Both the position numbers and the translations under genes were made by a program. The notes below the pieces were generated by a model that did not search any database, was not told where the DNA came from, and saw nothing but the letters and a program-made list of their open reading frames with translations. Below, one piece after another: positions 1-64,000 of a stretch of DNA of 64,000 bases. This DNA is from an uncultured Candidatus Bathyarchaeia archaeon (GTDB lineage: Archaea > Thermoproteota > Bathyarchaeia > 40CM-2-53-6): positions 12,238-76,237 of the forward strand of contig CAZLHM010000002.1 in assembly GCA_964559555.1 (NCBI GenBank), read 5' to 3'. How positions within the stretch are numbered: the stretch's first letter is position 1; every line of letters starts with the position of its first letter.

Positions 1-152
1 GCGGGGGTTCTTCGACTCGGGAAGAAAAGACTCTATGTCAGTGTGGGTCACAAGATATCGCTCGAAGATGCTGTAAGGATCGTGAAGCATTGCCTCAGCG
101 AGCGTGGGCTTGAACCTGTGTTGGTGGCGCATCAGGAGGCGAAGAGTCTGAG

Positions 153-842
153 ATGGTCGCACAGGACCTGAGCCCGGTACTTGTGTGGACGCTATTCAAG
201 CTCGCAGAGCTCGGAGCCTATCCTGGAGAACTCTCGATCACAACGGCAAAGCTGGCCGAGAGCCTAGCCATCTCACAGCAGACAGCTTCACGGCATCTCA
301 TAGGGCTCCAGAATCTAGGTCTTATTCGGAGAACCCGCATTGGTCGCGGCGAGGCGATCAGGCTCACCGTGAAAGGCTCGGAAGAGCTCAATAGAATGCA
401 CCTCAGATTCAAGGCGATCTTTGAGATGGAACCCACCGAGCTCCTGTTCGAGGGAACTCTCTTCTCTGGAATAGGCGAAGGCGCCTGGTACATCAGCCAA
501 CTAGGATATCGAAAACAGTTCAAAGAGAAACTTGGATTCGACCCTTTCCCGGGCACGCTTAACCTGACGCTCAACCCTGCGTATGAAGACTCGAAGAAAC
601 GCCTAGAGGCGTTTCCTCAGGTTCAGATTGATGGCTTTCGCGACGGCGAGAGAACCTTCGGCCCCGTCGTGTGTTACAGGGCGAGGATCAATGAATCGGA
701 GAATGGAGCCCTCATCTGCGCTGCAAGGACACACTATGCAGCTGATGTGATCGAGTTGATCGCGCCAGTCAATCTAAGAGTGAAGCTCGGGTTGAAGGAC
801 GGCGACATCGTGAGGGCGCGAGTTATCACTTCGACTCTCTGA
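153..842 (+). CDS. ribK: CTP-dependent riboflavin kinase (archaeal RibK/DUF120-type) with N-terminal winged-helix domain
   Basis: 229-aa ORF. N-terminal HTH-like segment (LAESLAISQQTASRHLIGLQNLGLI). C-terminal domain with PGTLNL...GxRxxGP-type signature typical of the archaeal MJ0056 family. Convergent with and overlapping a RibL-like gene. Confidence 0.65.
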   Translation: MVAQDLSPVLVWTLFKLAELGAYPGELSITTAKLAESLAISQQTASRHLIGLQNLGLIRRTRIGRGEAIRLTVKGSEELNRMHLRFKAIFEMEPTELLFEGTLFSGIGEGAWYISQLGYRKQFKEKLGFDPFPGTLNLTLNPAYEDSKKRLEAFPQVQIDGFRDGERTFGPVVCYRARINESENGALICAARTHYAADVIELIAPVNLRVKLGLKDGDIVRARVITSTL

Positions 843-1539
843 GGAAGACTTGCTTAATCTCAGAGGAGCTCAAGTACTTCTCCTTGTCGAACTTCGACAG
901 TCGGACTATCTGAATCTTCAGATTCCTTCTCTTGACCAGCTCGGTAATCGTCCGTGCAAGCGAGTCTTGATCATACCCGAGCGCAATGATGTCAGGTTTG
1001 ACATCGTCAATGACTTGTTCGTAGCCCATCCCGACATCTTCGTATCCAAGGATGGCTGCGTCAACAGGTTTCAGCGAATCCACAAGTGCTCGTCTATCCT
1101 CCTCAGGGAAGACGGGTCTGCGTCCCTTCAATGTCTCTGCTGTCACGTCAGTCGCCACGACAACGATGAGAACGTCGCCATAGTTTTTCGCTTCCGCGAG
1201 AGCTGTGAGATGCCCGAGGTGGAGTATATCATAGACTCCTCCCGCCAGCACTATCCTCAACATCGATCTTCCAGCCGGGAGCAGAGAGTATTCGTCAGTG
1301 TTCTTTCGTTCAAGCGCTCCTGATCCTGTGAGCCCAGTCAACGTATCTTCGATCGTCTCGGCTTCAATGCCTGTCTTCTCGACTAGTTCTCTCTTCGTGA
1401 AGAATTGTCTTCGAAGTTGGAGGAGGTAGATGGATCTGAGGAGCTTCTTCTCGTTCCCTTTACTCATGTCGTTCTCACGCACGTCTTTATCGCTGTTCGC
1501 AGGTTCTTCGTCGGAATATTGGTTGTCAAATTCATGCAT
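826..1539 (-). CDS. ribL: FAD synthase-like cytidylyltransferase (RibL family) with N-terminal extension
   Basis: VLAGGVYDILHLGHLTALAEAKNYGD = HxGH nucleotidyltransferase motif. The domain is about 150 aa and resembles glycerol-3-phosphate cytidylyltransferase/RibL. A flavin link is suggested by adjacency to ribK. The 3' end overlaps the ribK stop by 17 nt. Confidence 0.5.
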   Translation of the reverse strand: MHEFDNQYSDEEPANSDKDVRENDMSKGNEKKLLRSIYLLQLRRQFFTKRELVEKTGIEAETIEDTLTGLTGSGALERKNTDEYSLLPAGRSMLRIVLAGGVYDILHLGHLTALAEAKNYGDVLIVVVATDVTAETLKGRRPVFPEEDRRALVDSLKPVDAAILGYEDVGMGYEQVIDDVKPDIIALGYDQDSLARTITELVKRRNLKIQIVRLSKFDKEKYLSSSEIKQVFLRESK

Positions 1540-1540
1540 T

Positions 1541-1795
1541 TCAGTGCGTCGGACTCTTCATGCTTGCGATGCCAAGGATGCTCAATGAGTCGAGAAGGCC
1601 CTCGGCGTATGCGACTGATGCAAGAGCAGTCGTCGGTTTCCCTACCTTAAGATAATATTTGCTGTCCGCAACGTATCTCTTGACATAGTCGATGATGCGG
1701 GCAGTCCGTGGCTCATTGATGTTCTCGGCGGTTTTGAGCGCGAACTCAATAGCAGCCAAGTATGCTCGCGCTCGTTCTCTAGGATCTTCGCTCAT
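1541..1795 (-). CDS. small conserved hypothetical protein (84 aa)
   Basis: In-frame ATG (MSEDPRERARAY...) inside the listed 1541..1951 ORF. This start overlaps the dphB stop by 4 nt (ATGA), which suggests translational coupling. Helical composition. No recognisable motif. Confidence 0.4.
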   Translation of the reverse strand: MSEDPRERARAYLAAIEFALKTAENINEPRTARIIDYVKRYVADSKYYLKVGKPTTALASVAYAEGLLDSLSILGIASMKSPTH

Positions 1796-2586
1796 CTCCA
1801 AGCCTCCAACAGCTGAGGCGGGGCTCCTGCCAACACTCTGAGCGATTCTGCTTCCATGAAGTGTAACTTGCTTGGTACGATAATGGAGAAAGGAGGTCCG
1901 CCAAATTCGGACTTCATTAGGTTTCCCGCCGTATCCACTCTCACGATACAATCAGGTGATTCCACTCGGGCAAGTGCGATGGTGAGGGTTTCCTCGGCCA
2001 GAACGCCGGCTTTCTTCGTGCCCTCCAACCTGACTAGGACACTGATAGCTTCAGGGATAGTGAGTTGTGGATCGTCAATATCGAGAAGCCCGAGAGTGTG
2101 AAGACCGATTCTCCTGTTAGCTTCCAAGTACTCATAGACCGATTCTGGATTAGGATTCGTTCTGGGCGAAGGGATTGTGATTGTCCTGCCAAACTTGTAC
2201 ACTTCGAGACCCGTGACACCTGCTGCCGCAGTGACAATCGACGCCGAGTGTACGAGTCTCACTGGAATCCCAATCTTCTTGGCTTCAAGGAGAATTGTCA
2301 GGTGTGTGGTTGCTGACATCGGGTCGCCTGGTGTGAGAAGGGCGACACGTGATTGCTTGGCTCTTGAGAGTATGGTGCGGTCTGCGTCTTCCTCGAGGTC
2401 ATTCCTCTTGAGAACCCTGATTTCTTTTCCGACCAAGCGCTGCAGCCGATCTAGGGAAAGCCCTGGCATGATACTCGTGTAGAACTCCGCGTAGACCACA
2501 TCTGCGTTCCTGGCTGCGTCAAGGCCCCGCAGTGTCAGTCCGTTCTCGTCGTGCAGGCCCATGCCGATCAGTAGTAGCTCTCCCAT
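1792..2586 (-). CDS. dphB: diphthine synthase (tetrapyrrole-methylase fold)
   Basis: 264 aa. The N-terminus MGELLLIGMGLHDENGLTLRGL...ADVVYAEFYTS is characteristic of DphB. This is an archaea/eukaryote-specific enzyme. Confidence 0.8.
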   Translation of the reverse strand: MGELLLIGMGLHDENGLTLRGLDAARNADVVYAEFYTSIMPGLSLDRLQRLVGKEIRVLKRNDLEEDADRTILSRAKQSRVALLTPGDPMSATTHLTILLEAKKIGIPVRLVHSASIVTAAAGVTGLEVYKFGRTITIPSPRTNPNPESVYEYLEANRRIGLHTLGLLDIDDPQLTIPEAISVLVRLEGTKKAGVLAEETLTIALARVESPDCIVRVDTAGNLMKSEFGGPPFSIIVPSKLHFMEAESLRVLAGAPPQLLEAWR

Positions 2587-2640
2587 CTCATCTTCGCGGC
2601 AGAGCTAGTGGGGGGGATGGTAATATTCGTGACCTAACGG

Positions 2641-3726
2641 TCAGACCACTATTCTTCCGTTCTCTACGATTGTCCTGCCGTCAAGTTCGATGGTTGCTTG
2701 GCTGAGAGTTCCCTGAAAGGCGTAGTCGCTGTCGTTCTTCCCGCCCAAGTCTACGTTCGATCCTATTCCGATGGTGACAGCGCCCTTTGCGAATCCGTCC
2801 GTCAGAAACCCTGTCCTTATTCGTGGATTGAGTCCGATCGTGAGGCTCCCGATCTTGTCCTTGGCTCCGTGTCCTCGATCAAATATCGGCTTGACCGCGT
2901 CAAGATTCTTCTGCGCGTTGAAGGCTGTAACTCGTCCATTCTCGAACACCCACTGGAGCCCATGAACCAGCTTCCCAACCTGTGGGACGGGTAGGTCGAA
3001 TGTCACCTTCCCTGAAGCACTGTCCTCGACAACAGACACGGCAACCGATCCTGTCGGGAGAGTTGTGAAGAACAGGCCGCGTTTGAGGTCGTCGTCATCT
3101 ATGACTCCATCATTGATCTGAGTCTGTCGTCCTAGTATGGAGAACTTGAGGTCAGTGCCTATTCGTGATCTCACTCGAACTTCTCTTGCGCGCTCAAGGT
3201 TCGAGGCAACGCGCCTGCCCAAGATGCTCATGTCATCGTACCGAACCGCCGTCGCGGAATCGATCATCCGCTTCCATCGCTGGAAGTTGAAGCCATACGT
3301 CCGAGCCCTCTCCGGAGTGACTGCTCCATGCGCCAGATATGCACCTCGTATCTTCTTCTCTCGACTCTTGTCGAAGTGGGCCTTCTCCCCCTCGAAGGAA
3401 GCAGCGAACTTCTCCGGAGGAACCTTCCTCATCCGAAGAGGATTCGCCGGGCCCCCGATGAAGATATTGACGGTAGTATATTCGGCAAGACCTAGGCAGT
3501 GCTTCGAGGTGACCTTCAGATTCTCTTCGGAGAGCAACTCGAGCTGTGAGTAGTAGCTTCGATCTGTTTCGAGGATGGCCATAGCGTCAGCGCCAATCCG
3601 GAAGCACTCATCAAGTATCGTATCGGAAAGCTCGATCGTGTGTGGCCAAGTATTCACGGTAACGACGTCGTCAGGTCGAATTCTCAGACATTCGCTCACA
3701 ATGGCGTGTGCAACTCGAACCGACAT
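2641..3726 (-). CDS. aminopeptidase, M29 (AmpS/PepS)-like
   Basis: 361 aa. Overall resemblance to thermophilic aminopeptidase T family (IGGPANP..., C-terminal GxxxIGxG...D). Assigned by eye only. Confidence 0.45.
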   Translation of the reverse strand: MSVRVAHAIVSECLRIRPDDVVTVNTWPHTIELSDTILDECFRIGADAMAILETDRSYYSQLELLSEENLKVTSKHCLGLAEYTTVNIFIGGPANPLRMRKVPPEKFAASFEGEKAHFDKSREKKIRGAYLAHGAVTPERARTYGFNFQRWKRMIDSATAVRYDDMSILGRRVASNLERAREVRVRSRIGTDLKFSILGRQTQINDGVIDDDDLKRGLFFTTLPTGSVAVSVVEDSASGKVTFDLPVPQVGKLVHGLQWVFENGRVTAFNAQKNLDAVKPIFDRGHGAKDKIGSLTIGLNPRIRTGFLTDGFAKGAVTIGIGSNVDLGGKNDSDYAFQGTLSQATIELDGRTIVENGRIVV

Positions 3727-3988
3727 AGACTATCCTGCCAAGTATAGGGTCGAAGTGCCTGATAAGAATTCGATCGAATCGACGCCCAAAATCGTGAACG
3801 CACCGAGGAAAATCAAACGATTTGCAGGAGACAGGGGCTCATCACTACTGGATCCAACGCCCCACGTCACACTCCGCCTAATCCGAACGCAGGCAAAGAC
3901 AGTCGTGTGGATTCCAGACTGATGATCGAGGATCTTCGGCAGGAACCAGCATAACCCTGAATGCGGTAGGCCCAAAACGAGTGTTCGG

Positions 3989-4924
3989 ATGTTTTTCGAA
4001 GTGCAAAGCAGTATGCTTACACATCGGAGAGGGATCGGCGTTGCCTCACGGAGATCGAGTCCCTTGTCCAGCAGCCTGATTCCGAGCTTCATTCTCACGT
4101 TTCGAGAGGCGCTGGAAGCTGCTTTAGTCATTGCCATCGCAGCATCATATCTGAGAAGAGTTGGAAAAGCGAGCCTGAACCGACACCTGTACTCGGGTGC
4201 GGTTGCTGCTGTGGGAGTCAGTGTTCTGCTGGGCGTCGTTGTATTCGGGTTCTATGGCGGGCTGTCTGGTGTCTCGGCCGAGATCTTTGAAGGGATCGCC
4301 TCTTTGATCGCTGCGCTCGTCTTGACGTACATGATCCTGTGGATGACTAGACGTGCGCGGACCATGAGGACGGAATTGGAACATAGGGTCGAGGTAGCTG
4401 TGACTACTGGGCAGATGCTCGGAATAGTTGCCCTATCTTTCGTTGCGGTGTTCAGAGAGGGTCTCGAAACTGTTCTGTTCCTCACCGCACTCGCCATCGC
4501 TGACTGGTATGGCACATTAGTTGGCGCCGCGATCGCGTCCCTGACAGTGATCATCTTGGCGGCATTTCTGATGCGTGGAATCTATCGACTCGATACTCCG
4601 AGATTCTTCCAAGTTACGAGTGTACTCCTCATAGTCTTCGCAGCTGGGTTGTCTGGTTACGCCGCACATGAGCTCTTGGAGGCCGCTGAGCACTCCGGTA
4701 TCGAACTCGGAATACTGGGACAGCACGCGTTTGACATCAATCCGCTGAAGAATCAGGATGGAACCTATCCTCTGTTGCATGAGAAAGGCGCGGTGGGATC
4801 TGTGCTCGCGGCGCTGGTCGGGTATGATGGCAACCCTGAATGGATGCGGGTCATCGTCTACGTAGGATACTGGCTCGTGCTTGGCGTGTACGTCCTATTC
4901 TCACGTCGACGCTTGAGTTCTTGA
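3989..4924 (+). CDS. FTR1/EfeU-family high-affinity iron permease
   Basis: Polytopic membrane protein with two RExxE motifs (FREALEAALV and FREGLETVLF). These are diagnostic of the FTR1/EfeU family. The true start is probably an internal Met. Confidence 0.65.
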   Translation: MFFEVQSSMLTHRRGIGVASRRSSPLSSSLIPSFILTFREALEAALVIAIAASYLRRVGKASLNRHLYSGAVAAVGVSVLLGVVVFGFYGGLSGVSAEIFEGIASLIAALVLTYMILWMTRRARTMRTELEHRVEVAVTTGQMLGIVALSFVAVFREGLETVLFLTALAIADWYGTLVGAAIASLTVIILAAFLMRGIYRLDTPRFFQVTSVLLIVFAAGLSGYAAHELLEAAEHSGIELGILGQHAFDINPLKNQDGTYPLLHEKGAVGSVLAALVGYDGNPEWMRVIVYVGYWLVLGVYVLFSRRRLSS

Positions 4925-5043
4925 TAGATCTGGAGACGAACGACCTCGCAGGAGACAGAGACCTTCCTGCGACGCCATCTATCCGCGTCGATTCGATTGA
5001 TGAAAACTTAAGTAGACTTCCCAGTCATGTGCGAAATCTCGGA

Positions 5044-5177
5044 GGGTCCGTAGCTCAGGCAGGCAGGTTGATCTGCCCTCGAAAGGTAGAGCAGCGGTCT
5101 CGCAGGAGCAAGGCTGAAGCTCTTAACCGCTGAGGGATACCCGAAGGTCGAGGGTTCAATTCCCTCCGGACCCGCCA
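5044..5177 (+). tRNA. intron-containing tRNA gene (about 131 nt before CCA; at least two introns), isotype unresolved (Lys-CUU favoured)
   Basis: Perfect 7-bp acceptor stem GGGTCCG/CGGACCC. U8 A9. D-stem GCTC...GAGC. T-arm GAGGG-TTCAATT-CCCTC. Discriminator G and encoded CCA. The acceptor and T-arm closely resemble archaeal tRNA-Lys. The D-loop is about 23 nt too long and the anticodon region about 20 nt too long. A CTCTTAA loop is present at 5120-5126. Confidence 0.6.
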
Positions 5178-5371
5178 AAAACTGACTGGAGAGATGGACG
5201 GCTACGTCAGGCAGCTGGTCAAGAAGGCCGCTGATTCTGGAGGAAGGATTCCGAAGCAGTCGAACGTGTACGAGGAGATTGTCAGGAAAGGATGGGAGGC
5301 AGTGAAGAGGCAGAACAAGAAGTAGCTGGACAGTGATTTAAGCTCAAGCAGCCAAATATGTTTCGAGTGTT

Positions 5372-6583
5372 ATGGGGACATTCTCGTCTGGGAACATTGC
5401 AATCGCATTCAACGATAATGACGGCAAGGCTGAGCGGATTCTAGCAAACGGGACGGATATCCGAACCATAGTTTTCCAACTTACCTCGATGCCTTCGATT
5501 GGTAGAGCTCCAGTTCTTCCCGATGAACTCCACCAATTAGCTAACCAAGTTTTCGACGCCATAGAGGATCTCGTTCGTCAGGGTCTAAACACATTTGTCG
5601 CGGTGTCCGCCGCCGACCGCTTTTTCGAGTCTTTCACACCGCTCTATCGCTATCTTTCGAGTTTCGGATTTCAAGGGGCAGCCTCGCATACGTGGGTGCA
5701 GCTTATTCGATGGACGCTTGAGTGGGAGAAGAGCCACTCCACCCAGATTCACAAGGGCACTCCATTCTTCTTTCTTGGAGAGAGCCTGATCTACCAGGGC
5801 GACATTGAGACTGCCTTTCTATTCATCTACAATGCCGTGGAAGAGGACAAGTCTTCGTATCAAGCTGTGGGCCAGCCAGACCGCTACAAGCAAGCTCCTG
5901 CCTACATGACTGCCACAATCGTTGACAATCCGGCGAACGTGCTCTACAAGCCTGTCGTCCGACGCATTCGAGAAGCAATCAGCAACTACGCCACATCGTT
6001 CTCTCAAGCGACCAATTCGCCTTACACTCTGGCTGACTTCCAGACCAACTTCTTGGACAAGCCCGATCTTGAGAAGCTCGTATTCTTCTTTGTCTACAAC
6101 ATGTATGTGCACATTCAGCGAAATCGCTTTCAGCAAGTATCTCAATTCTTCGACAACGATTTCACCAAGATCAAGAATCTTGATTCAATCTTCAACATGT
6201 GCCTCATAATTGAAGAGTTGCTTCAGCACAGGTTCGGTCAAGGGAAAGACAAGTACTACATCACAAATGGAATCTTGGACCTTGCGGCAAACAAGACATG
6301 GAGGACATGGGTCGCGAAAAACGAAGCATGGGAGCAGTTTCTCGGGAAGTTGGGTGGCGTCGCCATCGGGCCCGATCCAAAGACTACAGTTCCGGCCTTG
6401 CTAACTAGCAACATCACCTACGCAGGTCAGCCATTGAAGCAAGAGCTTCGCTACCTGCTCTTGGCTTGGCACTTGCGGAACTATGGCGGCCACAACATTC
6501 GAGTGCAAGACGTTCTTGTCAAGTCATACGATCAGATATTCGAGTGCTTGATCTATGCATTGTTCATCGCGGGTCAACCATGA
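5372..6583 (+). CDS. hypothetical protein (403 aa), first gene of a putative two-gene module with HEPN-like partner
   Basis: Long ORF with coding-like composition. No recognisable catalytic motif except a possible C-terminal Rx4H (HLRNYGGHNIR). Stop lies 18 nt before the next gene. Located next to the tRNA, in an island context. Confidence 0.5.
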   Translation: MGTFSSGNIAIAFNDNDGKAERILANGTDIRTIVFQLTSMPSIGRAPVLPDELHQLANQVFDAIEDLVRQGLNTFVAVSAADRFFESFTPLYRYLSSFGFQGAASHTWVQLIRWTLEWEKSHSTQIHKGTPFFFLGESLIYQGDIETAFLFIYNAVEEDKSSYQAVGQPDRYKQAPAYMTATIVDNPANVLYKPVVRRIREAISNYATSFSQATNSPYTLADFQTNFLDKPDLEKLVFFFVYNMYVHIQRNRFQQVSQFFDNDFTKIKNLDSIFNMCLIIEELLQHRFGQGKDKYYITNGILDLAANKTWRTWVAKNEAWEQFLGKLGGVAIGPDPKTTVPALLTSNITYAGQPLKQELRYLLLAWHLRNYGGHNIRVQDVLVKSYDQIFECLIYALFIAGQP

Positions 6584-6601
6584 GCCGGCTGAGGAGCGCT
6601 C

Positions 6602-7045
6602 TTGATAAGCAAGGAACAGTATTGGGAGATTGACAAGTTCTACAGCAAAGCAACATCGATACTTGACGAAGCCAGAGAGCATGTCAAGAAGTTCGAGTAC
6701 GACCTGTGCGTGAGGCGCTCGCAGGAAGCCTTCGAGCTGTTTCTCAAGACCATGTTCAAGTTGATCGGCGAGGAGTATCCGCAGAAGCACGAGATCAGCC
6801 AAGAGATTTACGACATGCACAGCTCTCTAAAGAAATACGACTTCTCGGCTCAGAAGGTCGCTCAGATAGTCCACAGGAATCGGACCCTGGGGGTTTGGCG
6901 AGAGAAGTCGTTCTACGGCGACGAGAAGCTTGGAGTGACCTCCATCTTCACAGAGCACGAGGCAAGATTAGCGCTGTCCTATGCAGAAGATATCTCGACA
7001 GACTGTTATGTGGTGCGAAGTCGGGTGTTCTCGGAAGTGCGGTGA
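6602..7045 (+). CDS. HEPN-like domain protein (147 aa)
   Basis: All-helical. DLCVRRSQEAFELFLKTMFKLIGEEYPQKHEISQ matches the HEPN (PF05168-like) core pattern: hydrophobic heptads followed by a conserved His. Confidence 0.4.
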   Translation: MISKEQYWEIDKFYSKATSILDEAREHVKKFEYDLCVRRSQEAFELFLKTMFKLIGEEYPQKHEISQEIYDMHSSLKKYDFSAQKVAQIVHRNRTLGVWREKSFYGDEKLGVTSIFTEHEARLALSYAEDISTDCYVVRSRVFSEVR

Positions 7046-7147
7046 AAGCTCCAACTGTACACCTGATGATATCGAGCGCCATTTCCTCATCTCACTGTGC
7101 GAACCTGTGCCTCGCGAAAAGCGGCTCGACTGAAGCTTTAAGTTACG

Positions 7148-7194
7148 ATATGATATATATCATAATATCACAAATCTGTGAGGTTGTGATATGA
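7148..7194 (+). promoter_or_regulatory. AT-rich promoter/operator: 14-bp palindrome plus 9-bp inverted repeat overlapping the abiEi start
   Basis: ATGATATATATCAT (7150-7163) is a perfect palindrome and is TATA-like. ATATCACAA (7165-7173) and TTGTGATAT (7184-7192) are perfect inverted repeats with a 10-nt spacer, ending 2 nt before the ATG at 7195. Confidence 0.4.
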
Positions 7195-7830
7195 ATGAAA
7201 ACGGACATGTTGCTCAGAAAGCTCCGCATGGAAAATAAGGAATTCGCCACGTCAGAGGAGCTGAGGGCATATTGCAAGTCATTGAAGCTGGATTACGACA
7301 TTGCGATCAGGCATCTTGTTCCGCGGGGATACCTGGTCAGAATCCTCAGGGGGATATTCTATGTCAAGTCACTTGAAGAGCTGGAGCTGGCGAGGCCCAG
7401 ATACAATCATCTCGAACTCGTCGCCAGAGGCCTTGAGCTGAAAGGTGTCAGCAACTGGTACTTTGGCCTGCACACGGCGCTCAAGCTCAACAACATGACC
7501 CACGAGGCGTTTGCAGTGGAAGACGTGATAAGCGACAAGCTGTTCCGAGCGAACCCGTTCAAGATCGCAGGGTACAAGTTCAAGTTCTCAAGGCTCTCGC
7601 CATCGCTCCTTGACTTTGGAATAAGGAAAGGGGAGAACGGCGTAAGGTATTCTGATCCAGAAAAAACGATTCTCGACTTCATCTACATATGGAGATACAA
7701 CGGCGTACCCGAAGACAAGATTGCGGCTGACGTGTCCGGTTGGGCGAAGAATGTGGCGAAGAAGATGAGGTCGTATGCGAGGAAGTATCCTAATACCGTG
7801 GCGGAGATTGCTGAGAGAGTGGCCAAATGA
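7195..7830 (+). CDS. abiEi: AbiEi-like antitoxin / transcriptional regulator (type IV TA)
   Basis: 211 aa. Sits directly upstream of an AbiEii-family gene and overlaps it by 4 nt. Size and N-terminal wHTH-like region are consistent with AbiEi. Confidence 0.55.
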   Translation: MKTDMLLRKLRMENKEFATSEELRAYCKSLKLDYDIAIRHLVPRGYLVRILRGIFYVKSLEELELARPRYNHLELVARGLELKGVSNWYFGLHTALKLNNMTHEAFAVEDVISDKLFRANPFKIAGYKFKFSRLSPSLLDFGIRKGENGVRYSDPEKTILDFIYIWRYNGVPEDKIAADVSGWAKNVAKKMRSYARKYPNTVAEIAERVAK

Positions 7831-8762
7831 GAGCCGATTTTGTAAACGAGGTCGCAAGAGTCCTAGACATCAAGAGAAGGGACTTGGTCGAGAAAGACCT
7901 CATCCTTCATCAGATGCTGACGGACCTATCACAGGAGAGTTTCTTTTCCGATAACTTCCTGTTCAAAGGTGGGACGTGCCTAATCAAGTGCTACTTCGGC
8001 TACCTGCGATTCTCGGAGGACATCGATTTCACATGGAAAGACCAGAGTGTCTTCGAAGGCAAGTCGCAGAAGCAAATCAGAAAGTACCTGTCGGATGTCA
8101 TCAACAAGACCGGAGACGTTTTCGAAGCCGTCGCCGAGAAGAGAGGCCTTGATTTCAAGTGCGTAAAGAGCAACAGGGACTATGTCGAACTCGGCGGCAA
8201 TGACAAGACCTGCACGCTCAAGATATGGTACGATTCCGAGATACTGAAAAGGCGGACGTTCCCGAAGGTGCAGATTAATTTCGTCGAGACCATGTGCTTC
8301 TCTCCGAAGAAAGGGGAGCTCAGCGGACTGCTGACAGGCAAGCACGAAGAGCTTGAAGGCCTGTTTCCCGAAGAGACAGCCGAGTATGCCAAGAGGATAG
8401 CTTTCAGCGTGTACGACATCCGCGAGACACTGTGTGAGAAGGTGCGCGCGCTTCTTACACGCGAAGGAACCAAGGCACGGGATTTCCTTGATGTCTACTT
8501 GATATGGAAACGGTTCGGCCTCAGGCCAGAAGACGAGGAGAAATGCATAATCGGCAAGATAGATTTCTCGCTGAGGCTCTATGCAAAGTACAGGCAGCAT
8601 CTGAAGCAGAAGGTCGCCTTGCTGAAGTCTGGGAAGCTGTTCGACTGGGGGACCGAGAAGGAATTGCTGCTGTCCGACATGGACGAGGGAGATTTCTACA
8701 AGTTCCTAGGCGGGTTCCAAGAGTTCCTTAAGAAAGCCGTGAAAGCTGTGGGCTACGGATAG
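7827..8762 (+). CDS. abiEii: AbiEii/AbiGii-family nucleotidyltransferase toxin (DUF1814)
   Basis: FLFKGGTCLIKCYFGYLRFSEDIDFT matches the DUF1814 signature (KGGTAL...Y...RFSEDIDF). Confidence 0.75.
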   Translation: MRADFVNEVARVLDIKRRDLVEKDLILHQMLTDLSQESFFSDNFLFKGGTCLIKCYFGYLRFSEDIDFTWKDQSVFEGKSQKQIRKYLSDVINKTGDVFEAVAEKRGLDFKCVKSNRDYVELGGNDKTCTLKIWYDSEILKRRTFPKVQINFVETMCFSPKKGELSGLLTGKHEELEGLFPEETAEYAKRIAFSVYDIRETLCEKVRALLTREGTKARDFLDVYLIWKRFGLRPEDEEKCIIGKIDFSLRLYAKYRQHLKQKVALLKSGKLFDWGTEKELLLSDMDEGDFYKFLGGFQEFLKKAVKAVGYG

Positions 8763-8793
8763 CGCATTGCCGCTTCAAACACAATACTCATGA

Positions 8794-9354
8794 TTGCAGA
8801 ATATTGAACATATGTTCAAAAAATTAGAATTCATCACTCCGACGCTCATGTCAGTCTTGGAGCTCTTCCTGTCTGATCCCATGCGAGAGCACCATCAGAG
8901 GGAGGTGGCAAGAAGCGCCAAGGTGAGCGTGGGCTCTGCGAACAGGATACTCAAGCTACTGGCTGATCTGGATATGCTTGCCGGACAAAGGAGGGGCAGG
9001 ATGGTGTTCTACAAGCTGAACGCTGGGGACCCGGTCGTCAGGCAGTTCAAGGCGCTGCTGAATGTCTACTCTTTGAAGCCCTTGCTCCAAGCGGCAAGGC
9101 ACCATTCCAGAAGGATACTCCTGTTCGGAAGGTCAGCCCAAGGATCCGATGTGAAGGAAAGCGACATAGACCTCTTCGTTCTCACTTCGGACAAGGGGCC
9201 AGTCAGGAGCGAGATCAGCGGATCCAACAGGAAAAGCGAGAGGAAGATTGCTCCTGTAATCGTTGACGCGAACGAATTTGTCAGGCTCAAGAGAAACGAC
9301 AGGGCTCTCTATGAGAACATCGAAAGGGGGATCACACTGTGGCAGGCAGAATGA
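8794..9354 (+). CDS. winged-HTH fused to minimal nucleotidyltransferase (MNT) domain
   Basis: LLFGRSAQGSDVKESDIDLFVL = GSx(n)DxD Pol-beta-type nucleotidyltransferase motif. N-terminal wHTH (RILKLLADLDMLAGQRRGRMVFYKL). Confidence 0.7.
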   Translation: MQNIEHMFKKLEFITPTLMSVLELFLSDPMREHHQREVARSAKVSVGSANRILKLLADLDMLAGQRRGRMVFYKLNAGDPVVRQFKALLNVYSLKPLLQAARHHSRRILLFGRSAQGSDVKESDIDLFVLTSDKGPVRSEISGSNRKSERKIAPVIVDANEFVRLKRNDRALYENIERGITLWQAE

Positions 9355-9524
9355 GCTCGGAGCTTGCCAAGCTGCTGGAGCAAAGAAAGCTGTTCAGATC
9401 CAGAATCTCTCGGGAGATGATTCAGAAGGAAACCAAAGCGGCTGAAAAGGACTTGCAGGATGCGCGCTGCCCCTTGTTCACTGATTGGCAGAGAACTCCA
9501 TCCTGCGCAGCTCTTGTGATATGA
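9339..9524 (+). pseudogene. possible truncated HEPN-like remnant downstream of the MNT gene
   Basis: The first 45 aa are helical (MAGRMSSELAKLLEQRKLFRSRISREMIQKETKAAEKDLQDA). The ORF then runs antisense into the histidine-kinase 3' end and is only 61 aa. It lies where an MNT cognate HEPN would be expected. Confidence 0.2.
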
Positions 9525-12500
9525 TGGGAATTCTCACGGTGAACGTCGATCCCTCTCCGAATGTACTTTTCGCATGAATCGAGCCACCGTGCGCTTCCAC
9601 TATGCGCTTGCTGATCGCGAGTCCGAATCCCATTCCTTTCGCCTTTGTTGTGAATAGCGGTGTCCAAAGCTTCGCTAGGGTCTCATTCGTCATGCCGATT
9701 CCCGTGTCAGCGAACGATATCTCTACTTGTCCGTCTGCCTCTCTGCTTGATATCGCGAGCGATCCGCCTTCGGGCATTGCTTCTATGGCATTCTTGATGA
9801 TATTGAGAAGCGCTCTTCGGATCTTCTCTCGATCAGCCACCAGTTTGGGGGAAGGCTTGCTCGAGTCATCTATCTGCACGTTCGATGGAACTTGGACGAG
9901 AGGTAGTGATTGCTGTACCATTGACTTGGGACTGGTCAGGGCAAGATGCAGGTGTATCTCTGCAGAGTATTCCAGGAGGTCGGTGATGACCTTATCAGAA
10001 TACTCGATGCAGTCGTCAATGACCCTTAGAGATTCCGTGATCTGTTCACCGTTCCTTGCGCCCAGTCTCGTCTTGAGTAGGTACGCTGCGCTCGCGATCC
10101 CTTGAAGTGGATTCCTGAGGTCGTGACCCACCATGGCTGCTGTTGTGCCGATCGCGGCGAGGCGTTCAGACTTGAGGAGTGCCTCTTCCATACGTTTGCG
10201 GTCGGTAATGTCCATGACAATTCCTCTCAGGCCGACAGCCTTGCCTTCGCGTAGAATGGGTGCAGCGTGCACGATTACTGGGAATGTGCTGCCGTTCTTT
10301 CTCTTGATCGTGTATTCGCTGCCGCTCACCTTCTCTCCCCTTAACAGCTTACGAATATTCTCTCTGGCCCTTTCATGATGTTCCGATGGAAACATCATGA
10401 ATGCGTTCGATCCCTCGTGGAGTTCCTTCTCAGTATAGCCGGTAGCCTCAGAGGCGATGCGGTTCACGAAGGCGATATTGCCCTCGGTATCAATCTCAAA
10501 CACGATCTGCGGCAGAAGGTCAGCCAATTCCCTGAATCTTCGTTCGCTCTCTGATAGTTCAAGGGTTCTTTCTGCAACGACTTGCTCCAAGTTTGATGAG
10601 TAGGCTCTCAGTTCCTGAGCGTGACGTTGTCTCTGCTCAAGGAGTCGCGCATTCTCGACAGCAATGGCAGCGTGATTGGCAAACAGACTCAACAACTCCA
10701 AGTCTGATTGCGTGAAGTGCTGTGACTCAGAGTAGTCGAGTACGTGGATCACTCCGGTGACTTGGCTCTGCCAGATCATGGGCACTGTGAGGACGGCTCG
10801 GAAGGGGTGCTCTTCCTCGTAGGCGATGGCTCGACCGGACCAAGTGCGATAGTCGTCGATGATCAATGGTTCTCCGGCTTCGGCCACAATCCCTGCTGCC
10901 CCCTCTCCGTACTTCAGCACAGTTCCAATGTAGTCACGAGGGGTCATGTAGCTGACAACGCAGCGAACCTCGCGTTTCTTGGGATCGCATAGATACATCC
11001 CCCCACTAGGCGCGTCAAGCAACCGAGCTGCTCGTTCGACGATCGCTTGAAGCAATGACGGTAGATCGTGTCGGCGCGTGATCTCGAGGACGGTCGCTTG
11101 AAGAGCGCTCAACTCTTCAGCTCGTGAGTGCAGTCTGTCACTCATGAGCTTACGCTCTAGGGCGTTTCCGAGAATTCCAGATGAAAACCGGAGAAGCGAG
11201 TAGTCATCCTCACTCCACCTTCTGGCCCCAACAATGTTGTCAAAACCTATGAATCCGGCCAGCTCTCCACCTACCCCGACGGGTAGTACCAGGAGCGATT
11301 TGACGTCTTGGCTCTCCAGAACACTTTTCTCAGCTGCTGCCTCGAGAGGTAGCTTTGAGACATCCTCGACGTGTATGACTTCACCCTTGCGAAGTCTTGT
11401 CATCCACCACGAGAACGTCTCACAGGGTAGATTCTGAAGATTCTCGATCTGCGGACTCACTCCGTCCGCACACCACTCATGCGTGTTGCTCATCTTGTTT
11501 CCGTCTTCGGAAAGCATGAAGACGTAGACGCGACCAGCTCCACTAAGCCTGCCCATGTCACGCAAAGATTCCTTGATGGACTCATCGATGTCGGATGCGC
11601 CCACAAATCTGGACGAGATCGTGGCAATGGTCCTTTCAAAATCGTACCTGCATGCGAGAGAGTGCTCAACCCGCTTACGTTCAGTGATATCTAGAATGAT
11701 CGCTTGGAAGCCCACGGTCTTGCCCTCCACTCTGAGTCTTGTCGGCTTTGAATAGAGGTGAAGAACACGCCCGTCTTTGTGTATCGCTCTGAACTCCAGA
11801 TCTCCGGTCTCTCTTGTTGAAGAAGCAGCTCGAAGGAAGAGTTCCATCACTCTTGTCGCATCCTCAGTGTGCAGGAAGCTCTTGAACTGGAGACCCAACA
11901 GTTCGAGAACTGAATACCCCAGCATCTTGGCGAATGCTTGATTCACATAGGTGAACTTGCCTTCCGTGTCTGTAAGCGCGATCGGTGCAGCGGTCTCTTG
12001 GACTAGGCTCCGAAACCTCTCTTCGCGTTCTCGTAAAACCCGATCAGTCTGCTTACGCCTAGTCATGTCACGCGCAACATAGAAGCTTCCAATCTGCCGT
12101 CTGCCCTCATGGAGGAGTCCGCCGCGAATCTCAAGGTTGATTCTGCCTCCAGTCTTGGTCTGGATCTCCAACTCAAGTCGCTTCACGCGCTGCCCACGAG
12201 AGATCCTCTGCAACTCGTTCTCGACAGTGGTTCGAGCTTTGGGAACCACGAAGTCCACTGGATTGCGGCCGATCAGGTCCTTGATGGTATATCCCGTCGC
12301 CTTGCATGTTGCCGGATTCACGGCGACTATTCTGTTTGAGCGGTCGAGAGCGAAGAAGAGGTCGCTGGCTTGTTCGAAATATGTGCGAAGGCGCCGATCA
12401 CTTCGCACTTGCTCCACGAGTTTCTTCCGGGTTCGATCAGAGCTCACCTGACGACGCTCGCGCGGCTTTGGAATGCTTCGTACGTGCTGTGATGAATCGG

Positions 12501-12690
12501 GGCTTCTGCGACGTTCCAATAGAGCCTCGACAGTAGCCCTCTTTCCGCTCGGAGTCCTAGTCATTTCTAGTTCCCGAGCAAGGCCTGATGCCAACCAATC
12601 TGCGAGTACAGCTCTGATCCCGCCCAGTACGGCTGCGCAAGGAAAAGATATGGGTCTGCTGTCACTCGCAGGTTTTCGGTTGAGAGACAA
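9478..12690 (-). CDS. multi-PAS/GAF sensor histidine kinase (1070 aa)
   Basis: Several PAS-like repeats. HisKA H-box VGHDLRNPL. C-terminal HATPase_c (DTGIGM...GMGFGLAISKRIVEAHGG). Confidence 0.8.
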   Translation of the reverse strand: MSLNRKPASDSRPISFPCAAVLGGIRAVLADWLASGLARELEMTRTPSGKRATVEALLERRRSPDSSQHVRSIPKPRERRQVSSDRTRKKLVEQVRSDRRLRTYFEQASDLFFALDRSNRIVAVNPATCKATGYTIKDLIGRNPVDFVVPKARTTVENELQRISRGQRVKRLELEIQTKTGGRINLEIRGGLLHEGRRQIGSFYVARDMTRRKQTDRVLREREERFRSLVQETAAPIALTDTEGKFTYVNQAFAKMLGYSVLELLGLQFKSFLHTEDATRVMELFLRAASSTRETGDLEFRAIHKDGRVLHLYSKPTRLRVEGKTVGFQAIILDITERKRVEHSLACRYDFERTIATISSRFVGASDIDESIKESLRDMGRLSGAGRVYVFMLSEDGNKMSNTHEWCADGVSPQIENLQNLPCETFSWWMTRLRKGEVIHVEDVSKLPLEAAAEKSVLESQDVKSLLVLPVGVGGELAGFIGFDNIVGARRWSEDDYSLLRFSSGILGNALERKLMSDRLHSRAEELSALQATVLEITRRHDLPSLLQAIVERAARLLDAPSGGMYLCDPKKREVRCVVSYMTPRDYIGTVLKYGEGAAGIVAEAGEPLIIDDYRTWSGRAIAYEEEHPFRAVLTVPMIWQSQVTGVIHVLDYSESQHFTQSDLELLSLFANHAAIAVENARLLEQRQRHAQELRAYSSNLEQVVAERTLELSESERRFRELADLLPQIVFEIDTEGNIAFVNRIASEATGYTEKELHEGSNAFMMFPSEHHERARENIRKLLRGEKVSGSEYTIKRKNGSTFPVIVHAAPILREGKAVGLRGIVMDITDRKRMEEALLKSERLAAIGTTAAMVGHDLRNPLQGIASAAYLLKTRLGARNGEQITESLRVIDDCIEYSDKVITDLLEYSAEIHLHLALTSPKSMVQQSLPLVQVPSNVQIDDSSKPSPKLVADREKIRRALLNIIKNAIEAMPEGGSLAISSREADGQVEISFADTGIGMTNETLAKLWTPLFTTKAKGMGFGLAISKRIVEAHGGSIHAKSTFGEGSTFTVRIPIISQELRRMEFSANQ

Positions 12691-12741
12691 TACAGATCCG
12701 CGAGAGGATCTGTGCGCTTACGTGTGACGTTGCGCCGACAG

Positions 12742-14157
12742 TTACTGCCTAGTGTCTATCACAGATCTTGAAGCGCGTGCACCCTGCATATTCTTCTCAA
12801 CAGCAGACTCTATGTATCTGCCAGCGCGCCGTTGGACTTGATTAGCGACCTCCTTCATATCGAAGGTCTTGATTTTCCTGTCCTCGACGACAACCTTCCC
12901 GTGAACGATGACTGTGTGCACAGATGATCCTGAAGCCGCCGTCACTAGGTTCGGCAACAATGAGCACTCGTACATGGGGATCCAGTCAACATTGTTCAGG
13001 TCAAAGAGAACCAAGTCAGCCAGCTTGCCCTTCGTTATCGTGCCGAGGTCATTTCTCATTCCCATCGCCTCAGCACCATTGATTGTTGCCATCTCAACGA
13101 TCTTCTCAAAAGGAAACAGTGAGGAGTCCATCCACACGTCTCTATGAATCAGGACGGCAAACATCACCCTCAGGAGATCGGTTGTGTCGAGCTCATCTGT
13201 TCCGAGGGCGATGTTCACTCCCATCTTGTACATTCTGACTATGTTGCCTTTGGAGAGGATGCCTTTGCCGTTGATTGTGGTCGAGGTGGGACAATGGGAA
13301 ACGTTTGCTCCTCTAGAGGCAACCAGCTGCATCTCGTTCTCTGAGAGCCAACCCATGTGAGCAGCTGTCAATCGTTTGCAGAGCACGCCTATCTTGTCGA
13401 GATACTCTATGTCCCGAACGTCGTGAAGTTTCACGGTCTTCTCCAGAAGTTCGCCGTGAACTCCTGCATGAGTATGCAGCGTTCCATCCAGTTCGTCCAC
13501 GATTCTTCTCGCTTCCTTTCCCAACTCTTCAGTGCTTGTTGGGACTTGCATCAGGCAGAGTCCTGCCCTGACTCGATCCAAGTAACCATTGTATGCCTTG
13601 ACGAAGTCGCGGCCGTTCCTGATCGCTTTCTCTGTGCTCTCTCTATGCTTCGGAGAGAAACCTCCTTCACCTAACGCCTGATCGTACACGTCCATTGTTA
13701 TCCGGTTCAGGTTTGCCCTCACGCCGCTCTTCTCCACGGCATCTACAGCTTTCTTCTCAAAACCTGGGAGCGGACCAGAATCCACAATCGTGGTTGTCCC
13801 AGTCAGAAGTCGGGTGCCGATGCTGAACATCGCAGAGTAGTAGAAGTCCTCCTCGTCGATGAGGTCAAAGTACCATGCGAAGTACTCTCTGAGCCAACCC
13901 ATCCACTTTGGAGGAATGAGTCCTCTCAGGTAGGCTGCGTCTAAGTGCATGTGAGTGTCAATAAAGCCCGGCATCACGAGCCTTCGTTTTCCATCTATCA
14001 CGAGATCCGCCGAGCGATACTCCGGAGCTAGGTCATCGGTCTTTCCAACATCAACTATCCGGGATCCGTCAATGGCCACACAGCCATCCCATATGACGCC
14101 TGCGCTGGGATCGTTTGTGTACACAACGGCGTTCTTCACGAGAGTGATCATAGACAC
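12742..14157 (-). CDS. amidohydrolase-superfamily hydrolase (TRZ/ATZ, cytosine/guanine-deaminase-like)
   Basis: PGFIDTHMHLD HxH metal motif. About 470 aa. Overall TIM-barrel amidohydrolase pattern. Confidence 0.75.
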   Translation of the reverse strand: MSMITLVKNAVVYTNDPSAGVIWDGCVAIDGSRIVDVGKTDDLAPEYRSADLVIDGKRRLVMPGFIDTHMHLDAAYLRGLIPPKWMGWLREYFAWYFDLIDEEDFYYSAMFSIGTRLLTGTTTIVDSGPLPGFEKKAVDAVEKSGVRANLNRITMDVYDQALGEGGFSPKHRESTEKAIRNGRDFVKAYNGYLDRVRAGLCLMQVPTSTEELGKEARRIVDELDGTLHTHAGVHGELLEKTVKLHDVRDIEYLDKIGVLCKRLTAAHMGWLSENEMQLVASRGANVSHCPTSTTINGKGILSKGNIVRMYKMGVNIALGTDELDTTDLLRVMFAVLIHRDVWMDSSLFPFEKIVEMATINGAEAMGMRNDLGTITKGKLADLVLFDLNNVDWIPMYECSLLPNLVTAASGSSVHTVIVHGKVVVEDRKIKTFDMKEVANQVQRRAGRYIESAVEKNMQGARASRSVIDTRQ

Positions 14158-15614
14158 TTCACAAACCTACCGAATCCGGGCCCTACCTGAAGGTTATCAT
14201 CTGACATCACGACCTTTCCCCTGAGCAGCGTCATGCTCGGCCATCCCTTGCCCTTCATGTTCTCGAACAGAGTGAAGTCGCCGTATGAACGCAACCAATC
14301 GGTGGTGATCTTGCCCTCTCTATCTTGGTCTATAATGGCTAGGTCTGCGTCGGAGCCGACACTGATCGTTCCCTTCTCCGGGAACAAGCCAACTATCTTA
14401 GCTGGGTTCGTGGAGACCAGCTCAGCCAACCTCTCGAGCGACAGGCCTCTCCTTCGGAATCCTTCCCAAAACATCGTGATCAGCATGGTCTGACTGCCTG
14501 TGCTGCCGGAGCCAGTGTACCATATGTTCGAAGCTGGGTCTCCGCCTGAGGATCCATCTCCCCAAACCAACTTCTCATACTTGCTGCTGACCACGTGATC
14601 TGTACCTATCGAATCAATGCAGCCATCCACTATTCCTGCCCACAGTGCCTCTCTGTCCGACTCGTGCCGTAGAGGTGGGTTCAGCTTGCCGAGATAGCCT
14701 GCCCGAGCCGGATCAATCATTAGATATTGCGGGCAGACCTCAACAGTCAGTCTGGCTCCATCTCTTCTTGCGGCCACGACTTGCTCGAGACCTTCCTTCG
14801 ATGTCAAGTGGACAATGTGAATTCGTGACCCCACAATCCTCGACAGAAACGAGTATCTTTGCACATGTTCGGCTTCAAGGAATCCAGGCAGGGTTTCGCT
14901 CCACGCCTCAGGGTCAGTTCTCCCGGATGCCTTCACGCGTTCGGCAAACAGTCTGGAGATCTCAGTGTTTTCGCAGTGAATCAGCAGAACGGCTTTGTTA
15001 GTCTTCGCGACGTTCTCCAATGCCCGGAAAGCTAGGCGATCATCGTAGGACACCGGGAGCGCCATTCGTCGAGCCCATCTTGCTCCCATCGGATGATCTG
15101 CCACGTTCTTCAAGTTCCCATGATACTTGAAGGCAGAAACACCGAGCTTCTCAACGTAGTCAGGTATCTCTTCGGCGTGTTGCATCGAGTTGAGGGTGAA
15201 GATGAAGAGGAAATCGCAGCTCGAGTTCTGCTCCGCTGCTGTCCTACCCGATTCGAAGGCATCAAACCAAGACACGACATCAGCGGGGTCTGTATCCTCT
15301 TTGAAAGGTTGGCCCATCCTAGGGGCTCGGACTATGCCACCGATAGTTGTGACGCCACCAAGCAGGGCGCCAGGTGTCTCCGTTCTGAAGTCGTCGCCTA
15401 ACGCATGTTTTCCTCCGGGATGTGTGTGAATATCTATGGCTCCGGGAAGAACGAGTTTTCCCTTGAGATCTATCACATCGCTGGCGGTGGGCAGATGCGC
15501 GTCCTTCGCAACTGCTGTTATCTTGCCTTCTTCAATACCAACCCCGCCATGAACTACGCCAAAGGGAGTTACGAGTTCTCCATTCTTCAGAACAAGGTCG
15601 ATCAGTTGAGGCAT
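14148..15614 (-). CDS. cyclic amidohydrolase (hydantoinase/dihydropyrimidinase/allantoinase-like)
   Basis: N-terminal LPGAIDIHTHPGG (DxHxH) and the length are typical of D-hydantoinase/dihydropyrimidinase. Overlaps the downstream amidohydrolase gene by 10 nt. Confidence 0.7.
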   Translation of the reverse strand: MPQLIDLVLKNGELVTPFGVVHGGVGIEEGKITAVAKDAHLPTASDVIDLKGKLVLPGAIDIHTHPGGKHALGDDFRTETPGALLGGVTTIGGIVRAPRMGQPFKEDTDPADVVSWFDAFESGRTAAEQNSSCDFLFIFTLNSMQHAEEIPDYVEKLGVSAFKYHGNLKNVADHPMGARWARRMALPVSYDDRLAFRALENVAKTNKAVLLIHCENTEISRLFAERVKASGRTDPEAWSETLPGFLEAEHVQRYSFLSRIVGSRIHIVHLTSKEGLEQVVAARRDGARLTVEVCPQYLMIDPARAGYLGKLNPPLRHESDREALWAGIVDGCIDSIGTDHVVSSKYEKLVWGDGSSGGDPASNIWYTGSGSTGSQTMLITMFWEGFRRRGLSLERLAELVSTNPAKIVGLFPEKGTISVGSDADLAIIDQDREGKITTDWLRSYGDFTLFENMKGKGWPSMTLLRGKVVMSDDNLQVGPGFGRFVKCL

Positions 15615-15760
15615 TCCCCTTCTGCTTCGAATCAGAGTCTGGCCTACGGAGGCTGCAAATAAAGCCTCATCATTCTTCGAGCAGACGCTTCAACTTCTAG
15701 GCGTGCTGTGACTAGAGAGCCTCTGTTGCATGAATTCCCTCAGGACGTGCTCGCCGCACG

Positions 15761-16237
15761 TTAGCTCGACTGGATCTCTCTCAACTTCTGACTTGCCTTG
15801 AGGACTGCGTTAGTCGCGGCATAGTAGGTGCCGCACCTGCATAGGTTTCCCGCCAGAGCCTCCTGTACGTCTTCGCGGCTCGGCTTAGGTTTCTCTTTCA
15901 GCAGTGCGTAGGCGGACAGGATCATGCCAGGCGTGCAGTAGCCGCAATGGGCGGCGTCCTCTTCGATGAACGCCTCCTGAATCGGGTGAAGCTTGTCATC
16001 CTCCACAAGCCCTTCAATCGTGAGAACATCAGATCCGTCTACCTCTGCAGTGAACACCAAGCATGAATTCACCGCTCTCCCGTCCAAGAGAACCGTGCAC
16101 GCACCACAGTCTCCTGTCCTGCAGACATCTTTGCTTCCAGTGAGTCCTAGTCTCGTTCTAAGGGTGTCAAGCAGAACCTCGTTCGGTGGCACATCTAAGG
16201 AGATCGAATCGCCATTGACGCTCATCTGGACGTTCAT
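15761..16237 (-). CDS. [2Fe-2S] small subunit of xanthine-dehydrogenase-family molybdenum hydroxylase
   Basis: CRTGDCGACTV and CGYCTPG cysteine motifs. Start moved to the internal MNVQMSVNG Met, which lies 1 nt after the upstream subunit stop. Confidence 0.8.
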   Translation of the reverse strand: MNVQMSVNGDSISLDVPPNEVLLDTLRTRLGLTGSKDVCRTGDCGACTVLLDGRAVNSCLVFTAEVDGSDVLTIEGLVEDDKLHPIQEAFIEEDAAHCGYCTPGMILSAYALLKEKPKPSREDVQEALAGNLCRCGTYYAATNAVLKASQKLREIQSS

Positions 16238-16238
16238 G

Positions 16239-17111
16239 TCAACCACCGCGAGCTCTCTCAAGCGCTCGGGCGAAAGCAGACCTGACAAGCGCTTTCACCG
16301 CGCTCTTTCTGTATTCTGCTGTGGCTCTCACATCAGTTACGGGGACGGCTTCGTCCGAAGCCATTGAAGCCACCGAGTCAAGAAGGGCTGCACTAGGTTC
16401 CTTTCCACTCAACATCTTCTCAGCTTGAAGCGCTCTCATGGGCATGGGAGCGACGCTGCCGAGAGCTATTCGCCCTTCAGAGATCTTGGATCCCGAGATC
16501 TTTAGCAGGACAGCCGCAGAAGCAACGGATATGTCCTCTCCGTTCGTTCGACCGAGTTTCTCGAATGATGAGCCGCCCTCTTGAGGGCGGAATGCAACTT
16601 CCTTCAGCACCTCAGCCTTTTCTAGCGCTGTCTTTCCCGGACCTAGAAAGAAATCCTTCAAGGGGATTGTCCTGCCCGTTCCTTGCCGGATTGTCTCAAC
16701 TGAAGCGTTCAACACGAGAAGAGGGGGAGCTGAGTCGGCCGCAGGACTTGCGTTGCATAGGTTTCCTCCGATTGTAGCTCGATTCCTTATCTGGACTGAT
16801 CCGATCTGTGAGAGAGCCTCATGGAGGCAAGGTGCTCTTGTGCAAACCAACTCTGATCTCTGTGCGTCGATGATCTTGGTCAGAGCCCCGATTCTAACTA
16901 ATCCGTCCTTGATCGTTACGTAGCTCAGTTCCTTTCCAAGGTTTCTCAAGGAGACGACGTTCGCAGGTCTGAATCCCTTCAGTCTCGCTGCTGGAATGAA
17001 ATCCGTGCCCCCCGCGATAAGACTGGGCGAATCAAGTCTTCCTAGTAGGTTCAGCAATTCTGGAATCGTGTCTGGAGCGTAGTAGTCGAACGCTGGTACG
17101 GTGGCTCTCAT
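16239..17111 (-). CDS. FAD-binding medium subunit of molybdenum hydroxylase (CoxM/XdhB-like)
   Basis: LIAGGTDFIP motif. About 290 aa. Confidence 0.8.
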   Translation of the reverse strand: MRATVPAFDYYAPDTIPELLNLLGRLDSPSLIAGGTDFIPAARLKGFRPANVVSLRNLGKELSYVTIKDGLVRIGALTKIIDAQRSELVCTRAPCLHEALSQIGSVQIRNRATIGGNLCNASPAADSAPPLLVLNASVETIRQGTGRTIPLKDFFLGPGKTALEKAEVLKEVAFRPQEGGSSFEKLGRTNGEDISVASAAVLLKISGSKISEGRIALGSVAPMPMRALQAEKMLSGKEPSAALLDSVASMASDEAVPVTDVRATAEYRKSAVKALVRSAFARALERARGG

Positions 17112-17217
17112 GCAGCGTGAGGGGTTTTGTGGGCGCTATTAAGCCTTTGATTCGATGCGACCAGTGATCAGGTACTGTAAATTCTCTTATAGTCGATGAC
17201 GACGAAGTGGACGCGCC

Positions 17218-19503
17218 TTGTCTCGAGTTGAAGCAGTCCAGAAAGTCACAGGTCGACTCACATTCACGGCAGACATGCAACTTTCAGGTATGCTTTATGC
17301 GGCAATTCTTCGAAGCGACAGACCCCACGCGAGAGTTAGGTCGATTGATGCTTCAGACGCTCTCAACCTTACCGGAGTCAAGAACGTAGTTACCTACGAA
17401 GATGCGCCGAACACACGATACAGTCCAATTTTCAACGCGCCATACCCCAAAGCAGACATGGTACCGAGAGACAAGTCGATAATGCGAAGAGAGGTTTGCT
17501 ATGTGGGCGAACCCGTGGCGGCGGTCGCAGCTACAAGCGTGGAGACGGCAGAGGAAGCCGTTAGCAAGATATGCGTCGAGTATGAGGATCTGCCCTACGT
17601 ATTGGATCCTCTTAAGGCCATGGAACCAGGAGCTCCAAAGGTCAGGACTGAACTGCACTACAATGTCGCAGAGGCATGGGGAGCCAAAGACGGAAACCCG
17701 ATGACAATCAGCACCGGGGACATCGAAAAAGGCTTCAAGATGGCCGATGAGGTCTTCGTAGACGAATACCAGACGCAGAGACAGAACCAAGTGCCGTTCG
17801 AACCGCACTGCTGCGTGTCATACTGGGACGAGAAAGGAAAGCTGAACGTGTGGTCTTCAACACAGAGCATTTTCCTTCTTAGAGAGAGGCTCTCAGAAGC
17901 GCTCGCCGTTCCCGTATCGAAGATAAACGTGCACAACTCCTACCTAGGCGGCTCTTTCGGCTCCAAACTGCAGATGAGCGAGGTTGAGCCAATCTGCGCT
18001 CTCCTGTCTAGGAAATCCAAGAAGGCGGTCAAGCTTGTTCTGAAGAGGGACGAGGTATTCGTCACCACGTCCAGACACGATGTCCGCATGACGCTCAGGA
18101 CTGGAGTGAAGAGGGACGGAACCATAACAGGTAGGCACTGCAAGTACGTGCTGAACACTGGCGCATATGCGACTCATGGTCCAAGCGTGGCAATTGTCGG
18201 CGGCCTCTACTTTGACTCAGCCTACAATGCTCCAAACCGTTTGTTCGAGGCCTATGCTGTCTACACCAATACATATTCCCCAGGGGCAATGAGAGGCTAT
18301 GGCGGCATCCAAGCTAGTTTCGGCATCGAGAGTCAGATGGACGATATCGCACATAAGATGGGATTCGACCCGATCGAGTTCAGGTTGAAGAACTCATTCA
18401 AGCTGGGTGACGTGAACCCGCGGACAGGCTACGTGGTGAGATCTTGGGGCCTGGAGGAGGCAGCAAGAAGCGCGGCGAAACGTTTCGGTTGGGACAAGCC
18501 ACCGCAGCAATCCTCTGACCCCAATAGGAGAAGAGGCAGAGGTATGGCCTTCCAAACCATCCGAGGTTCCGGCACAGGCGCCAAGACCACAACCGAACGA
18601 ATAATTGAGCACGGCGGAGCCACAGTCAAGTTCAACGAAGATGGAAGATTCACGGTCGTGACCGCAGCCATCGATATGGGCTGTGGTCAGCACACGGTGT
18701 ACAGGAACATTGCTGCAGACACGCTGGGTGTAGACGCGGACATGATAGATGTCCAGACAGGCGACACTGACACCACCGTATTCGAGGGGCCTATCCATGC
18801 AAGCCGCGGTACATACGTCGTCGGAAGCATAGTGAAAGCCGTCTGTGAGAGGATCAAGGCGCAGGTTCTCGAAGCCGCCTCCACGATGGTTGAAAGGAAC
18901 CCTCAGACCTTGGAGATCTCAGGCAAAGAGATCCGGTCAAGAGAGGATCCCAAGCTGAAGATGACGCTCTCAGAATTGGGTCTCTATGTCAGATTCCACT
19001 TGAACAAGAGCTTGGTCGTGTCCCTAGCGGACGAACCTCCCGACAATCCGCCTCCGTTCGGAGCGCATTTCGCTGAGGTTGAAGTTGATGTTCTTACGGG
19101 GCGAGTGTTTGTGACGAGATATGTGGCGGCACAAGATGTGGGCAAGATCATCTACGGGCCAGGAGCCAAAGGTCAGATTTACGGCGCGATTGCCCAAGGC
19201 ATTGGACTCACTCTCATGGAGGAAGTCAAGTTCGACTCTAGGGGGCAGGTAGTCAATTCGAACTTGACGGACTACAAGATCCCATCCATCGCAGATATGC
19301 CCGAGGCGGAAGCCATACTAGTCGAGACCACTGAACCAAGCGCGGTGGGAGCCAAGAGCGTAAGCGAAGCGTCACTCCATCCAGTTGCTCCAGTGATCGC
19401 CAACGCGCTGAAGGACGCTTTGGGAATAAGATTCAGGTCGCTGCCAATTACGCCAGAGAAGATCTTGAAAGCGATGCATCAAGGCGTGAAGAACTACATT
19501 TGA
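17218..19503 (+). CDS. molybdopterin-binding large subunit, xanthine dehydrogenase/aldehyde oxidase family
   Basis: 761 aa. a/b-hammerhead and MoCo-binding layout. No CODH-type AYRCSFR loop seen. Divergent from the small and medium subunit genes. Confidence 0.8.
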   Translation: MSRVEAVQKVTGRLTFTADMQLSGMLYAAILRSDRPHARVRSIDASDALNLTGVKNVVTYEDAPNTRYSPIFNAPYPKADMVPRDKSIMRREVCYVGEPVAAVAATSVETAEEAVSKICVEYEDLPYVLDPLKAMEPGAPKVRTELHYNVAEAWGAKDGNPMTISTGDIEKGFKMADEVFVDEYQTQRQNQVPFEPHCCVSYWDEKGKLNVWSSTQSIFLLRERLSEALAVPVSKINVHNSYLGGSFGSKLQMSEVEPICALLSRKSKKAVKLVLKRDEVFVTTSRHDVRMTLRTGVKRDGTITGRHCKYVLNTGAYATHGPSVAIVGGLYFDSAYNAPNRLFEAYAVYTNTYSPGAMRGYGGIQASFGIESQMDDIAHKMGFDPIEFRLKNSFKLGDVNPRTGYVVRSWGLEEAARSAAKRFGWDKPPQQSSDPNRRRGRGMAFQTIRGSGTGAKTTTERIIEHGGATVKFNEDGRFTVVTAAIDMGCGQHTVYRNIAADTLGVDADMIDVQTGDTDTTVFEGPIHASRGTYVVGSIVKAVCERIKAQVLEAASTMVERNPQTLEISGKEIRSREDPKLKMTLSELGLYVRFHLNKSLVVSLADEPPDNPPPFGAHFAEVEVDVLTGRVFVTRYVAAQDVGKIIYGPGAKGQIYGAIAQGIGLTLMEEVKFDSRGQVVNSNLTDYKIPSIADMPEAEAILVETTEPSAVGAKSVSEASLHPVAPVIANALKDALGIRFRSLPITPEKILKAMHQGVKNYI

Positions 19504-19681
19504 GCTGAAAAGTGGTGAGATCCCACAGGGCCACCTCTGAACGCATTCTCTGTCGCCAAGAAAGTTCGGACTTTGCAGCTTTTGCATCGTCGCATTGCGC
19601 TTACTACACATGCTTATACCACCGCACGGTCGTCCATCGACATGTCTAACGTAACGTCTCTGAGCAGGATGGACGCAGCGG

Positions 19682-22384
19682 TTGGAGAAGAGCACCGTCA
19701 AACCCGATCAGGTGGGTCTGCGGTTATCATTCAAGTACGGCACCGCACAGTTCCAAGGTATCGAACGTCGTGAGGTAAGAAAGGAACCATTCCCCCGAAC
19801 TCGAAAGATGCGAGACCTCTACTTCGAGACGAAGTCCTCCGCCAGCGTTGAATTCCCTTATTGGTACACGAGACGATGGAACCAACTCGAAGGGGAGATC
19901 CCGATCATACGAAGGGCAGAAGCTCTTCGACACGCCTTCTCGCATCTGACCCCTACGATATTTCCCGGCGAACTCTTGGTCATGGGAAGGACATTGTACC
20001 TGAGGGGATCCTACCCGATGCCATGGGTCTCCCAGAGTTTCATTCTGGAGACCGGGAAACGATACGAGGAAGCGAAGCAACGCGGACTTGCTGGCGAAGA
20101 TGTGGTGAAGGTGGCGAAAGGAGGAGGCAACGTCACCCAAGCCATAGGCAACGTGATCTCAGTTGCGGGAAAATTCGGATTGAGGAAGGAAGAGTACCCC
20201 ATACTCAAAGAGGTTACGACCTCATGGGACGGGAAGTCAGTCGAGGACCTCTCGCTGAAGTACGAAAGGATGGTGCCAAACTACGAGACCAAGGAAGCCA
20301 TCATGCGCAGTCTCGTGTGCATGTATGATTCCGGTTATACTCTACCGCAAGGGAGAGAGGTCATCAGCTACTATCATCCGCTCCAATCAGGCATCGATGG
20401 CATGATCCAGTACTGCCATGGACAGATCGAACGGGTGGCGGGGGATCCTGGTACCGATGGAGTCAACGGCATGGATAGGCTGTACTTCTACAGGGCGGCG
20501 GCTACTGTCCTTGAAGGGATCAAGACATGGGTTCTCAACTACGCGAGTGAGGCAAGGCGACTAGCGAGCACAGAGACGGACCTCGACCAGAAGAACGAGT
20601 ATGAGGAGATCGCAAGTACACTCGAGTGGGTCTCGTCAAAGCAGCCTAGGATTTTCCGTGAGGCCCTCCAGCTTGCCTGGGTCTTCCATCTCGCAGTTCT
20701 CGCGGAAGACAACTTCTCAGGCCTTGCTCCAGGACGGCTGGGGCAGATTCTGTATCCTTGGTGGAAGCAGGACATGGAGAGTGGGTTACTCGACAGAAAA
20801 AAGACTCTGGAACTGCTCGAATGTATTCGAATGAAATTCACTGAGATTGATCTGTTCGGTCCAAAGATGGTGATAGAGGGAATCCAGTCAGGGAGCACAT
20901 TCAACAACGTAAGCCTAGGCGGATTAACGAGAGAAGGCGAGAGTGCAGCAAACGAACTTGAGATGCTTATGATCGAAGCTGGAATGACTTGTGAGACTCC
21001 TCAGCCAACCATGACGATACTCTATGACGAAAGGCTTCCAGAGGAGTATCTGCTCAAGGCTGTCGAGTGCAACAAGACAGGCACTGGGTACCCAGCATGG
21101 GTCAATAACAACGTAGCCATGGAATTCCTCCTCAAGAACTATGGCCCCGAAGGCATGACACTGGACGATGCAAGAGCTGTGGCAATAGGTGGCTGTCTAC
21201 AGACTGCAGCCTGCGCATGGGCTGAGCTCAAGCTGAACGGAAAGAAGTACGTGATCCCACGTGGAGGAGCAGCTCCAGCCACAGACGTAGGAGTCCACTT
21301 TCTCAACCTTCCGAAAGTGCTAGAGCTAGTGCTCTTTGACGGACTGGACCAGAGAACGGGTCAAAGAGTGCTGCCGTCTCACGGATCAAAGCTCGAGACC
21401 TACGGCGAGCTCTGGGAGACCTACAAGAAATACTTCAGAGAGGTCGTAGGCATTCTCATTCGATGCAACAACGTTCAACACGATGTCTGGAGGAAGGTCA
21501 CGCCCTCGGTCGTGAACTCCATGCTGAAGCCCGACTGTCTCGAGAAGGGAATGCAGATCGGAATGATGGGTTCTCGATACAATGCGAACTTCAGCGTCAA
21601 CATCTGTGGTGGCATCAACCTAGTGAATTCTCTCGCATCGCTGAAGTTCAATGTGTACGACAACAAGAAGATCACGCTTGAAGAGCTGAAGGAAGCACTT
21701 CGACACAACTTCGGGTTCAAGAAAGCTGAAGAGGTCGGCTCCTACTCGCTGATGGACCAAGTCAGACTCTCCCACAGTTGGGACAGGGTTCACCACCTGT
21801 GCATGAACGCACCGAAATATGGAAACGATGAGCCATATGCCGATGACATCTTGAGGGAATGGGAGGAATTCTACTGCTCTGTTGTGCGCGAATACAAGTC
21901 ACTATTCGCCAAGCCATTGTACGCGCTTCAGCTATCAGTATCCACTCATGGGCCCATGGGTGCGGTGAACATAGCGACTCCTGATGGGCGTCTGCATGGC
22001 ACTACGTTGGCGGACGCATCGGTTTCCGCCTATCCTGGCACAGACCTGAATGGCCCATATGCCTTGTTCAATTCCGCGACTTGCTTCGATCACTCCAACT
22101 CCCAGTGCACACAGATGAACCTCAAGATACACCCATCAGCGATCAAGGGAAGGGAAGGCAGCAGGAAACTCCTGGAACTGATTCGCTCCTATATGCGGAA
22201 GGGTGGCTTCCACATTCAGTTCAACATAGTCGACTCCAACATGCTAAGAGAGGCTCAAGCGCATCCTGAGAAGTATCGGGACCTGCTCGTCAGAGTTGCA
22301 GGTTTCACTCACTACTGGGTGGAGCTTCCGAAGCCAATACAAGATGAGATCATCGCCAGAACCGAGTACGAGGAGCTGACCTAG
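19682..22384 (+). CDS. glycyl radical enzyme catalytic subunit, HPAD-like architecture (variant Cys loop GCLQ)
   Basis: 900 aa. C-terminal glycyl-radical motif LVRVAGFTHY (RVxG[FY]). Cys loop VAIGGCLQTAAC near residue 505. Followed by a small Cys-rich subunit and an activase. Confidence 0.75.
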   Translation: MEKSTVKPDQVGLRLSFKYGTAQFQGIERREVRKEPFPRTRKMRDLYFETKSSASVEFPYWYTRRWNQLEGEIPIIRRAEALRHAFSHLTPTIFPGELLVMGRTLYLRGSYPMPWVSQSFILETGKRYEEAKQRGLAGEDVVKVAKGGGNVTQAIGNVISVAGKFGLRKEEYPILKEVTTSWDGKSVEDLSLKYERMVPNYETKEAIMRSLVCMYDSGYTLPQGREVISYYHPLQSGIDGMIQYCHGQIERVAGDPGTDGVNGMDRLYFYRAAATVLEGIKTWVLNYASEARRLASTETDLDQKNEYEEIASTLEWVSSKQPRIFREALQLAWVFHLAVLAEDNFSGLAPGRLGQILYPWWKQDMESGLLDRKKTLELLECIRMKFTEIDLFGPKMVIEGIQSGSTFNNVSLGGLTREGESAANELEMLMIEAGMTCETPQPTMTILYDERLPEEYLLKAVECNKTGTGYPAWVNNNVAMEFLLKNYGPEGMTLDDARAVAIGGCLQTAACAWAELKLNGKKYVIPRGGAAPATDVGVHFLNLPKVLELVLFDGLDQRTGQRVLPSHGSKLETYGELWETYKKYFREVVGILIRCNNVQHDVWRKVTPSVVNSMLKPDCLEKGMQIGMMGSRYNANFSVNICGGINLVNSLASLKFNVYDNKKITLEELKEALRHNFGFKKAEEVGSYSLMDQVRLSHSWDRVHHLCMNAPKYGNDEPYADDILREWEEFYCSVVREYKSLFAKPLYALQLSVSTHGPMGAVNIATPDGRLHGTTLADASVSAYPGTDLNGPYALFNSATCFDHSNSQCTQMNLKIHPSAIKGREGSRKLLELIRSYMRKGGFHIQFNIVDSNMLREAQAHPEKYRDLLVRVAGFTHYWVELPKPIQDEIIARTEYEELT

Positions 22385-22669
22385 ATGCTTGCGCAGGTCA
22401 TCGTTAGGCGATGTGCCGACTGCGAGCACTTCATTCCCGTCGACGTTTTCAAGGGACTCTGCCAAGTGTCAAAGAAGACAGTACTGACTGATGATCCGCC
22501 CTGCAAGGACTGCACACCTGCCAAGAAGTGCAAGTTCTGCAAGCACTACTCGCCAAGAGACGAGCATCTCGGCATGTGCAAGGCGAAGGAGATCACCTAC
22601 CCGGAACTAGCGACCAAAACCTGCGAAATGTTCGGGTGGAGTTCTGACCTACCAACCGGCCGGAACTAA
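22385..22669 (+). CDS. Cys-rich small subunit of glycyl radical enzyme (HpdC/BssC-like, putative Fe-S)
   Basis: 94 aa with 9 Cys and 2 His in CxxC-type spacings (CADCEH, CKDCTPAKKCKFCKH). Start codon overlaps the large-subunit stop. Confidence 0.55.
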   Translation: MLAQVIVRRCADCEHFIPVDVFKGLCQVSKKTVLTDDPPCKDCTPAKKCKFCKHYSPRDEHLGMCKAKEITYPELATKTCEMFGWSSDLPTGRN

Positions 22670-22758
22670 CCCATGCCTTGCTATCCGTCTCCTCTTCGAC
22701 AAAGTACGATCGTGTATATCAACACAATTCCATCGCCTGAACGGAGGGCAGACTTCAT

Positions 22759-23730
22759 GTGCAAAGCGTAGCAATGTCGTCGACGCAGAAACCAGAATCC
22801 TTGAAGGGACTGATATTTGACGTGCAGGGCTTCTCGGTTCACGATGGGCCGGGTTGCAGGACTCTAGTTTTCATGAAGGGATGCCCTCTAACCTGCAAAT
22901 GGTGCTGCAACCCCGAGGGCCAAGAACAGAAACTGCAACTGATGTACAGTCAGAGAAGATGCAGAAAGGAGACGTACGGCTGCGTAACGGCCTGTCCCGA
23001 GATGGCGATATCAGTCAATGAGGCTGGCGAATATCCCACCTTTGATCGGTCAAAATGCACGAGATGTCGGCACTTTGGCTGTGCCAATGGCTGCTATAAC
23101 GGAGCGCTCAGGGTAGTCGGGCGCTACGTCACTGTTCAAGAACTGATGAATACTGTTCGACGTGATCGAGCTTATTGGGGTAGCGGAGGTGGGGTGACAT
23201 TGGGCGGAGGGGAACCCCTCGCGCAAGCAGAGTTCACTCTCGCACTTCTGAAAGAGCTTCACGAGGCATACGTTCACACCGCGATTGAAACGTGTGCTCA
23301 GGTTCCTTGGAACAACCTGATGCGAGCGCTCGACTACTTGGACTGGATCTTCGTGGACATAAAACACATGGACACTGACAGGCACAGGCAAGAAACAGGC
23401 GTCGGGAATGAACTGATCTTGGAGAACATCAAGCGTATTTCCTTGTCGGAGAAATCACCGCGAATGATCCCTAGGATGCCCATAGTGCCAGGATTCAACG
23501 ATTCCGACAGCAATGTTCTGGCCACAGCAGCCTTTCTCAACAAGATAGGGAAGAATGAAGTGAACCTTCTCCCGTTCCATCGCCTAGGTGTGTCCAAGTA
23601 CGAGCAGCTTGGTCTGGACTATGCCTATAAGGACACCAACCCACCGACTGCCGAGAAGATCGACCACATCGCAGGGCTCTTCGAGAAGAGGGGTATCAAA
23701 TGCTACGCTGGAAGCGATACCCCGTTCTAG
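22759..23730 (+). CDS. glycyl-radical enzyme activating enzyme (radical SAM, with extra ferredoxin-like clusters)
   Basis: FDVQGFSVHDGPGCRTLVFMKGCPLTCKWCCNPE is the classic GRE-AE N-terminus including CxxxCxxC. Extra Cys cluster CRKETYGCVTACPE...CTRCRHFGCANGC. 323 aa. Confidence 0.85.
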   Translation: MQSVAMSSTQKPESLKGLIFDVQGFSVHDGPGCRTLVFMKGCPLTCKWCCNPEGQEQKLQLMYSQRRCRKETYGCVTACPEMAISVNEAGEYPTFDRSKCTRCRHFGCANGCYNGALRVVGRYVTVQELMNTVRRDRAYWGSGGGVTLGGGEPLAQAEFTLALLKELHEAYVHTAIETCAQVPWNNLMRALDYLDWIFVDIKHMDTDRHRQETGVGNELILENIKRISLSEKSPRMIPRMPIVPGFNDSDSNVLATAAFLNKIGKNEVNLLPFHRLGVSKYEQLGLDYAYKDTNPPTAEKIDHIAGLFEKRGIKCYAGSDTPF

Positions 23731-23749
23731 TAGGCAAATCTGTCATCTT

Positions 23750-24580
23750 CTAGATCGATGAAGATTCTGACCAGAGTTTTTCGAATTCATTGCACAGCGC
23801 TCGGATCAAATCGGCGCTGTTTGACCATAGAGCCACAGATTGGTCGGCATACTTCGGAGGAGGAGCCATCTTGACGATGAGATGCTTCCTGTCAGCGATG
23901 AAGTACCTCAGCATGGTCAGCGTGTTAGAATGATTACGGATCTCTAGGCTCTTAGGTATCTCAGAACGCACACTGATTGGGACTTCGCGAATTTCGGTGA
24001 GTATCTTCACCTCGATTCCACTTTTCTTCGCCTTGTCTCCCATGGCGTCTATAAGGCCGAGGTTACGCGTGAGGAGAAACCCATCGGAAGATGTGACCTG
24101 CAAGATTTCTTTTCTCGATTGGCCGATCAGCCTTTCCTGTTGCCTGTAGACGTGTCTTCCAACAAGCAGCCTCGCAAAGATCTGCTGCTGACCGGTACTT
24201 GCTAGAGGGCGGTCTGCCATCTGCTCCTGATCCTGCACACTCGCGCGAGACGTGTAGCTCCTAATCCGGTCCAGCTGTTCTTCCTGCCTCGCGATGAGTA
24301 TATCCACGGCTTCGTCAAGTACGACAGACTTGACTTTTGTCACGTCTCCGAGAATGAGTTCAATCAGTCCGAAATCCTTCAGATGTTTCACAATCCGGTA
24401 GGCGTTGGCACGATGTATTCCTGATTTCTTGGCGAGATCCGGAATCGTAGAGGGGCCCTCGTGGAGTAGAATCTCATACACACTTCTCTGATTCTTGGTC
24501 AATCCAAGTCTTACTAGGAGCTCTGTAGCGCGAGTGTCATCAGAGCCGAGGTGTCCTAGGGATGGATGCAAGTCTGACAA
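23750..24580 (-). CDS. TrmB-like transcriptional regulator
   Basis: N-terminal wHTH (NQRSVYEILLHEGPSTIPDLAKKSGIHRANAYRIVKHLKDFGLI) plus a C-terminal ligand-binding-like region. Convergent with the GRE operon. Confidence 0.55.
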   Translation of the reverse strand: MSDLHPSLGHLGSDDTRATELLVRLGLTKNQRSVYEILLHEGPSTIPDLAKKSGIHRANAYRIVKHLKDFGLIELILGDVTKVKSVVLDEAVDILIARQEEQLDRIRSYTSRASVQDQEQMADRPLASTGQQQIFARLLVGRHVYRQQERLIGQSRKEILQVTSSDGFLLTRNLGLIDAMGDKAKKSGIEVKILTEIREVPISVRSEIPKSLEIRNHSNTLTMLRYFIADRKHLIVKMAPPPKYADQSVALWSNSADLIRALCNEFEKLWSESSSI

Positions 24581-24688
24581 GATCGAACTCTCATCGCTGA
24601 ATTAAAAGCTATGTCAGGACGAGAACGTTCCGCTTCGATGTTGTCGCCTGCGGGATCGACTCGGACATGAATGGTCTGTTGATCGATA

Positions 24689-25357
24689 TTGAGAATCCGC
24701 CAAGCATCTTTATACATCTTGGAGGCAGTTGCGGCTGTCGTACGAAGAATCGTGTACTACGGGGAGACGTTGTGCGTGAAGCCTAGTGCGAAGAGCAGAT
24801 CCGCCATCGTCGTCATCAACATGCTGAAGGACATGATTGAAAGAGGGAAGCCTTTCCCAATGCCACCGGAATTCAAGCAAACCGTTGTACCCAAGATCGC
24901 TCTACTGATACAAAATGCAAGGAAGGCGGGAATTCCTGTGATCTATGTCTGCGATGCGCATAGAGCAGACGACCCAGAGTTCTCGGACTTCCCCGCAGGA
25001 GCAGAACATTGTGTCAAGGGATCTGGTCGGGAGCAGGTGATCGATGAGGTGAAGCCTCTTTCAGGCGACTATATTGTTGAGAAGAGGCGTTTCAGCGGGT
25101 TCTTTGGAACAGATCTGGATATTCTGCTGTCGGAGCTGGGCGTGGACACACTATTCTTCGCTGGAAGGCCGACCAATGTGTGCGTGTTGTATACGGTTGC
25201 TGATGCATTTCAGAGAGGATACTCGGTAGTCGCCGTTGAGGACTGCCTCTACAGCAGAACGAAAGAGTATCACCAGTCCGGTCTAGATGCGATGATCTTC
25301 GCCCGCAAGACCACGCTTGATGGTTTCCTCAGGGAATACAGAGGTGCTGAAAAATGA
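24689..25357 (+). CDS. isochorismatase-family cysteine hydrolase
   Basis: IVVINMLKD...VIYVCDAH pattern (D...K...C triad context). 222 aa. Confidence 0.65.
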   Translation: MRIRQASLYILEAVAAVVRRIVYYGETLCVKPSAKSRSAIVVINMLKDMIERGKPFPMPPEFKQTVVPKIALLIQNARKAGIPVIYVCDAHRADDPEFSDFPAGAEHCVKGSGREQVIDEVKPLSGDYIVEKRRFSGFFGTDLDILLSELGVDTLFFAGRPTNVCVLYTVADAFQRGYSVVAVEDCLYSRTKEYHQSGLDAMIFARKTTLDGFLREYRGAEK

Positions 25358-25884
25358 GACAGGCTCTGTTGGTCATTGATTTGAACAAGGATCACATTTA
25401 CCGGAACAAGCCCTTCAACGCGGACCGACTAAGGACGAAGATGCCGAACATTGTCAAGGCAATAGAATACGCAAGACATCACGAGATGCCTGTAGTTCAT
25501 GTGACATGTACCCATACGGACAAAGACGCGATATTCTCGACGGGTTGGTGTAGACCTCACGCAATTGAGGGGACTCAGGGCGCGGACATCGTAGACGAGG
25601 TCAAGCCAAAGAGTGAAGACTACGTGGTTCACAAGAGGCGTTTAAGCGGCTTCTATGGAACCGACCTAGACCTCTACCTCAGAGAGCTAGGGATAGAGAG
25701 CGTCATGCTGGTCGGGGGACAGACGCACATGTCCATCCGATACACAGCCGTAGATGCATATCAACTCAGGTATAGACCAGTCATCCTACGAGACTGCGTG
25801 GACAGCTGCTCACAAGAATTCAACGATAGGACTCTGAACGAGTTGTTCTTCTGCAGGATATCAAGCTTGGGCGAAATCACATAA
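25354..25884 (+). CDS. isochorismatase-family cysteine hydrolase (paralog)
   Basis: ALLVIDLNKD...VVHVTCTH pattern. Overlaps the upstream paralog by 4 nt. Confidence 0.65.
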   Translation: MRQALLVIDLNKDHIYRNKPFNADRLRTKMPNIVKAIEYARHHEMPVVHVTCTHTDKDAIFSTGWCRPHAIEGTQGADIVDEVKPKSEDYVVHKRRLSGFYGTDLDLYLRELGIESVMLVGGQTHMSIRYTAVDAYQLRYRPVILRDCVDSCSQEFNDRTLNELFFCRISSLGEIT

Positions 25885-25918
25885 CCCTGAAACGTGGTCT
25901 TGGGAGGCAGACTAAGAC

Positions 25919-26428
25919 TTGACCGACGAACAATCGTCGATATTCGTTGACGGCAGATTCATCGGAGGAAGTTTCAGCGCCACCCGCAGGGTCAGCAACG
26001 CCCCCCATGGAGGCAATAGACTTCACGGACACACGTACGAAATCTCCGTAAGGTTGACACGGAAAAAGGCATCAGAGCAGAAACTGATTTTTCCATTCGA
26101 GGAACTTGCGGCGATTATGAAAAGCGTTTGTGAAGAGCTGAACAACAAGGTGTTGCTCGCCTCAGGAGGCGAGAATGTCTACAAAGAGAACTCCATCACA
26201 ATCGAGTACGTGTCCGCCGACAACAAGAGGTATCTTCTCCCAGTTGAGGACGTTAAACTCCTGCCACTGGAGGAAGTCACCATAGAGGCTCTCGCATTCT
26301 GGATCGGAGCACAGACCGCAACTAGGCTCAAGGAATATCGCGATTTCTCCGGCAACATCGCACAGATGGAGATTACGCTCTACGAGGGTCGGCAAAGAGG
26401 TTGTACAATAGCTGTTCCAATGACATGA
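25919..26428 (+). CDS. 6-pyruvoyl-tetrahydropterin synthase (PTPS/QueD)-like protein
   Basis: The LHGHTYEI motif resembles the PTPS HGHxY zinc-binding signature. Confidence 0.45.
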   Translation: MTDEQSSIFVDGRFIGGSFSATRRVSNAPHGGNRLHGHTYEISVRLTRKKASEQKLIFPFEELAAIMKSVCEELNNKVLLASGGENVYKENSITIEYVSADNKRYLLPVEDVKLLPLEEVTIEALAFWIGAQTATRLKEYRDFSGNIAQMEITLYEGRQRGCTIAVPMT

Positions 26429-26530
26429 AGCGCCTTCTGGGCGAGTTCATGCTTGTTCCCGCGAGGATGCAAGATGTCCCAAGGCACAGCGTAGCAATTG
26501 ATGAATAGAACACACTGACAATCGTCTACG

Positions 26531-27376
26531 ATGATTTCGATGGCGTTCAGAGTGGCCGTGATCCAACCGGTAAGAGAGAAGGACGAAGATGTCGATAACG
26601 CCTTGGAGTATCTCGATCGAGAGGCTGGAGATGGAGTGCGGCTCATTTGCTTCCCGGAGGGCTATCCCGGCCCATGGCAAGAGGCACTCCTTGGCGTATC
26701 GCCGGCGAAGAAGCTAGGCTACCGTAGCCTGGACGAGTATGCTTCTGTGAGAGCGTTCTCTCGAGAAGCGAAGAACAAGGGTGTACACATCGCTTTCGGC
26801 TTGACGGAGGTGCACGACAACGACTACTTCAACAGCTACTTAGTTGTCGGTCCTTCAGGCGAGCTGGTCCACAAACATAGGAAGACAACGCCTGCCGCGT
26901 TCGAGGTTGCGGCCGACGGAAGACCTGTGAATAGGGGGAATGAGCTCGAAGTGTTCGAGATCGAAGGAGTCAAGGCTGGAATACTGACATGCTGGGAGGC
27001 CCTGTTCCCCGAGCTTCCACGTGTCCTTGCGCTCAAAGGAGCTGAGATCCTCCTCTTTCCAACTGGAGGGAAGATCTACGAGCTCTTAGATACTTGGCGA
27101 ACGGTCATCTGGGCTAGAGCGATAGACAACCTAGCCTATGTTGTCATCAGCGTGAACCTCTACGGTAAGGAGAAGGGCCTCTCTATGATTGCAGGACCAG
27201 AAGATATCTTGGTTGAGAACGAGGGCGAAGGTGTCATTACAGCTGACCTAGACCTCGAGAGGTTACGTTGGATCAGAGAAACGGACGAGGAGCTGACGAT
27301 ACCGAAGAAGTACAAGTGCGTTCCGGGGTTGTTCAAGTACAGAAGGCCGGAACTCTACCGTCCGCTTGCAGAGTAA
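26531..27376 (+). CDS. carbon-nitrogen hydrolase (nitrilase superfamily; N-carbamoyl-amide/beta-ureidopropionase-like)
   Basis: RVAVIQ...ICFPEGY (Glu) and ILTCWEALFPE (Cys) are elements of the nitrilase-superfamily E-K-C triad. Paralog of 44357..45169. Confidence 0.75.
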   Translation: MISMAFRVAVIQPVREKDEDVDNALEYLDREAGDGVRLICFPEGYPGPWQEALLGVSPAKKLGYRSLDEYASVRAFSREAKNKGVHIAFGLTEVHDNDYFNSYLVVGPSGELVHKHRKTTPAAFEVAADGRPVNRGNELEVFEIEGVKAGILTCWEALFPELPRVLALKGAEILLFPTGGKIYELLDTWRTVIWARAIDNLAYVVISVNLYGKEKGLSMIAGPEDILVENEGEGVITADLDLERLRWIRETDEELTIPKKYKCVPGLFKYRRPELYRPLAE

Positions 27377-29133
27377 CCTTCACCCTTGGGGGCACCACTT
27401 TCGGAATCCCATCCACATTCCTCGTAGAATTCCTTGAGCATAAGTTCGAGCTCGACTCGCTGGCCTTTGCATGGTCCCTCAGGCATAGGTGTCTCGATGA
27501 GTCTTCTAGGCAGATCATCGTCTCTTCTTCTAACGCCCGCTCTATAGTTGAAGATTCTTTCAGTATTGGATATATGCTCGGCCGCTTCTAGAAGTCGTGA
27601 GCTGGTGAAGTCGCTCCCCGTGGCATGCTTGAGGAGATTGGCTACCGCATCGAGATACACAACTCCGCTATAGAATACGCAAAGAATTGCAGAGTCAAAG
27701 ACGAGCTGTTTCTTCCTTAGTTCTTTGACTAGGGATGCCTTGCCTTGTGGAGTGAATCTGTCCATCTTGCCTGAGAAGACCTCAGGGAACATCGTGTATC
27801 CGCCGGCGTGGTGGCATCCTCCTCGTTCGGATGTAGCCATGGCAAGTCCTTCTCCTTTGGCTCCTCTCGGATCATAACCTCCTAGCTCGAGTCCCTTCAC
27901 GTGCATCGCATAATGATCGGAGTTATGTCCGACAGCCTTGGCTAGGTGTCTGACACCTTCTGCCAAGTCGGCTCCAAAACCCTCTCGGCGGGCGATCGCT
28001 TCAATGACTCGCGGGAGCTCCGCGTATTTTCCGAACTTGATCTTGAACTCTCCGAGCCGCCCCTTGAGAACCTGTCTCTCGTGGCATTCCATCATGAAAG
28101 CGATCACGCTACCCGTTGTGATAGTATCCATTCCCATTCGGTCGCATAGGTAGTCAGAGAGCGCTATCGAATGTATGCTCTTGATTCCGCAGTTCGATCC
28201 AAGCGCGTACACCGTTTCATACTCAGGGCCTTCAGTCACCGCAGCTTCGCCTCTGTAATGAATCGAACTCACCTTTCCGCAGGCGACAGCGCAAGCGAAG
28301 CAGGCGGAGTCTCTTGAAACCAGTTTCTGTCTCATGCGTTCTCCTCCTATTTCTTCGGCTCCGTCGAATACGCCTGTCCGGAAGTTGCGTGTGGGGAGCA
28401 TTCCGAGTTCGTTGAGGGCGCGGACTAGTGAAGGCGTCCCGTAGAATCTGTAGTCAATCATCTCAGCATCTTTCTTGACAGCTTCGAACACGGGTTTGAG
28501 ATTCTCGTCAAACTGTTTGATGTCGTGTAAGGTGATGTTGCCGGTTCCTCTGACCGCTATGGCCTTGAGCTTCTTGGACCCGAGCACGGCTCCTGCTCCG
28601 CAACGCCCTGCCGCTCTTCTGCCGAAGATAATGTTCGCGTACTTCACAAGGTTCTCGCCTGCCGGGCCGATGCAGGCGATCTCGAAGTCTCTTCCGAGAT
28701 CATGGTGAATCGCCTCTTGAGCCTCAATTGTATCCGCCGCCCAATACGGTTCGGCATCTGTCACCGTAGCTCTCTTGTCGTCGATGACAAGCATGCTGGG
28801 AGATCTCGAGCGGCCTTGAATTATCACTGCATCATAGCCCGCGTACTTGAGTTCGGCACCAAAATGGCCGCCAGCGAGACTGAATCCATATGCTCCCGTG
28901 AGCGGCGATTTGAAATTGACACTGGCTCTCGACGAGCCCGGAGCCATCGTTCCTGTCAGTGGTCCGGTCGCCAAGATCAGCCTAGCATCAGTAGACAGAG
29001 GATCTATGGAAGGCGAAATCTCCTCCGAAAGGAGCGCAGCTCCTAGCCCCCTGCCACCCAAATACCTGTCGAACATTCTCTCCTCTAGGCGCTCGGTCTC
29101 GGTCCTAGCATTCGACAGGTCAACTCGAAGCAC
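27355..29133 (-). CDS. aldehyde:ferredoxin oxidoreductase family (tungsten/pterin) enzyme
   Basis: N-terminus MLRVDLSN...ERLEERMFDRYLGGRGLGAALL and length 592 aa are typical of the AOR family. Confidence 0.8.
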   Translation of the reverse strand: MLRVDLSNARTETERLEERMFDRYLGGRGLGAALLSEEISPSIDPLSTDARLILATGPLTGTMAPGSSRASVNFKSPLTGAYGFSLAGGHFGAELKYAGYDAVIIQGRSRSPSMLVIDDKRATVTDAEPYWAADTIEAQEAIHHDLGRDFEIACIGPAGENLVKYANIIFGRRAAGRCGAGAVLGSKKLKAIAVRGTGNITLHDIKQFDENLKPVFEAVKKDAEMIDYRFYGTPSLVRALNELGMLPTRNFRTGVFDGAEEIGGERMRQKLVSRDSACFACAVACGKVSSIHYRGEAAVTEGPEYETVYALGSNCGIKSIHSIALSDYLCDRMGMDTITTGSVIAFMMECHERQVLKGRLGEFKIKFGKYAELPRVIEAIARREGFGADLAEGVRHLAKAVGHNSDHYAMHVKGLELGGYDPRGAKGEGLAMATSERGGCHHAGGYTMFPEVFSGKMDRFTPQGKASLVKELRKKQLVFDSAILCVFYSGVVYLDAVANLLKHATGSDFTSSRLLEAAEHISNTERIFNYRAGVRRRDDDLPRRLIETPMPEGPCKGQRVELELMLKEFYEECGWDSESGAPKGEGYSASGR

Positions 29134-29267
29134 ATGTCCATTGAATGAATTCAGAAGTGTTCCTCACCAATCGTGCCATCGTGAACAACCAAGATCGATC
29201 TTAAAGGTTATTCATCGCCCACTATCCCGAGTCCAAGCTACTTGCCACGCATTGACAGGAGTGAGTC

Positions 29268-29837
29268 ATGGTGAAGCGATACGTGATAGAACACGGAAAT
29301 GGAATGCTGGTTGATATGAGAAAGGGTGATCGTGCGCTCGTAAAGACAGTGAGTGGGGGACAGGTTTCCGACCTGACTTTCATCGGTTTTGATCAAGCCA
29401 TGACTAGGAACGTGAACGGTTGGAGGCGATTCAATGAGCCGAGACTGGTCACCAAGTTCGACGAGGGGGACGTTCTTGTGGACGGGGACCTGAAGCCCGT
29501 TCTGCGAATCGTGAAGAACAATTCGTCAGCGAGCCATGATCTCCTCTTCCCTGGATGCTGGAGAGAGCTCTACTCGGACGGTCGGCGAGGTTGCAGGGAC
29601 ATACTGTCTGACTTCTTCCATATAGAGCGAAGAAATCTTCCGTCCATGGCCACGATGTTCATGGAAGTCAAGGAACTCAAAATCGTTCCGTCTCCCGCCA
29701 AACTTGGAGATTTCGTCGAGCTCGAAGCCTTGCGTGATGTTGTCGTAGGCCTCACCGCATGTCCTGACGATGCAGAGTGCAACAGCAAGCCAGGAGACAT
29801 AGAGGTCACTGTCAAGAGCAGTGTCGCGAGTCGATGA
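29268..29837 (+). CDS. DUF1989-family protein (urea-carboxylase-associated-like)
   Basis: SHDLLFPGCWRELY matches the HDLL...C motif of DUF1989. The stop overlaps the next gene's ATG (ATGA). Confidence 0.5.
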   Translation: MVKRYVIEHGNGMLVDMRKGDRALVKTVSGGQVSDLTFIGFDQAMTRNVNGWRRFNEPRLVTKFDEGDVLVDGDLKPVLRIVKNNSSASHDLLFPGCWRELYSDGRRGCRDILSDFFHIERRNLPSMATMFMEVKELKIVPSPAKLGDFVELEALRDVVVGLTACPDDAECNSKPGDIEVTVKSSVASR

Positions 29838-31237
29838 AGGACTGGATCATGGTTGATCTGCTGATCAAGAACGCCCTCGTAATGACACTGGACAAGACAC
29901 GTAGACTAGTCAGGAACGGAGCGGTCGCGATCGACCAAGGCAAGATCATTGCAGTTGGCGAGACAGATCGAATCTCAAGGGATCACAAAGGTCGGAAGGA
30001 AATAGATGCGACTGACATGGCGATTCTACCGGGATTCGTAAACCTGCACACACATCTTTCCGAGATGTTCATCCCCGGACTAAGCGATGACTTGGACCTC
30101 TACTCTTGGCTGAGCAAACTCGTCTACCCGGTATTATTGAACAGCCAACCAGACGAGTGCTGTTGGATGGCCCTGCTCGGTTGTGTCGAGATGATCAAGT
30201 CGGGAATTACCTGCTTCGTGGACACGTTTGGTCAGCTTACTGAGAAGGAGGTGCTGGGAAAAGTAGCCGAAGCAACGCTACGCTCAGGTCTACGAGCGCA
30301 TCTATCTAGGGAGATCGAGGAGATAACTGCGGAATCAGCCCAGCTCGCAATTGACGACACGATTCAGACAATGAAGAAACTACGATCAGCATCCATAGAT
30401 AGAGTGAAGGTCAGGCTGGCGCCTGGAATCGCAACCACGACCTCCAGAGACCTACTTGAGAGGGTGAAGGAAATTGCCTCTCGCGAGAAGTTAGGACTCA
30501 ACATGCACCTCGCGGAGACGAGAAGTGAAGTTGTGGAATCGAAGAAGAGGTACGGCGAAACGCCAATTAGATATGCTCACAGGGTCGGCTTGCTCGGACG
30601 TGACATGATAGGTGCCCACTGCGTGTGGGTCGATGACGACGAGATCAGGATGCTCCGCGAAACTGGAACGAACGTGGCCTACAACCCCATTTCAAACATG
30701 AAGCTTGCCGACGGCGTGGCACCGATATGGAAGATGCTGAGCGAGGGGGTGAACGTCGGCTTGGGAACCGACGGACCCGCAAGCAACGACAACCTCGACA
30801 TATTCTGCTGCATGAAGACTGGCGCCTACTTGCAGAAGGTGCACTGCATGAACCCGTCACTCCTGCCGTCACAGAGGATGCTCGAAATTGCGACAATCAA
30901 TGGAGCGAGGGCCTTGCGTGCGGGGAGCGAGCTGGGATCCATAGAGGTCGGGAAGAAAGCGGATCTGATCCTTGTGAACCTCAACTCGCCGAACTTGACA
31001 CCCGTTCACGATCTGCCGAGACAGCTCGTCTGCTCAGGAGATATCGAGAATGTGGATACCGTCATCGTCGACGGGAATCTGATCATGGAACATCGCGCGG
31101 TACTCTCCGTGGACGAAGAGGAGATCATGACGAAGGCCGAGGAGATTTCAGCGAGTTTGATCTCTCGAGCGAAGGTTAGGGAACGGTTGAGGGGAGACCT
31201 TCCAGGTGTGTTGGACCTGGAGAATGTCTCGAAGTGA
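29834..31237 (+). CDS. amidohydrolase-superfamily hydrolase (TRZ/ATZ chlorohydrolase/deaminase-like)
   Basis: LPGFVNLHTHLSE HxH motif. Start set at MKDWIMVDLLIKNALVM. Confidence 0.75.
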   Translation: MKDWIMVDLLIKNALVMTLDKTRRLVRNGAVAIDQGKIIAVGETDRISRDHKGRKEIDATDMAILPGFVNLHTHLSEMFIPGLSDDLDLYSWLSKLVYPVLLNSQPDECCWMALLGCVEMIKSGITCFVDTFGQLTEKEVLGKVAEATLRSGLRAHLSREIEEITAESAQLAIDDTIQTMKKLRSASIDRVKVRLAPGIATTTSRDLLERVKEIASREKLGLNMHLAETRSEVVESKKRYGETPIRYAHRVGLLGRDMIGAHCVWVDDDEIRMLRETGTNVAYNPISNMKLADGVAPIWKMLSEGVNVGLGTDGPASNDNLDIFCCMKTGAYLQKVHCMNPSLLPSQRMLEIATINGARALRAGSELGSIEVGKKADLILVNLNSPNLTPVHDLPRQLVCSGDIENVDTVIVDGNLIMEHRAVLSVDEEEIMTKAEEISASLISRAKVRERLRGDLPGVLDLENVSK

Positions 31238-32607
31238 TCGGGGGTTCCCCTATGGGGCGCCTGATAGTCGAAGGCGGAACAATAGTCACCGTGGACAGTT
31301 CTCGTAGGATCATCAGTGACGGAGCTATAGTTGTAGATAACGATAGGATCGTAGAGGTTGGAAAACGAAACGAAATTGTGAAGGAACACCATGCGGATCA
31401 AATTGTCGATGCCCGAGGGAAAGCAATCATTCCGGGCTTCGTAAACGTGCACACTCACACCTCCGAGAAGCTTGTCCCCGGTCTCGCAGACGATCTGAAT
31501 CTCTACTCATGGTTGCAGACGATCATCAACCCTATGATGATGAACCTTACGATAGATGATTGCTACTGGACTTCACTTCTGGCTCAGATCGAGATGATAA
31601 AGTCAGGCATCACGTGCTACTCTGATCACTTCGATACAACGATCGAGAGCATATTCGACACGCTCATCGGTTCAGTCGATGCGTCTGGAATACGCGGTGT
31701 GATCTCGAGGGAGATATTTACCAAAGATGCCCTGCCAAGTGAGCTGGCCTTGTCGGTATCTGACGACATCGATGAGAAGATGATAGACGACACTGTCAAA
31801 CACGTCAAGAGACGAAAAGACGAGTCGAGAGCTACCGTACGAGTGGGGTTAGGTGGGATATCCTACGCCTCGGAGTCATTGATGGAAAGAGTTCGATCAC
31901 TCGCCCATGAGTTCGGTGTTGGCGTACACGTTCACGCCGCAGAGAGTCTCGACGAGTTAAGATACTTCAAGCAGAAAAAGGACACGACGCCGATTAGACA
32001 CGCCCACAGGGTCGGCCTGCTGGGACCGGATGTCTTGTTGGCTCATTGCGTATGGGTAGATAGCGAAGAGATCCGGCTGCTCAAAGAGACAAAAAGCAAC
32101 GTTGCTTACAACCCAGTCTCCAACATGAAACTGGCAGATGGGGTAGCCCCAATATGGACGATGGTCCAAGAAGGCGTGAACGTCGGGCTGGGAACCGACG
32201 GACCCGCAAGTAACGACAACCTCGACATGTTCTGCTGCATGAAGGTGGGAGCGTACCTGCAGAAGGTCCATGCGCTGAATCCTTCCTGCCTCCCATCGCA
32301 GAAGACCCTCGAGATGGCCACAATCGACGGAGCAAGAGCGCTGCAGATGGAGGACATAATTGGCTCGATAGAGGTCGGAAAGAAGGCCGACCTCACTGTG
32401 ATAGACCTCAGGACGCCCAACATGACGCCCACTAATGACATCGTCAAGCAGATAGTCTGTTCCTGCACACCTTCCAACGTTGACACCGTCATAGTAGACG
32501 GAGAGGTCATCCTAGAGGATAGGAAATTCACGAGAGTGGATGAAGCCGCAGCCATCAAGGAATGCAGACGCAGAGGCACCAAACTCATCGAGCGCATGTA
32601 TGGCTAA
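31234..32607 (+). CDS. amidohydrolase-superfamily hydrolase (paralog)
   Basis: IPGFVNVHTHTSE. About 50% identical by eye to the preceding gene. Overlaps it by 4 nt. Confidence 0.75.
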   Translation: MIGGSPMGRLIVEGGTIVTVDSSRRIISDGAIVVDNDRIVEVGKRNEIVKEHHADQIVDARGKAIIPGFVNVHTHTSEKLVPGLADDLNLYSWLQTIINPMMMNLTIDDCYWTSLLAQIEMIKSGITCYSDHFDTTIESIFDTLIGSVDASGIRGVISREIFTKDALPSELALSVSDDIDEKMIDDTVKHVKRRKDESRATVRVGLGGISYASESLMERVRSLAHEFGVGVHVHAAESLDELRYFKQKKDTTPIRHAHRVGLLGPDVLLAHCVWVDSEEIRLLKETKSNVAYNPVSNMKLADGVAPIWTMVQEGVNVGLGTDGPASNDNLDMFCCMKVGAYLQKVHALNPSCLPSQKTLEMATIDGARALQMEDIIGSIEVGKKADLTVIDLRTPNMTPTNDIVKQIVCSCTPSNVDTVIVDGEVILEDRKFTRVDEAAAIKECRRRGTKLIERMYG

Positions 32608-32691
32608 CTCAGGGTGCAGCCTAGTCAAGCTCCACCAAGGACATTCTGTCTTCGTCCGCGTAGTGTCTGAACATCCAGATGAACACAGCAG

Positions 32692-34635
32692 TCATGATGA
32701 CCGTAGCCTTGCAGGCCTCGCCGTTTGAGCCAATCCGAGTGCTCTCGCAACTCGGCATGTGACCATGATTACTCTCCGATTGTACTTCTTAGCGACGCGG
32801 GGCTTCTCAGCGAGCCTATACAGTGAGTGCCGGAACAGGTATCTTCCTGTTCTGTTCCTAGCGGCTACGGTGATGAACGAGTAGTGTCTGAAGAACTCGT
32901 CTCTTGGACTTCTCGACCCGCAGCGTCGTGGGTGTGTTCTTGTATCGAATTCCTTGATCATGCATTGTGCTGAGCTATCTCCCTCGGCCGCTTTCTTCCG
33001 AGTGTAACAGAGGGTGTAGTCCCAGACTCGCTCGAAGGTTTTTCTCTCTTCAGTCCCCGGCCGGAAGCTTGCCAGCGTTTCGAAGAACAATAGTTGGAAG
33101 ATGGTCGACATCTTGAGCTTGAGTTTTCCGTTGCACGCTCTCGATATTGCCTGATAGACCTCCGGTCGCTTGTCGCTTCCTGAGTGGAAATCCAAGATCG
33201 CACCGAAATGCCAGGCCACGACAGCGAGTCTGTGAATCCTAGATTCCAGCTCGCCTAGATCGCCGCTGTGGTCCTCTCGTTTTCTGAAGCCGACATTGGG
33301 AGCCACAAGGTCGGCTCTCATGCCCATTCGAGCAGATTCGCTTAGGTAGAAGAACAACTCCTTCTCGGTGGTGAGGGTCTTGTATGCTTCGTCAAGAGAC
33401 AGCTCGAAGTTGAATGATCGGCCCCTCATCCCGCTCTTCATGTGTTCGTACAGTCTCTTGTTCACGAGTAGGCCATCTCTGTACTTGACTGCCAGACGGG
33501 CAAGCTCCTCATCGCTGAATGTTAGCTCGAAGCCATCCATGCCTGAATGATCGGCAATCACGTGAGGAGTACCGGGGTGATACCACGCTAACAGAGCATC
33601 TCTCTCTTCGGGAGAGAGAATCCTTTCATACTCCGACAGGATGTGTCCTGTTGACCAAGCGACTGAATCATCTACCGGTTCCTTGGACAGAGCCGAGACA
33701 TCAGTCGTCATTCCAACGACGAGCCCTGTGCGGGTTGCTTCCTCGATTACTCTCTGGCAGTACTCTACAGACTTGTCGAGCATTGTACGGTCGATGTCGG
33801 TCGTTGGGATGTTGGGTTCTGCGTGTCCTCGAATTCTGGCGATGACAGATGATGGATCAGTTGAAACGATCAGGTGATCGATCTCCGTACCGTATGTCGA
33901 TCTGCCAAACTTGAAACATTCTTTGACGATTGTCCCATACAGGAGGTCGGCGTACAGTCCGGTGTGACCTAGCCATTCAGGATATCGTCCAGGCAGCGCT
34001 TTTATGACCTCCCGCAGGCTGAATTCCCTTCCACCGGATAGCTGGAAGTCCGCGCGAAAATCAGCCTTCTCGACGGCCTCCAACAGCGGAGGCAACGAGA
34101 ACAGCATCCTTACGCCCAAGCCTAGTCTCGGAGTTGTCTTCAAGTTCTGCGGGAGAATTCCAAGTTGCTCCTGCTCGGCAAGTAGCAGAAGGTTCTCCGA
34201 AGTGAGAGGCGACACGTACGCAATAATTGCGTTATCACCGTCTGGAACAGCTACATGACGCGTTGCTTTCGTAAGGAACTTGGGAGGGTCTCCTTCCGAG
34301 AGCCTTGAATGTTCGAGGCACACGAGCGCCTCGCCTGTCCCGAACGTGGCAGCGAAGTATACTCTGCCTCTGCTCTGCCTAACGGAACGCCAGAACATTG
34401 CGGCGTCTACTCCTGCTCTCTTGATTTTTCGACGAGCCGAGAGAATTAGCCTTGCATCTACAGGTCTTTCGAAGCATCCGACCTGTGATAGCACACGAGC
34501 TATGGTTCTCAATCTGGAATCGAATTCTGTACGGGAAGAGTGGTGATGACGTGTCGCTCTCATCTCAGGGAAGACCTTCCGAAAGGGAATTTTGACAAGC
34601 CAGTGTGTTCGGGCAGTGTCTCCCCGGGCATCCAC
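32692..34635 (-). CDS. large hypothetical protein (up to 647 aa; true start probably internal)
   Basis: Long ORF with coding-like composition. No motif recognised with confidence. His/Asp-rich segments (HSGSD, HSGD) suggest a metal site. Confidence 0.45.
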   Translation of the reverse strand: MDARGDTARTHWLVKIPFRKVFPEMRATRHHHSSRTEFDSRLRTIARVLSQVGCFERPVDARLILSARRKIKRAGVDAAMFWRSVRQSRGRVYFAATFGTGEALVCLEHSRLSEGDPPKFLTKATRHVAVPDGDNAIIAYVSPLTSENLLLLAEQEQLGILPQNLKTTPRLGLGVRMLFSLPPLLEAVEKADFRADFQLSGGREFSLREVIKALPGRYPEWLGHTGLYADLLYGTIVKECFKFGRSTYGTEIDHLIVSTDPSSVIARIRGHAEPNIPTTDIDRTMLDKSVEYCQRVIEEATRTGLVVGMTTDVSALSKEPVDDSVAWSTGHILSEYERILSPEERDALLAWYHPGTPHVIADHSGMDGFELTFSDEELARLAVKYRDGLLVNKRLYEHMKSGMRGRSFNFELSLDEAYKTLTTEKELFFYLSESARMGMRADLVAPNVGFRKREDHSGDLGELESRIHRLAVVAWHFGAILDFHSGSDKRPEVYQAISRACNGKLKLKMSTIFQLLFFETLASFRPGTEERKTFERVWDYTLCYTRKKAAEGDSSAQCMIKEFDTRTHPRRCGSRSPRDEFFRHYSFITVAARNRTGRYLFRHSLYRLAEKPRVAKKYNRRVIMVTCRVARALGLAQTARPARLRSS

Positions 34636-34746
34636 GGCCTAGCGGTTCTAGTCGTGTAGTGTGATCCACGCTGTCGCTTCCCTAGGTTTCATAGAGATCG
34701 TTCCTCGCCACTGATTAATTCTTTTCTCGGATGTGAGAGATGGCGA

Positions 34747-35604
34747 ATGTCTCAAATACTTTTGCAGGTCGCATGGGATGAGAGTGATGTTCTGGTGCTA
34801 CCATGCCTCAACGAGGCGACAGTAAAACAGACTGATGTTGACACTTTCTTGGCAGCGTCTGCTGCCGCGGGCTTCAAAGGGATCGAATTCAGAATCGAGC
34901 CCCTGCGTTCATACTCTGCCCTGAATCATAGCTGGGGCGAAGTCCGACAGCTCCTCAACAAGCATGGTCTTCAGTCGGTCTGCTTGAACTCATTTGAGGA
35001 CTTCGGCAATGTTCCTGAAGACGAGTTTGAAGCGGTCCTGCACAGAGCTCGAGAGTTCTCGATCGTCTGCAAGGAGACGAACACCAAGGTTTTTGTCGCA
35101 TGTCCAAGCGGGACTCCGAAAAGCTTCTCGAAAGCGAAGGCGCTCGAGATTACATCGAATAGGCTTGATAGGATCGCGGCGGTGGCTAGAGAGTATTCCA
35201 TCAACATAGCATTCGAGTTTGTATGCGGTAGATCAGCCAACACACTTGACGATTCGATGACAGTCCTGAAGGCCGCAAAAGCCTCCAACGTAGGGCTACT
35301 GATAGACACCTTTCATCACTATGTTGCCCAATCAACGCTTGTGACGCTTCGAGACTTTCCACTTGAGCGATTGTGGCTGGTTCACTTCAACGACACTGAA
35401 GGAGCACCTATTGATACTCTGACCGATGAGATGAGGCTCCTCCCCGGCAGAGGCGTCATAGACTTGTTTGGTTTCTCTCAATGGCTCAGAGACAGAGGTT
35501 GGGATGGGTGGCTCTCAGTGGAAATGTTCAGGCCAGAGTACTGGAAGATGGATCCATTCGAGTTGGCACGGCAGTCAATGAGATCCCTGAAACCGTATCT
35601 ATGA
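34747..35604 (+). CDS. sugar-phosphate isomerase/epimerase-like TIM-barrel protein (xylose isomerase-like fold)
   Basis: ...LIDTFHH...HFNDTEG...WLSVEMF pattern typical of the AP-endonuclease-2/xylose-isomerase-like family. Confidence 0.6.
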   Translation: MSQILLQVAWDESDVLVLPCLNEATVKQTDVDTFLAASAAAGFKGIEFRIEPLRSYSALNHSWGEVRQLLNKHGLQSVCLNSFEDFGNVPEDEFEAVLHRAREFSIVCKETNTKVFVACPSGTPKSFSKAKALEITSNRLDRIAAVAREYSINIAFEFVCGRSANTLDDSMTVLKAAKASNVGLLIDTFHHYVAQSTLVTLRDFPLERLWLVHFNDTEGAPIDTLTDEMRLLPGRGVIDLFGFSQWLRDRGWDGWLSVEMFRPEYWKMDPFELARQSMRSLKPYL

Positions 35605-35872
35605 CAGCTTGGACCGCGGACTAGACTGAAGATACCGGTGCACTGCGATCTGCATGTCTTCGGTAGCCGTTCATCGGATCCTCACGAACTATCTAGTCTG
35701 AGGAGCATGTTGTGTTCGATCGGTTGCGTCATTGTTGAATCTTCACTGGTAATGCTATGGTAGACTGTCTGCACATTTCGTGAATCAGACTTCTCGGGCT
35801 AGCACAATCGCTGGCTCGGAGATTGGGCAAGTCTTTTCTACAGTGCTGCGGGGTACTGCGAGAGGATGGTCC

Positions 35873-37054
35873 ATGACCGGGAAACAAACGGCGGCAGTCT
35901 TGCATGCAGATTGGAAACCGAGAAAAGGCTACGTACCTACTGCTGCTGAAGAGGCAAGTCGACGAGCAACGTACGCTAGTCGCGTTTGGCACAATCCTAG
36001 AGTCGTTGTCGAGGACATACCGACACCGGAAATAGGAGCCAAAGATGTTCTTGTGAAGATCAAAGCCTGCGGGATCTGTGGTTCCGACGTTCACATGTTC
36101 GAGAGTGACAGCGAAGGCTACATGGTCTATCCCGGATTGGTCAAGACACCAGTCGTCATTGGGCATGAACTGGCAGGAGTCGTCGAGAAGGTGGGGAGCG
36201 AAGTCGTCAAAGTGAAACCAGGCGACTACATCGCATGCGAAGAGATGTGGTATTGTGGCGAGTGCGATCCATGCAGGACGAGCTATTTCAACCACTGTCT
36301 GAACCTAGAGGAAATGGGTTTCACACACAACGGCGGATTTGAACAGTACATGCGGCTTCACCAGAAATTCTGCTGGAACATTAGCGAGTTCAAGAGCCGG
36401 TTCAGGACAGACGACCAAATCTTTGAAGCAGGGTCTCTCGTTGAGCCTGCATGTGTCTCCTACAACGGGATGTTCGTTCGCTCAGGAGGGTTCAGGCCGG
36501 GGTCCAATGTCGCGGTATGGGGTGCAGGACCCATAGGTCTATCCGCTATTGGTCTCGCCAAGGCTGCTGGTGCCGCTAAGATAATTGCCTTTGAAGACAT
36601 ACCACAACGTCTAGAAATGGCCAAGAAAGTCGGTGCCGATTACGCATTCAGCCCGAAGGATCTCATACGCAAGGGCACACAGCCATGGGAGAAGGTTTTG
36701 GAGCTCACAGGCGGAAAAGGAGTAGAAATGCACATTGAAGCCGCCGGCGACCCTTCATCGATCATTCCACAATCCGAGAGAAGTCTCACGCTTGGCGGGA
36801 AGATTGTGCAAATCGGTCGAGCAGATAAGGCTGCGCCTGTTTTCTTCGAACTCTACCAAGTGAGATCATTACAAGCATTCGGTACCCAAGGACACGCGGG
36901 AGAGGGCGTGTGGCCTAGAGTCATCAACCTGATGGCATCAGGAAGACTCGATACACTTGACATCATTACTGCACGCTTTACAATTCCAGAGATCAACGAT
37001 GCCCTTGAACAGATCAGGAGCAGAACAGACGCGAAGATAACCATAAGACCGTAG
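35873..37054 (+). CDS. zinc-dependent alcohol/polyol dehydrogenase (MDR family)
   Basis: GICGSDVHM and a Cys cluster CGECDPC (structural Zn). GxGxxG Rossmann GAGPIGL. Start moved to the internal MTGKQ. Confidence 0.75.
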   Translation: MTGKQTAAVLHADWKPRKGYVPTAAEEASRRATYASRVWHNPRVVVEDIPTPEIGAKDVLVKIKACGICGSDVHMFESDSEGYMVYPGLVKTPVVIGHELAGVVEKVGSEVVKVKPGDYIACEEMWYCGECDPCRTSYFNHCLNLEEMGFTHNGGFEQYMRLHQKFCWNISEFKSRFRTDDQIFEAGSLVEPACVSYNGMFVRSGGFRPGSNVAVWGAGPIGLSAIGLAKAAGAAKIIAFEDIPQRLEMAKKVGADYAFSPKDLIRKGTQPWEKVLELTGGKGVEMHIEAAGDPSSIIPQSERSLTLGGKIVQIGRADKAAPVFFELYQVRSLQAFGTQGHAGEGVWPRVINLMASGRLDTLDIITARFTIPEINDALEQIRSRTDAKITIRP

Positions 37055-37292
37055 ACTAGTTGCCCCCCAGAGATCGCTAGTCCGCACTGTTCGAGAATAG
37101 TCGAGCACGAGCCTTTTCAGCGGGGCATCCTTCCCAGGAGTCTTCAGCGAGGAATTCGTTCCTGTCACGACGCATTGGACACTCGATCTCTACAATCGTC
37201 CATGCATGGTCACACCGTGAGCATGATCCGAGAGATTCGATTCATCTGGCAATTCTTATTACAGGAGTACCCCAGACTACGCCGCGATTATC

Positions 37293-38627
37293 ATGGACAA
37301 ACTGGCGATTCTTGGCGGACAGAAAGCTGTTGAAAAATCTACACTGAACTGGCCCGAAGATTTTCTGAAGATTCACGGCGAAGAGGAGATAGGCGCGCTT
37401 ACGAGGGTGATAAGAAGCGGAGTTGTTTGGGGAGCCTTCGCGTCGGAAGTCACAGCGTTTGAAAGGGAATTCGCGCAGTACATAGGAACAACTCATGCAA
37501 TAGCAACAAACAGCGGAGCAGCCGCGCTGCACTCAGCAATGGCGGCCGCGGGAGTCGGCCCAGCGACAGAAATCATCACGAGTCCTCACACGTTCATTGC
37601 ATCTGCCACGAGCGTGATGCATCACAACGGCGTTCCGGTCTTCGCGGACATAGATCCGAAGACCTACAACATTGATCCTGAGAAGATAGAGGAGAGAATA
37701 ACTAAGAACACGAAAGCGATCGAACCAGTCCACATATGCGGTCTACCGGCTGACATGGATAGGATCGGGAAGATCGCGGATTCCCACGGACTGGTCGTCA
37801 TTGAAGATGCCTGCCAAGCTCATGGGGCAACATACGGGGGCAAGAAGGTAGGCGCGATAGGCGACATGGCTGCGTTCAGCCTGAATGGAGCCAAGAACAT
37901 GATGAGTGGCGAAGGTGGAGTCTTCACAACCAATAGCGACGAGTACGCTGCCCGTGTTGCGCGGGTCAGAATCTTTGGGGAGGACATCAGGCCAAATACG
38001 CCAAGGGAGTACAAGTCGGCGGAGATGGGATGGAATTATCGTATGTGTGAATTGAATGCAGCCATCGCGAGAGTCCAACTTGCTAGGTTGGACGCAACTA
38101 ATCGTGTAAGGATTGAGAACGCCGAGTATCTCACTCACAAACTTGAACGGACAGCTGGTTTCATTCCACCATATATTCCACAGGATCGGACCAGTGTTTA
38201 TCACTACTACAAAATACGAGTCGATCCAAGTGCGCTAGACGTGAAGATGTCGGGGCATCAATTGCGAGACCGAGTTGTGGCTGCTCTGACCGCAGAGGGA
38301 GTAAAGGCGGCTGTTTGGTGCCGTGAGCCGATCTACAAGCAACCACTCTTCAAGACGCTGGACGGCTACGGTCTCGGATGCCCATGGAGATGTCCTCACG
38401 CAACAAGGAAGATTGAGTACAAGGATGGGGACTGTCCAATCGCCGAAAGAATCAGCGACGAGACATTCAACATCCAGGTCCACCCACCCAATGATCTCGA
38501 ACTGATGAAGCAGTATGCCACTGCATTCGAAAAAGTCTCAGCGAATGCATCGGAATTAGTTGAGATCAAGCTGCCGAGGTGGGAGAAGTGGTGGGGTGGA
38601 TATATTCCCGTTGAGCCCATAAGCTAG
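37293..38627 (+). CDS. DegT/DnrJ/EryC1-family PLP-dependent aminotransferase
   Basis: N-terminus LAILGGQKAVEK. Internal ...IEDACQAHGA... and ...SLNGAKN... (Lys) are typical of DegT. 444 aa. Confidence 0.65.
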   Translation: MDKLAILGGQKAVEKSTLNWPEDFLKIHGEEEIGALTRVIRSGVVWGAFASEVTAFEREFAQYIGTTHAIATNSGAAALHSAMAAAGVGPATEIITSPHTFIASATSVMHHNGVPVFADIDPKTYNIDPEKIEERITKNTKAIEPVHICGLPADMDRIGKIADSHGLVVIEDACQAHGATYGGKKVGAIGDMAAFSLNGAKNMMSGEGGVFTTNSDEYAARVARVRIFGEDIRPNTPREYKSAEMGWNYRMCELNAAIARVQLARLDATNRVRIENAEYLTHKLERTAGFIPPYIPQDRTSVYHYYKIRVDPSALDVKMSGHQLRDRVVAALTAEGVKAAVWCREPIYKQPLFKTLDGYGLGCPWRCPHATRKIEYKDGDCPIAERISDETFNIQVHPPNDLELMKQYATAFEKVSANASELVEIKLPRWEKWWGGYIPVEPIS

Positions 38628-38742
38628 CTGCGGCCGTCGTCGCGCACTGTGATATTCCCCGAATTGATCTACACGGTCTCCTCCACGAGAGCTCGAAGTC
38701 TTATAGTCAAAGGCTCCAGCCTATGGAAGGTGTTTTCCAAGA

Positions 38743-39930
38743 ATGGGTCTACCCGTTCCTCTGGGCGAGTATCGTGAACGTATTGTGAAGTGTCAAAGGA
38801 CAGCGGAGAATGAAGGTCTCGACGCAATCCTAGCGATCTCACGATCGCCTGACCGTCCGGGACATGTGCGATACCTCTCCAACTACTACAATCCCGTCTC
38901 CTACAATCCATCGACAAACGTCTCCCTTGGGCTTGGTTATTCCGCTGTATTGATCCCACGCGATCAAGATGCCGTTCTCATAGTAGGATTTCCTCCGGAG
39001 GAAAGCGGACAAGAAGTAGCGGTGCAGGATGTTAGGCCCTTTCCTTTCATGTCCAATCTTGCGGTGTCAGTCTCCGAGGTTGTGAAGAGTAAGGGCCTTC
39101 AAGGGTCGGCAATCGGGATCGCAGGACAGGATGTTCTCTCAGCGCAAGCATACGTGGATCTCACTGCTCGACTTCCCTCGGCGAGACTTGTGAATGCAGA
39201 TCATATCGTCGAAGACCTGCGAATGATCAAGAGCGAGAACGAGATCAAGCTCATGCAGCAGACAGGAAAGCTTGCAGACCGGGCAATAGAATGCGCACTA
39301 GCCAACTCAAAAGCCGGCAAGAGGGAGGCTGAGCTCGCTGGAAGCATTGCGAAGTATCTGGTTGACAACGGAGCTGAGCGTGTATTCTGGATTGATGTTA
39401 AGTCAGGTCCTCGTCTTCGTTACCCGATCACTTGGCCGATGGCTTCGGACAGGAGAATGAGGAAAGGAGACTTGGTGTTCTTCGATATTGGCGCGGCTGA
39501 CAAGAATGGGTACCTTCTTGATGTGTCGAGGACTGTGGTCCTGGGCAAACCCACCAGAGAACAGAGGGAGCTGCTAGCACTGACGTACGACATGAGCCGC
39601 GAGGTTGTCAAAGCCTGCAAACCTGGCGTTATGGCGAATGAACTGATAACGATCGCCCAAGACTACGTCAGGCGAGAGACCAATGCTCGGGTGTTGAGAA
39701 TCAGGCCCGACATTGATTCGATCACATATGGAGGTCACGGACTAGGGTTTGAAGTAGAGCGGCCTCAGCTCACCCCTGAGCATACGGACGAACTGAGAGA
39801 GAACATGGTCCTATCTCCCGAGCCTGGGATTATTGTACCAAGGTTGGGGAGCGCAGCCTTCGAAGAGAACATTGTCGTTACGAGTGATGGCGGCAAGCCG
39901 CTAACCAAGAAATTGGACAGGATCTGGTGA
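38743..39930 (+). CDS. M24-family metallopeptidase (creatinase/Xaa-Pro dipeptidase-like)
   Basis: Creatinase-N-like N-terminus plus C-terminal pita-bread domain (VFFDIGAADKNGYLLDVSRT...HGLGFEVE). Confidence 0.65.
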   Translation: MGLPVPLGEYRERIVKCQRTAENEGLDAILAISRSPDRPGHVRYLSNYYNPVSYNPSTNVSLGLGYSAVLIPRDQDAVLIVGFPPEESGQEVAVQDVRPFPFMSNLAVSVSEVVKSKGLQGSAIGIAGQDVLSAQAYVDLTARLPSARLVNADHIVEDLRMIKSENEIKLMQQTGKLADRAIECALANSKAGKREAELAGSIAKYLVDNGAERVFWIDVKSGPRLRYPITWPMASDRRMRKGDLVFFDIGAADKNGYLLDVSRTVVLGKPTREQRELLALTYDMSREVVKACKPGVMANELITIAQDYVRRETNARVLRIRPDIDSITYGGHGLGFEVERPQLTPEHTDELRENMVLSPEPGIIVPRLGSAAFEENIVVTSDGGKPLTKKLDRIW

Positions 39931-40007
39931 CGATTGCACCTCGACATTCTCCAGTTGAGTAATAGTTCTTAGGACACCAACAGGGCCAGTCGTGCAAGTG
40001 GCAGACT

Positions 40008-40979
40008 CTAAGGAGGATAGCCAAGAGTATAGATGTGCTTGCCTCCCTTGAGTGGCCCCTTGATCACAGCTTCTATGTCCTCTTTCTTTCTCTGCGTAAC
40101 TTCCTCGATCGGTGGAAGCTGTCCAGCAGGGAACCTCTCCATAATAGCGTCATGAAGTTCCACCATGTAGTCAAGCAGGGATTCAACGCCCTTGAACGCC
40201 TTTTGTGCCCTTCCGAGTGTGGCTTTGCCAACGACTCCTGCAGGGTATGCGAATATCTCCATCGGTCCGAGTCCAACTTGCCCATACCAGTTGATAGGTT
40301 TCTGGTACATGTTGCCTGCCTTGTCAACGTGCCTCCCCTGATCCCGAAGGAAGCCATACGGTTTCGTATCTACGGCCTTCTCCATTTTGAACATCTCGGG
40401 AAACAGGGCGAGACTGAAAGATGTCTCAACTTCATCAGCATGTATGAACGGAGTCTCAAAGGGACCTTCGTGATCTCTATCCTTCACCCATTGCGGAATG
40501 GCGTGATACCAGTTCAGATTCACGAAGACGCCCGGGACTTGATACTTCTTGGCGAATTGGTGAATCGCTGATGGTATCACGTACTCCTGTCCGTGACCAT
40601 TCAGAAGAATCTGTTTCCTGAAACCCGTATTCCAAAGCCCGGCTATGATTGCTCTCAGAGTGGCCTTGAAGTCATCATCGTCCACAATCACTGTGCCAGG
40701 CATTCCCAAGTGATGGTACGGATGGGATCCGTACCAGTATGGCTGAGCTACTGTGCAACCGGTCTTCTGGGCCACCAACTCCGCCATTCTCGTTACGAGG
40801 AATGTGTCTTCGCCAAGCGGTGCGTGGGGTCCGTGAGCTTCAGTCGACCCAACGGGCACAATGATCAAATCGTTCTCTGTGAGACGCTCTTCGACGTCAG
40901 ACATAGTCATGTTTTGGAGGTAGATCTTGGATGGTTTCTCCATGTGACCTTCATGAGGTGGTAGCTTCCAATTCCCCAT
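40008..40979 (-). CDS. creatininase-family amidohydrolase
   Basis: IIVPVGSTEAHGPHAPLGEDT is the creatininase-family metal-binding signature. Start moved to MGNWKL. Confidence 0.7.
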   Translation of the reverse strand: MGNWKLPPHEGHMEKPSKIYLQNMTMSDVEERLTENDLIIVPVGSTEAHGPHAPLGEDTFLVTRMAELVAQKTGCTVAQPYWYGSHPYHHLGMPGTVIVDDDDFKATLRAIIAGLWNTGFRKQILLNGHGQEYVIPSAIHQFAKKYQVPGVFVNLNWYHAIPQWVKDRDHEGPFETPFIHADEVETSFSLALFPEMFKMEKAVDTKPYGFLRDQGRHVDKAGNMYQKPINWYGQVGLGPMEIFAYPAGVVGKATLGRAQKAFKGVESLLDYMVELHDAIMERFPAGQLPPIEEVTQRKKEDIEAVIKGPLKGGKHIYTLGYPP

Positions 40980-41131
40980 CCTTTTACCTCGGTGGTTCTC
41001 ATGCACCATCAGAAGTCGTATTAATGTTCTGTGTCCGATAGTCACGGCTTGATAGTGCGAGGATACGAATGCCAAGTCAGCTGAGTGTCCACGCAAGTCG
41101 TTTTATCGCCGATCGCTCTCTGAGTGAGAAC

Positions 41132-41938
41132 ATGTCGAAGCTGAAGCTTGCTGTGGCTTTCCCACTAGTCGGCAAATCAGAGTTCAAGTACGAAGGTCTT
41201 CTCAGACGAATGAAACGCGCGGCGAGGAATCAATTCGATGGTGTCGAATTGCATATCGATCAACCACGAAACGCTGACACAAAGAGAATCAAGAATCTGG
41301 CACGAACAGCGAAGCTAGAAATAGCCGCTATAGGTACGGGCATGACATACACGAAGTATGGGCTGAGCCTTCTCGACGATAGAATCGAAATTCGACGAGC
41401 CGCGTACGAAACGACAAGACAGTACATCAAACTTGGATCTGAGCTCGGTGCTGGCGTAGTGCTTGCTTTGATACGAGGCAGATATTCGGCAAGATCAGGA
41501 AGAGCAAAGGCGGAAGAGAGGTTGTCACGTGTACTGCGAGTTCTCGCCCTGTATGCTGAAACGAGAAAAGTCAGCCTGTTCTTGGAACCAATCAATCGCT
41601 ACGAACTCAATCTGATACACACGCTTACAGAGGCAACAGAAATGATCAAGAAATCCGGCGCATCAGGAATCAGGATTCTCGCGGACACCTTCCACATGAA
41701 CATAGAAGAAAGCTCATTCGTGAAGGCTATTCGAGCCTCTGGCCGGCACATTGGACATGTACACCTTGCCGACTGCAACCGAGGCGCACCCGGCCAAGGA
41801 CACATCGATTTTCGAGGAATCCTCAACGCGCTGAAAGCATCGGGATATGCAGGTTGGGTGAGCGCAGAGATAGTCTTCAAACCAGATGAGGCAAGGGCCC
41901 TCGCGCAGACAAGTAGGACAGTTCGTCCTCTCTTGTGA
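41132..41938 (+). CDS. sugar-phosphate isomerase/epimerase-like TIM-barrel protein
   Basis: LADTFHMNIEE...HVHLADCNRGAPGQGHIDF. Xylose-isomerase-like fold. Confidence 0.6.
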   Translation: MSKLKLAVAFPLVGKSEFKYEGLLRRMKRAARNQFDGVELHIDQPRNADTKRIKNLARTAKLEIAAIGTGMTYTKYGLSLLDDRIEIRRAAYETTRQYIKLGSELGAGVVLALIRGRYSARSGRAKAEERLSRVLRVLALYAETRKVSLFLEPINRYELNLIHTLTEATEMIKKSGASGIRILADTFHMNIEESSFVKAIRASGRHIGHVHLADCNRGAPGQGHIDFRGILNALKASGYAGWVSAEIVFKPDEARALAQTSRTVRPLL

Positions 41939-42041
41939 GCTGCATGATTCGCCTGAGTCTCATGTTGAATGCGAACAGCACATGTTTCTACGAAAACCTC
42001 ACATACGGTCAATCTCGTAACGAAGAGAGATCGAGTGATCT

Positions 42042-43031
42042 GTGGTGGACAAAGTAGGCGTTGCCATCATAGGAGCCGGATACGCGGGGCTAATGCATGC
42101 TGAAGCAGTCTCGAAAGACGAACGCGCAGAACTACTTGCTCTTGCCGATCCCATGAAGCCAGCCGTCCTTTCGTTTACGTCAAGGTATCGCATCAAGGGA
42201 TATACTGACTATCACGAGATGATCGACAGTCCCGAAGTGGACGCAGTCATCATAGCGTCTCCCAATGCGTTCCATGCGGAGCAGGCGCTCTATGCGGTAT
42301 CGAAGTCGAAAGCAGTATTCTCTGAGAAGCCAATGGCGATAGCTCTGAGTGATGCTCGCAGAATAGTCGAGGAAGTCTCAAGACAGAAGACCATATACCA
42401 GTTTGGCTTGACTCGTCGGTTCTGGCCCGTCTACAAGTTTGTCAAGGACCTAATCGATAATGGGAAGCTCGTTCCCTACCTAGCAGACATAAAGATGGCA
42501 CGTGGGGACCTCTCGAGACCTTCTTGGGTCAAAGACGAGTCAATCTCGGGTGGTTTCCTCCGTGAGAGCGTAATTCACGTGTTAGATCTCTCAAGGTGGT
42601 TACTCGGAGACATGGTCGAAGTCAGATGTGTGGCAAGGAAGAACGTCTATACGCAATTGGACGATTTCGCGATCACAACCCTGCACAAAGGCAATAGAGT
42701 CGCAACGGTCACCTCTTCGGGCCATGCTTCATGGGCATTTCCATTTGAACGCGTAGAGCTCTTCGGCGATCACTGCTGCGTAATGACCGAGGAATCCACT
42801 CGAGTCTTGTTCTCGCCTAGAAATGAAGCAGAGATGACCGTCAAGGACTATTCGCAACTGCCCAAACTCGCCCAATTGGGCTTCCTAGAAGAGGATCACG
42901 AATTCATCTCATCTGTCGTCAACCGCATGAAGCCGCCAGTGACTGAGAAGGATGCTCTTTCAGCAATGGAAATCGTCTCCGCATGCTATGAATCAGCCGA
43001 AACCGATAGACCCGTGAGACTTGAATCGTGA
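42042..43031 (+). CDS. Gfo/Idh/MocA-family NAD(P)-dependent oxidoreductase
   Basis: N-terminal GVAIIGAGYAG Rossmann. ...EKPMA... motif. Confidence 0.75.
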   Translation: MVDKVGVAIIGAGYAGLMHAEAVSKDERAELLALADPMKPAVLSFTSRYRIKGYTDYHEMIDSPEVDAVIIASPNAFHAEQALYAVSKSKAVFSEKPMAIALSDARRIVEEVSRQKTIYQFGLTRRFWPVYKFVKDLIDNGKLVPYLADIKMARGDLSRPSWVKDESISGGFLRESVIHVLDLSRWLLGDMVEVRCVARKNVYTQLDDFAITTLHKGNRVATVTSSGHASWAFPFERVELFGDHCCVMTEESTRVLFSPRNEAEMTVKDYSQLPKLAQLGFLEEDHEFISSVVNRMKPPVTEKDALSAMEIVSACYESAETDRPVRLES

Positions 43032-43046
43032 CCCGGTGACTGGATT

Positions 43047-44201
43047 TTGGACTCGCGAGAAAGAGTTCTAACAGCTCTAGATCATCAAGAGGCAGATCGA
43101 GTACCAATAGACCTAGGAGGGACAATCTGTTCGGGGATACACAGAGTTGCGTACGAGAAGGTGACCAGGCATCTTGGGCTTAGTACCGATACGAGCATAG
43201 TCGATCTTGTACAGCAGTTGGCAGCCCCAAGCGAGGAAATCCTTCAGCGATTCAGCTCTGATTTCAGACCTGTCTACATGAGGCCTCCGAAGACATGGAC
43301 CTTTCAAGAGCACATGGATGAAACCGGGCGTCCGTACTTCACAGACGAATGGGGAATCAAATGGGGCAAGAACCCATACTACTACGACATGATAGATCAT
43401 CCCTTGAAGCAGCCAGACATCAAAGCGATCGAGAAACATCCGTGGCCAGATGCCAACGCCCCTGGTAGACTGGACGGAGTAAGAGAAGAGGCAAGGAAAC
43501 TCCGCAGAGAGACAGACTACGCAATAGTCGCTGGCATTTCAGGACCGGTCGCCGCCGGGCTTTTCGAACAAGCTTGGTTCATGAGGGGCTTCCAGAATTT
43601 CATGACAGACATGATGATCAGGCCTGAGTTTACGAACCGCCTCTTGGACAGAATACAAGATGTGCACATTGATTTCTACGAGAAATACTTGGATGCCGTT
43701 GGTGAACATGTGGATATCATAGAATGGGGAGACGACTATGGGATGCAGACTGGTCCCTTGCTGTCTCCAGCATTGTTCACGAAATACTTCAAACATAGAG
43801 ACAAGGAATTCCTTGATTTCGTGAAGAGCAAGACTGATGCAAAGATATTCTGGCACACTTGTGGGTCCGTCTATCCATTCATCAACGACCTAGTTGAGGC
43901 TGGTGTTGACATATTGAACCCAGTCCAGCCGCTAGCTGCGAACATGGATCACGGAAAGCTGAAGGCGGAATTTGGTGGTCGTCTTTGCTTCCACGGGGGA
44001 CTTGACATTCAGAAGACACTCCCACGTGGCTCACAAGAAGAGGTCGCAAGAGGTGTCAAGGCAGTGTTGAAGAATCTAGCTACCAAGGGCGGCTATGTTT
44101 TCGCCTCTGCTCACAACATCCAAGCGGATGTTCCGCCGGAAAACATCATCGCAATGTTTGAGGCAGCTAGGGAATACGGACAATACCCCTTTGATTTCTA
44201 G
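43047..44201 (+). CDS. uroporphyrinogen-decarboxylase (URO-D)-like protein (MtaA/CmuA-type methyltransferase-like)
   Basis: N-terminus RERVLTALDHQEADRVPI. Length 384 aa. Overall URO-D fold pattern. Confidence 0.55.
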   Translation: MDSRERVLTALDHQEADRVPIDLGGTICSGIHRVAYEKVTRHLGLSTDTSIVDLVQQLAAPSEEILQRFSSDFRPVYMRPPKTWTFQEHMDETGRPYFTDEWGIKWGKNPYYYDMIDHPLKQPDIKAIEKHPWPDANAPGRLDGVREEARKLRRETDYAIVAGISGPVAAGLFEQAWFMRGFQNFMTDMMIRPEFTNRLLDRIQDVHIDFYEKYLDAVGEHVDIIEWGDDYGMQTGPLLSPALFTKYFKHRDKEFLDFVKSKTDAKIFWHTCGSVYPFINDLVEAGVDILNPVQPLAANMDHGKLKAEFGGRLCFHGGLDIQKTLPRGSQEEVARGVKAVLKNLATKGGYVFASAHNIQADVPPENIIAMFEAAREYGQYPFDF

Positions 44202-44356
44202 CGAAGATAAGAATACCCAATGATGCGACTCCATGAGCAATGTCTGCGTAGATTGTTGAACTAGTTCAGAGAGCAGCAACTTACAGAAGCTCTTCTACCT
44301 GACGCCGACAGCATTTTATAACAAATCATGGTCGGAGCTCAGAATGGTGCACTCAT

Positions 44357-45169
44357 GTGAAGGTCAAAGTCGCCGCGGTCCTGCCGCTAACCAGATCGAT
44401 TGATGAAGAAAACATTCCCAGAGCTGTAGAATATCTCAACGAGGCCGTTCAGCAGGGAGCGAAGATTGTCTGCTTTCCAGAAGACTACCTCTATTCTGAT
44501 ACCGCAAGGCTCCCCAATTCAAACATTGAGTCTTATCCCGGCGTGAGGGTGCTCCGAGACAAAGCAAAGGAAAGTCGCGTGTATGTGATACCGGGCACAA
44601 TGGCAGAGAAGGCTGAAGGCGGTGGTTTCTACAACACTGCGCTCTTGGTAGACCCAAATGGAGAGGTGGTCGGCAAGTACAGGAAGACCCATCTTGCGGT
44701 GGGCGAAGCGAGAGTACCTGGCGGCAAAGAAGAAGTCCGAAAGCTATTCAGAACAGAATACGGTAATGTTGGGATTCATATCTGCTATGAGATCTGTTTT
44801 CCGGAAGTCGCGAGAATAACCGCTCTTGTAGGCGCTGACATGATATTTTGGCCGTGCGGCGGCAAGTACTACGAGATACGGGAGACATGGCGGCACATGG
44901 TGATTGCACGAGCGATCGAGAACTTGACATACGTGATCAGTTGCTCGAACCTCTTTGGGATGGAGCGAGGAATAGCGGTAATCGCTGGACCCGAGGATGT
45001 TCTGGCCGAGAGAGACAGCGAGGGCGTGATAACCGCAACTCTGGACATCGATCGCATCCACTGGCTTAGGTCTACTCCAGAATCCTACGATGTCCCAAAG
45101 CCATTCAAATGCGTGCCAGGGACACTGATGCACCGCCGTCCCGAGCTCTATCAGAGTCTGACCGAATAG
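44357..45169 (+). CDS. carbon-nitrogen hydrolase (nitrilase superfamily), paralog of 26531..27376
   Basis: IVCFPEDY (Glu) and HICYEICFPE (Cys). C-terminal FKCVPGTLMHRRPELYQSLTE is nearly identical in pattern to the paralog's C-terminus. Confidence 0.75.
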   Translation: MKVKVAAVLPLTRSIDEENIPRAVEYLNEAVQQGAKIVCFPEDYLYSDTARLPNSNIESYPGVRVLRDKAKESRVYVIPGTMAEKAEGGGFYNTALLVDPNGEVVGKYRKTHLAVGEARVPGGKEEVRKLFRTEYGNVGIHICYEICFPEVARITALVGADMIFWPCGGKYYEIRETWRHMVIARAIENLTYVISCSNLFGMERGIAVIAGPEDVLAERDSEGVITATLDIDRIHWLRSTPESYDVPKPFKCVPGTLMHRRPELYQSLTE

Positions 45170-45221
45170 ACACTCAAACGTCGAAGGGCTCTGTCCTCAC
45201 TTGCAAGCGGCGGCTATGGAT

Positions 45222-46409
45222 TCAGACCTCGTACCTGTAGGTGTTCAGGAGTTCACCGCCTCTCTTTGTCACTAGCATGAGGTCCTCAAACCTGGAACCG
45301 CCGAGGCCGGGCACTAGGATCCAGGGCTCGATCGAGATCACCATTCCCTCTTTCAGCTCCATGTTAGCCCCCGGAACATACCATAGGCTCTCCATGTCCA
45401 GCCCCATTCCATGTCCAATGAACATCACAGGAGAAGGGCGCGCGATGCTGTACTCACCTGAATCCATCTTTTTCGTCACAAAGTCATTGGTGCTTTGCAT
45501 CCAGTCAGTTCCCTTCAGACCAGCTGCGCCGATCTCAGCCACAAAATCCGTCGTTTCACGTCCAAGCCGGACAAGATCACGCTTAGGCTGAGATGCTCTG
45601 CCAGCTATTGTCGTTCTAGCGACATCGAAGAAGTAGCCGTTCTCATCTTGACCCCCTAGGTCAATCATTACCATATCATCTTCTCGAATGACCCTGTCTC
45701 CAGCCATGGGCCATGCGATAACGAGTTCACTGTTCGGTCCCGACTGAACATCGTTGAAGAGCACACGTTCCGCTCCCTCTCGGAGCATTGTTGCCGCCGC
45801 TACTGCAGCAATATCTCGTTCCCTCACGCCGGGCTTTACGGCTTCGACTGCTGCTTTGAGTGCCCTATCTGACAGATCTGCGGTCTTCCTCATCAGCTCA
45901 ATCTCATTGTTGCTCTTCACTTGGCGCAATTCTTCGATGATGTAGTCTGCATACGCGAATTGGACCCGTGGGAGTCCCTCCTCTATGAGTCTCATCAGAT
46001 AGGCGGCGACTATATCCTCACCCCCAACTCCAATCCTTGCGTGATCAAGCCCTTTCTCTTTGACAACGTTGACGACAGCCTCCACGATATCGGTTTCATA
46101 GTTCCTAACATCTCTGATTGTGATCTCGAATTCTGTGAACGGCACCTCAGCCTTCAGGAGTACAGGTTCACCGTAGGTCGGAATCAGAACGCACGAGTCA
46201 GCCATCCCCCTCCTGAGAGGTTGCCCGGGAAGACTGGACGCATTGAAGGAGCAGGGGGCGTAGTAGTTAGAGAGATACCTAACATGTCCGGGTCTATCTG
46301 GTGAGTGTGAGAAGACCACCAACGCATGAAAGCCGGCCTGCTTCGCCAACTTTCTGCATCTCTCAACTCTCTCCCTGTATTCACTTAACGGCACCGGAAG
46401 CCTTACCAT
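45222..46409 (-). CDS. M24-family metallopeptidase (creatinase/prolidase-like), paralog of 38743..39930
   Basis: N-terminus VRLPVPLSEYRERVERCRKLAKQAGFHALVVFSHSPDRPGHVRYLSNYYAP is about 60% identical to the paralog's. Start moved to MVRLPV. Confidence 0.65.
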   Translation of the reverse strand: MVRLPVPLSEYRERVERCRKLAKQAGFHALVVFSHSPDRPGHVRYLSNYYAPCSFNASSLPGQPLRRGMADSCVLIPTYGEPVLLKAEVPFTEFEITIRDVRNYETDIVEAVVNVVKEKGLDHARIGVGGEDIVAAYLMRLIEEGLPRVQFAYADYIIEELRQVKSNNEIELMRKTADLSDRALKAAVEAVKPGVRERDIAAVAAATMLREGAERVLFNDVQSGPNSELVIAWPMAGDRVIREDDMVMIDLGGQDENGYFFDVARTTIAGRASQPKRDLVRLGRETTDFVAEIGAAGLKGTDWMQSTNDFVTKKMDSGEYSIARPSPVMFIGHGMGLDMESLWYVPGANMELKEGMVISIEPWILVPGLGGSRFEDLMLVTKRGGELLNTYRYEV

Positions 46410-46434
46410 CTCAAATTCCTCCTTTCTATGCAAC

Positions 46435-47286
46435 TCAACTCCAGAAGAAAGTGTACGCGTGGCCGTAACCAAGAATCCACAACGCGACAAACGCTCCAGT
46501 CACCGATAGCACATATGCCAGAAACAGGAAATCACGCAGCTTGAATCTGTATTCCCGAAATATCGTGCGCTTCGGGGCTGCCCCAAAGCAGCGTGACTCC
46601 ATTACAATGGACATCTTGTTGATCATGTCTATTGAGAGCAACAGAACTGGAACGAACATGCCGACATAGGCTTTGAGTTTCTCTGCAAAGCTTCCTCGTT
46701 CGTATCCTTTGAAGCCCTTGACCTTCTGAGCATTCATCACAGAGAATACATTGTCTTCTACGGTTGGGATGTATCTGATAGTCATCGCAAACATATAGGA
46801 TAGGTATGTTGGGATTCCCCACTTCTCGAGGCTGTTTCCAACGTCCCTCGGGAAGGACGTTCCTGTAAAGATGAGCAATGACAGCAGCATGTTGAGTATC
46901 CTGATTCCATAGTTCACGCCGAGCAGTGCGCCATAGGTCGTCACCGGAAACGGGCCAAGCCAGAACAAGAGTCCAACGTCGACTCCTTGTCTAACAAGCT
47001 CAGGATAGTCACCCGCGGGTAACCTGAAAACGGCGTTCGCTGGAACAAGAAGAGCAAACGTCAGTATTATGCCAGTCAAGAAGAGCTTGTTCCTCAACTC
47101 GGGTCGAGCAAGGATCTTGGAAATGATCAGAAGCGGCACAACAAGGCTGAGGGTTATTGCAAGCTGATATGTGTAGTCAGAGAATAATATCGCGATTACA
47201 AGCACGGCTGTCATGTAAATTGCCTTGCTTCTCGGGTCGAGTCTATGCATGAGCGTGGTGCCTGTGTAGTCTCTGAATAGTACCAT
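46435..47286 (-). CDS. ecfT: ECF transporter transmembrane (T) component (EcfT/CbiQ)
   Basis: Polytopic membrane protein of about 283 aa immediately downstream of a duplicated ABC ATPase. Typical EcfT layout. Confidence 0.65.
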   Translation of the reverse strand: MVLFRDYTGTTLMHRLDPRSKAIYMTAVLVIAILFSDYTYQLAITLSLVVPLLIISKILARPELRNKLFLTGIILTFALLVPANAVFRLPAGDYPELVRQGVDVGLLFWLGPFPVTTYGALLGVNYGIRILNMLLSLLIFTGTSFPRDVGNSLEKWGIPTYLSYMFAMTIRYIPTVEDNVFSVMNAQKVKGFKGYERGSFAEKLKAYVGMFVPVLLLSIDMINKMSIVMESRCFGAAPKRTIFREYRFKLRDFLFLAYVLSVTGAFVALWILGYGHAYTFFWS

Positions 47287-49019
47287 TATAACCTCACTTC
47301 CTTCTCGAAGGTTTGGCAGAACTCCTCAACGGTGAGAATGTCTGGAGGAATTCCCTTCCCTCTGGAGCGAAGTTCCTGTGCAAGCAGAGTAATCTGCGGA
47401 GGGATTAGGCGAAGTGATTTCAGCAATTCGATATCCTTCGTGAAGAGTTCTGCTGTTGACTCGTCTCGCAGAATGATTCCCTCATTCATGACCACGACCC
47501 GACTAGCGTATCTGGCAGTCACCTCCATGTCGTGAGTAACCATTATCACTGTGGCACTTTTCTCGACTAACTGCTTCAGTTTCGCCATGATGAGACCTAT
47601 CGTTGTGTGATCCATGCCAGACGTCGGCTCGTCGAACAGCACAAGCTCGGGCTTCATAGCGAATGCGGCTGAGACAGCGGTCAGCTGTTTTTCGCCCCTA
47701 CTCAGGTTCTCTGGCAATGCTTGCTCAAGACCTGCAAGCCCGAATTCCGTGAGAATGGAAGGAACCTCCGAACGAATCTGCTCGTCAGGAACGCTGAGAT
47801 TCCTCATACCATAGGCTACTTCCTCGCCGACGGTCTCACAAAATATCGAATTCGCGGGATTCTGAAACAGGAAACTTGTGATCCCCGCCATGTCCGAGAC
47901 CTTGATCCGGCTCATGTCCCTACCCTGAACCCGGACCCTGCCTTCTTCAACTCTTAGCAGTCCGTTCAGAGTCTTGAGAAGAGTGGACTTCCCCGATCCA
48001 TTCTGGCCAATTATCGCAAGGAACTCGCCCCGAGATACTTTGAGATTAACCCCCTTCAGAGCTTGGACAGGTCCAGGGTAGGTGTATTTGAGGTCCCTTA
48101 CCTCCACAACTGGCTGCAATCCTCCCCCGCTTGCCGTTCCAGCCCTGTGATGTCGCCCAACTGGCGCCTTCGCTTCAGGCAGAAGTCTGCAGAATGCTCC
48201 TGCAGCTTCTTTCACATGGATGGGGAATCTCTCAAATCTGTATCCGTCTTTCCTTAGTCTCCACGCAGTCTCCGTCACTTGAGGGATGAACGCGCCGATC
48301 TTGTACATTAGATCGACATCTTGGAAGACCTGACTTGGGCTTCCATCCTTGACTATCGTGCCTTCATCCATTACTATGACTCTGCTGGAAATCTCACTGA
48401 TCAAAGAGGACTTGTGATCAACCATGATAATTGTTGTACCATTTTCCGTGTTCAGTTTGCTCAAGGTGGAGTAGACCATCTGTGTTCCTAGAGGATCCAA
48501 GTCTGAGGTCGGTTCATCCAGTACAAGTATCTCAGGACCTGCGATCAAACCGCAGCCGATGGCAACGCGTTGCTTCTGACCTCCCGAGAGGTACATGGGA
48601 TTCCTTTCAAGCAGATCTTCTATCTCGACGGTGGCCGCGGTGGTCTTGATTCTCTCTCTTATCTCCTCGGCCGGGACTCCTAGGTTCTCAAGGACCATTG
48701 CCAAGTCGTCGCTTACTCGCATTTCGAAGAGCTGGGTCTCGGGATCTTGGAAGACCATCCCTACCTTCTTGGCCAGCTCGCTGATCTTGTGCGTCTTCGT
48801 GTCTAGGCCTGCGATCGTGACGATTCCTTCTAGAGTTCCTGCGAGATAGTGGGGAATTATCCCATTGATGCACTGACAAAGCAGGCTCTTGCCGCTACCG
48901 CTGGAACCAATAACGACGACAAACTCGCCGCTTCTCACGCTGAAGGTGATGTCCTTCAGCGCAGGCTCTTTCCTCTCTTCAGGTGTAAAAAAAACGTGGG
49001 AAAATTCGATCACGGACAA
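47286..49019 (-). CDS. ecfA: ECF transporter ATPase, fused tandem EcfA-EcfA'
   Basis: Two Walker A sites (GSSGSGKSLL, GQNGSGKSTLL), two ABC signatures (LSGGQKQR, LSRGEKQ) and two Walker B sites. Confidence 0.8.
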   Translation of the reverse strand: MSVIEFSHVFFTPEERKEPALKDITFSVRSGEFVVVIGSSGSGKSLLCQCINGIIPHYLAGTLEGIVTIAGLDTKTHKISELAKKVGMVFQDPETQLFEMRVSDDLAMVLENLGVPAEEIRERIKTTAATVEIEDLLERNPMYLSGGQKQRVAIGCGLIAGPEILVLDEPTSDLDPLGTQMVYSTLSKLNTENGTTIIMVDHKSSLISEISSRVIVMDEGTIVKDGSPSQVFQDVDLMYKIGAFIPQVTETAWRLRKDGYRFERFPIHVKEAAGAFCRLLPEAKAPVGRHHRAGTASGGGLQPVVEVRDLKYTYPGPVQALKGVNLKVSRGEFLAIIGQNGSGKSTLLKTLNGLLRVEEGRVRVQGRDMSRIKVSDMAGITSFLFQNPANSIFCETVGEEVAYGMRNLSVPDEQIRSEVPSILTEFGLAGLEQALPENLSRGEKQLTAVSAAFAMKPELVLFDEPTSGMDHTTIGLIMAKLKQLVEKSATVIMVTHDMEVTARYASRVVVMNEGIILRDESTAELFTKDIELLKSLRLIPPQITLLAQELRSRGKGIPPDILTVEEFCQTFEKEVRL

Positions 49020-49028
49020 GTCCGGATC

Positions 49029-49550
49029 TCACGGCTTGACTATCGAGCGTAGTCCCTTCTGAATTCGTTTGTTCTTCAAGATCAGAACTGCGATGAACGC
49101 CGCGATTACGTCCTGTGTGATGTCCTTCAAGGTTAGCGGGAACCATATCTCAAATGGATTGCCAAACATGAATATCATCGACAAGATGTCTCCAGGTGCT
49201 TCGCATATCGCTCCGATGACTCCTGCCCAGACTGGGTACTTCTTGAAGAAGCTCGTGAACTCGACGAGCGCTCCAGCTACTAGGCCCATCACGCCTGTCA
49301 GTATCAACGCGTATCCTATGAACCCGTACTGGAGGCCGAGCATGATCCCGCCCATGAGTCCCGATAGGAATCCCACTTTCCATCCTCTAGCATACGCCGC
49401 CAAGAAGACGGGGACCATCGTCATGGCGAACTTGATATTCAGCGGACCCGGTATTGCCAAGAAGCCTAGGATGTTTGCGAGTGCGCCCATCACAACGACA
49501 AGCGCAATGTCCCACGCAGAGAAAGGTTGCGATTTCCTTTCTGATGTCAT
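49029..49550 (-). CDS. ECF transporter substrate-capture (S) component
   Basis: 173-aa protein with 5-6 TM helices, first gene of the ECF operon. Substrate unknown. Confidence 0.55.
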   Translation of the reverse strand: MTSERKSQPFSAWDIALVVVMGALANILGFLAIPGPLNIKFAMTMVPVFLAAYARGWKVGFLSGLMGGIMLGLQYGFIGYALILTGVMGLVAGALVEFTSFFKKYPVWAGVIGAICEAPGDILSMIFMFGNPFEIWFPLTLKDITQDVIAAFIAVLILKNKRIQKGLRSIVKP

Positions 49551-49947
49551 TTTCGATCACTCCTCTCAGAATGGCCAAGTTAATGTGACGATGTACAGAC
49601 AGATTGCGAGCGCCACGACAATGATAAGGTAGCTCAGATACTCAGCCGTTCTAGATTTTTTCTCTTCATCCATTCTGTCACTTCCATGTGGGGAAGGCAG
49701 AATGTATCTCCGACATGTTTTGTATTTAACGACTGTTGTGTGGAAGTAAACGAAGAGGCAGTTGTGGATTCGTCAATGAATTCGGGTTGCACAAGAAGAA
49801 GGCGAGAAAATAGTCGAGACTCAGCACTACTCACATTGCGACAATATGAGTTGCGCTTAATCTCGTCAGGGAATTGTTGAGTGTCGAGTTCTGGCAATCA
49901 CCTCTTGACAGCGTCGCCTTTGGTCAACGCGTTTCCGTATGAACTGT

Positions 49948-51279
49948 CTAAGCTTGGTCCCTCAGAACTGAATCCAGTATTTCGATGGCCCTATCCGCTT
50001 GTTCGTCTGTAGTCACCAGTGGAGCTCGGATTTCAAGGACATTGCCGTAACCCGGCTTACCCGAAATTCCGAGCAGGAGTCCTTTTTCCCTTGTCTTAAC
50101 GATAGCTTCTTCTGCCTCAGCTATCGCGGGTTCTTTGGTTCTCGTGTCCTTCACGAGTTCGACTCCGAGAAACACGCCCGCGCCTCTGATATCCCCGATC
50201 ATGCGCTGATTGCGTGCCATATCATTCAGATGTTTTCTTATTCGAGCGCCTAGTTCTCGGGCTCTGTCTGTGAGCTTCTCCTGTGTCACAACATCAACGA
50301 CAGCCGAGGCAGCGGCACACACTAGTGGACTGCCACCGTACGTAAAAACGTGCCAATGCTTATCCGGCAGATCTTCTGGCACCACATCAGATTTGATCAT
50401 TGTTGCCGATATTGGGAAACCGGACCCCATACCCTTCGCAGTCGTCACTATGTCAGGTCTGATGTCGAAGTAGTCGGAAGCCCAATACCTTCCTGTCTTG
50501 CCAGTTCCAGTCTGCACTTCGTCGGCTATTCGGAGCACGTTGTGTTTCTCGCAAATCTCTCTTATGATCTTGAAGTACTCCTTGGATGGGGGCGTGATGA
50601 CTCCGCCGTTGCCCTGTATGGGCTCGAAGATAAAAGCAGCAACATTAGTCGACCCGTACATTATCTGATGTTCCAGTATTCTGGCGCATTCGAAGTCGCA
50701 GTCTGGATATGACTTGCCGAAATAGCAACGGTAGCAGTATGCGTCGGGAATCTGGTGGAATCCTGGAAAACCCGGCATCGGAAACAAGGGTTGATTCCTC
50801 CAATACGACTGCCCTATGAGGCTCATCAGAGCGAGCGTGTCGCCATGGTAGGCGCGATAAAGAGAGATGATGTCGTGTTTCTTCTTCGCTATCATTGAGA
50901 ACTTGAGTGCGACCTCGTTTGCTTCGGATCCTCCAGAAGAGAACAGGGTTCTGCAATTGTCTCTCATGTCGCCCGGGGCGATCTTCGCGAGTTTCTCGGC
51001 GAGTTCTGTACGTGGGAGGTTGACATTGCTCGTGAAGCTGTGCACCAGAGAGGCGTCCAGTTGCTTCTTGACCGCTGCGATGACCTTTGGATGAGCATGT
51101 CCGATGCTATTGACTCCCGATGTCTGGCCGATCATGTCTAGGTATTCTTTTCCGTTGATGTCTTTGATTATCGCACCATAACCCTCAACGAATACTGGTG
51201 GAAGAACGCCCTTGGGCATACCGATGCCATAGAGGCAGTACTTCTCGTCCTTCTCTGCGTATGAATCCGCTGAAACCAA
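49948..51279 (-). CDS. class-III (ornithine/GABA-type) PLP aminotransferase
   Basis: EPIQGNGGVITP...IADEVQTGTGKTG. PLP-lysine context. Confidence 0.8.
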   Translation of the reverse strand: MVSADSYAEKDEKYCLYGIGMPKGVLPPVFVEGYGAIIKDINGKEYLDMIGQTSGVNSIGHAHPKVIAAVKKQLDASLVHSFTSNVNLPRTELAEKLAKIAPGDMRDNCRTLFSSGGSEANEVALKFSMIAKKKHDIISLYRAYHGDTLALMSLIGQSYWRNQPLFPMPGFPGFHQIPDAYCYRCYFGKSYPDCDFECARILEHQIMYGSTNVAAFIFEPIQGNGGVITPPSKEYFKIIREICEKHNVLRIADEVQTGTGKTGRYWASDYFDIRPDIVTTAKGMGSGFPISATMIKSDVVPEDLPDKHWHVFTYGGSPLVCAAASAVVDVVTQEKLTDRARELGARIRKHLNDMARNQRMIGDIRGAGVFLGVELVKDTRTKEPAIAEAEEAIVKTREKGLLLGISGKPGYGNVLEIRAPLVTTDEQADRAIEILDSVLRDQA

Positions 51280-51294
51280 AGTCCTTCCCGACTT

Positions 51295-51702
51295 TCAGAT
51301 CTCGGGTGCAACCACGTGTATGGCCTTGACCACATGCTGAGTGTAGTTGACGTACTGGTGCTTGATTCCTTCCGGCACGAACATGACCTCTCCATCCTTC
51401 ACTTCGAACGTGTCCTCAGTCGCGGGCAGGAAAACAGCAATCGGACCGTTCAAGACATAGAGTGCTTCGTCTCCCTTGTGTATTTCAGGTTCGGATGACC
51501 TGACGCTTTCACCACCAGACGGGAGTTCGATGGTTGAGAAGTGTATGAAGTCATTGCTGACGTAGAATGTCTCGAGCATCGGGTGATCTTTCCCGTGGAT
51601 CACTTGGAGAGCATCGCGGCGTGTGATGAGGTAATGCTTGGGCGGCTTGACTCTTGCTTCCTTACCAGGCACCGGCCATTTTCCGATTGATTCGGGGCCC
51701 AT
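51295..51702 (-). CDS. cupin-domain protein
   Basis: Two-motif cupin pattern (GxxxxHxH-like ...VKDGEVMFVPEGIKHQY). Confidence 0.55.
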   Translation of the reverse strand: MGPESIGKWPVPGKEARVKPPKHYLITRRDALQVIHGKDHPMLETFYVSNDFIHFSTIELPSGGESVRSSEPEIHKGDEALYVLNGPIAVFLPATEDTFEVKDGEVMFVPEGIKHQYVNYTQHVVKAIHVVAPEI

Positions 51703-51713
51703 CTGGACCTACC

Positions 51714-52247
51714 TCATTCCACCTTGAACAGCTTGTGTCTAGTAGGGAACGGAGGCGCATGTGTTACACCCTTGCCGTAGATCTCAGGAGCAATCGCGTA
51801 CAAGAGCACGCACTCCTCATTCGTGAAGTTGTAGCCGAAGTGCCATGCTCCTGCAGGCTGCCAGACCACGTCGCCCTCATGTGCCTCGGTAACCTGCCCG
51901 GTTTCTGGATTGAACTGCGTGATTGTTCCTTTCAAGATCCAGTACACTTCGTCTCCTATGTGTACACTCTCTGGCAGGTACTTCGATCCCGGCGCTACCG
52001 TGAAGATTCCGAAGTGAAGTTTGTCAGTGCTCACGAACAGATGACTGAGGTTGCTGAAGTACGGTGTCCCTAATGGATGGCCGGATGCAGGCAGTACGAA
52101 CGCTTGTTCTTTCTTAATTAGTGTCGGTTTCTTCTCGTTCGGGGGAAACGGAAAATTTCCTATCTTCGTGGACATGCTGTCACTTTGACTGGGGACAATA
52201 GAGTCCTTCAACGGAATATAAGACTTGCCAGAAATCCACATCGTCAA
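51714..52247 (-). CDS. cupin-domain protein
   Basis: ...HIGDEVYWILKG...EGDVVWQPAGAWHFGYN cupin motifs. Confidence 0.55.
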   Translation of the reverse strand: MTMWISGKSYIPLKDSIVPSQSDSMSTKIGNFPFPPNEKKPTLIKKEQAFVLPASGHPLGTPYFSNLSHLFVSTDKLHFGIFTVAPGSKYLPESVHIGDEVYWILKGTITQFNPETGQVTEAHEGDVVWQPAGAWHFGYNFTNEECVLLYAIAPEIYGKGVTHAPPFPTRHKLFKVE

Positions 52248-52426
52248 CCCAGGGCCGCGTTGCAGCTGGCTGATGGCATGTTTCTGGAACCTCTTTCTCA
52301 GTTCCCTGTGACTGCGTTCGGCAGAAATTTAAGATGATGAAAAGAGAAGAAAATTGACGCAGTCGCGATCCAGCCGGTAGAGTAGGAGTCGTAGAAGTTA
52401 AAGAAAAATAGGAGAGAATCGGAATT

Positions 52427-54052
52427 CTATGCAGGCGGAATTTCTTTGAAGGCCATCTCGACAGGGATTCCCTGTCTCTTTCTATAGATGGCGGCAACAT
52501 AGTACAGTACTAGGCCTATCACAGCAGCACCGACGAATATCATCAAGGCGTTCTCCCAAGGACCTAGGCCTAGGCTTGGGAAATTGAGGTACAAGTATGC
52601 ATTGAATATGCAGACGATCACTGCGACAATTCCGGCGAACGATATGAGTGGCAGAGGCCCCAGCTTGAGGTTCTTTATTGGAGAAGCCTCGTATGCTTCC
52701 TTCTTCCTCCACGGGAAGAATATTGCCGTAATCGACGTCAAGGCGACGTTTCCCACCCATATGTACATGCTGCTTGCTGCGAGGACAGGAAATACTAGCG
52801 CTGGATTGTAGACGACACCCACCAAGACGAGCCAGAATAGGATACATGCAAACACAGTCGCGTACACTGGTGTGTGATATTTCGGATTGACTTTGCTTAG
52901 GACGGATGGCGTCAGCCTATCGAACGACCATGAGAACACGTACCTTGTCGAAAGCATCATCGCAGGAATCATGATGACCAAGGGCCAGAACATGAATGTG
53001 ACCGCGACGATGAACTGAATGGCTGGGTTTCCGTAGAGGATGGCCATGAGGAAGTTAGAGAAGGGTGGGACCGGCAAGGGGTATTCGCTTGGGAAGACAG
53101 TCCATATCCAAGCTGCGGATGCCAAGAACTCGTATCCGATCACGTTGAACAGTACGAATAGACCTCCTATCATCAGCAAACCGTTGAAGATTGTTGGACC
53201 TATCATGATGCCAAGCTGCCTCTTTGCACTGTCAGCTTTCTTCACTTCACCCGCCCAGAAGGACGAGAAGAATCCCCAGCAAGTGGATGACGTTCCTACC
53301 GCGATCAGTCCAAGGGTCATGGTGCTATCATAGCCTGCTGGGAGAGACAGCTCCAGCTCCTTTGCTTTGTCTATGAACCACTGATAGGAATTCGTTGAAC
53401 CTGTATACTGGTTCGCGAGCGCGTTGAAATGAGCTACGAAATCTGCTCTGCTTGAGAGTGCAAGACCTGCTAACCCTATCACCATACCGATGAGACCAAG
53501 TATGAAGAAAAGATCGTTTAACCTGAACAGTACCTTGACTCCGACGGTTGTGATCAGTCCCACGAATATGATGAGTATCGTGCCCAAGACGAAGATCCCG
53601 TCAGGGCTCGCAGCCCACGCAGCCGCGCTCACCAAGGATGGGTCGTTGAATGCAAAGCCTAGGACGGCCAAAGGTGCATAGACGCAGATCTGTCCGAACC
53701 AGTATAGAACGAGTCCGAAGTATATTATCTCGAAGAAGAGGAAGTTCGTGCTCGCCATGAATCCTATGGCAGGATGAAGCGATCTACTCAGGAACAGGTA
53801 GTCGCCACCGGATCGCGGATACACTGCTGAGAACAACGCGTAGACCATGACGTGCCATATCGACATGAAAGTACCTATCGCCACAGCTGTGATGAGGTCA
53901 CCGCCTGGTAGCGCGAAGAGTGCCCAGAAGACGCCGTATGCGAGAGATAGACCGATTGGGCCGGATATCGTAGTGTTAGCGACAAAAGCGTCGAAGGCAT
54001 TAAGATCACGTACTAGTCCACTAGCTCTTCTAACGAAGACTTTTTCTGTCAT
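52427..54052 (-). CDS. APC-superfamily amino acid/polyamine permease
   Basis: 541 aa, about 12 TM helices. APC-like N-terminal region. Confidence 0.7.
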   Translation of the reverse strand: MTEKVFVRRASGLVRDLNAFDAFVANTTISGPIGLSLAYGVFWALFALPGGDLITAVAIGTFMSIWHVMVYALFSAVYPRSGGDYLFLSRSLHPAIGFMASTNFLFFEIIYFGLVLYWFGQICVYAPLAVLGFAFNDPSLVSAAAWAASPDGIFVLGTILIIFVGLITTVGVKVLFRLNDLFFILGLIGMVIGLAGLALSSRADFVAHFNALANQYTGSTNSYQWFIDKAKELELSLPAGYDSTMTLGLIAVGTSSTCWGFFSSFWAGEVKKADSAKRQLGIMIGPTIFNGLLMIGGLFVLFNVIGYEFLASAAWIWTVFPSEYPLPVPPFSNFLMAILYGNPAIQFIVAVTFMFWPLVIMIPAMMLSTRYVFSWSFDRLTPSVLSKVNPKYHTPVYATVFACILFWLVLVGVVYNPALVFPVLAASSMYIWVGNVALTSITAIFFPWRKKEAYEASPIKNLKLGPLPLISFAGIVAVIVCIFNAYLYLNFPSLGLGPWENALMIFVGAAVIGLVLYYVAAIYRKRQGIPVEMAFKEIPPA

Positions 54053-54265
54053 CGGAATTTTCCCGGTCTGGTAACGCCCGTCTCAATGTTGATAAAGCTT
54101 TGCACAGAAGAACCTGATCTTTCGAATCTAGTGCGACGATCACAATACGCGCTTGTTGTTCTCATGTGATTCAATGTAATTCGTACTGCTGACGCCTGAA
54201 GCTTCGAACCAAAGGCCTATTTATCGTGCTGGCGTCCCTATCGGCAGTCTTCGGATAGTGTCCCA

Positions 54266-55495
54266 ATGTCCAAGGAGATGGATCTCGAACAGCTTATTGA
54301 GAAAGATGCTACGTTCGTTGCCCAGACAATCCCGGGATGCAAGAGACCTCTGGTAATGGAAGAAGGCCGGGGAATCTATGTCAAGGACATTTCAGGCAAG
54401 GAGTACATTGACTGCACAGCAGGGATCTCCGTAAACAACCTCGGCCACGGGCATCCCAAGATCTTGGAAGCGATCCGAAGACAATCCGAGAAGATACTAC
54501 ATACCTACCCGTTTGGAAATTTCATATCCAGGCCACAGGTCGAACTCGCAGAATTGCTCGCGAAGATTGCTCCCGGGCGAGTCTCGAGGACTTTCTTCTG
54601 CAACAGTGGAACAGAGGCAACTGAGGGGGCATTGAAGCTTGCGAGAAAGTACACCATGAGGAAGTGGTTGATCTCGTGCGAGAAAGCATTTCACGGAAGG
54701 ACTCTGGGTTCGACGAGCGTGACATGGAAGGAGATCTATCGGAAGCCCTTTGAGCCGCTGCTTCCCGCCTGTCAGTTCGTGCCCTATGCCGATGCTGACG
54801 CTCTTGAACGCGCAATAACGGACGACACAGCTGCCTTCATCGTGGAACCTGTACAAGGTGAAGCAGGCTTCATCGTTCCACCAGACGACTACTTGCCCAA
54901 GGTCAGGGAGATATGCAATAAGCACGGTGCATTGCTTATCATCGATGAAGTTCAAACTGGCTTCGGTAGAACTGGAAAGATGTTCGCTTGTGAGCATTGG
55001 AATGTTACTCCTGACATAATGACGTTAGGCAAAGCCCTGACGTGCGGAGGAATCCCAATGGGGGCATTCATGTCGACTCCTGAAATCATGGACTCGTTCA
55101 GATGGCCTCCACTATCGCACTGCACGACCTATGGTGGACACGCCCTCGCATGCGCCGTGGCAAAGGCAGCTGTTGAAACAACCATAGCCGAAAAGCTCCC
55201 CGAGAAAGCCGCTGAGCGAGGTACCTACTTCAAGAAGAGGCTTGGCGAACTGCAGGAGGAGTTCCCGAGTCTAGTCAATGAGGTCAGAGGTCTTGGTCTA
55301 ATGCTTGGTGTTGCCTTTAGAGACACAGGCGTGGCTGACGCCTTCGTGAACGGCTGTTTCGAGAAAGGGGTCATTGTCATATGGACGATAAACTCAGCTA
55401 ACGCTATTCGGATATCTCCGCCTCTAATCGTGACCAAGGAGCAGATAGATGAGGTAGTATCGAGATTCAGGGAAGTCCTGAAAGACATACGCTAG
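54266..55495 (+). CDS. class-III PLP aminotransferase
   Basis: VEPVQGEAGFIVPP...IIDEVQTGFGRTGKMF. Confidence 0.8.
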   Translation: MSKEMDLEQLIEKDATFVAQTIPGCKRPLVMEEGRGIYVKDISGKEYIDCTAGISVNNLGHGHPKILEAIRRQSEKILHTYPFGNFISRPQVELAELLAKIAPGRVSRTFFCNSGTEATEGALKLARKYTMRKWLISCEKAFHGRTLGSTSVTWKEIYRKPFEPLLPACQFVPYADADALERAITDDTAAFIVEPVQGEAGFIVPPDDYLPKVREICNKHGALLIIDEVQTGFGRTGKMFACEHWNVTPDIMTLGKALTCGGIPMGAFMSTPEIMDSFRWPPLSHCTTYGGHALACAVAKAAVETTIAEKLPEKAAERGTYFKKRLGELQEEFPSLVNEVRGLGLMLGVAFRDTGVADAFVNGCFEKGVIVIWTINSANAIRISPPLIVTKEQIDEVVSRFREVLKDIR

Positions 55496-55509
55496 ACGGA
55501 CTTCGAGAC

Positions 55510-56463
55510 CTAACCAGAAGTAAAGAGGTAGTCCTTGAAACCCTTCTCATGAAGGTCCACTAGTACACCTCTCAAGATCAGTTCGGAGTACTCGCTTCCT
55601 GCGTTCAGACACAGTGTTCTTCCCAGTCTATACGCTCCTTTCGACTCGTGTATGTGTCCATGAAGCCCAAGCAATGGTTGATACCTCTCGATGGTTTCCC
55701 GCACCGCCTGCGAGCCAACGTGAATCATCGTGATGCCGCCACGCTGAATTACGGGTCTGAGGTCTTTGTCGAGTTTCGGCGCCACATCTAGCTCAGTTCC
55801 ATAGGGTGGGCAGTGTAAGCAGAAGATGGCATTCTTCATGTCCTTGACTTGACTGGTCATTGCTTCCAGTCTTTCTCTGAGGGCATCCTCGCTGACATCC
55901 CTAGGGCAATTCCACGGCGTCACGTTGGCGAATCCCGAGCTGATCATCTCATGATGGGGATCGATCTCGACTACTTTCCCTTCAGGGTTGATGGCGTATT
56001 CGGACTTCTCCAGAATCGGATCGATCTCATGTCGATCATCGTTTCCTGGAACGATGTAGCATTCTATGCCTGTTCCTTTCAGTTTCTCTGCCACTATGCC
56101 CAGCCATCGTTCCAAAGTCACGTTCATGAGGTTTGAAAAGAGCTTGTCGACTCTCTCGGGATCAGCGTTCAGCTCTTCCATTTCCTTCTGAGTCGTCCGG
56201 TACGGATAGTACCCAGTATCCCTGATCCTCTTCTCGATCTTGTCAGTCTCTTCCTTGCTCTTTAGGACGTGATCTATGCCCATGAAGTTCGTCGTGTAGG
56301 ATCCATCAGATGTCTCGACTAACGGCACTATCATTTTGCCGGTGATGTCGCCGCCTAATATGATCGCATTCGCGTTGTAGAATTTCCCCGAGGCTACGAA
56401 CTTGAGGAAGCATACTTCGGAGCCATGGATGTCTGTAGTGAAGTAGATTCGACTCTTAACCAA
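55510..56463 (-). CDS. calcineurin-like metallophosphoesterase
   Basis: YFTTDIHGS...ILGGDITGK motifs I/II. GNDD/GH motifs downstream. Confidence 0.65.
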   Translation of the reverse strand: MVKSRIYFTTDIHGSEVCFLKFVASGKFYNANAIILGGDITGKMIVPLVETSDGSYTTNFMGIDHVLKSKEETDKIEKRIRDTGYYPYRTTQKEMEELNADPERVDKLFSNLMNVTLERWLGIVAEKLKGTGIECYIVPGNDDRHEIDPILEKSEYAINPEGKVVEIDPHHEMISSGFANVTPWNCPRDVSEDALRERLEAMTSQVKDMKNAIFCLHCPPYGTELDVAPKLDKDLRPVIQRGGITMIHVGSQAVRETIERYQPLLGLHGHIHESKGAYRLGRTLCLNAGSEYSELILRGVLVDLHEKGFKDYLFTSG

Positions 56464-56645
56464 GTGATCTCCTCATACTCGCCGAGGCGAATTGCCGCCG
56501 CTGAATCGCTAATAAGAATTTCTACGCTTACCCACCGTTTGTCGAGTCTGCCCCATCGTCTACGGAAGAACGCAGTATCCGGTTGAACGCCCCCGCCAAA
56601 GACTAAATATTCCAGCCAAGAAACGCCGGGGGGGATCTGATCTCG

Positions 56646-57488
56646 TTGACAATGCAGCTGTCTGCCTGTATGCATTGTTTTCCGATGTATTCCGTCGAGA
56701 AGACAATAGAGATTACTGCTGAGCTCGGTTTCAGGATGATCGAGCTCGCGGCCGTCAGGCCGCACATATACTATCCCGAAGACCACACGAAGGACGACGT
56801 TAAGAGAATCGGCGAGCTTGTGCGGTCTGCTGGCCTGAGAACCGTTGCATTGCATACGGACGACGGAAGCGCTTTCGTCTCGAACCTGACACACTACAAT
56901 GAGAAAGTTAGACGGTGGAAGATCAACAACCTGAAGACCAACGCTGAATTGGCATCTATGTTGGGAACGCGGATAATCTCCACTACGCCAGGGTACTATC
57001 TGGCGGTTGGCACCAAAAAGGAGAGGGCGTGGGAATGGGCCAAGCAGGGACTGTCCGAAGCGGCAAGGACATGTGCAAACTACGGTGTGACAATCGCCCT
57101 TGAACCATGTCCTGGCACGATCGTGGAGGACTCGAGCGATGGGTTATCGATGGTCGAGCAGATAGGCTCGGACAATGTCAAGCTGCTCTTGGACACGGGT
57201 CATGCGATGATGACATTTCACAGCAGCTGGAGAGAAACCGGACCTCATCCAGTCGACGCTATACATGATCTAGGAGATCACCTTGTGCATGTACATCTTG
57301 ACGATAACAATGGAGTGCTGGACGAGCACCTTGTTCTTGGCACGGGGGTCATTGATTTCGAAGCCGTGCTGAATGCCTTGCGCCGAGTTCGCTACAAGGG
57401 TGATCTTTCGATAGAGATCGTGGTTCGAGATCCGAGGAAGGGTTTCAAGGACAGCAAACGCTACATCGAGCAGTTACTAAAGTCCTGA
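56646..57488 (+). CDS. sugar-phosphate isomerase/epimerase-like TIM-barrel protein
   Basis: ...LLDTGHA...HVHLDDNNG... pattern. Confidence 0.6.
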   Translation: MTMQLSACMHCFPMYSVEKTIEITAELGFRMIELAAVRPHIYYPEDHTKDDVKRIGELVRSAGLRTVALHTDDGSAFVSNLTHYNEKVRRWKINNLKTNAELASMLGTRIISTTPGYYLAVGTKKERAWEWAKQGLSEAARTCANYGVTIALEPCPGTIVEDSSDGLSMVEQIGSDNVKLLLDTGHAMMTFHSSWRETGPHPVDAIHDLGDHLVHVHLDDNNGVLDEHLVLGTGVIDFEAVLNALRRVRYKGDLSIEIVVRDPRKGFKDSKRYIEQLLKS

Positions 57489-57545
57489 ACAACTCATCCT
57501 AAGCTGTTTCACCTGAATCACTGTCCAGAGAAAACATGAGGGATC

Positions 57546-59429
57546 ATGATGCGCGGAGGATATGTTGGCAAGGTACTGCGAGCGGATTTGACAAGCAGGA
57601 GATTGAAGGATGAGACTCTCATTGACTTTTTTCCCGAGAACATCTTGAGGGAATACGTCGGGTGTTTCGGGCTTGGTCTGAAGTTTCTCTACGATCATCT
57701 TCGAGTCGGCACCCGAGCCACAGACCCGGAGAACCCTCTGATCTTCATGACGGGTCCGCTCACAGGCGTGGCCTCCATACCTGCTGCCACCAACACGACC
57801 ATTGTCACGTTGAATGCTGATACTATGTTCACAGCGGGGAGGTCTCATTCTCACGGTTTCTGGGGTCCTCACCTGAAGTTTGCAGGCTATGATGGCATCA
57901 TACTGCTCGGTGCTGCAAGCCAGCCAGTGTATCTTTGGGTGAATGATGGCGACGCGGAGATCAGAGACGCGAGCAGGTTCTGGGGCAAAGACAAGGACAC
58001 TCACGAAACAGAAGACCTGATCAAGCAAGATGTCGGTGAGCCAAAGGCGAGCGTGGCCGCAATCGGCCCCGCCGGCGAGAACTTAGCTGCCGGCGCTTTG
58101 ATCGCGAATGACAAGAACCATTCATTTTCTCATTCAGGCGTCGGCGTCGTAATGGGCTCAAAGAAGCTCAAAGCCATCGCTGTGTATGGAACGAGGAGGG
58201 TACCCATTGCTGATCTCGAAAGCCTGAAGCAAGTGAGTGCGAGGTGGAAGGAGAACCTCTTCAAGAGCGAAGTGGCAAAGGGTGAAAGCAACGCAGGCGC
58301 GGGAAAAGGAAACTACGCCTATGAGAAGGAGCATTCCATCGCGTCGGGGAAGAACTTCCTTGAGGTGAACCCACCCCAATGGGGCATAGGGATGTCGGAC
58401 AACGAGTTTGTGCTCCGACCCTGTTTCGCCTGCCCGATAGCTTGCAGCTACGATGTCAAAGTCACAGCCGGGCCGTTCAAGGGATACGTCGCAACGATGA
58501 ATGGAGGAGGAGAGAACCTCGAGGGTGCCGCTTCGATATCTGGAGTCTATGAGATGGGTGCCGCGTTTTACCTATGCGACCTTTGCGACCGGTTAGGATT
58601 CGAATCAAGCACCGTTGGATGTACAATAGCTCTGGCGATCGAATGCTACGAGAAAGGTCTCCTGAAGAAAGAAGACACAGATGGCATCGAACTCACTTGG
58701 GGAGATGCTAGGCTCGTGGAAAGATTGCTGAGGATGGCATCCAGGAAAGAGGGGAGACTCGGCGAGCTACTCGTGCTCGGACCCAAGCGAGCAGCTGAGC
58801 GCATCGGTGGGGACGCACCGAAGTTCGCGATCCATGTGAAGGGTACAGGAATGAACCTTCATGATTGGAGAGCGGCATGGGGTACAATGCTCGGCCAAAT
58901 CGTTGGCGGAGGATCCTCATGGCCAGCTCACGGTGCGAACGTGTACGCTCCCGAACCCGATGTTGGATACGAGCAGTTCGTGGATCCCCTTGACCCTGAG
59001 GCTCAACCATCAGCCGTTGCTAAGACATGGCCGAAGAAGTACTGGGACGATTGCCACGGTACATGCTGGTTCTCCACATGGGGCGTTCCAGGAAGCGTTA
59101 GTCTCACGGCCGAGGCCATTGCGGCAGTGACTGGTTGGGACTTCAAGCCAGAAGAAGCGCTCAAAGTCGGCGAGAGAATGGTGCACTTGGAACGAGCGTT
59201 CAACCTGAGACTTGGGCTCAAACCGACAGATGATTATGATGTGTCTCCACGAATCGTGGAGTCGCCTCCCGCGGGAAGAGGCAAGGGCAAACCGATGGCT
59301 CCCCACGTGAAAGCAATGGTGACGGAAGTATACCGATTACTTGGCTGGGATGAGAAGACAGGCAAACCTCTCAAGAGTACGCTTCAAAAGGTCGGTCTTG
59401 GCGAGGTAGCTGACGGAATTTGGAGTTGA
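57546..59429 (+). CDS. aldehyde:ferredoxin oxidoreductase family enzyme (second copy)
   Basis: N-terminus GYVGKVLRADLTS... and ...GFGLGLKFLYD..., 627 aa. AOR family. Confidence 0.8.
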   Translation: MMRGGYVGKVLRADLTSRRLKDETLIDFFPENILREYVGCFGLGLKFLYDHLRVGTRATDPENPLIFMTGPLTGVASIPAATNTTIVTLNADTMFTAGRSHSHGFWGPHLKFAGYDGIILLGAASQPVYLWVNDGDAEIRDASRFWGKDKDTHETEDLIKQDVGEPKASVAAIGPAGENLAAGALIANDKNHSFSHSGVGVVMGSKKLKAIAVYGTRRVPIADLESLKQVSARWKENLFKSEVAKGESNAGAGKGNYAYEKEHSIASGKNFLEVNPPQWGIGMSDNEFVLRPCFACPIACSYDVKVTAGPFKGYVATMNGGGENLEGAASISGVYEMGAAFYLCDLCDRLGFESSTVGCTIALAIECYEKGLLKKEDTDGIELTWGDARLVERLLRMASRKEGRLGELLVLGPKRAAERIGGDAPKFAIHVKGTGMNLHDWRAAWGTMLGQIVGGGSSWPAHGANVYAPEPDVGYEQFVDPLDPEAQPSAVAKTWPKKYWDDCHGTCWFSTWGVPGSVSLTAEAIAAVTGWDFKPEEALKVGERMVHLERAFNLRLGLKPTDDYDVSPRIVESPPAGRGKGKPMAPHVKAMVTEVYRLLGWDEKTGKPLKSTLQKVGLGEVADGIWS

Positions 59430-59430
59430 G

Positions 59431-60204
59431 GTGCAAGACATGAAGAGACTAGAAAACAGAGTTGCCGTCGTGACGGGAGCAGCTCAAGGAAACGGAAAAG
59501 GAATAGCAAAACGGTTGGCCGAAGAAGGTGCCACCGTGATACTGACGGACGTACTAGAGAAGGTCCACGAGACCGCGAATGAGCTGAAGGTATCGGGCTG
59601 GAAAGCTGTCGGAATGAAGATGGATGTCACAAAGCATGATGACGTGAACGAGACAATCAAGGAAGTTCTTGAGCAGTTCGGGAAGATCGATATCCTTGTG
59701 AACAATGCTGGAATCTATCCAGATGAGCCTTCCATCCCTGATATGCCGGAGGACTTCTGGGACAGGATGTTCAACGTCAACGTGAAAGGCATCTTCTACT
59801 GTCTGAAAGCCGTCCTTCCAACCATGATAGAAAGAAAACAAGGCAAGATCATCAACATGTCATCTGTCACTGGACCAATGGTATCTGTCCCTCGTTCGGC
59901 TGCGTACTCGGCGACGAAAGCGGCCATCTCAGGAATGACGCGAGCTCTGGCCCTTGAGTTCGCGGAACACAACATCAACGTGAACGCAATGTGTCCTGGC
60001 TACGTCAAGACGCCGGGATCGCAATACCTAGCCGAGAAGGAAAACAAGATAGCAGCGTCGATACCACTCAGAAGGTTTGGAACCCCAGAAGATGTAGGGG
60101 ATCTAGCTGTCTTTCTGGCCTCTGACGAATCAAAGTACATAACTGGAGCAGAATTGGTGATCGATGGAGGAAATATCATACAAGAAGTCAAGACGGTTCC
60201 CTGA
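59431..60204 (+). CDS. short-chain dehydrogenase/reductase (SDR)
   Basis: VAVVTGAAQGNGKG (TGxxxGxG). NNAG. YxxxK (YSATKAA). Confidence 0.8.
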   Translation: MQDMKRLENRVAVVTGAAQGNGKGIAKRLAEEGATVILTDVLEKVHETANELKVSGWKAVGMKMDVTKHDDVNETIKEVLEQFGKIDILVNNAGIYPDEPSIPDMPEDFWDRMFNVNVKGIFYCLKAVLPTMIERKQGKIINMSSVTGPMVSVPRSAAYSATKAAISGMTRALALEFAEHNINVNAMCPGYVKTPGSQYLAEKENKIAASIPLRRFGTPEDVGDLAVFLASDESKYITGAELVIDGGNIIQEVKTVP

Positions 60205-60294
60205 ACATCAGCTCGAACAAGAAGTAGAGGCTCACCTCGCCTCTTGTCGCTCGATGGTTTGATATCAGGGCGTCGGCGTGCTTCTAGTTGCGAC

Positions 60295-61620
60295 CTAGAT
60301 TCGTCCCTGGCTCTTTGCGTCCTTGAGAACGTCTTCGAATCTGTCAGCGATCTCTTCGATCTGCTCCCGCTTTGCGTTGACAGCAGGTTTCATCTTCAGG
60401 ACATTGCCGTGTGCGCCGAATACGGGACCAGAGATCCCGATCATTAGCCCCTTGTCATAGGCCTTCTTGACGAGGTAAGCGGCTTCTTGGTTAGCAGGTT
60501 TCTTGCTCTTCCGGTCCTTCACCATCTCCATTCCTATCATCAGTCCCAAGCCCCTCACGTCTCCGATGGCAGGGTAACGCTTCGCGATCTCGTCAAGACG
60601 ATTCATCAGTATCTTGCCCATTCTGGTTGAGTTCTCAGCAAGCTTCTCCTTTTGCATTACCTCAATCATGGCCAGTGAGGCTGTGCAGGAGATGGGGTGA
60701 CCAAGCTGCGTCCACCCTATTTCCCAACCCTTCACGCTCGCATACTCCTCTGTTGCCATGGCTGCAGCAAGTGGGAATCCTCCTCCGATGGATTTCCCTA
60801 GGGTCAGAATGTCAGGTTTCAGGTGATATAGATCGGAAGCGAAGAAGCTTCCGCATCGGCAGAATCCGGTCTGGACCTCATCGACTATGAGCGCCACATC
60901 GTTCTGCGCGCAAATCTTGCAGCTGATCTCCATGGCTTTCTCTGGGGCAACGATCATCCCTCCGTTTGCTTGGACAAGCTCGAAGAACACGCCGGCCGGC
61001 TTCGAGTCCACACAGTGCCTCAGCGCAGATTCGATGAATTGTGCGCAAAAGGCATCGCAGTCAGGGTACTCCAACCCATAGTGGCAACGGTAGCAGTAGA
61101 AGTTGGGGATCCTAGTTTGTTTTGTAAGGTACCGTTCAAGACCTGTCTTGCACTCCCCAAGCATCATCGGCTCGGTGTAGCTGAGCGGAATTGTCCCGAA
61201 CGTCCTGCCGTGGAAGCTACTGTAGAACGTAACAAACTCCTGACCGCCGGTCTTCCGCATAGCAAGGTGCATCGCTGCTTCGTTCGCGCCCGCACCAGAC
61301 AACGCAAACAGTGTCTTCTTCAACTTTCCAGGTGCAATCTCCGAGAGTTTCCTAGCGAGCAGGAGCCGCGGTATAGAATCGTAGACCGGGCTGACATACT
61401 CAATCTGCTCCATCTGTTTCTTGATGGCGTCGATCACGTGTTGATTCCTGTATCCGAGATTAAGAACCCATTCCGCTGATATGGCGTCGAGGTACTCTTT
61501 GCCCGTTATGTCTTTGACATACATGCCCTCGCCTTGCACGAAGGTTATGGGAACATCTCCCATGACCTTGATCTCGTATTCCTCTCTCATCTTGCGAATC
61601 TGTTCTTGTGTCAGGGTCAC
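60295..61620 (-). CDS. class-III PLP aminotransferase
   Basis: ELVQANGGMIV...IVDEVQTGFCRCG. Confidence 0.8.
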   Translation of the reverse strand: MTLTQEQIRKMREEYEIKVMGDVPITFVQGEGMYVKDITGKEYLDAISAEWVLNLGYRNQHVIDAIKKQMEQIEYVSPVYDSIPRLLLARKLSEIAPGKLKKTLFALSGAGANEAAMHLAMRKTGGQEFVTFYSSFHGRTFGTIPLSYTEPMMLGECKTGLERYLTKQTRIPNFYCYRCHYGLEYPDCDAFCAQFIESALRHCVDSKPAGVFFELVQANGGMIVAPEKAMEISCKICAQNDVALIVDEVQTGFCRCGSFFASDLYHLKPDILTLGKSIGGGFPLAAAMATEEYASVKGWEIGWTQLGHPISCTASLAMIEVMQKEKLAENSTRMGKILMNRLDEIAKRYPAIGDVRGLGLMIGMEMVKDRKSKKPANQEAAYLVKKAYDKGLMIGISGPVFGAHGNVLKMKPAVNAKREQIEEIADRFEDVLKDAKSQGRI

Positions 61621-61646
61621 CTGAATTCACCTTCTCACGGCGCATA

Positions 61647-62681
61647 TCACGCGTTCGACTGTACTAGCGCTTTGATCAGCTCTTTGTCAGTGTGTAGTAA
61701 TTTCAAGGCTTCGCCAATTTCGTCGAGCTTGAACCTGTGAGTGATCAGCGTTTTCACGTCAAGTCTTCCGCTGGCTAACAGAGCTAGCGCTACGGGATAC
61801 TTCATTGGCGCGCCAGCCACTCCGTAGACAGAGAGCTCTTTGCTCAGGATCAGCTCTGAAGGGGGACCATGAGTCATGAGTTCCTCGGATGATCCAACCA
61901 GTAATACTCTTCCAGAATTTCTTGCGATGTAGGGGGCTATCTCGACGGTCTTCGGTGATCCGGTCGTGTCTACGACGATGTCGGCTCCACCGCGTGTAAG
62001 CTGTCCGATCTTGGCTCTGAGATCCTCCACTGAAGGATTAACTTGGTGATCGGCTCCGAATTTCTTCGAGAGAACGAGACGGCGCTGATTGACCTCCACA
62101 GCCAAGACGTTTAGGCCGGCGACCTTCGCCACCTGAGTGTGCAGGAGCCCAATAGGCCCCTGACCGAGAATGGCTATGTTCTCGCCCGGCATGGGTTTGG
62201 CATAGTCCATCGTATGCAGAGCTACGGCTGCAGGTTCCAACATCGCTGCCTCCTCAAAGGAGACCCGTTCAGGAATCTGGAAGACGTTCTTCTCAGGGGC
62301 TACTACGAACTCCGCAATTGAGCCATCGATGTGCATGCCCATGATGTTCCTGTTTTCACATACGGTGTATCTACCCTTGAGGCATGCATTGCACTTGCCG
62401 CAGTATCTGACGGGTTCAGCCGTGACTCGATCTCCAATGCGAAGAGTGGTCACATTCACTCCTACTTCAGCGACAATTCCAGAGAAGTCGTGTCCAAGGA
62501 CGAGCGGAGCGTTGACGGGGAAGTTACCGCGGTAGATGTGACTGTCGGTTCCGCAGAGGCTGCTCCACTTGACCTTGATTGAGACAGAGTCCACATCGAT
62601 CGAGGGTTCGGGCCGTTCTTCTACTCTGACATCTCCAGGCCCGTGGAACACTGCTGCCTTCAAAGTCCACTGTACCCGCAA
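61647..62681 (-). CDS. zinc-dependent alcohol/polyol dehydrogenase (MDR family)
   Basis: CGTDSH, GHDFSG, CGKCNAC structural-Zn cluster, GQGPIGL Rossmann. Confidence 0.75.
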   Translation of the reverse strand: MRVQWTLKAAVFHGPGDVRVEERPEPSIDVDSVSIKVKWSSLCGTDSHIYRGNFPVNAPLVLGHDFSGIVAEVGVNVTTLRIGDRVTAEPVRYCGKCNACLKGRYTVCENRNIMGMHIDGSIAEFVVAPEKNVFQIPERVSFEEAAMLEPAAVALHTMDYAKPMPGENIAILGQGPIGLLHTQVAKVAGLNVLAVEVNQRRLVLSKKFGADHQVNPSVEDLRAKIGQLTRGGADIVVDTTGSPKTVEIAPYIARNSGRVLLVGSSEELMTHGPPSELILSKELSVYGVAGAPMKYPVALALLASGRLDVKTLITHRFKLDEIGEALKLLHTDKELIKALVQSNA

Positions 62682-62730
62682 ACGAGCGATCTAAGTCTCG
62701 AGTCTTTGGGTTCTGAGAGATTAATGATTC

Positions 62731-63588
62731 CTATTTCTTCTCTAGACTCTTGATCGCTTCGAAAGCGATCTTCAGCACTGACTTTACTCTCCGTTCGCTC
62801 TCCCCAGGCAAGATCTCATCGTTAGTGATCATGTTCCCTGTGACACAGAAGAAGGCACCGCACTTGAGTCCTCTAAGTCTCGCAGGCACGATCGTGGCCG
62901 CTGCCTCATTCTCAACCGCGAGTACGCCGGCACGAGCGAATGTCGAGATTCTGGATAGTCTTCTTTCGGTGTGCGAGAAAGCTCTCGGTCCTCCTCCTCC
63001 GGTAGGATCTCCCATCCCTTCGTTTGTCTCAACGAAGTATGCGTCGTGGGTTCTGGTGATGCCCAGATAGTACTTCTCTCCTAGTTTCTCCGCGGCGTCA
63101 ACGAGCGCCCTCGTGACCTCAAGGCTGCAGACCGCCGGATATTCAGGAGGCATGTATTCCAAGGATGCTCCATCAGCTCTGACGCAGCCCTCCCCTATCA
63201 CGAGATCAGCAAGTTTGAGCCAGCTCTGAAGTGACCCGCAGGTTCCAAACCGTATGAACGTGTGCACACCTATGTTGGCGAGTTCCTCCACAGTCACAGA
63301 AGCCGCGGCCGATCCCCAGTTTGTTGCTGCAACTGCAACTCTGACCCCCTCGTATAGGCCGGTCCATGTTGTGTTGCCTCTGAAGTCGCCGACCATTCTC
63401 GCATCTTTCAGATGGTCGACGGCGAGTTTCCCTTTGCTTCCAAACTCATCTCTCCATACTAATGCGTACTTGCCGATGTTCTCATCTGGTCTTATTCTCA
63501 GTCCCACATCCCAAAGCATTCCAACATATCCTTGAGGAGTTGTCAGCTCATCGATTGCATACTTCTTCTTGGGTTCAGCCTTTGACAA
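62731..63588 (-). CDS. nucleoside phosphorylase (PNP/UDP family 1)-like protein
   Basis: ...AVAATNWGSAAA... and ...GTCGSL... resemble the phosphate/ribose-binding motifs of the PNP/UDP family. Confidence 0.55.
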   Translation of the reverse strand: MSKAEPKKKYAIDELTTPQGYVGMLWDVGLRIRPDENIGKYALVWRDEFGSKGKLAVDHLKDARMVGDFRGNTTWTGLYEGVRVAVAATNWGSAAASVTVEELANIGVHTFIRFGTCGSLQSWLKLADLVIGEGCVRADGASLEYMPPEYPAVCSLEVTRALVDAAEKLGEKYYLGITRTHDAYFVETNEGMGDPTGGGGPRAFSHTERRLSRISTFARAGVLAVENEAAATIVPARLRGLKCGAFFCVTGNMITNDEILPGESERRVKSVLKIAFEAIKSLEKK

Positions 63589-63943
63589 TCCACTTCGCCG
63601 TCAACGCAAAGACGGAAGATTGTATATAACGATTTCAAATCCAACAAGATGCGCTTCATTGAAGTTTCTCAATCGGATTGTTCTAGATTTCTCCAACCTA
63701 CAATTGATGACTAGCCCGATTGGCTATCGCAGACTGAATCGTACACTGACTGAATATATAGAAATCGAGCCATGTCTTGATATCGCAAGTTCAGGCAGCG
63801 TCCAGTCGAGCCGTCGAAATCAATAGCACTCAGCATGTGTTGAGCTTGCGGATCCTCTAGAGGCTCTTGACGAAGACTCTAGGAGTGTACACGTGAATTC
63901 CCTGAAAGGAAGCGAGCGATGATGGTGCGGAGCTGAAGGACAG

Positions 63944-64000
63944 ATGAGGAAAGCAATCGTGGGATACTTCGACCTTTGTACGGGTTGCGGGATCTGCGAA
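63944..64000 (+). CDS. N-terminal fragment of a CxxCxxC iron-sulfur protein (runs off window)
   Basis: ATG at 63944. MRKAIVGYFDLCTGCGICE is a ferredoxin-type cluster motif. Confidence 0.3.
   Translation, partial: MRKAIVGYFDLCTGCGICE

Follow-up and report, generated by a model that had tools for sequence, protein, structure and literature searches.

Multi-intron and split tRNA genes in archaea

That a tRNA gene may contain as many as three introns is established for archaea, above all for Thermoproteales but also for Thaumarchaeota and further groups (PMC8450103, PMC4033280). In Thermoproteales such as Pyrobaculum calidifontis and Thermofilum pendens, single genes carry three short introns, one at the canonical position 37/38 and two at non-canonical positions. 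Pairing between exon and intron yields bulge-helix-bulge (BHB) and relaxed BHB motifs, and introns that lie close together need to be removed sequentially (PMC8450103, PMC4033280, PMC4090602). Position 30/31 is among the listed non-canonical intron positions (PMC4090602). At this same point the tRNA-Lys(CUU) genes of Nanoarchaeum equitans, Staphylothermus marinus and Staphylothermus hellenicus are split, with a canonical hBHBh' motif (PMC3218864). Familiar hosts of the canonical 37/38 intron are Haloferax volcanii tRNA-Trp and Methanocaldococcus tRNA-Met.

The gene described here lies on the forward strand of a 64-kb window (the whole stretch of DNA that was analyzed) from a Bathyarchaeia archaeon of about 52% GC, the relatives of which come from sediment, soil and peat metagenomes. 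It resembles the Thermoproteales genes in having three short introns, one canonical and two non-canonical, and in its combination of BHB and relaxed BHB motifs with closely set introns. The host, in contrast, is not a hyperthermophilic crenarchaeon, and the three introns have no obvious mutual similarity by eye, so that nothing in this gene hints at transposition of introns such as has been reported in Thermoproteales. The sequence-only reading, made from the letters of this stretch, had pointed to Thermoproteales, Korarchaeota and some uncultured lineages as typical hosts; genome matches and synteny place the gene in Bathyarchaeia, and the first two names do not apply.

With the split tRNA-Lys(CUU) genes of N. 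equitans and Staphylothermus the gene shares the isoacceptor, the 30/31 point and the hBHBh' motif, which here has a 4/4 central helix, an exon helix of 4 bp and an intron helix of 2-4 bp. The Bathyarchaeia parts, however, are contiguous and are separated by a cis intron of 21-38 nt instead of lying at separate loci. All four exons are colinear within 134 nt, and neither the separate loci nor the permuted order of split and permuted tRNA genes was found. Like the canonical 37/38 introns, the third intron uses positions 32-35 for its central helix and the anticodon stem as its outer helix. It differs from them in being only 13 nt long, with a 1-bp inner helix and a 4-nt loop, and in having its outer helix interrupted by another intron.

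A literature search found no paper on multi-intron tRNAs in Bathyarchaeia, and the D-loop intron site after position 17 is absent from the review list of intron positions. The gene is a further case of the already known three-intron tRNAs and, as far as its splicing can be predicted, of ordered splicing in archaea. With it, the range of three-intron tRNA genes comes to include Bathyarchaeia.

A tRNA-Lys(CUU) gene with three introns

The gene comprises 134 nt including the encoded CCA (131 nt without it). Its parts follow each other in the order GGGTCCG-TA-GCTC...GAGC...GAGGG-TTCAATT-CCCTC-CGGACCC-G-CCA. The acceptor stem (GGGTCCG/CGGACCC), U8-A9, the D-stem (GCTC/GAGC), the T-arm (GAGGG-TTCAATT-CCCTC), the discriminator G and CCA are all intact. 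The exons and introns are listed in Table 1; local numbers used below count within the gene, such that local 54 and local 76 correspond to window positions 5097 and 5119.

Table 1. Positions of the tRNA-Lys(CUU) gene, its exons and introns and the upstream box in the window.
Feature	Position	Strand	Basis
Promoter-like box (BRE/TATA-like), GAAAACTTAAGTAGACTT	5002..5019	+	Position and conservation
Whole gene (pre-tRNA body, 134 nt)	5044..5177	+	Rfam RF00005 and 78 homologous copies, all with CCA
Exon 1: acceptor 5' strand, U8 A9, D-stem 5' strand, D-loop A14 G15 G16 C17	5044..5060	+	Join set by one-intron orthologs with D-loop AGTCAGGTA
Intron 1, 23 nt, AGGCAGGTTGATCTGCCCTCGAA, D-loop after position 17	5061..5083	+	Missing in 14 orthologous versions; relaxed BHB
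Exon 2: A17a G18 G19 U20 A21, D-stem 3' strand GAGC, A26, positions 27-30 (GCGG)	5084..5097	+	Invariant in 52/52 versions, most of the stretch being imposed by the search pattern
Intron 2, 21 nt, TCTCGCAGGAGCAAGGCTGAA, anticodon stem 5' strand, 30/31	5098..5118	+	Strict hBHBh'
Exon 3: G31 and loop positions 32-37 (C U CUU A), with the anticodon CUU	5119..5125	+	Invariant in 52/52 versions; free of search-pattern constraint
Intron 3, 13 nt, ACCGCTGAGGGAT, canonical 37/38	5126..5138	+	Missing in one-intron orthologs; BHB
Exon 4: A38, anticodon-stem 3' strand CCCGA, variable loop AGGTC, T-arm, acceptor 3' strand, G73, CCA	5139..5177	+	Invariant in all versions

Joining the four exons gives an RNA of 77 nt including CCA. 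As spliced in silico, this 77-mer was called by ARAGORN as tRNA-Lys(ctt) with a normal cloverleaf, having stems of 7, 4, 5 and 5 bp, a 9-nt D-loop (AGGCAGGUA in the window), a 7-nt anticodon loop and a 5-nt variable loop. Removal of the inserts thus leaves a complete cloverleaf of normal length. The mature anticodon stem is GCGGG/CCCGA, the loop CUCUUAA and the variable loop AGGUC. The loop reads C32 U33 C34 U35 U36 A37 A38, with CUU at 34-36, U33 and a purine at 37 on a class-I body, as is proper to tRNA-Lys(CUU). The inserts, of 13-23 nt, gave no match to an Rfam intron model in the window at E<=1 and do not have the character of self-splicing group I or II introns, which run to hundreds of nt and have a ribozyme core.

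Much of this had been anticipated. The sequence-only reading had proposed a tRNA gene of about 131 nt with the same intact parts, in agreement with the length found and with the match to RF00005, and with about 23, 20 and 13 extra nt it came essentially to the actual intron lengths. Its D-loop insert stands where it was put. The insert of about 20 nt, assigned loosely to the anticodon region, belongs to the anticodon stem, on its 5' strand, and the 13 nt placed before the variable loop occupy the canonical 37/38 site. At least two and possibly three introns had been suspected, including non-canonical positions: there are three, two of which are non-canonical. The suggestion that CTCTTAA would be a Lys(CUU) loop agrees with the ARAGORN call on the spliced 77-mer. 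No clean exon assembly had been possible by eye; the 77-nt cloverleaf is such an assembly, and the joins at introns 1 and 3 are seen in orthologs that are free of these introns.

With a probability of about 0.92, then, 5044-5177 is a real, functional-looking tRNA-Lys(CUU) gene of a Bathyarchaeia archaeon that is cut by three protein-spliced introns of the BHB type. The gene, its exon junctions, the motifs, the conservation and the synteny are described below as observed, and from them we infer transcription, the enzymes involved, the order of splicing and the production of a mature tRNA.

Relatives with one and three introns

A pattern scan of 185,579 species genomes identified 11 loci, of which 10 are in MAGs labeled Bathyarchaeia or Bathyarchaeota and one is in an "uncultured archaeon". 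A second scan, of JGI metagenomes, added 71 loci to give 82. Every genome match was to a Bathyarchaeia or an unclassified archaeal MAG. Including the window, 78 full-length copies in 52 distinct versions were obtained, and CCA is encoded in 78/78.

The versions fall into two layouts. The three-intron layout of the window was found in 38/52, with inserts of 19-24 nt in the D-loop, 20-21 nt at 30/31 and 13 nt at 37/38. The remaining 14/52 have the 30/31 insert only (31-38 nt), with exons that match the three-intron genes exactly. These one-intron versions have an ordinary 9-nt D-loop and an uninterrupted CTCTTAACCCGAAGGTC; they read CTCTTAA-CCCGA-AGGTC, so that the loop runs straight into the 3' stem and the variable loop. 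Because 14 versions at the syntenic locus are free of introns 1 and 3 and have identical exons, these two junctions are fixed independently of folding, the exon joins predicted for the window being those present in the orthologs.

In the alignment of the 38 three-intron sequences, all variable columns fall inside the proposed introns, except for U16G in the D-loop of the window. The invariance extends to parts on which the search pattern placed no constraint, namely GCTCTTA (invariant in 52/52 versions) and the stretch from local 96 to the start of the T-stem. The 30/31 intron is common to both clades and has conserved ends, UCU...AGGCUGA(A/G). In the one-intron family the junction keeps its conserved intron ends and shows a 4/4/4 motif in 12/14 versions.

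In the one-intron clade, for example at L016, L019 and L031 (38 nt), the longer 30/31 intron carries GGCUGA(A/G) or GCUGAAAG in two or three internal copies (UCUAGGCUGAAAGCUGAAAGGCUGAGGACUAGGCUGAA), which points to growth by small internal duplications. A function as C/D guide is unlikely, since the longer intron has no box C motif.

At two loci the 5' pattern picked up a different gene, a tRNA-Lys(UUU)-like gene (GCGGC-CTTTTAA...GCCGC) of another organism: L020 at about 5400-5490 (-) and L053 at about 5367-5460 (+). This gene has a single insert of about 13 nt at or beside 37/38, of the size and placement of intron 3. On contig CALIUM010000006.1 a complete intronless tRNA-Lys(CUU) was found (L011, 3643-3716 (-), 73.6 bits). 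The same contig carries an isolated exact copy of the 3' part of this tRNA, from about position 30 to CCA (L008, 7221-7265 (+)), with unrelated sequence on its 5' side. The copy begins at the 30/31 region, where tRNA-Lys(CUU) is interrupted in other lineages; Rfam made no call on it, and the L008 and L011 loci do not overlap. It may represent an integration (att) scar or else a 3' half. A search of 11 related loci (139 kb) for other tRNA genes, as a gauge of how rich in introns the lineage is overall, returned the Lys gene only.

Junctions and BHB motifs

All junction pairs in the gene were scanned for a BHB motif, defined as an exon-side helix, a 4-bp central helix, 3-nt bulges cut after the second base and an intron-side helix. 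For the three junctions, fixed beforehand, the number of shuffled sequences with a motif of at least the observed quality was counted over 200,000 shuffles. The frequencies were 0.0002 for intron 1, 5e-05 for intron 2 and 0.0001 for intron 3, each <=0.02%. Together with the recurrence of the gene in 78 copies, these values exclude chance. A search for BHB motifs at each junction, as recommended with the sequence-only reading, thus found one at all three: strict at intron 2, formed once intron 2 is out at intron 3, and relaxed at intron 1.

The junction of intron 2 is the only strict hBHBh' among the 4,525 pairs scanned in the gene. The cuts fall after local 54 and before local 76 (5097/5098 and 5118/5119). 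The central helix is 4/4, the intron helix has 2 bp, and the 4-bp exon helix is formed by A21-G24 with the loop bases C32-U35. The pairs of this motif are 96-100% maintained. Removal of intron 2 gives GCGG|G followed by the loop CUCUUAA. This junction was placed by cloverleaf geometry, the strict BHB and the pattern of variation; among the 52 versions, length variants were found at that junction, and no ortholog with the same exons that is free of intron 2.

The partner of GCGGG is CCCGA at local 97-101, so that a further 13 nt (local 83-95) must come out. After removal of intron 2, the 4-bp anticodon stem serves as the exon helix of intron 3, and C32-U35 pair with AGGG of the intron to form a 4/4 central helix (CUCU/AGGG). 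The motif has the bulges UAA and AUA and a 4-nt loop closed by an inner helix of 1 bp. All pairs of this motif are maintained in 38/38 sequences, with U:A/U:G changes at two intron positions. In one relative (L042) the first base of intron 3 is changed (A83G) with A38 constant, which favors a cut at 37/38 over 38/39.

The ends of intron 1 are less sharply defined by sequence, as AGG is repeated at both and the junction could move up to 3 nt in the 3' direction. The four possible junctions yield one and the same product, and of these just one, cut after C17 (5060/5061 and 5083/5084), shows BHB geometry. There the central helix pairs U12-G15 with C35-G38 (12-15/35-38). It is 3/4 in the window, owing to a C13-C37 mismatch present in 32/38 sequences, and 4/4 in the six relatives in which C37 is G. 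The intron-side helix has 4-6 bp, the bulges are (G/U)CA and AAA, and the exon-side helix is the single pair C11:G42. The pair A22:U31 is replaced by G:C, a compensatory change, in seven sequences. Across the intron-1 and intron-2 motifs 94.6% of pairs are maintained, several changes being G:C to G:U; as the relatives are close, double-sided covariation is limited to one pair and the other changes are one-sided and compatible. By this model, the intron 1 motif is a relaxed BHB that would need an endonuclease of broad specificity.

As intron 1 has the weakest BHB of the three (3/4 central helix in most sequences, 1-bp exon-side helix) and a junction ambiguous by up to 3 nt by sequence alone, it might be supposed that only the two inserts in the anticodon arm are introns, and that the 23-nt insert stays in the tRNA as an enlarged D-loop or an extra hairpin. 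The orthologs with identical exons nevertheless have a normal 9-nt D-loop, and symmetric cleavage at the 3-nt bulges reproduces this loop exactly. Moreover, the insert varies in sequence and in length (19-24 nt), yet its hairpin, including the compensatory pair, and its pairing to exon bases 12-15 are kept. Contacts of G18 and G19 with the T-loop are part of established tRNA architecture, and a D-loop of 32 nt would break them. Retention of the insert is therefore considered very unlikely, and removal of all three inserts is the preferred reading.

Several other junctions were tried and rejected. Considered in the window alone, the best-looking cut in the D-loop is after local 18 and before local 40, giving a 21-nt intron with a 5-bp inner helix and an 11-nt D-loop. 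In this arrangement U16 cannot pair with C34 in the relatives, and the product conflicts with the 9-nt D-loop of the intron-free orthologs. A junction leaving an 8-nt D-loop (17/42) is likewise inconsistent with the orthologs. With an anticodon stem AGCGG/CCGCU and a 13-nt insert in the variable region, there would be neither a position 26 nor a BHB.

Minimum-energy folding of the precursor did not display the BHB motifs, and thermodynamics alone neither finds nor supports them. By the nearest-neighbor model, the BHB conformers are 7-20 kcal/mol less stable than the minimum-energy folds: about 9-11 kcal/mol when the motif of intron 1 or of intron 2 is forced, about 20 kcal/mol when both are, and about 7 kcal/mol for the intron-3 motif in the intermediate.

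Predicted splicing pathway

Transcription would start from the GAAAACTTAAGTAGACTT box about 30 nt upstream and be followed by trimming of the ends. In each BHB motif the 3-nt bulges are the predicted sites of EndA cleavage, after which the exons would be joined by an RtcB-type ligase. Introns 1 and 2 have their motifs in different parts of the precursor (local 11-42 and 45-80), where the two could coexist; in these motifs, pairing between exon and intron would replace the D-stem (in both) and the anticodon stem. The endonuclease would have to capture or stabilize these BHB conformers.

The outer helix of intron 3 is the anticodon stem, which becomes continuous only after intron 2 is out. Because intron 3 needs both this stem and the loop bases 32-35, which are held by the intron-2 motif, it would be cut after intron 2. 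Splicing is therefore modeled as ordered, with intron 2 removed before intron 3. Such a dependence on order has been documented for close-set archaeal introns (PMC8450103). A canonical intron that depends on the prior removal of a stem intron would make ordered splicing open to a direct test.

Cleavage of relaxed motifs depends on endonucleases of the (alpha-beta)2 or epsilon2 type (PMC7714728, PMC5829648). The (alpha-beta)2 type occurs chiefly in the TACK superphylum, including Bathyarchaeota (PMC7714728). Among the 30 window ORFs scanned against Pfam, neither a splicing endonuclease nor an RtcB-type ligase was found.

Recognition by tRNA gene finders and alternative assemblies

In its unspliced form the gene matches the full RF00005 model at 5044-5174 (+) with 40.4 bits (E=4.3e-05; the gathering score is 29). 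It is the sole Rfam match in the window, even at E<=1. Two large inserts appear in the alignment, one of 30 nt in the D-loop and one of 37 nt in the anticodon region. Rfam bits drop stepwise with the number of introns, from 70.8-73.6 for intronless Lys genes through 51.8-52.7 for one-intron genes to 40.4-42.3 for three-intron genes. Default ARAGORN reported no tRNA anywhere in the window; with introns allowed (-i), it reported Arg(cct) with a 46-nt intron.

These results bear on what had been said of detection from the sequence alone. Such genes were expected to be missed often by gene finders, and default ARAGORN does overlook this one. A covariance-model search, in which the absence of a tRNA, a single long intron or a pseudogene would have told against the proposal, found the tRNA with introns 2 and 3 lumped in one insert; the comparative data speak against both a single long intron and a pseudogene. 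ARAGORN with introns allowed, the other check proposed, did call a tRNA, with an identity and an intron that are rejected below.

The blank result of default ARAGORN, the score of 40.4 bits against about 71-74 for intronless Lys genes and a predicted minimum-energy fold that is not a cloverleaf would all suit a decayed pseudogene with random insertions that makes no functional tRNA. Decay is difficult to reconcile with exons that are identical in 52 versions, across clades in which the flanking proteins are only about 50% identical, and with changes that are confined to the inserts. Each insert, moreover, has at its borders a BHB motif of a quality well beyond chance, and a conserved promoter-like box, the encoded CCA and the syntenic position have been kept. 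We regard a pseudogene as extremely unlikely and retain the reading of a functional-looking gene.

The programs also suggest other assemblies of the anticodon arm. Since Rfam puts 37 nt in one insert after GCGGUCUCG, the gene might contain one long intron in the anticodon region and have the anticodon CGC; the ARAGORN output corresponds to a tRNA-Arg(CCT) with a 46-nt intron. The stretch CUCGCAGG, however, differs between relatives (CUGCCAGG, CUCGUGGG, CACGCGGG), and the one-intron family has other sequence in its place. GCTCTTA, by contrast, is the same throughout. A check by hand found no BHB at the junctions of the CGC reading. A G3:U70 pair is the established rule for Ala identity, with which G3:C70 of this gene is incompatible. 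The Arg(CCT) model has a 3-bp D-stem and a 17-nt variable region and throws away the conserved GGTAGAGC. A reading as Ala(CGC) with a 20-nt canonical intron was discarded for having no BHB and no G3:U70 and for falling in a variable region, and Arg(CCT) as implausible and ruled out on comparative grounds. That the gene has either identity is hardly credible, and tRNA-Lys(CUU) is kept.

As default ARAGORN overlooks the gene, annotations of Bathyarchaeia may appear to be without tRNA-Lys(CUU), which would distort inferences about genome completeness and codon usage. A 97-aa ORF at 4840-5133 (+) spans the promoter region together with the greater part of the tRNA gene. This ORF is spurious almost beyond doubt, and where the tRNA goes unnoticed it might wrongly be annotated as a protein.

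The promoter-like box lies 25-42 nt 5' of the first tRNA base. It is nearly identical and at an equal distance in the six three-intron relatives inspected (L001, L002, L003, L005, L009 and L010). From its position and conservation, the box is probably an archaeal promoter.

Gene neighborhood and intron gain or loss

Upstream of the tRNA are genes that Pfam identifies as RibK, RibL (cytidylyltransferase), diphthine synthase and an M29 peptidase. At the three-intron loci these four are found in synteny, their sequences being 70-79% identical in nucleotides and about 75% in amino acids. The one-intron genes, too, are flanked by RibK, RibL and diphthine synthase, with an amino-acid identity of about 50%. 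The shared neighbors indicate that the one-intron and three-intron genes are orthologs in two Bathyarchaeia clades. The tRNA exons have stayed 100% identical while the neighboring proteins diverged to about 50%. Introns 1 and 3 have, by this sequence comparison, evidently been gained or lost between the two clades.

One- and three-intron orthologs with identical exons and conserved neighbors offer a clean natural comparison for the gain and loss of tRNA introns. That the split tRNA-Lys(CUU) genes of two other archaeal phyla have the same 30/31 site is relevant to the dispute about the age, ancient or recent, of split tRNAs and introns. A broader scheme can be advanced tentatively, although we think it unlikely to hold as a whole. 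In it, the 30/31 interruption would be either one ancient inherited feature, kept as a cis intron in Bathyarchaeia and as split genes in Desulfurococcales and Nanoarchaeota, or a specific recurrent target of a mobile intron; introns 1 and 3 would be recent gains or losses on an unchanged tRNA body, and the canonical intron would be obligatorily gated by removal of the 30/31 intron.

In the interval 3770-5040, a gene for an FTR1-family iron permease (3989-4924), with tblastn matches in 16 related loci, separates the M29 peptidase from the tRNA. In L012 the sequence matching the window stops about 175 nt before the tRNA, and the permease therefore looks like an insertion or deletion difference.

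Synteny with the relatives stops just past the tRNA, where 5191-5958 is common to L012 only; the tRNA thus marks the edge of a variable region. Repeats of the tRNA 3' end that would represent an integration scar were not found in the window, and a search of viral contigs with the tRNA's 3' half gave no matches. Just 3' of the tRNA is an ORF of 403 aa (5372-6583 (+)) with no Pfam match at E<=0.001, part of which is kept at 84% amino-acid identity in one related locus only, L012. It is followed by a cluster of the toxin-antitoxin or defense type at 6602-9354, consisting of HEPN (6602-7045), a weak AbiEi match (7195-7830), an AbiEii nucleotidyltransferase toxin (7827-8762) and a Pol-beta/MNT-type nucleotidyltransferase (8794-9354).

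The scanned part of the window beyond this cluster (9478-41938) is metabolic and regulatory in content. It contains a PAS/GAF histidine kinase of 1,070 aa (9478-12690), four amidohydrolase-family genes, subunits of the xanthine-dehydrogenase family (16239-19503), an aldehyde:ferredoxin oxidoreductase (27355-29133) and a creatininase-family gene. A glycyl-radical enzyme and a radical-SAM ORF, probably its activase, are found at 19682-23730.

Follow-up and report, generated by a model that had tools for sequence, protein, structure and literature searches.

An unannotated HEPN-domain protein family and its clade-specific operon at a tRNA-bordered island of a Bathyarchaeia archaeon

Two co-oriented genes, here called ORF-A and ORF-B, lie behind a tRNA gene in the genome of an uncultured Bathyarchaeia archaeon. 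The initial annotation had proposed them as a candidate new defense or toxin module, in which a large protein of no recognizable family is coupled to a small HEPN-like partner. The locus thereby raises the question of what kind of protein ORF-A is, and whether the two genes form a unit beyond this genome. We investigated both points in the window (the whole 64,000-nt stretch of DNA that was analyzed), in related loci and in species-representative genomes.

A tRNA-bordered island with defense genes

The features of the locus are as follows (+, forward strand):

5044..5174, +, archaeal tRNA gene carrying two insertions (introns); borders the variable island on the left (Rfam RF00005)
5194-5325, +, RHH-like gene remnant of 43 aa, 5'-truncated, between the tRNA and ORF-A
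5335..5345, +, TATA-like element GATTTAAGCTC, 27-37 nt before the ORF-A start codon
5372-6583, +, ORF-A, ATG start, 403 aa
5372..5926, +, N-terminal region of ORF-A, residues 1-185; helices preceded by three short beta-strands (model)
5927..6580, +, ORF-A C-terminal HEPN domain, residues 186-403
6476..6493, +, R369-N370-Y-G-G-H374, canonical HEPN Rx4-6H motif, invariant in 52/52 homologs
6591-6596, +, GAGGAG, Shine-Dalgarno-like, 5 nt before the ORF-B TTG
6602-7045, +, ORF-B, TTG start, 147 aa
7195-7830, +, AbiEi (PADLOC 1.1e-46)
7827-8762, +, AbiEii (PADLOC 3.5e-66; Pfam 1.1e-24)
8794-9354, +, wHTH-MNT gene (PADLOC PDC-M05A 3.7e-20)
9339-9524, +, 61-aa ORF after the wHTH-MNT gene, resembling helix 1 of a HEPN partner

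The gene pair had been described as separated by 18 nt, just downstream of a tRNA gene, in a block of the defense-island type with a complete AbiE system and a wHTH-MNT gene. The coordinates and spacing of the two genes are correct, PADLOC and Pfam recovered the AbiE and wHTH-MNT genes, and the surroundings are indeed those of a variable island at a tRNA amid defense genes. The intron-bearing tRNA was identified with Rfam (RF00005, 40.4 bits, full model 1-71 covered); its D-loop holds a 30-nt insertion, and a second one of 37 nt lies at the anticodon loop. ARAGORN with default settings gave no match at 5044-5174, and a tRNA-Arg call obtained when introns were allowed was dropped because its structure was implausible. 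A related island in locus L144 is flanked by the same tRNA (95% identical). A direct repeat of the tRNA 3' end, as a mark of the island border, was looked for and not found. AbiEi and AbiEii (7195..8762) are a separate adjoining unit with palindromes of their own (inverted repeats at 7149-7192, before AbiEi), and the right border of the island is the region of the wHTH-MNT gene and the 61-aa ORF (8794..9524).

The initial annotation had overlooked the gene remnant at 5194-5325. In related loci, ORF-A follows an intact RHH-like gene of 58-60 aa (copies in L001, L010, L144 and L094), and tblastn with the 60-aa protein of L010 matched the window at 5161-5322 with 67% identity. In the window copy, the 3' end of the tRNA stands where the N-terminal beta-strand part of the gene was. 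The small gene had no Pfam match; its pattern 'KVRVSFTLNEGLAKEIDGYL' suggests an RHH protein. Since this upstream gene is truncated, the cassette in the window may be partly decayed. Between the remnant and ORF-A, the 11-mer GATTTAAGCTC is found at equal distance from ORF-A in the window, L010, L011, L144 and L081, and it is probably the archaeal promoter of an ORF-A/ORF-B operon. In the whole 64-kb window, the junction element before ORF-A has a single copy.

ORF-A belongs to a large family with a C-terminal HEPN domain

ORF-A matched nothing in Pfam, NCBIfam, PADLOC or the PDB sequences, in agreement with its earlier description as a protein of no recognizable family, and none of the searches placed it in a housekeeping family. 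In PADLOC-DB v2, no family matched ORF-A or ORF-B at E<=1. Close relatives of ORF-A form 27 clusters, and the family comprises at least 1,047 representatives (clusters at 50% identity) from archaea and bacteria at E<=1e-3, with 327 representatives at E<=1e-30. Searches of 52 diverse relatives against Pfam (E<=0.01 and E<=1), PADLOC and NCBIfam returned mostly scattered weak TPR matches, and one relative had a marginal PADLOC match (PDC-M17A, 0.003). No HEPN-clan Pfam model matched ORF-A at E<=1, and none was among the 25 Pfam families commonest among these 52 relatives at the same threshold. A family profile searched against PDB sequences returned nothing, no link to any characterized HEPN family was found at the sequence level, and no relatives were found in viral, phage and plasmid collections.

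In the AF2 model of ORF-A (pLDDT 90.8, pTM 0.90), the C-terminal half contains the four-helix up-and-down bundle common to solved HEPN domains. Foldseek with the full model against the PDB gave TPR-like noise only (E > 0.07). A C-terminal R-x4-H (HLRNYGGHNIR) had been pointed out as HEPN-like. A lone motif of this kind in one 403-aa protein would be about what chance provides; across 52 homologs with 21% mean column identity, only four columns are invariant, namely H127, R369, N370 and H374. The suggestion is thus upheld by both the conservation of the motif and the fold that carries it. HEPN domains have their Rx4-6H motif where helix-3 ends and the loop toward helix-4 starts, with a polar N, D or H after the R; helix 2 carries an acidic residue, typically within Ex3[KR], and is separated from helix 3 by a variable insert (PMC3710099). 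In the model, the RNxxxH site straddles the C-terminal end of helix 357-372 and the first part of the loop that leads into the final helices. An acidic residue at position 281, in helix 263-288, is kept in 50 of the 52 homologs (D/E) and is followed four residues on by K/R285 in 25 of them, and the segment between these two helices (289-356) is gap-rich and poorly conserved. Motif placement, acidic helix residue and variable insert therefore all fit the published HEPN features. Because RNxxxH is invariant and occupies its canonical place, where helix 3 ends, we regard ORF-A as a new HEPN family with an extra N-terminal domain.

The N-terminal region showed a weak TPR-like resemblance and nothing stronger. 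The invariant H127 lies in the loop I-H-K-G-T-P (nt 5750-5764), and W118, E119 and D159 are near-invariant; we propose that this region is a sensor or regulator, or contributes to the active site. Comparison with hhalign gave probabilities below 1% both for the N-domain against the C-domain and for the ORF-A family against the ORF-B family, hence there is no detectable internal duplication in ORF-A and no detectable homology between ORF-A and ORF-B.

Distant homologs were searched for in genomes with a 24-sequence alignment as query and turned up in species-representative genomes of 19 archaea and 48 bacteria from many phyla. The spread of the family is patchy and its flanks are heterogeneous, with BrxL, pAgo, Mrr, GmrSD, parts of type I, II and III R-M systems, MADS mad2, a CAP12/Pycsar-type TIR protein, SIR2 and HicAB among the flanking genes. 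Several distant homologs adjoin housekeeping genes (e.g., EngA, an aminotransferase and BacA), and the association of the family with defense is a qualitative one. The syntenic tRNA locus of L144 holds a truncated copy: the N-terminal 197 residues of ORF-A remain, the HEPN half and ORF-B are both missing, and no replacement gene is present. The RHH/ORF-A DNA there is 85% identical to that of the window, compared with 72.5% for the housekeeping flanks. A housekeeping role for ORF-A was considered and rejected on the grounds of the patchy distribution, the varying flanks and this truncation in a close relative. As the C-terminal half is a HEPN domain, ORF-A is probably a toxin-type ribonuclease; by analogy, the Abi or toxin kind of RNase is the most likely function.

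ORF-B and the reach of the pairing

ORF-B, described earlier as HEPN-like, matched Pfam PF05168 above the gathering score (39.8 bits vs. 22, E 5.6e-10, residues 12-132). Its homologs are annotated as PF05168, and some also carry a weak PF14355 (Abi_C) match. PADLOC and PDB sequences gave no match to ORF-B, nor did PDB sequences match the ORF-B family profile. The canonical Rx4-6H is absent from the family alignment (n = 33), which has R100-x6-D107 instead, within W99-R100-x3-F-Y105-G106-D107 and with no H there; H63 and the E45-x3-K49 motif show full or almost full conservation. An HEPN-T variant with D for H and an alternative, more N-terminal H has been described (PMC3710099), and judged from its sequence ORF-B is of this PF05168 (HEPN-T) lineage, a D-for-H variant with H63 as the alternative histidine. 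The picture of a large unknown protein with a HEPN partner is thus reversed, in that ORF-A is itself the canonical HEPN protein and the small ORF-B lacks the canonical histidine. We also considered ORF-B as a classical MNT-associated HEPN protein (type VII) and rejected this, as no MNT is adjacent. The gene directly upstream is ORF-A, and the sole MNT gene (8794-9354) lies 1.7 kb downstream of ORF-B, behind AbiE, with an apparent HEPN remnant of its own.

Clade-wide, the ORF-A/ORF-B junction is an 18-25 nt gap or a 4-nt overlap; in L081 and L083, the start codon of ORF-B shares bases with the stop codon of ORF-A (cTTGAtaa). The GAGGAG before ORF-B in the window suggests that ORF-B is an operon-internal, co-translated gene. 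ORF-B is found directly 3' of ORF-A in eight of nine intact close homologs (at least 56% identity) and in at least six downstream contexts, the exception being P0007, which is 56% identical and has no ORF-B. Pairwise identities of ORF-A and ORF-B are correlated (r = 0.73, 6 loci).

In the wider family, the pairing disappears. No ORF-B relative was found beside any of the 67 distant homologs in species-representative genomes, and clustering of all genes within 3.5 kb revealed no conserved partner; the sole recurring neighbor was an R-M methylase cluster (6 loci). Conversely, 59 of 63 metagenome loci with ORF-B relatives have no ORF-A, and most of these relatives instead follow RHH genes, a CD-NTase or other genes. 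Small RHH-like genes directly precede them in L087-L090 (type 2, 13 nt upstream) and in L094 (type 1), with RHH remnants in L085 and L082. As distant ORF-A homologs have no partner and ORF-B occurs mostly without ORF-A, the broad family looks like a single-gene one, and the two-gene module appears lineage-specific. The pairing is real but narrow: it is restricted to one archaeal clade, in which it is independent of context. The expectation that the genes would be conserved as neighbors consequently holds for close relatives in several defense contexts and fails for the family at large. ORF-B copies without ORF-A nest within clades of copies with it, and the pairing may therefore be a dispensable adjacency.

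Relation to known systems and competing explanations

ORF-A resembles the Abi-type single-chain HEPN effectors AbiJ, AbiD/AbiF/Abi2 and AbiU2 (Anantharaman et al. 2013, PMC3710099) in joining a non-catalytic N-terminal domain to a HEPN domain at the C-terminus, whose site reads R-[N]-x3-H. Like them, its family consists of solo genes, often beside R-M and other defense genes, and the same logic may be proposed for it, with an N-terminal domain that senses or inhibits and a HEPN domain that is the RNase toxin. In contrast to these effectors, ORF-A matches no Pfam model of their families, has a different N-terminal domain with its invariant loop, and belongs to a family that covers archaea and bacteria. 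The HepT/HEPN toxins of MNT-HEPN systems (type VII TA; PDB 7ae2, 5yep, 8xdj and 1jog) have Rx4-6H at the same position, but ORF-A is three times their size, stands next to no MNT gene and is just 6-9% identical to them in sequence. RnlA/LsoA (RNase LS) differ in an unrelated N-terminal domain, without sequence similarity, and in their antitoxins, since RnlB/LsoB are not HEPN proteins. ORF-B shares with AF0298-type HEPN-T proteins (PF05168) the Ex3K, the retained R, the D for the canonical H, the alternative N-terminal H and a recurrent clustering with R-M operons. Unlike these, ORF-B is not beside an MNT, its upstream partners being ORF-A, RHH genes or a CD-NTase/SMODS cyclase, and even its family profile matches no PDB sequence.

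On balance, we favor the explanation that ORF-A represents a family of stand-alone HEPN RNase toxins or effectors which, in one clade, forms an operon with ORF-B. By analogy with HepT, RnlA/LsoA, Csm6 and Abi proteins, ORF-A would be a metal-independent endoribonuclease, and its own N-terminal domain (~185 aa, H127) would gate this activity. When triggered, for example by a virus, it would cleave RNA of the cell or of the virus and halt growth (abortive infection). Family-wide, it is a solo accessory gene in variable, often defense-rich neighborhoods. In the archaeal clade that includes the window, it forms an operon with ORF-B, with which it may interact physically, behind the probable TATA-like promoter and usually with the RHH-like gene upstream, and the cassette hops between defense islands (type I and type IIG R-M, AbiE, tRNA hot spot). 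ORF-A thus adds to a well-known kind of defense or toxin gene and is not a new kind of system. What stands of the proposed new module is an unannotated HEPN family, often with defense genes nearby, whereas the two-gene module is lineage-specific.

The tight and in places overlapping junction bears on a competing explanation that we consider possible but doubtful, in which the RHH gene and ORF-B are a type II-like TA pair (ORF-B the HEPN toxin, the RHH protein its antitoxin or repressor) and ORF-A is an independent HEPN effector inserted between them in one lineage, so that the two HEPN proteins do not interact. The RHH-like genes and remnants before ORF-B relatives would be explained in this way, as would the solo state of every distant ORF-A homolog and the nesting of unpaired ORF-B copies among paired ones, and RHH-HEPN fusions exist in Thermoproteales (PMC2701414). 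Such an insertion does not readily account for the junction, for its persistence in at least six contexts with correlated divergence, or for an RHH gene that is truncated in the window beside an intact ORF-B. Further, ORF-A has a promoter-like element of its own behind the RHH gene, which means that a plain two-gene operon of RHH and ORF-B does not describe this locus. 

The same junction would suit a toxin with a decoy, an explanation that we find unlikely. HEPN RNases build their active sites at dimer interfaces (Csm6, RnlA, HepT); ORF-B, as a pseudo-HEPN antitoxin, would contribute across this interface a half-site with R...D for R...H, and the composite RNase site would be inactive until ORF-B is lost or displaced. 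This agrees with the missing canonical H, with a gene anatomy that points to translational coupling, with the asymmetric co-occurrence (close intact ORF-A nearly always with ORF-B, ORF-B often without ORF-A) and with the joint loss of the HEPN half and ORF-B in L144, where the N-terminal part of ORF-A was kept. Distant solo homologs have the same catalytic motif, however, so ORF-A needs no antitoxin in general. ORF-B also has a strongly conserved H63 together with R100, like HEPN-T proteins that are proposed to be active (PMC3710099), and elsewhere RHH or nucleotidyltransferase genes precede it, which puts it in the downstream "toxin" position. Still less probable is its extension to a new TA logic, an RHH/ORF-A/ORF-B cassette in which the HEPN RNase is held inactive by a heterodimer with a degenerate pseudo-enzyme. 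If it were true, the small HEPN might serve other upstream partners, e.g., CD-NTase/SMODS cyclases or other HEPN genes, and the recurrent RHH 3'-end fragments at cassette junctions might be traces of a hot spot at which archaeal defense islands exchange cassettes. We give the least credence to a role outside defense, with ORF-A as a non-catalytic or regulatory HEPN (like MtlR or nucleotidyltransferase substrate-binding domains) or a housekeeping RNA-processing enzyme, and with the island incidental. While some HEPN domains and families are non-catalytic, these have typically lost the Rx4-6H (PMC3710099) that is invariant in ORF-A. Housekeeping neighbors of several distant homologs and the lack of relatives in the phage, plasmid and viral collections fit such a role; the patchy occurrence across many phyla with variable flanks, the tRNA hot spot and the truncation without replacement argue against it.

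Recognition of the ORF-A family as HEPN proteins gives a testable function to many "hypothetical proteins" in defense islands. At least 1,000 sequence clusters, across archaea and bacteria, are invisible to Pfam, NCBIfam and PADLOC. To our knowledge, few defense systems are known in archaea, and it is there that this recognition weighs most. Even if ordinary, ORF-A is one more HEPN family for defense-gene catalogs, and its clade-specific operon, in which a second, non-canonical HEPN protein and an RHH gene accompany it, offers a natural experiment on the control of HEPN nucleases.

A further HEPN fragment may be present at the right border of the island. The 61-aa ORF at 9339-9524 runs into the 3' end of a convergent histidine-kinase gene; since it had no PADLOC match, we only infer from its resemblance to a first HEPN helix that it is the truncated HEPN partner of the wHTH-MNT gene.

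Layout of the tRNA-adjacent island

The initial annotation placed two genes, encoding a 403-aa protein (ORF-A) and a HEPN-like protein (ORF-B), 18 nt apart, just downstream of a tRNA gene, in a block with AbiE and wHTH-MNT genes. We recovered the same layout in the window:

5044-5174, tRNA gene upstream of ORF-A (Rfam, 40.4 bits)
5194-5325, small ORF of 43 aa between the tRNA and ORF-A, 5'-truncated remnant of a 58-60-aa RHH-like protein
5372-6583, + strand, ORF-A, open reading frame, 403 aa
6602-7045, + strand, ORF-B, open reading frame, 147 aa, TTG start
7195-7830, AbiEi, downstream of ORF-B
7827-8762, AbiEii, downstream of ORF-B
8794-9354, wHTH-nucleotidyltransferase, downstream of ORF-B (PADLOC PDC-M05A match)

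ORF-B has a GAGGAG element 5 nt ahead of its start codon. The tRNA gene was missed by default ARAGORN, and relative to the Rfam model it carries insertions of 30 nt (D-loop) and 37 nt (anticodon loop). We read both as introns, which are an archaeal feature of tRNA genes. ARAGORN with introns allowed returned tRNA-Arg(CCT) with an implausible fold, and this anticodon call was not adopted.

The 43-aa ORF had been overlooked in the initial annotation. It lacks the N-terminal beta-strand part, and the 3' end of the tRNA abuts the remnant. Intact forms sit upstream of ORF-A in related loci (L010 168-350; L001 5771-5947; L144 5775-5954), as against positions 5161-5325 for the remnant in the window; in L094 (1580-1774) the gene is found immediately 5' of ORF-B rather than ORF-A. 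Across these loci the RHH-like protein measures 58-64 aa, ends in NVYEEIV[KR]KGWExVK[KR] and has no Pfam match.

We consider AbiE a separate unit because AbiEi has its own nested palindromes, TATGATAT/ATATCATA and ATATCACAA...TTGTGATAT, at 7149-7192 immediately 5' of its start, probably its autoregulatory operator. The wHTH-MNT gene and a following 61-aa ORF (8794-9524 region) appear to form a truncated PDC-M05 module at the right border of the island. This ORF overlaps the last 16 nt of the wHTH-MNT gene, resembles the first helix of a HEPN partner and enters the 3' end of a convergent 1,070-aa PAS/GAF histidine-kinase gene (9478-12690, - strand).

A tRNA-adjacent island in a related genome (L144-L146) is syntenic with window positions 1-5960. 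Identity between L144 and the window amounts to 95% for the tRNA, 72.5% for the housekeeping flanks and 85% for the RHH/ORF-A DNA, the island DNA being better conserved than those flanks. L144 has an intact RHH-like gene. Its ORF-A breaks off near residue 197 and lacks the HEPN domain; no ORF-B is present, and next comes an AbiEi/AbiEii pair (272/270 aa) other than that of the window. L144-L146 lacks the window's FTR1 permease gene (3989-4924). Therefore, we regard the tRNA locus as a variable, horizontally exchanged island.

The ORF-A family and its HEPN site

As initially suspected, ORF-A belongs to no recognized family, with no match in Pfam, NCBIfam, PADLOC or PDB sequences. A word-indexed search yielded 27 related clusters, and a profile search of 1.84 billion representatives yielded 1,047 relatives at E<=1e-3 (327 at E<=1e-30), mostly of 360-410 aa. 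None of 52 diverse relatives had a meaningful Pfam, NCBIfam or PADLOC match. Only H127, R369, N370 and H374 are invariant in their alignment (mean column identity 21%). The C-terminal R-x4-H noted in the initial annotation could have arisen by chance in a single sequence; with R369, N370 and H374 invariant, it ranks as the family's best-conserved feature.

The AlphaFold2 model of ORF-A is a single confident unit (pLDDT 90.8, pTM 0.90), helical apart from three short N-terminal strands; Foldseek found no match to it in the PDB. R369-N370, with the polar N directly after the motif R, close helix 357-372 in the model, and H374 opens a loop toward the last helices. An acidic D/E281 in the long helix before the motif helix is present in 50 of the 52 relatives, with K/R at +4 in about half, and residues 289-356, between these helices, form a variable insert. 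The motif geometry fits the superfamily definition (PMC3710099), and we take the HEPN domain of ORF-A to be canonical and probably catalytic.

The N-terminal region of about 185 residues weakly resembles TPR-like helical hairpins and contains a strikingly conserved loop, W118-E119...I-H127-K-G-T-P, plus D159. Its W-E-x7-H-K-G-T-P motif (5723-5764, residues 118-131) lies where a long helix ends and a loop starts, a placement with a superficial likeness to that of L-R-N-x3-H in the HEPN site. No significant similarity between the N- and C-domains was detected by hhalign.

In structure, ORF-A comes closest to HepT-type toxins and RnlA, and in architecture to Abi proteins with N-terminal domains. 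The modeled fold and the motif agree with the HEPN superfamily, but ORF-A failed sequence-model membership in every described HEPN family, and both HEPN genes beside R-M and Abi systems (PMC3710099) and RHH-HEPN combinations (PMC2701414) are already documented. We therefore conclude that ORF-A is a new family of a known superfamily, outside current models. The two-HEPN operon of one clade is interesting as a unit, albeit unproven.

Association of ORF-A with ORF-B

ORF-B matches Pfam HEPN PF05168 above threshold, in line with its initial HEPN-like label, and has neither a PADLOC nor a PDB sequence match. Its relatives form 38 clusters, in which E45, H63, W99-R100 and F104-Y105-G106 are invariant and K49 nearly so; D107 comes next after G106, and there is no histidine after the arginine. 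This pattern fits the HEPN-T variant, which has D in place of H and an alternative, more N-terminal conserved H, and whose genes recurrently cluster with R-M operons (Anantharaman et al., PMC3710099). We regard ORF-B as an ordinary, if divergent, member of PF05168.

ORF-B directly follows every ORF-A homologue of 64-79% identity, with a gap of 18-25 nt or a 4-nt overlap, and the genes beyond it vary.

Genes downstream of ORF-B in close-clade loci
Window: AbiE
L001: convergent unknown genes, then N6/N4 methylase
L010: DUF7557-HsdR-HsdM
L011: HsdM-PIN-HsdS
L147: type IIG MmeI/Eco57I-like enzyme
L081: uncharacterised 256-aa gene
L083: small gene, then HsdM
L086: contig fragment

The pair proposed in the initial annotation thus holds as neighbours in varied contexts for eight of nine intact close homologues, the exception being P0007 (56% identical), which has no ORF-B; it does not extend to distant homologues. 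Pairwise identities of ORF-A and ORF-B correlate (r = 0.73), and five loci share a conserved TATA-like element, GATTTAAGCTC, 27-37 nt upstream of the ORF-A start codon; we take both as further evidence for co-inheritance. Scanning 185,579 species-representative genomes revealed 67 distant ORF-A homologues (<=33% identity; 19 archaeal, 48 bacterial), none with an ORF-B relative or any other recurrent partner nearby. Their heterogeneous flanks contain many defence genes (BrxL, pAgo, Mrr, GmrSD, R-M subunits, MADS mad2, a CAP12/Pycsar-type TIR protein, PDC-S68/S35, LeoA) and housekeeping genes too; SIR2, MNT-HepT and HicAB are among the neighbours in metagenome loci. Conversely, ORF-A is present in only 4 of 63 metagenome loci with ORF-B relatives, and both counts speak against the pair being a two-gene system in general. 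Copies of ORF-B that lack ORF-A nest within clades of copies that have it, and therefore ORF-A was repeatedly gained or lost.

Without ORF-A, ORF-B lies directly 3' of small RHH-like genes (L087-L090, L094; remnants in L082, L085), of a CD-NTase/SMODS cyclase (L097, L099), or of various other genes, among them those for an EVE-domain, a PIN, a NERD-like and an uncharacterised 101-aa protein. The cyclase-linked copies (L097 246-1895; L099) are distant relatives (41-43% identity) 24 nt downstream of the cyclase (PADLOC Cyclase, 8.5e-133), a pair reminiscent of MNT-HEPN, or of a CBASS-like system whose HEPN partner is minimal. In most cases, a type I R-M operon immediately follows the close relatives of ORF-B. 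A DUF7557 (PF24434) protein of 49-51 aa with an RHH-like pattern, which may be a controller protein, directly precedes such operons (HsdR/HsdM) at L010 2241-2390 and L082 2969-3124. The L082 ORF-B copy, at a locus devoid of ORF-A, is 88% identical to that of the window at the DNA level; upstream are a C-terminal DUF4145-type HEPN fragment (1974-2165; PF13643, E 2.2e-8) and a decayed RHH remnant.

Proposed function and cassette junctions

On balance, we lean toward ORF-A being a self-contained sensor-effector HEPN ribonuclease of the abortive-infection or toxin kind, carried in one clade on a mobile cassette in an operon with ORF-B and the RHH gene. It would act like AbiJ- or AbiD/F-type proteins, in which the N-terminal domain has been proposed to hold back or set off a C-terminal HEPN toxin (PMC3710099). 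The analysis itself shows the fold, the motif, the size of the family, the gene anatomy and the co-occurrence statistics; RNase activity, toxicity, a defence role and such gating are what we infer for ORF-A. In one archaeal clade, it would have come to share an operon with ORF-B, the promiscuous small HEPN-T protein, and with the upstream RHH gene, and the cassette would move among defence islands.

Any contact between the two proteins is likewise putative. ORF-B could be a decoy antitoxin, pairing with ORF-A in a HEPN heterodimer that is inactive. The asymmetric co-occurrence and the joint loss of the ORF-A HEPN domain and ORF-B in L144 support this; the solo distant ORF-A homologues and the conserved alternative site of ORF-B itself speak against it, and we consider it improbable. 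In a rival reading, the true TA-like unit consists of RHH and ORF-B, with ORF-A riding along as a passenger. A non-catalytic or housekeeping ORF-A is unlikely given the invariant HEPN motif and the patchy, mobile distribution.

Cassette junctions repeatedly contain 3'-terminal pieces of the small RHH-like gene, placed either just before or just after ORF-B (L001 7769-7810; L086 632-736; L094 2218-2316; L085 3909-3986; L096 1060-1137; L081 464-529 and 3098-3136), and the window holds a single copy. These fragments may have been left behind when cassettes recombined, or may belong to a hot spot of cassette exchange.

Follow-up and report, generated by a model that had tools for sequence, protein, structure and literature searches.

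4-Hydroxyphenylacetate decarboxylase (HPAD) is an oxygen-sensitive radical enzyme with which bacteria produce p-cresol. In this glycyl radical enzyme (GRE), Glu505 of the Cys loop has been proposed to donate a proton to the Cys thiolate rather than to act as an eliminase-type general base (PMC13450708). Glu505 and Glu637, the residue that deprotonates the phenol, are both proposed to be essential (PMC13450708 section 5.4; PMC9248008), and unpublished work cited in PMC9248008 indicates that the Glu that deprotonates the phenol is indispensable in the C. scatologenes enzyme (CsHPAD); the need for the two residues is not confirmed by published mutagenesis (PMC13450708). Leu400 faces the substrate ring (PMC6181972), and Gly532 is also counted among the active-site residues (PMC4979209). 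Indoleacetate decarboxylase (IAD) has Leu616 in place of Glu637 and Ala396 in place of Leu400, which fits a heteroaromatic ring and shows that substrate specificity is set in part at both positions (PMC6181972). PhdB, a toluene-forming phenylacetate decarboxylase (PAD), naturally carries a Cys-loop Gln (Q484), and little or no activity is left when this residue is mutated (Q484E, Q484A, Q484L; PMC7079210); PAD has no Glu637 equivalent (PMC13232127).

In this work, we analysed a 64,000-nucleotide stretch of DNA (the window) assigned to Candidatus Bathyarchaeia, in which an initial annotation, made from the sequence alone, had described a three-gene system built like HPAD.

Results

The three-gene locus

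The three annotated open reading frames were recovered (Table 1), and profile matches bore out their description as a large (alpha) subunit, a small (gamma) Fe-S subunit and an activase with extra clusters. The alpha stop and gamma start abut (..ACC TAG ATG..) instead of overlapping as initially described, and the activase has an alternative in-frame ATG at 22774 that would yield 318 aa. Alpha matched PF02901 (456 bits) and PF01228 (95 bits), scored above the equivalog threshold of the HPAD large-subunit model NF033715 (1362 bits, cut-off 1150) and below that of the IAD model NF033718 (744 bits, cut-off 1100), and shares 50% identity with crystallised C. scatologenes HPAD (2Y8N_A, E = 1.6e-292).

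Gamma exceeded the cut-offs of NF033716 (68 bits, cut-off 50) and PF18671 (33 bits, cut-off 25), fell just under that of PF18524 (25.9 against 28.1 bits), and matched 2Y8N_B with E = 5e-6. All eight [4Fe-4S] ligand positions, compared column by column across 80 small subunits, are present (C10, C13, C26, C40 and C49, C52, C65, C80), the first being Cys where CsHPAD has His; the annotated count of nine Cys was right, and His residues number three (H15, H54, H61) rather than two. For the activase, the HPAD-activase model NF033717 was the best match, just below threshold (398.5 bits, cut-off 420), and TIGR02494 was exceeded (335 bits, cut-off 174). Its domains (PF04055, PF13353, Fer4_6/7) and a ferredoxin-like insert, with CX3CX2C at residues 42-49 and more Cys at 68-112, agree with the extra clusters foreseen.

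The host is very probably archaeal, as annotated: the locus shows 77% identity and conserved synteny with the MAG "Candidatus Bathyarchaeia archaeon SPRUCE 612" (528-kb contig), and TrmB regulators and a CTP-dependent riboflavin kinase of archaeal type are likewise encoded in the window. All this is best explained by a complete, putatively functional HPAD-family glycyl radical system of a Bathyarchaeia-type archaeon.

Table 1. Features of the glycyl radical enzyme locus and its surroundings (window positions).
Feature	Position	Strand	Remarks
TRZ/ATZ/SsnA-type deaminase-like amidohydrolase	12742..14157	-	below equivalog cut-offs
Hydantoinase/dihydropyrimidinase/allantoinase-like cyclic amidase	14148..15614	-	below equivalog cut-offs
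XDH-family [2Fe-2S] subunit	15761..16288	-	divergently transcribed
XDH-family FAD subunit	16239..17111	-	divergently transcribed
XDH-family molybdopterin subunit	17218..19503	+	PF01315/PF02738/PF20256
Large (alpha) subunit, HPAD-family GRE, Q/N variant	19682..22384	+	900 aa, TTG start
Gln402	20885..20887	+	replaces ring-facing Leu400 of HPAD; Q in 6/6 clade members, L in 114/114 canonical relatives
Cys loop G503-G-C505-L-Q507-T	21188..21205	+	C505/Q507 aligned on C503/E505 of 2Y8N_A (GGC503LE505S)
Asp535	21284..21286	+	at HPAD position Gly532; D in 6/6 clade, S in 114/114 canonical
Asn640	21599..21601	+	replaces phenol-deprotonating Glu637 of HPAD; N in 6/6 clade, E in 114/114 canonical
Gly874, RVAGF glycyl-radical motif	22301..22303	+	aligned to G873 of CsHPAD
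Small (gamma) Fe-S subunit	22385..22669	+	94 aa
Radical-SAM glycyl-radical activase	22759..23730	+	323 aa from GTG
TrmB-family transcriptional regulator	23750..24580	-	PF01978; convergent with activase
Downstream hydrolase block	24689..27376	+	two isochorismatase-family hydrolases, PTPS/QueD-like protein, CN-hydrolase
PTPS/QueD-like protein	25919..26428	+	in downstream hydrolase block
CN-hydrolase	26531..27376	+	in downstream hydrolase block

Active-site residues kept and replaced

The annotated RVAGF motif and a Cys near residue 505 were both found, Cys505 occupying the thiyl-radical position. The GGCLQ loop described initially was confirmed by alignment to 2Y8N_A, and a search through the whole alpha protein revealed no GCxE motif; Gln507 replaces HPAD Glu505 in 6/6 members of its clade, with Glu in 114/114 canonical relatives. 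The position equivalent to Glu637, singled out for checking, proved alignable, and its replacement by Asn640 had been missed. The loop change from which the initial annotation argued for altered chemistry is therefore real, and the strongest evidence had gone unnoticed, namely E637N, L400Q and Asp at 532 fixed throughout the clade. Gln507 and Asn640 occur together in 6/6 clade members and 0/114 canonical homologs (hereafter Q/N and E/E forms), and no mixed forms, part Q/N and part canonical, were seen across some 170 loci and 190 proteins. Clade-specific substitutions fall on 4 of the 10 published active-site positions, taken from the residue lists of PMC4979209 and PMC6181972 and placed by sequence alignment, where 0.32 would be expected (P = 1.6e-4), and the overall pattern greatly exceeds what chance would give.

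At the pocket end that handles the radical and the carboxylate, the HPAD residues are all kept (R223, S344, G345, F405, C503, H536 and G873), the carboxylate-holding and ring-stacking residues being R225, S346, G347, F407 and H539 in the numbering of the present alpha subunit; Asp535 lies four residues N-terminal of the conserved His539. Other nearby clade changes include I343F, V399I, C748L and I750L, position 343 being Phe in the clade, Ile in canonical relatives and Gln in CsHPAD, and further polar changes comprise G397E and 393K. About 25 clade-specific positions were counted besides the four active-site changes (relative to CsHPAD). Taken together, the substitutions predict a pocket that is more polar, not more hydrophobic. 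The Q/N clade is monophyletic, comprises only six 90%-identity clusters, and is nested inside the HPAD family among mostly bacterial sequences.

Gene neighbourhood

Neighbouring genes bore out the annotated placement of the GRE inside an N-heterocycle/amide catabolic island. Directly upstream, on the same strand, lies the XDH-family molybdopterin subunit, with a gap of 178 bp here, against 18 bp in the Bathyarchaeia locus of SPRUCE; this subunit scored 593 bits against XdhA (NF043082), below the cut-off of 780, and a search for a close solved relative found none. Its orthologs, at 73-80% identity, span four lineages and adjoin the GRE in loci L092, L009 and L094, and the subunit is co-inherited with the GRE. 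Both amidohydrolases are conserved in L009 and L092 (69-84% identity). It is in the Bathyarchaeia lineages that an XDH-like Mo hydroxylase and amidohydrolases accompany the Q/N clade. The molybdopterin subunit was found near 13/18 Q/N loci versus 3/101 canonical loci, the amidohydrolases near 12-13/18 versus 0-1/101, and XDH-like subunits plus amidohydrolases overall near 12-14/18 versus 0-3/101, the Q/N loci coming from no more than six or so lineages, of which four are related Bathyarchaeia; the association may partly reflect shared ancestry of the catabolic island, not a shared pathway. XDH-like genes are absent from loci P0012 and P0005 as far as their contigs reach.

In L092 (64%) and L095 (51%), TrmB orthologs adjoin the GRE operon, and the PTPS-like and CN-hydrolase genes recur beside the GRE in L094 and L096. 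Other Q/N lineages repeatedly carry UbiD, the PTPS-like gene and an ABC transporter of the Bmp/CUT2 type, and AOR and aminotransferase genes lie within the island.

Discussion

Because PhdB has an essential Cys-loop Gln and PAD has no Glu637 equivalent (PMC7079210, PMC13232127), a decarboxylase is still the best guess, and the initial argument that a GCLQ loop excludes a canonical decarboxylase does not hold; nor does the general-base role it gave to the Cys-loop Glu of HPAD, for which proton donation to the thiolate is proposed instead (PMC13450708). Its system type, Gln loop, archaeal host and island stand, and its inferred chemistry, Glu role and archaeal novelty are revised. With both glutamates of the catalytic site and a further two pocket residues exchanged, the enzyme probably decarboxylates an aromatic acid that differs from the HPAD substrate and is more polar. 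On balance, we lean towards a decarboxylase that is built on the HPAD scaffold, acts on a polar (hetero)arylacetate and does not take the Glu-dependent Kolbe route. The radical would be formed and relayed by means of the activase, Gly874 and Cys505; R225, S346, G347, F407 and H539 would bind the carboxylate of the substrate and pack against its ring as in HPAD; and an aryl- or heteroaryl-acetate would lose CO2 by a radical mechanism, leaving a methyl compound. The substrate would be other than 4-hydroxyphenylacetate, with hydrogen-bonding groups on its ring (e.g., N-heterocyclic or amino/oxo-substituted). The proton-coupled Kolbe route dependent on Glu637 and Glu505 would be closed to the Q/N enzyme, and its route would resemble the proposal for phenylacetate decarboxylase. 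In the Bathyarchaeia lineages, this reaction would probably constitute one step of heterocycle catabolism, along with an XDH-like Mo hydroxylase, a cyclic amidase and deaminases.

An ordinary HPAD, forming p-cresol from tyrosine-derived 4-hydroxyphenylacetate and tolerating the Gln and Asn substitutions, is unlikely. Alpha and gamma do exceed the NCBIfam HPAD equivalog cut-offs, with the activase just below, public pipelines use the HPAD name, His536, Ser344, Arg223 and Phe405 are retained, AOR and aminotransferase genes are at hand, published mutagenesis has not confirmed the necessity of Glu505 and Glu637 (PMC13450708), and 4-hydroxyphenylacetate is also decarboxylated by AAD and PAD, whose pockets are built differently (PMC13450708, PMC13232127). 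However, both glutamates, regarded as essential throughout the mechanistic literature, L400 and position 532 are replaced in every clade member and in 0/114 canonical relatives, CsHPAD is reported to have an absolute need for its phenol-deprotonating Glu (unpublished work cited in PMC9248008), and the gene context is wholly unlike that of canonical loci.

Retention of all the carboxylate-binding and ring-stacking residues makes it quite improbable that the enzyme gave up decarboxylation and now uses the scaffold for novel chemistry, for instance to break C-C or C-N bonds in the ring or side chain of a heterocycle; eliminase-type GREs also need the Cys-loop Glu that is absent here (PMC7079210), and at 50-67% alpha identity to HPADs the pocket geometry is probably preserved. 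Such a change would be in keeping with four remodelled positions, both acid/base residues among them, with new acidic residues (D535, E399) elsewhere in pocket segments, and with genes for a Mo hydroxylase and ring-opening amidases being tightly linked to the GRE. A phenylacetate decarboxylase analogue on the HPAD scaffold, yielding toluene or acting on another non-polar arylacetate, would share with PhdB its Cys-loop Gln and missing Glu637 equivalent (PMC7079210, PMC13232127), yet is very improbable given the more polar pocket (L400Q, 532D, E637N, G397E, 393K), the distant relationship to PhdB-type enzymes, and gene surroundings of the kind that break down N-heterocycles and amides rather than ferment aromatic amino acids. 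Finally, a decaying or dead remnant of an HPAD operon gained from bacteria by horizontal transfer, conceivable from the mostly bacterial surroundings of the clade and the lost catalytic Glu residues, is effectively refuted by strong purifying selection on alpha (pN 0.08-0.23 versus pS 0.74-0.87 against other clade members), by intact Gly, Cys, eight cluster ligands and activase motifs, and by the fixation of four identical substitutions in lineages that share as little as 64% identity.

In NCBI and JGI, the Q/N clade already carries the automatic name HPAD (MGA2461709.1), probably a mislabelling in public databases if, as the favoured polar (hetero)arylacetate decarboxylase implies, its substrate differs from 4-hydroxyphenylacetate.

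Among known systems, PhdB/PAD resembles the window enzyme in carrying Gln at the second position past the catalytic Cys and in lacking a Glu637 equivalent, and its proposed mechanism dispenses with phenol deprotonation (PMC7079210, PMC13232127, PMC13450708); it is, however, a distant GRE-superfamily relative with a hydrophobic pocket and no reported small subunit, small subunits being counted only in HPAD, BSS and MASS (PMC13450708). Other residues essential in PhdB are H327, W495 and Y691. IAD (NF033718), the sister family to HPAD, keeps the Cys-loop Glu (E502) and has no small subunit. Canonical E/E pairs, found in many Bacteroidales and Clostridia and, at database level, in Methanomicrobiales MAGs (L015, L020, L023), share 60-67% identity and the alpha-gamma-activase arrangement, so that the initial view of HpdC-like subunits as unknown among archaeal GREs no longer applies; they differ in retaining L400, E505 and E637, in Ser at 532, and in lacking the XDH-like/amidohydrolase neighbourhood. 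With HPAD itself (HpdBC/CsdBC and HpdA/CsdA; C. scatologenes, PDB 2Y8N/2YAJ), the window system shares the three-gene order, an alpha of about 900 aa, a gamma with two [4Fe-4S] sites, auxiliary cluster motifs in the activase, the radical Gly and Cys, and R223, S344, G345, F405 and H536; it departs from CsHPAD in E505Q, E637N, L400Q, G532D, the Cys as first gamma ligand and the archaeal host, and it lies in an XDH-like/amidohydrolase island, whereas HPAD lies with tyrosine-fermentation genes.

Results

A complete three-gene system of the HPAD family

Three co-directional ORFs encoding a glycyl radical enzyme (GRE) large subunit, a Cys-rich small subunit and a radical-SAM activase lie exactly where the initial annotation had placed them, with two corrections of detail: the large- and small-subunit genes abut (..ACC TAG ATG..) instead of overlapping at stop and start, and the small protein holds the 9 Cys described but 3 His, not 2. 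A TTG start of the large-subunit gene is supported by homology; the predicted N-terminus lines up with homologs of 903-910 aa, and the match to the model of 4-hydroxyphenylacetate decarboxylase (HPAD) begins at residue 12. The large subunit carries the RVAGF motif with G874, the glycine-radical feature of the GRE superfamily, and the thiyl Cys of the Cys loop (C505, aligned to C503 of 2Y8N_A, the large subunit of C. scatologenes HPAD, CsHPAD), while the CX3CX2C motif of the activase corresponds to C42-x3-C46-x2-C49.

Against the HPAD large-subunit equivalog NF033715 (NCBIfam, cut-off 1150) the window protein scored 1362 bits, and scores of 1235-1443 bits were obtained across all members of the Q/N clade, the six 90%-identity clusters to which it belongs and in which Glu505 and Glu637 of CsHPAD are replaced by Gln and Asn. 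The small subunit likewise exceeded the threshold of its HPAD counterpart, the small-subunit equivalog NF033716, and the best match of the activase was the HPAD activase NF033717 (398.5 bits, just under the cut-off of 420). The predicted fold of the large subunit is not in doubt, because it shares ~50% identity with 2Y8N_A, by far the closest solved structure (E = 1.6e-292); the sole PDB match of the small protein was the small chain, 2Y8N_B. The eight ligand positions of two predicted [4Fe-4S] clusters are kept in the window small subunit, the first being Cys, not His. At the N-terminal [4Fe-4S] site, this ligand is Cys in 14/14 Q/N small subunits, and His in CsHPAD and in 58/65 from canonical (E/E) relatives, those keeping both glutamates; two all-Cys clusters are therefore probable in the variant clade.

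Pyruvate formate-lyase (PFL) proper was rejected (TIGR01255, 74 bits, cut-off 994; NF007437, 325 bits, cut-off 1109; a GGCLQ loop without a CC pair), as were the GRE 1,2-eliminases, namely glycerol/propanediol dehydratase, CutC and HypD (CutC 332, HypD 404 and TIGR01774 422 bits, far under their cut-offs; no GCxE), and indoleacetate decarboxylase (IAD), whose cut-off lies far above the score obtained. Neither a second GCxE motif nor a misaligned Cys loop was found through the large subunit. Thus, none of the three findings named beforehand as speaking against the original reading was obtained, since the protein is not a PFL and has no GCxE elsewhere, and the 94-aa ORF has clear homologs and all eight cluster-ligand positions.

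Public gene calls often miss or shorten parts of the Q/N operon: the 96-aa small-subunit gene is uncalled in SPRUCE-type loci (L009-L011, 12734..13021) and in locus L008, only a 176-aa fragment of the activase is annotated in loci L001, L002 and L004, and in L001 the annotated large subunit starts at Met43 (858 aa). In NCBI/nr, two large subunits of the canonical HPAD family (P0162 and P0185, ~890 aa, with PF02901 and PF01228) go under the name 'MFS transporter', which looks like an annotation error.

Features of the window with coordinates
Feature	Coordinates	Strand	Model match or remark
HTH-fused CTP-dependent riboflavin kinase	153..842	+	PF01982
HTH-fused cytidylyltransferase-like protein	826..1539	-	
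AbiEi-like antitoxin and AbiEii nucleotidyltransferase toxin pair	7195..8762	+	type IV toxin-antitoxin
Nucleotidyltransferase-domain ORF	8794..9354		follows the AbiE pair
Sensor histidine kinase, 1070 aa	9478..12690	-	multiple PAS and GAF domains
GRE large subunit, 900 aa	19682..22384	+	PF02901 456 bits, PF01228 95 bits
Cys-rich small subunit, 94 aa	22385..22669	+	NF033716 68 bits (cut-off 50), PF18671
Radical-SAM activase, 323 aa, ferredoxin-like inserts	22759..23730 (alternative start 22774)	+	TIGR02494 335 bits (cut-off 174)
PTPS/QueD-like protein	25919..26428	+	weak match
Creatininase-family amidohydrolase and two creatinase/prolidase-like M24 proteins	38743..41096 and 45222..46490		
URO-D-family protein	43047..44201		
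Second CN-hydrolase	44357..45169		
ECF-type transporter module	46435..49550	-	CbiQ/EcfT protein, fused double ABC ATPase (577 aa), S-component (173 aa)
Families flanking the GRE in the SPRUCE contig	52427..63588		30-40 kb from the GRE

A clade-wide variant of the active site

Alignment with 2Y8N_A bore out the unusual Cys loop, with GGC503-L-E505 of the reference facing GGC505-L-Q507 of the window. Glu505, proposed to protonate the Cys503 thiolate in the Kolbe-type HPAD mechanism, thus reads Gln507, and Glu637, which together with His536 binds and deprotonates the para-hydroxyl of the substrate, reads Asn640; Ser344 and His536 (His539 in the window) are retained. Among the 120 best homologs drawn from a collection of 5.8 billion proteins, the seven diagnostic positions (S344, C503, L504, E505, H536, E637 and G873) read Ser-Cys-Leu-Glu-His-Glu-Gly in 114/120 and Ser-Cys-Leu-Gln-His-Asn-Gly in the other 6/120.

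The active-site residues of HPAD listed by Martins et al. (Arg223, Ser344, Gly345, Phe405, Cys503, Glu505, Gly532, His536 and Glu637; PMC4979209), together with the further, ring-facing Leu400 (PMC6181972), were mapped through an alignment that includes the CsHPAD sequence. R223, S344, G345, F405, C503, H536 and the radical Gly are unchanged in variant and canonical groups alike, and the changes L400->Q, E505->Q, 532->D and E637->N each occur in 6/6 variant and 0/114 canonical sequences; position 532 is Gly in CsHPAD, Ser in 114/114 canonical relatives and Asp in the variant. The variant large subunit has 29 clade-specific positions in total, and such changes fall on 4/10 published active-site positions against 0.32 expected (P = 1.6e-4). 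Neighbouring pocket segments display further clade-specific changes (I343F, S347A, G397E, V399I, N635S, C748L and I750L); at position 343 every canonical relative has Ile, CsHPAD has Gln343 and the variant has Phe, and C748L and I750L are the counterparts of the IAD pocket residues L730 and I732 (PMC13232127).

As read from these alignments, both proposed acid/base glutamates and two more pocket residues are replaced clade-wide; the new side chains are polar and non-acidic, or acidic but relocated. The radical and carboxylate end of the pocket would be conserved, and its ring-substituent end appears remodelled and more polar. A plain, p-cresol-forming HPAD, the identity to which the equivalog score points, is in our view unlikely, given that the Q/N clade lacks two defining catalytic features of that enzyme (Glu505 and Glu637).

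Mechanistic precedents and the predicted reaction

In the mechanism proposed for HPAD, the substrate gives up a carboxylate electron to the thiyl radical as Glu637 removes the phenol proton, and the Cys thiolate is next protonated by Glu505 (PMC13450708). In IAD the Cys-loop Glu is kept (E502), and Glu637 and Leu400 are changed to Leu and Ala, respectively, to fit indole (PMC6181972). The phenylacetate decarboxylase (PAD) PhdB naturally has a Gln in its Cys loop (Q484), which is essential; Q484E is inactive and Q484A/L nearly so, results taken to point to a different mechanism (PMC7079210). H327, W495 and Y691 are further essential residues of PhdB. An equivalent of Glu637 is likewise missing from PAD (PMC13232127). 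The window enzyme resembles PhdB in having Gln at Cys+2, the Q484 position (PMC7079210).

The initial annotation had taken the GCLQ loop as an argument against decarboxylase chemistry; this argument fails because of PhdB Q484 and the PAD precedent, and a decarboxylase working without the phenol-dependent Kolbe route would, by analogy, be the better inference. We lean towards an enzyme that would decarboxylate an aryl- or heteroaryl-acetate other than 4-hydroxyphenylacetate, with a ring that probably bears hydrogen-bonding nitrogen or oxygen functions, the reaction probably opening with abstraction of an H atom, or with an electron transfer that involves no phenol deprotonation, as has been proposed for PAD. 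A PAD-like, toluene-type activity would share the Cys-loop Gln of PhdB and appears quite improbable; the best NCBIfam matches of the large subunit are HPAD and IAD, not a PhdB family. Chemistry other than decarboxylation, as first suggested from the loop, is about equally improbable, and an eliminase in particular is unlikely because eliminase-type GREs require the Cys-loop Glu (PMC7079210), absent here.

Extent and maintenance of the Q/N clade

In a neighbour-joining tree rooted on CsHPAD, the six variant clusters are monophyletic and nested within the HPAD family, with a lowest pairwise identity of 64%. The clade is rare, comprising six 90%-identity clusters with 47 member sequences. One Q/N locus in 80 (1/80) was obtained in a one-genome-per-species scan (185,579 species), and 8 were found among the best 80 of 403 relatives in JGI metagenome contigs, all from already-known lineages; when the most divergent member was used as a protein query, the six clusters again ranked first, and scores then fell to canonical sequences. 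Neither an additional Q/N lineage nor a mixed form (E/N or Q/E) appeared in the species genomes, the JGI best 80 of 403 or the divergent-member search.

Large subunits of the clade show low pN (0.08-0.23) and pS of 0.74-0.87, with synonymous sites saturated, and the small subunit is likewise constrained. The HPAD-family alpha/gamma/activase system is complete and selectively maintained, with intact radical machinery and carboxylate- and ring-stacking residues; that it is a dead remnant, as the loss of both glutamates might suggest, has virtually no probability.

Host and archaeal distribution

Among named genomes, a Q/N enzyme occurs only in 'MAG: Candidatus Bathyarchaeia archaeon isolate SPRUCE 612' (528-kb contig), whose GRE shares 77% identity with that of the window and whose flanking genes have the same arrangement; identities are 74%, 69% and 54% for the Mo, Fe-S and FAD subunits, 69-71% for two amidohydrolases, 65% for the activase and 64% for the DUF1989 protein. 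The window also encodes TrmB regulators and a PF01982 riboflavin kinase, which we take to be an archaeal-type enzyme; the kinase and the adjoining cytidylyltransferase-like gene are useful markers of archaeal contig origin. An archaeal, Bathyarchaeia-type origin of the window is well supported by the SPRUCE 612 synteny, the riboflavin kinase and the TrmB regulators, and this assignment leaves aside the divergent branch of proteins P0012 and P0005. An archaeal GRE with an HpdC-like small subunit had been thought unprecedented, which does not hold, as Methanomicrobiales MAGs have canonical E/E versions with the gamma gene.

Gene neighbourhood

Directly upstream of the GRE, on the same strand, lies an XDH-family Mo subunit gene (gap of 178 bp; 18 bp in the SPRUCE locus), and divergent from it are its FAD and [2Fe-2S] partners, a hydantoinase-like cyclic amidase and a TRZ/ATZ/SsnA-like deaminase. 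Downstream of the operon are a TrmB regulator, two isochorismatase-family hydrolases, a PTPS/QueD-like protein and a CN-hydrolase, followed by a tungsten-type AOR, a DUF1989 protein and two more cog0402-type amidohydrolases. Mo-subunit orthologs (73-80% identity) accompany the GRE in four lineages, one of them rearranged. When every locus of 12 kb or more is considered, XDH subunits and such amidohydrolases are near 12-14/18 Q/N loci versus 0-3/101 canonical loci; with only about six lineages behind these 18 loci, the association is suggestive of a shared pathway, short of proof. Where a Q/N lineage shows no XDH genes, the genes beside the GRE encode a UbiD-family decarboxylase, a PTPS-like protein and a Bmp/CUT2-type ABC transporter; the transporter is homologous between two lineages. 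UbiD adjoins the GRE in three other lineages and was therefore sought in the window, where it is absent.

No neighbour reached an NCBIfam equivalog score (XdhA-like, hydantoinase-like, TRZ/ATZ/SsnA-like, RutB/BiuH-like, AguB-like and generic UbiD matches all fell under cut-off), so no specific pathway can be named, and a PDB search found no close characterised relative of the Mo subunit. Taken together, the predicted functions of the neighbours point to the breakdown of nitrogen heterocycles with amino or oxo substituents, or of base-like compounds that are imported.

The surrounding island contains several more C-N hydrolytic modules (creatininase, M24, CN-hydrolase and URO-D families; see table). 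The large sensor histidine kinase adjoins the amidohydrolase/XDH block, is also present at the edge of locus L001, and could sense the pathway substrate. The S-component of the ECF module gave sub-threshold matches only, to ECF_trnsprt and to the thiamine transporter Thia_YuaJ (21.6 bits, cut-off 25.8). A PTPS/QueD-like gene (weak, 46-50 bits) stands beside the Q/N GRE in three lineages, those of the window and of loci L094 (6681..7175) and L096 (459..968). In the window copy FSATRRV was read by eye at the position where QueD/PTPS proteins usually have their first zinc-binding His, and it may therefore be a non-canonical member. In an 85%-identical lineage (L092, 16261..18053), IS3/rve-type transposase genes directly follow two isochorismatase genes and occupy the place of the window PTPS-like and CN-hydrolase genes, the island being rearranged. 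The ADH_zinc, PNP_UDP_1 nucleoside phosphorylase, Metallophos-like, class-III aminotransferase, amino-acid permease and DUF1989 families that flank the GRE in the SPRUCE contig (L009, 14064..22326) sit at a distance in the window, which suggests one large, shuffled catabolic island common to both.

Discussion

A bolder proposal, which we put forward tentatively and consider somewhat doubtful, is that the Q/N clade would be the fifth kind of GRE decarboxylase, and the first to which a role in archaea is assigned: an alpha-gamma enzyme acting on an N-heteroaryl-acetate or similarly polar arylacetate without either catalytic glutamate, and feeding or following a Mo-hydroxylase/ring-amidase pathway for anaerobic heterocycle breakdown in peat and lake-sediment Bathyarchaeia. 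If so, it would be a natural E505Q/E637N 'mutant', and the HPAD scaffold would be able to run a non-Kolbe mechanism. Candidate substrates such as imidazole-4-acetate, pyrimidine- or purine-type acetates, thiamine-derived 4-methylthiazole-5-acetate and aminophenylacetates are speculation; the cues behind them, the thiamine-transporter match of the ECF S-component and a 'B6' match of the Bmp-type binding protein, are both sub-threshold, and neither is counted as evidence.

As the Q/N clade passes the curated HPAD equivalog threshold and receives the HPAD name in public genomes, attributing p-cresol production to Bathyarchaeia from metagenomes would probably be wrong. With all three genes in hand, the system is a well-defined archaeal GRE target, and experimental follow-up is worthwhile, the genes being complete and the predictions directly testable; a naturally conserved Q/N HPAD scaffold offers a direct comparative test of why GRE decarboxylases appear to differ in mechanism. 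Should the link to the Mo hydroxylase and amidases be functional, it would point to an undescribed anaerobic nitrogen-heterocycle route in one abundant group of sediment archaea.

A 2026 review states that all PFL-like GREs of characterised function are bacterial, and names archaeal clades as a gap (PMC13450708). Our literature search on GREs in Bathyarchaeia, GREs tied to purine/XDH clusters and heteroaryl-acetate GRE decarboxylases returned nothing on the Q/N clade. The GRE architecture and family are already known, and the Q/N sequences are already public, auto-named HPAD; what is new is a coherent active-site variant, archaeal and tied to a heterocycle-catabolic island, which keeps the gamma subunit of HPAD and converges on the Cys-loop Gln of PhdB.
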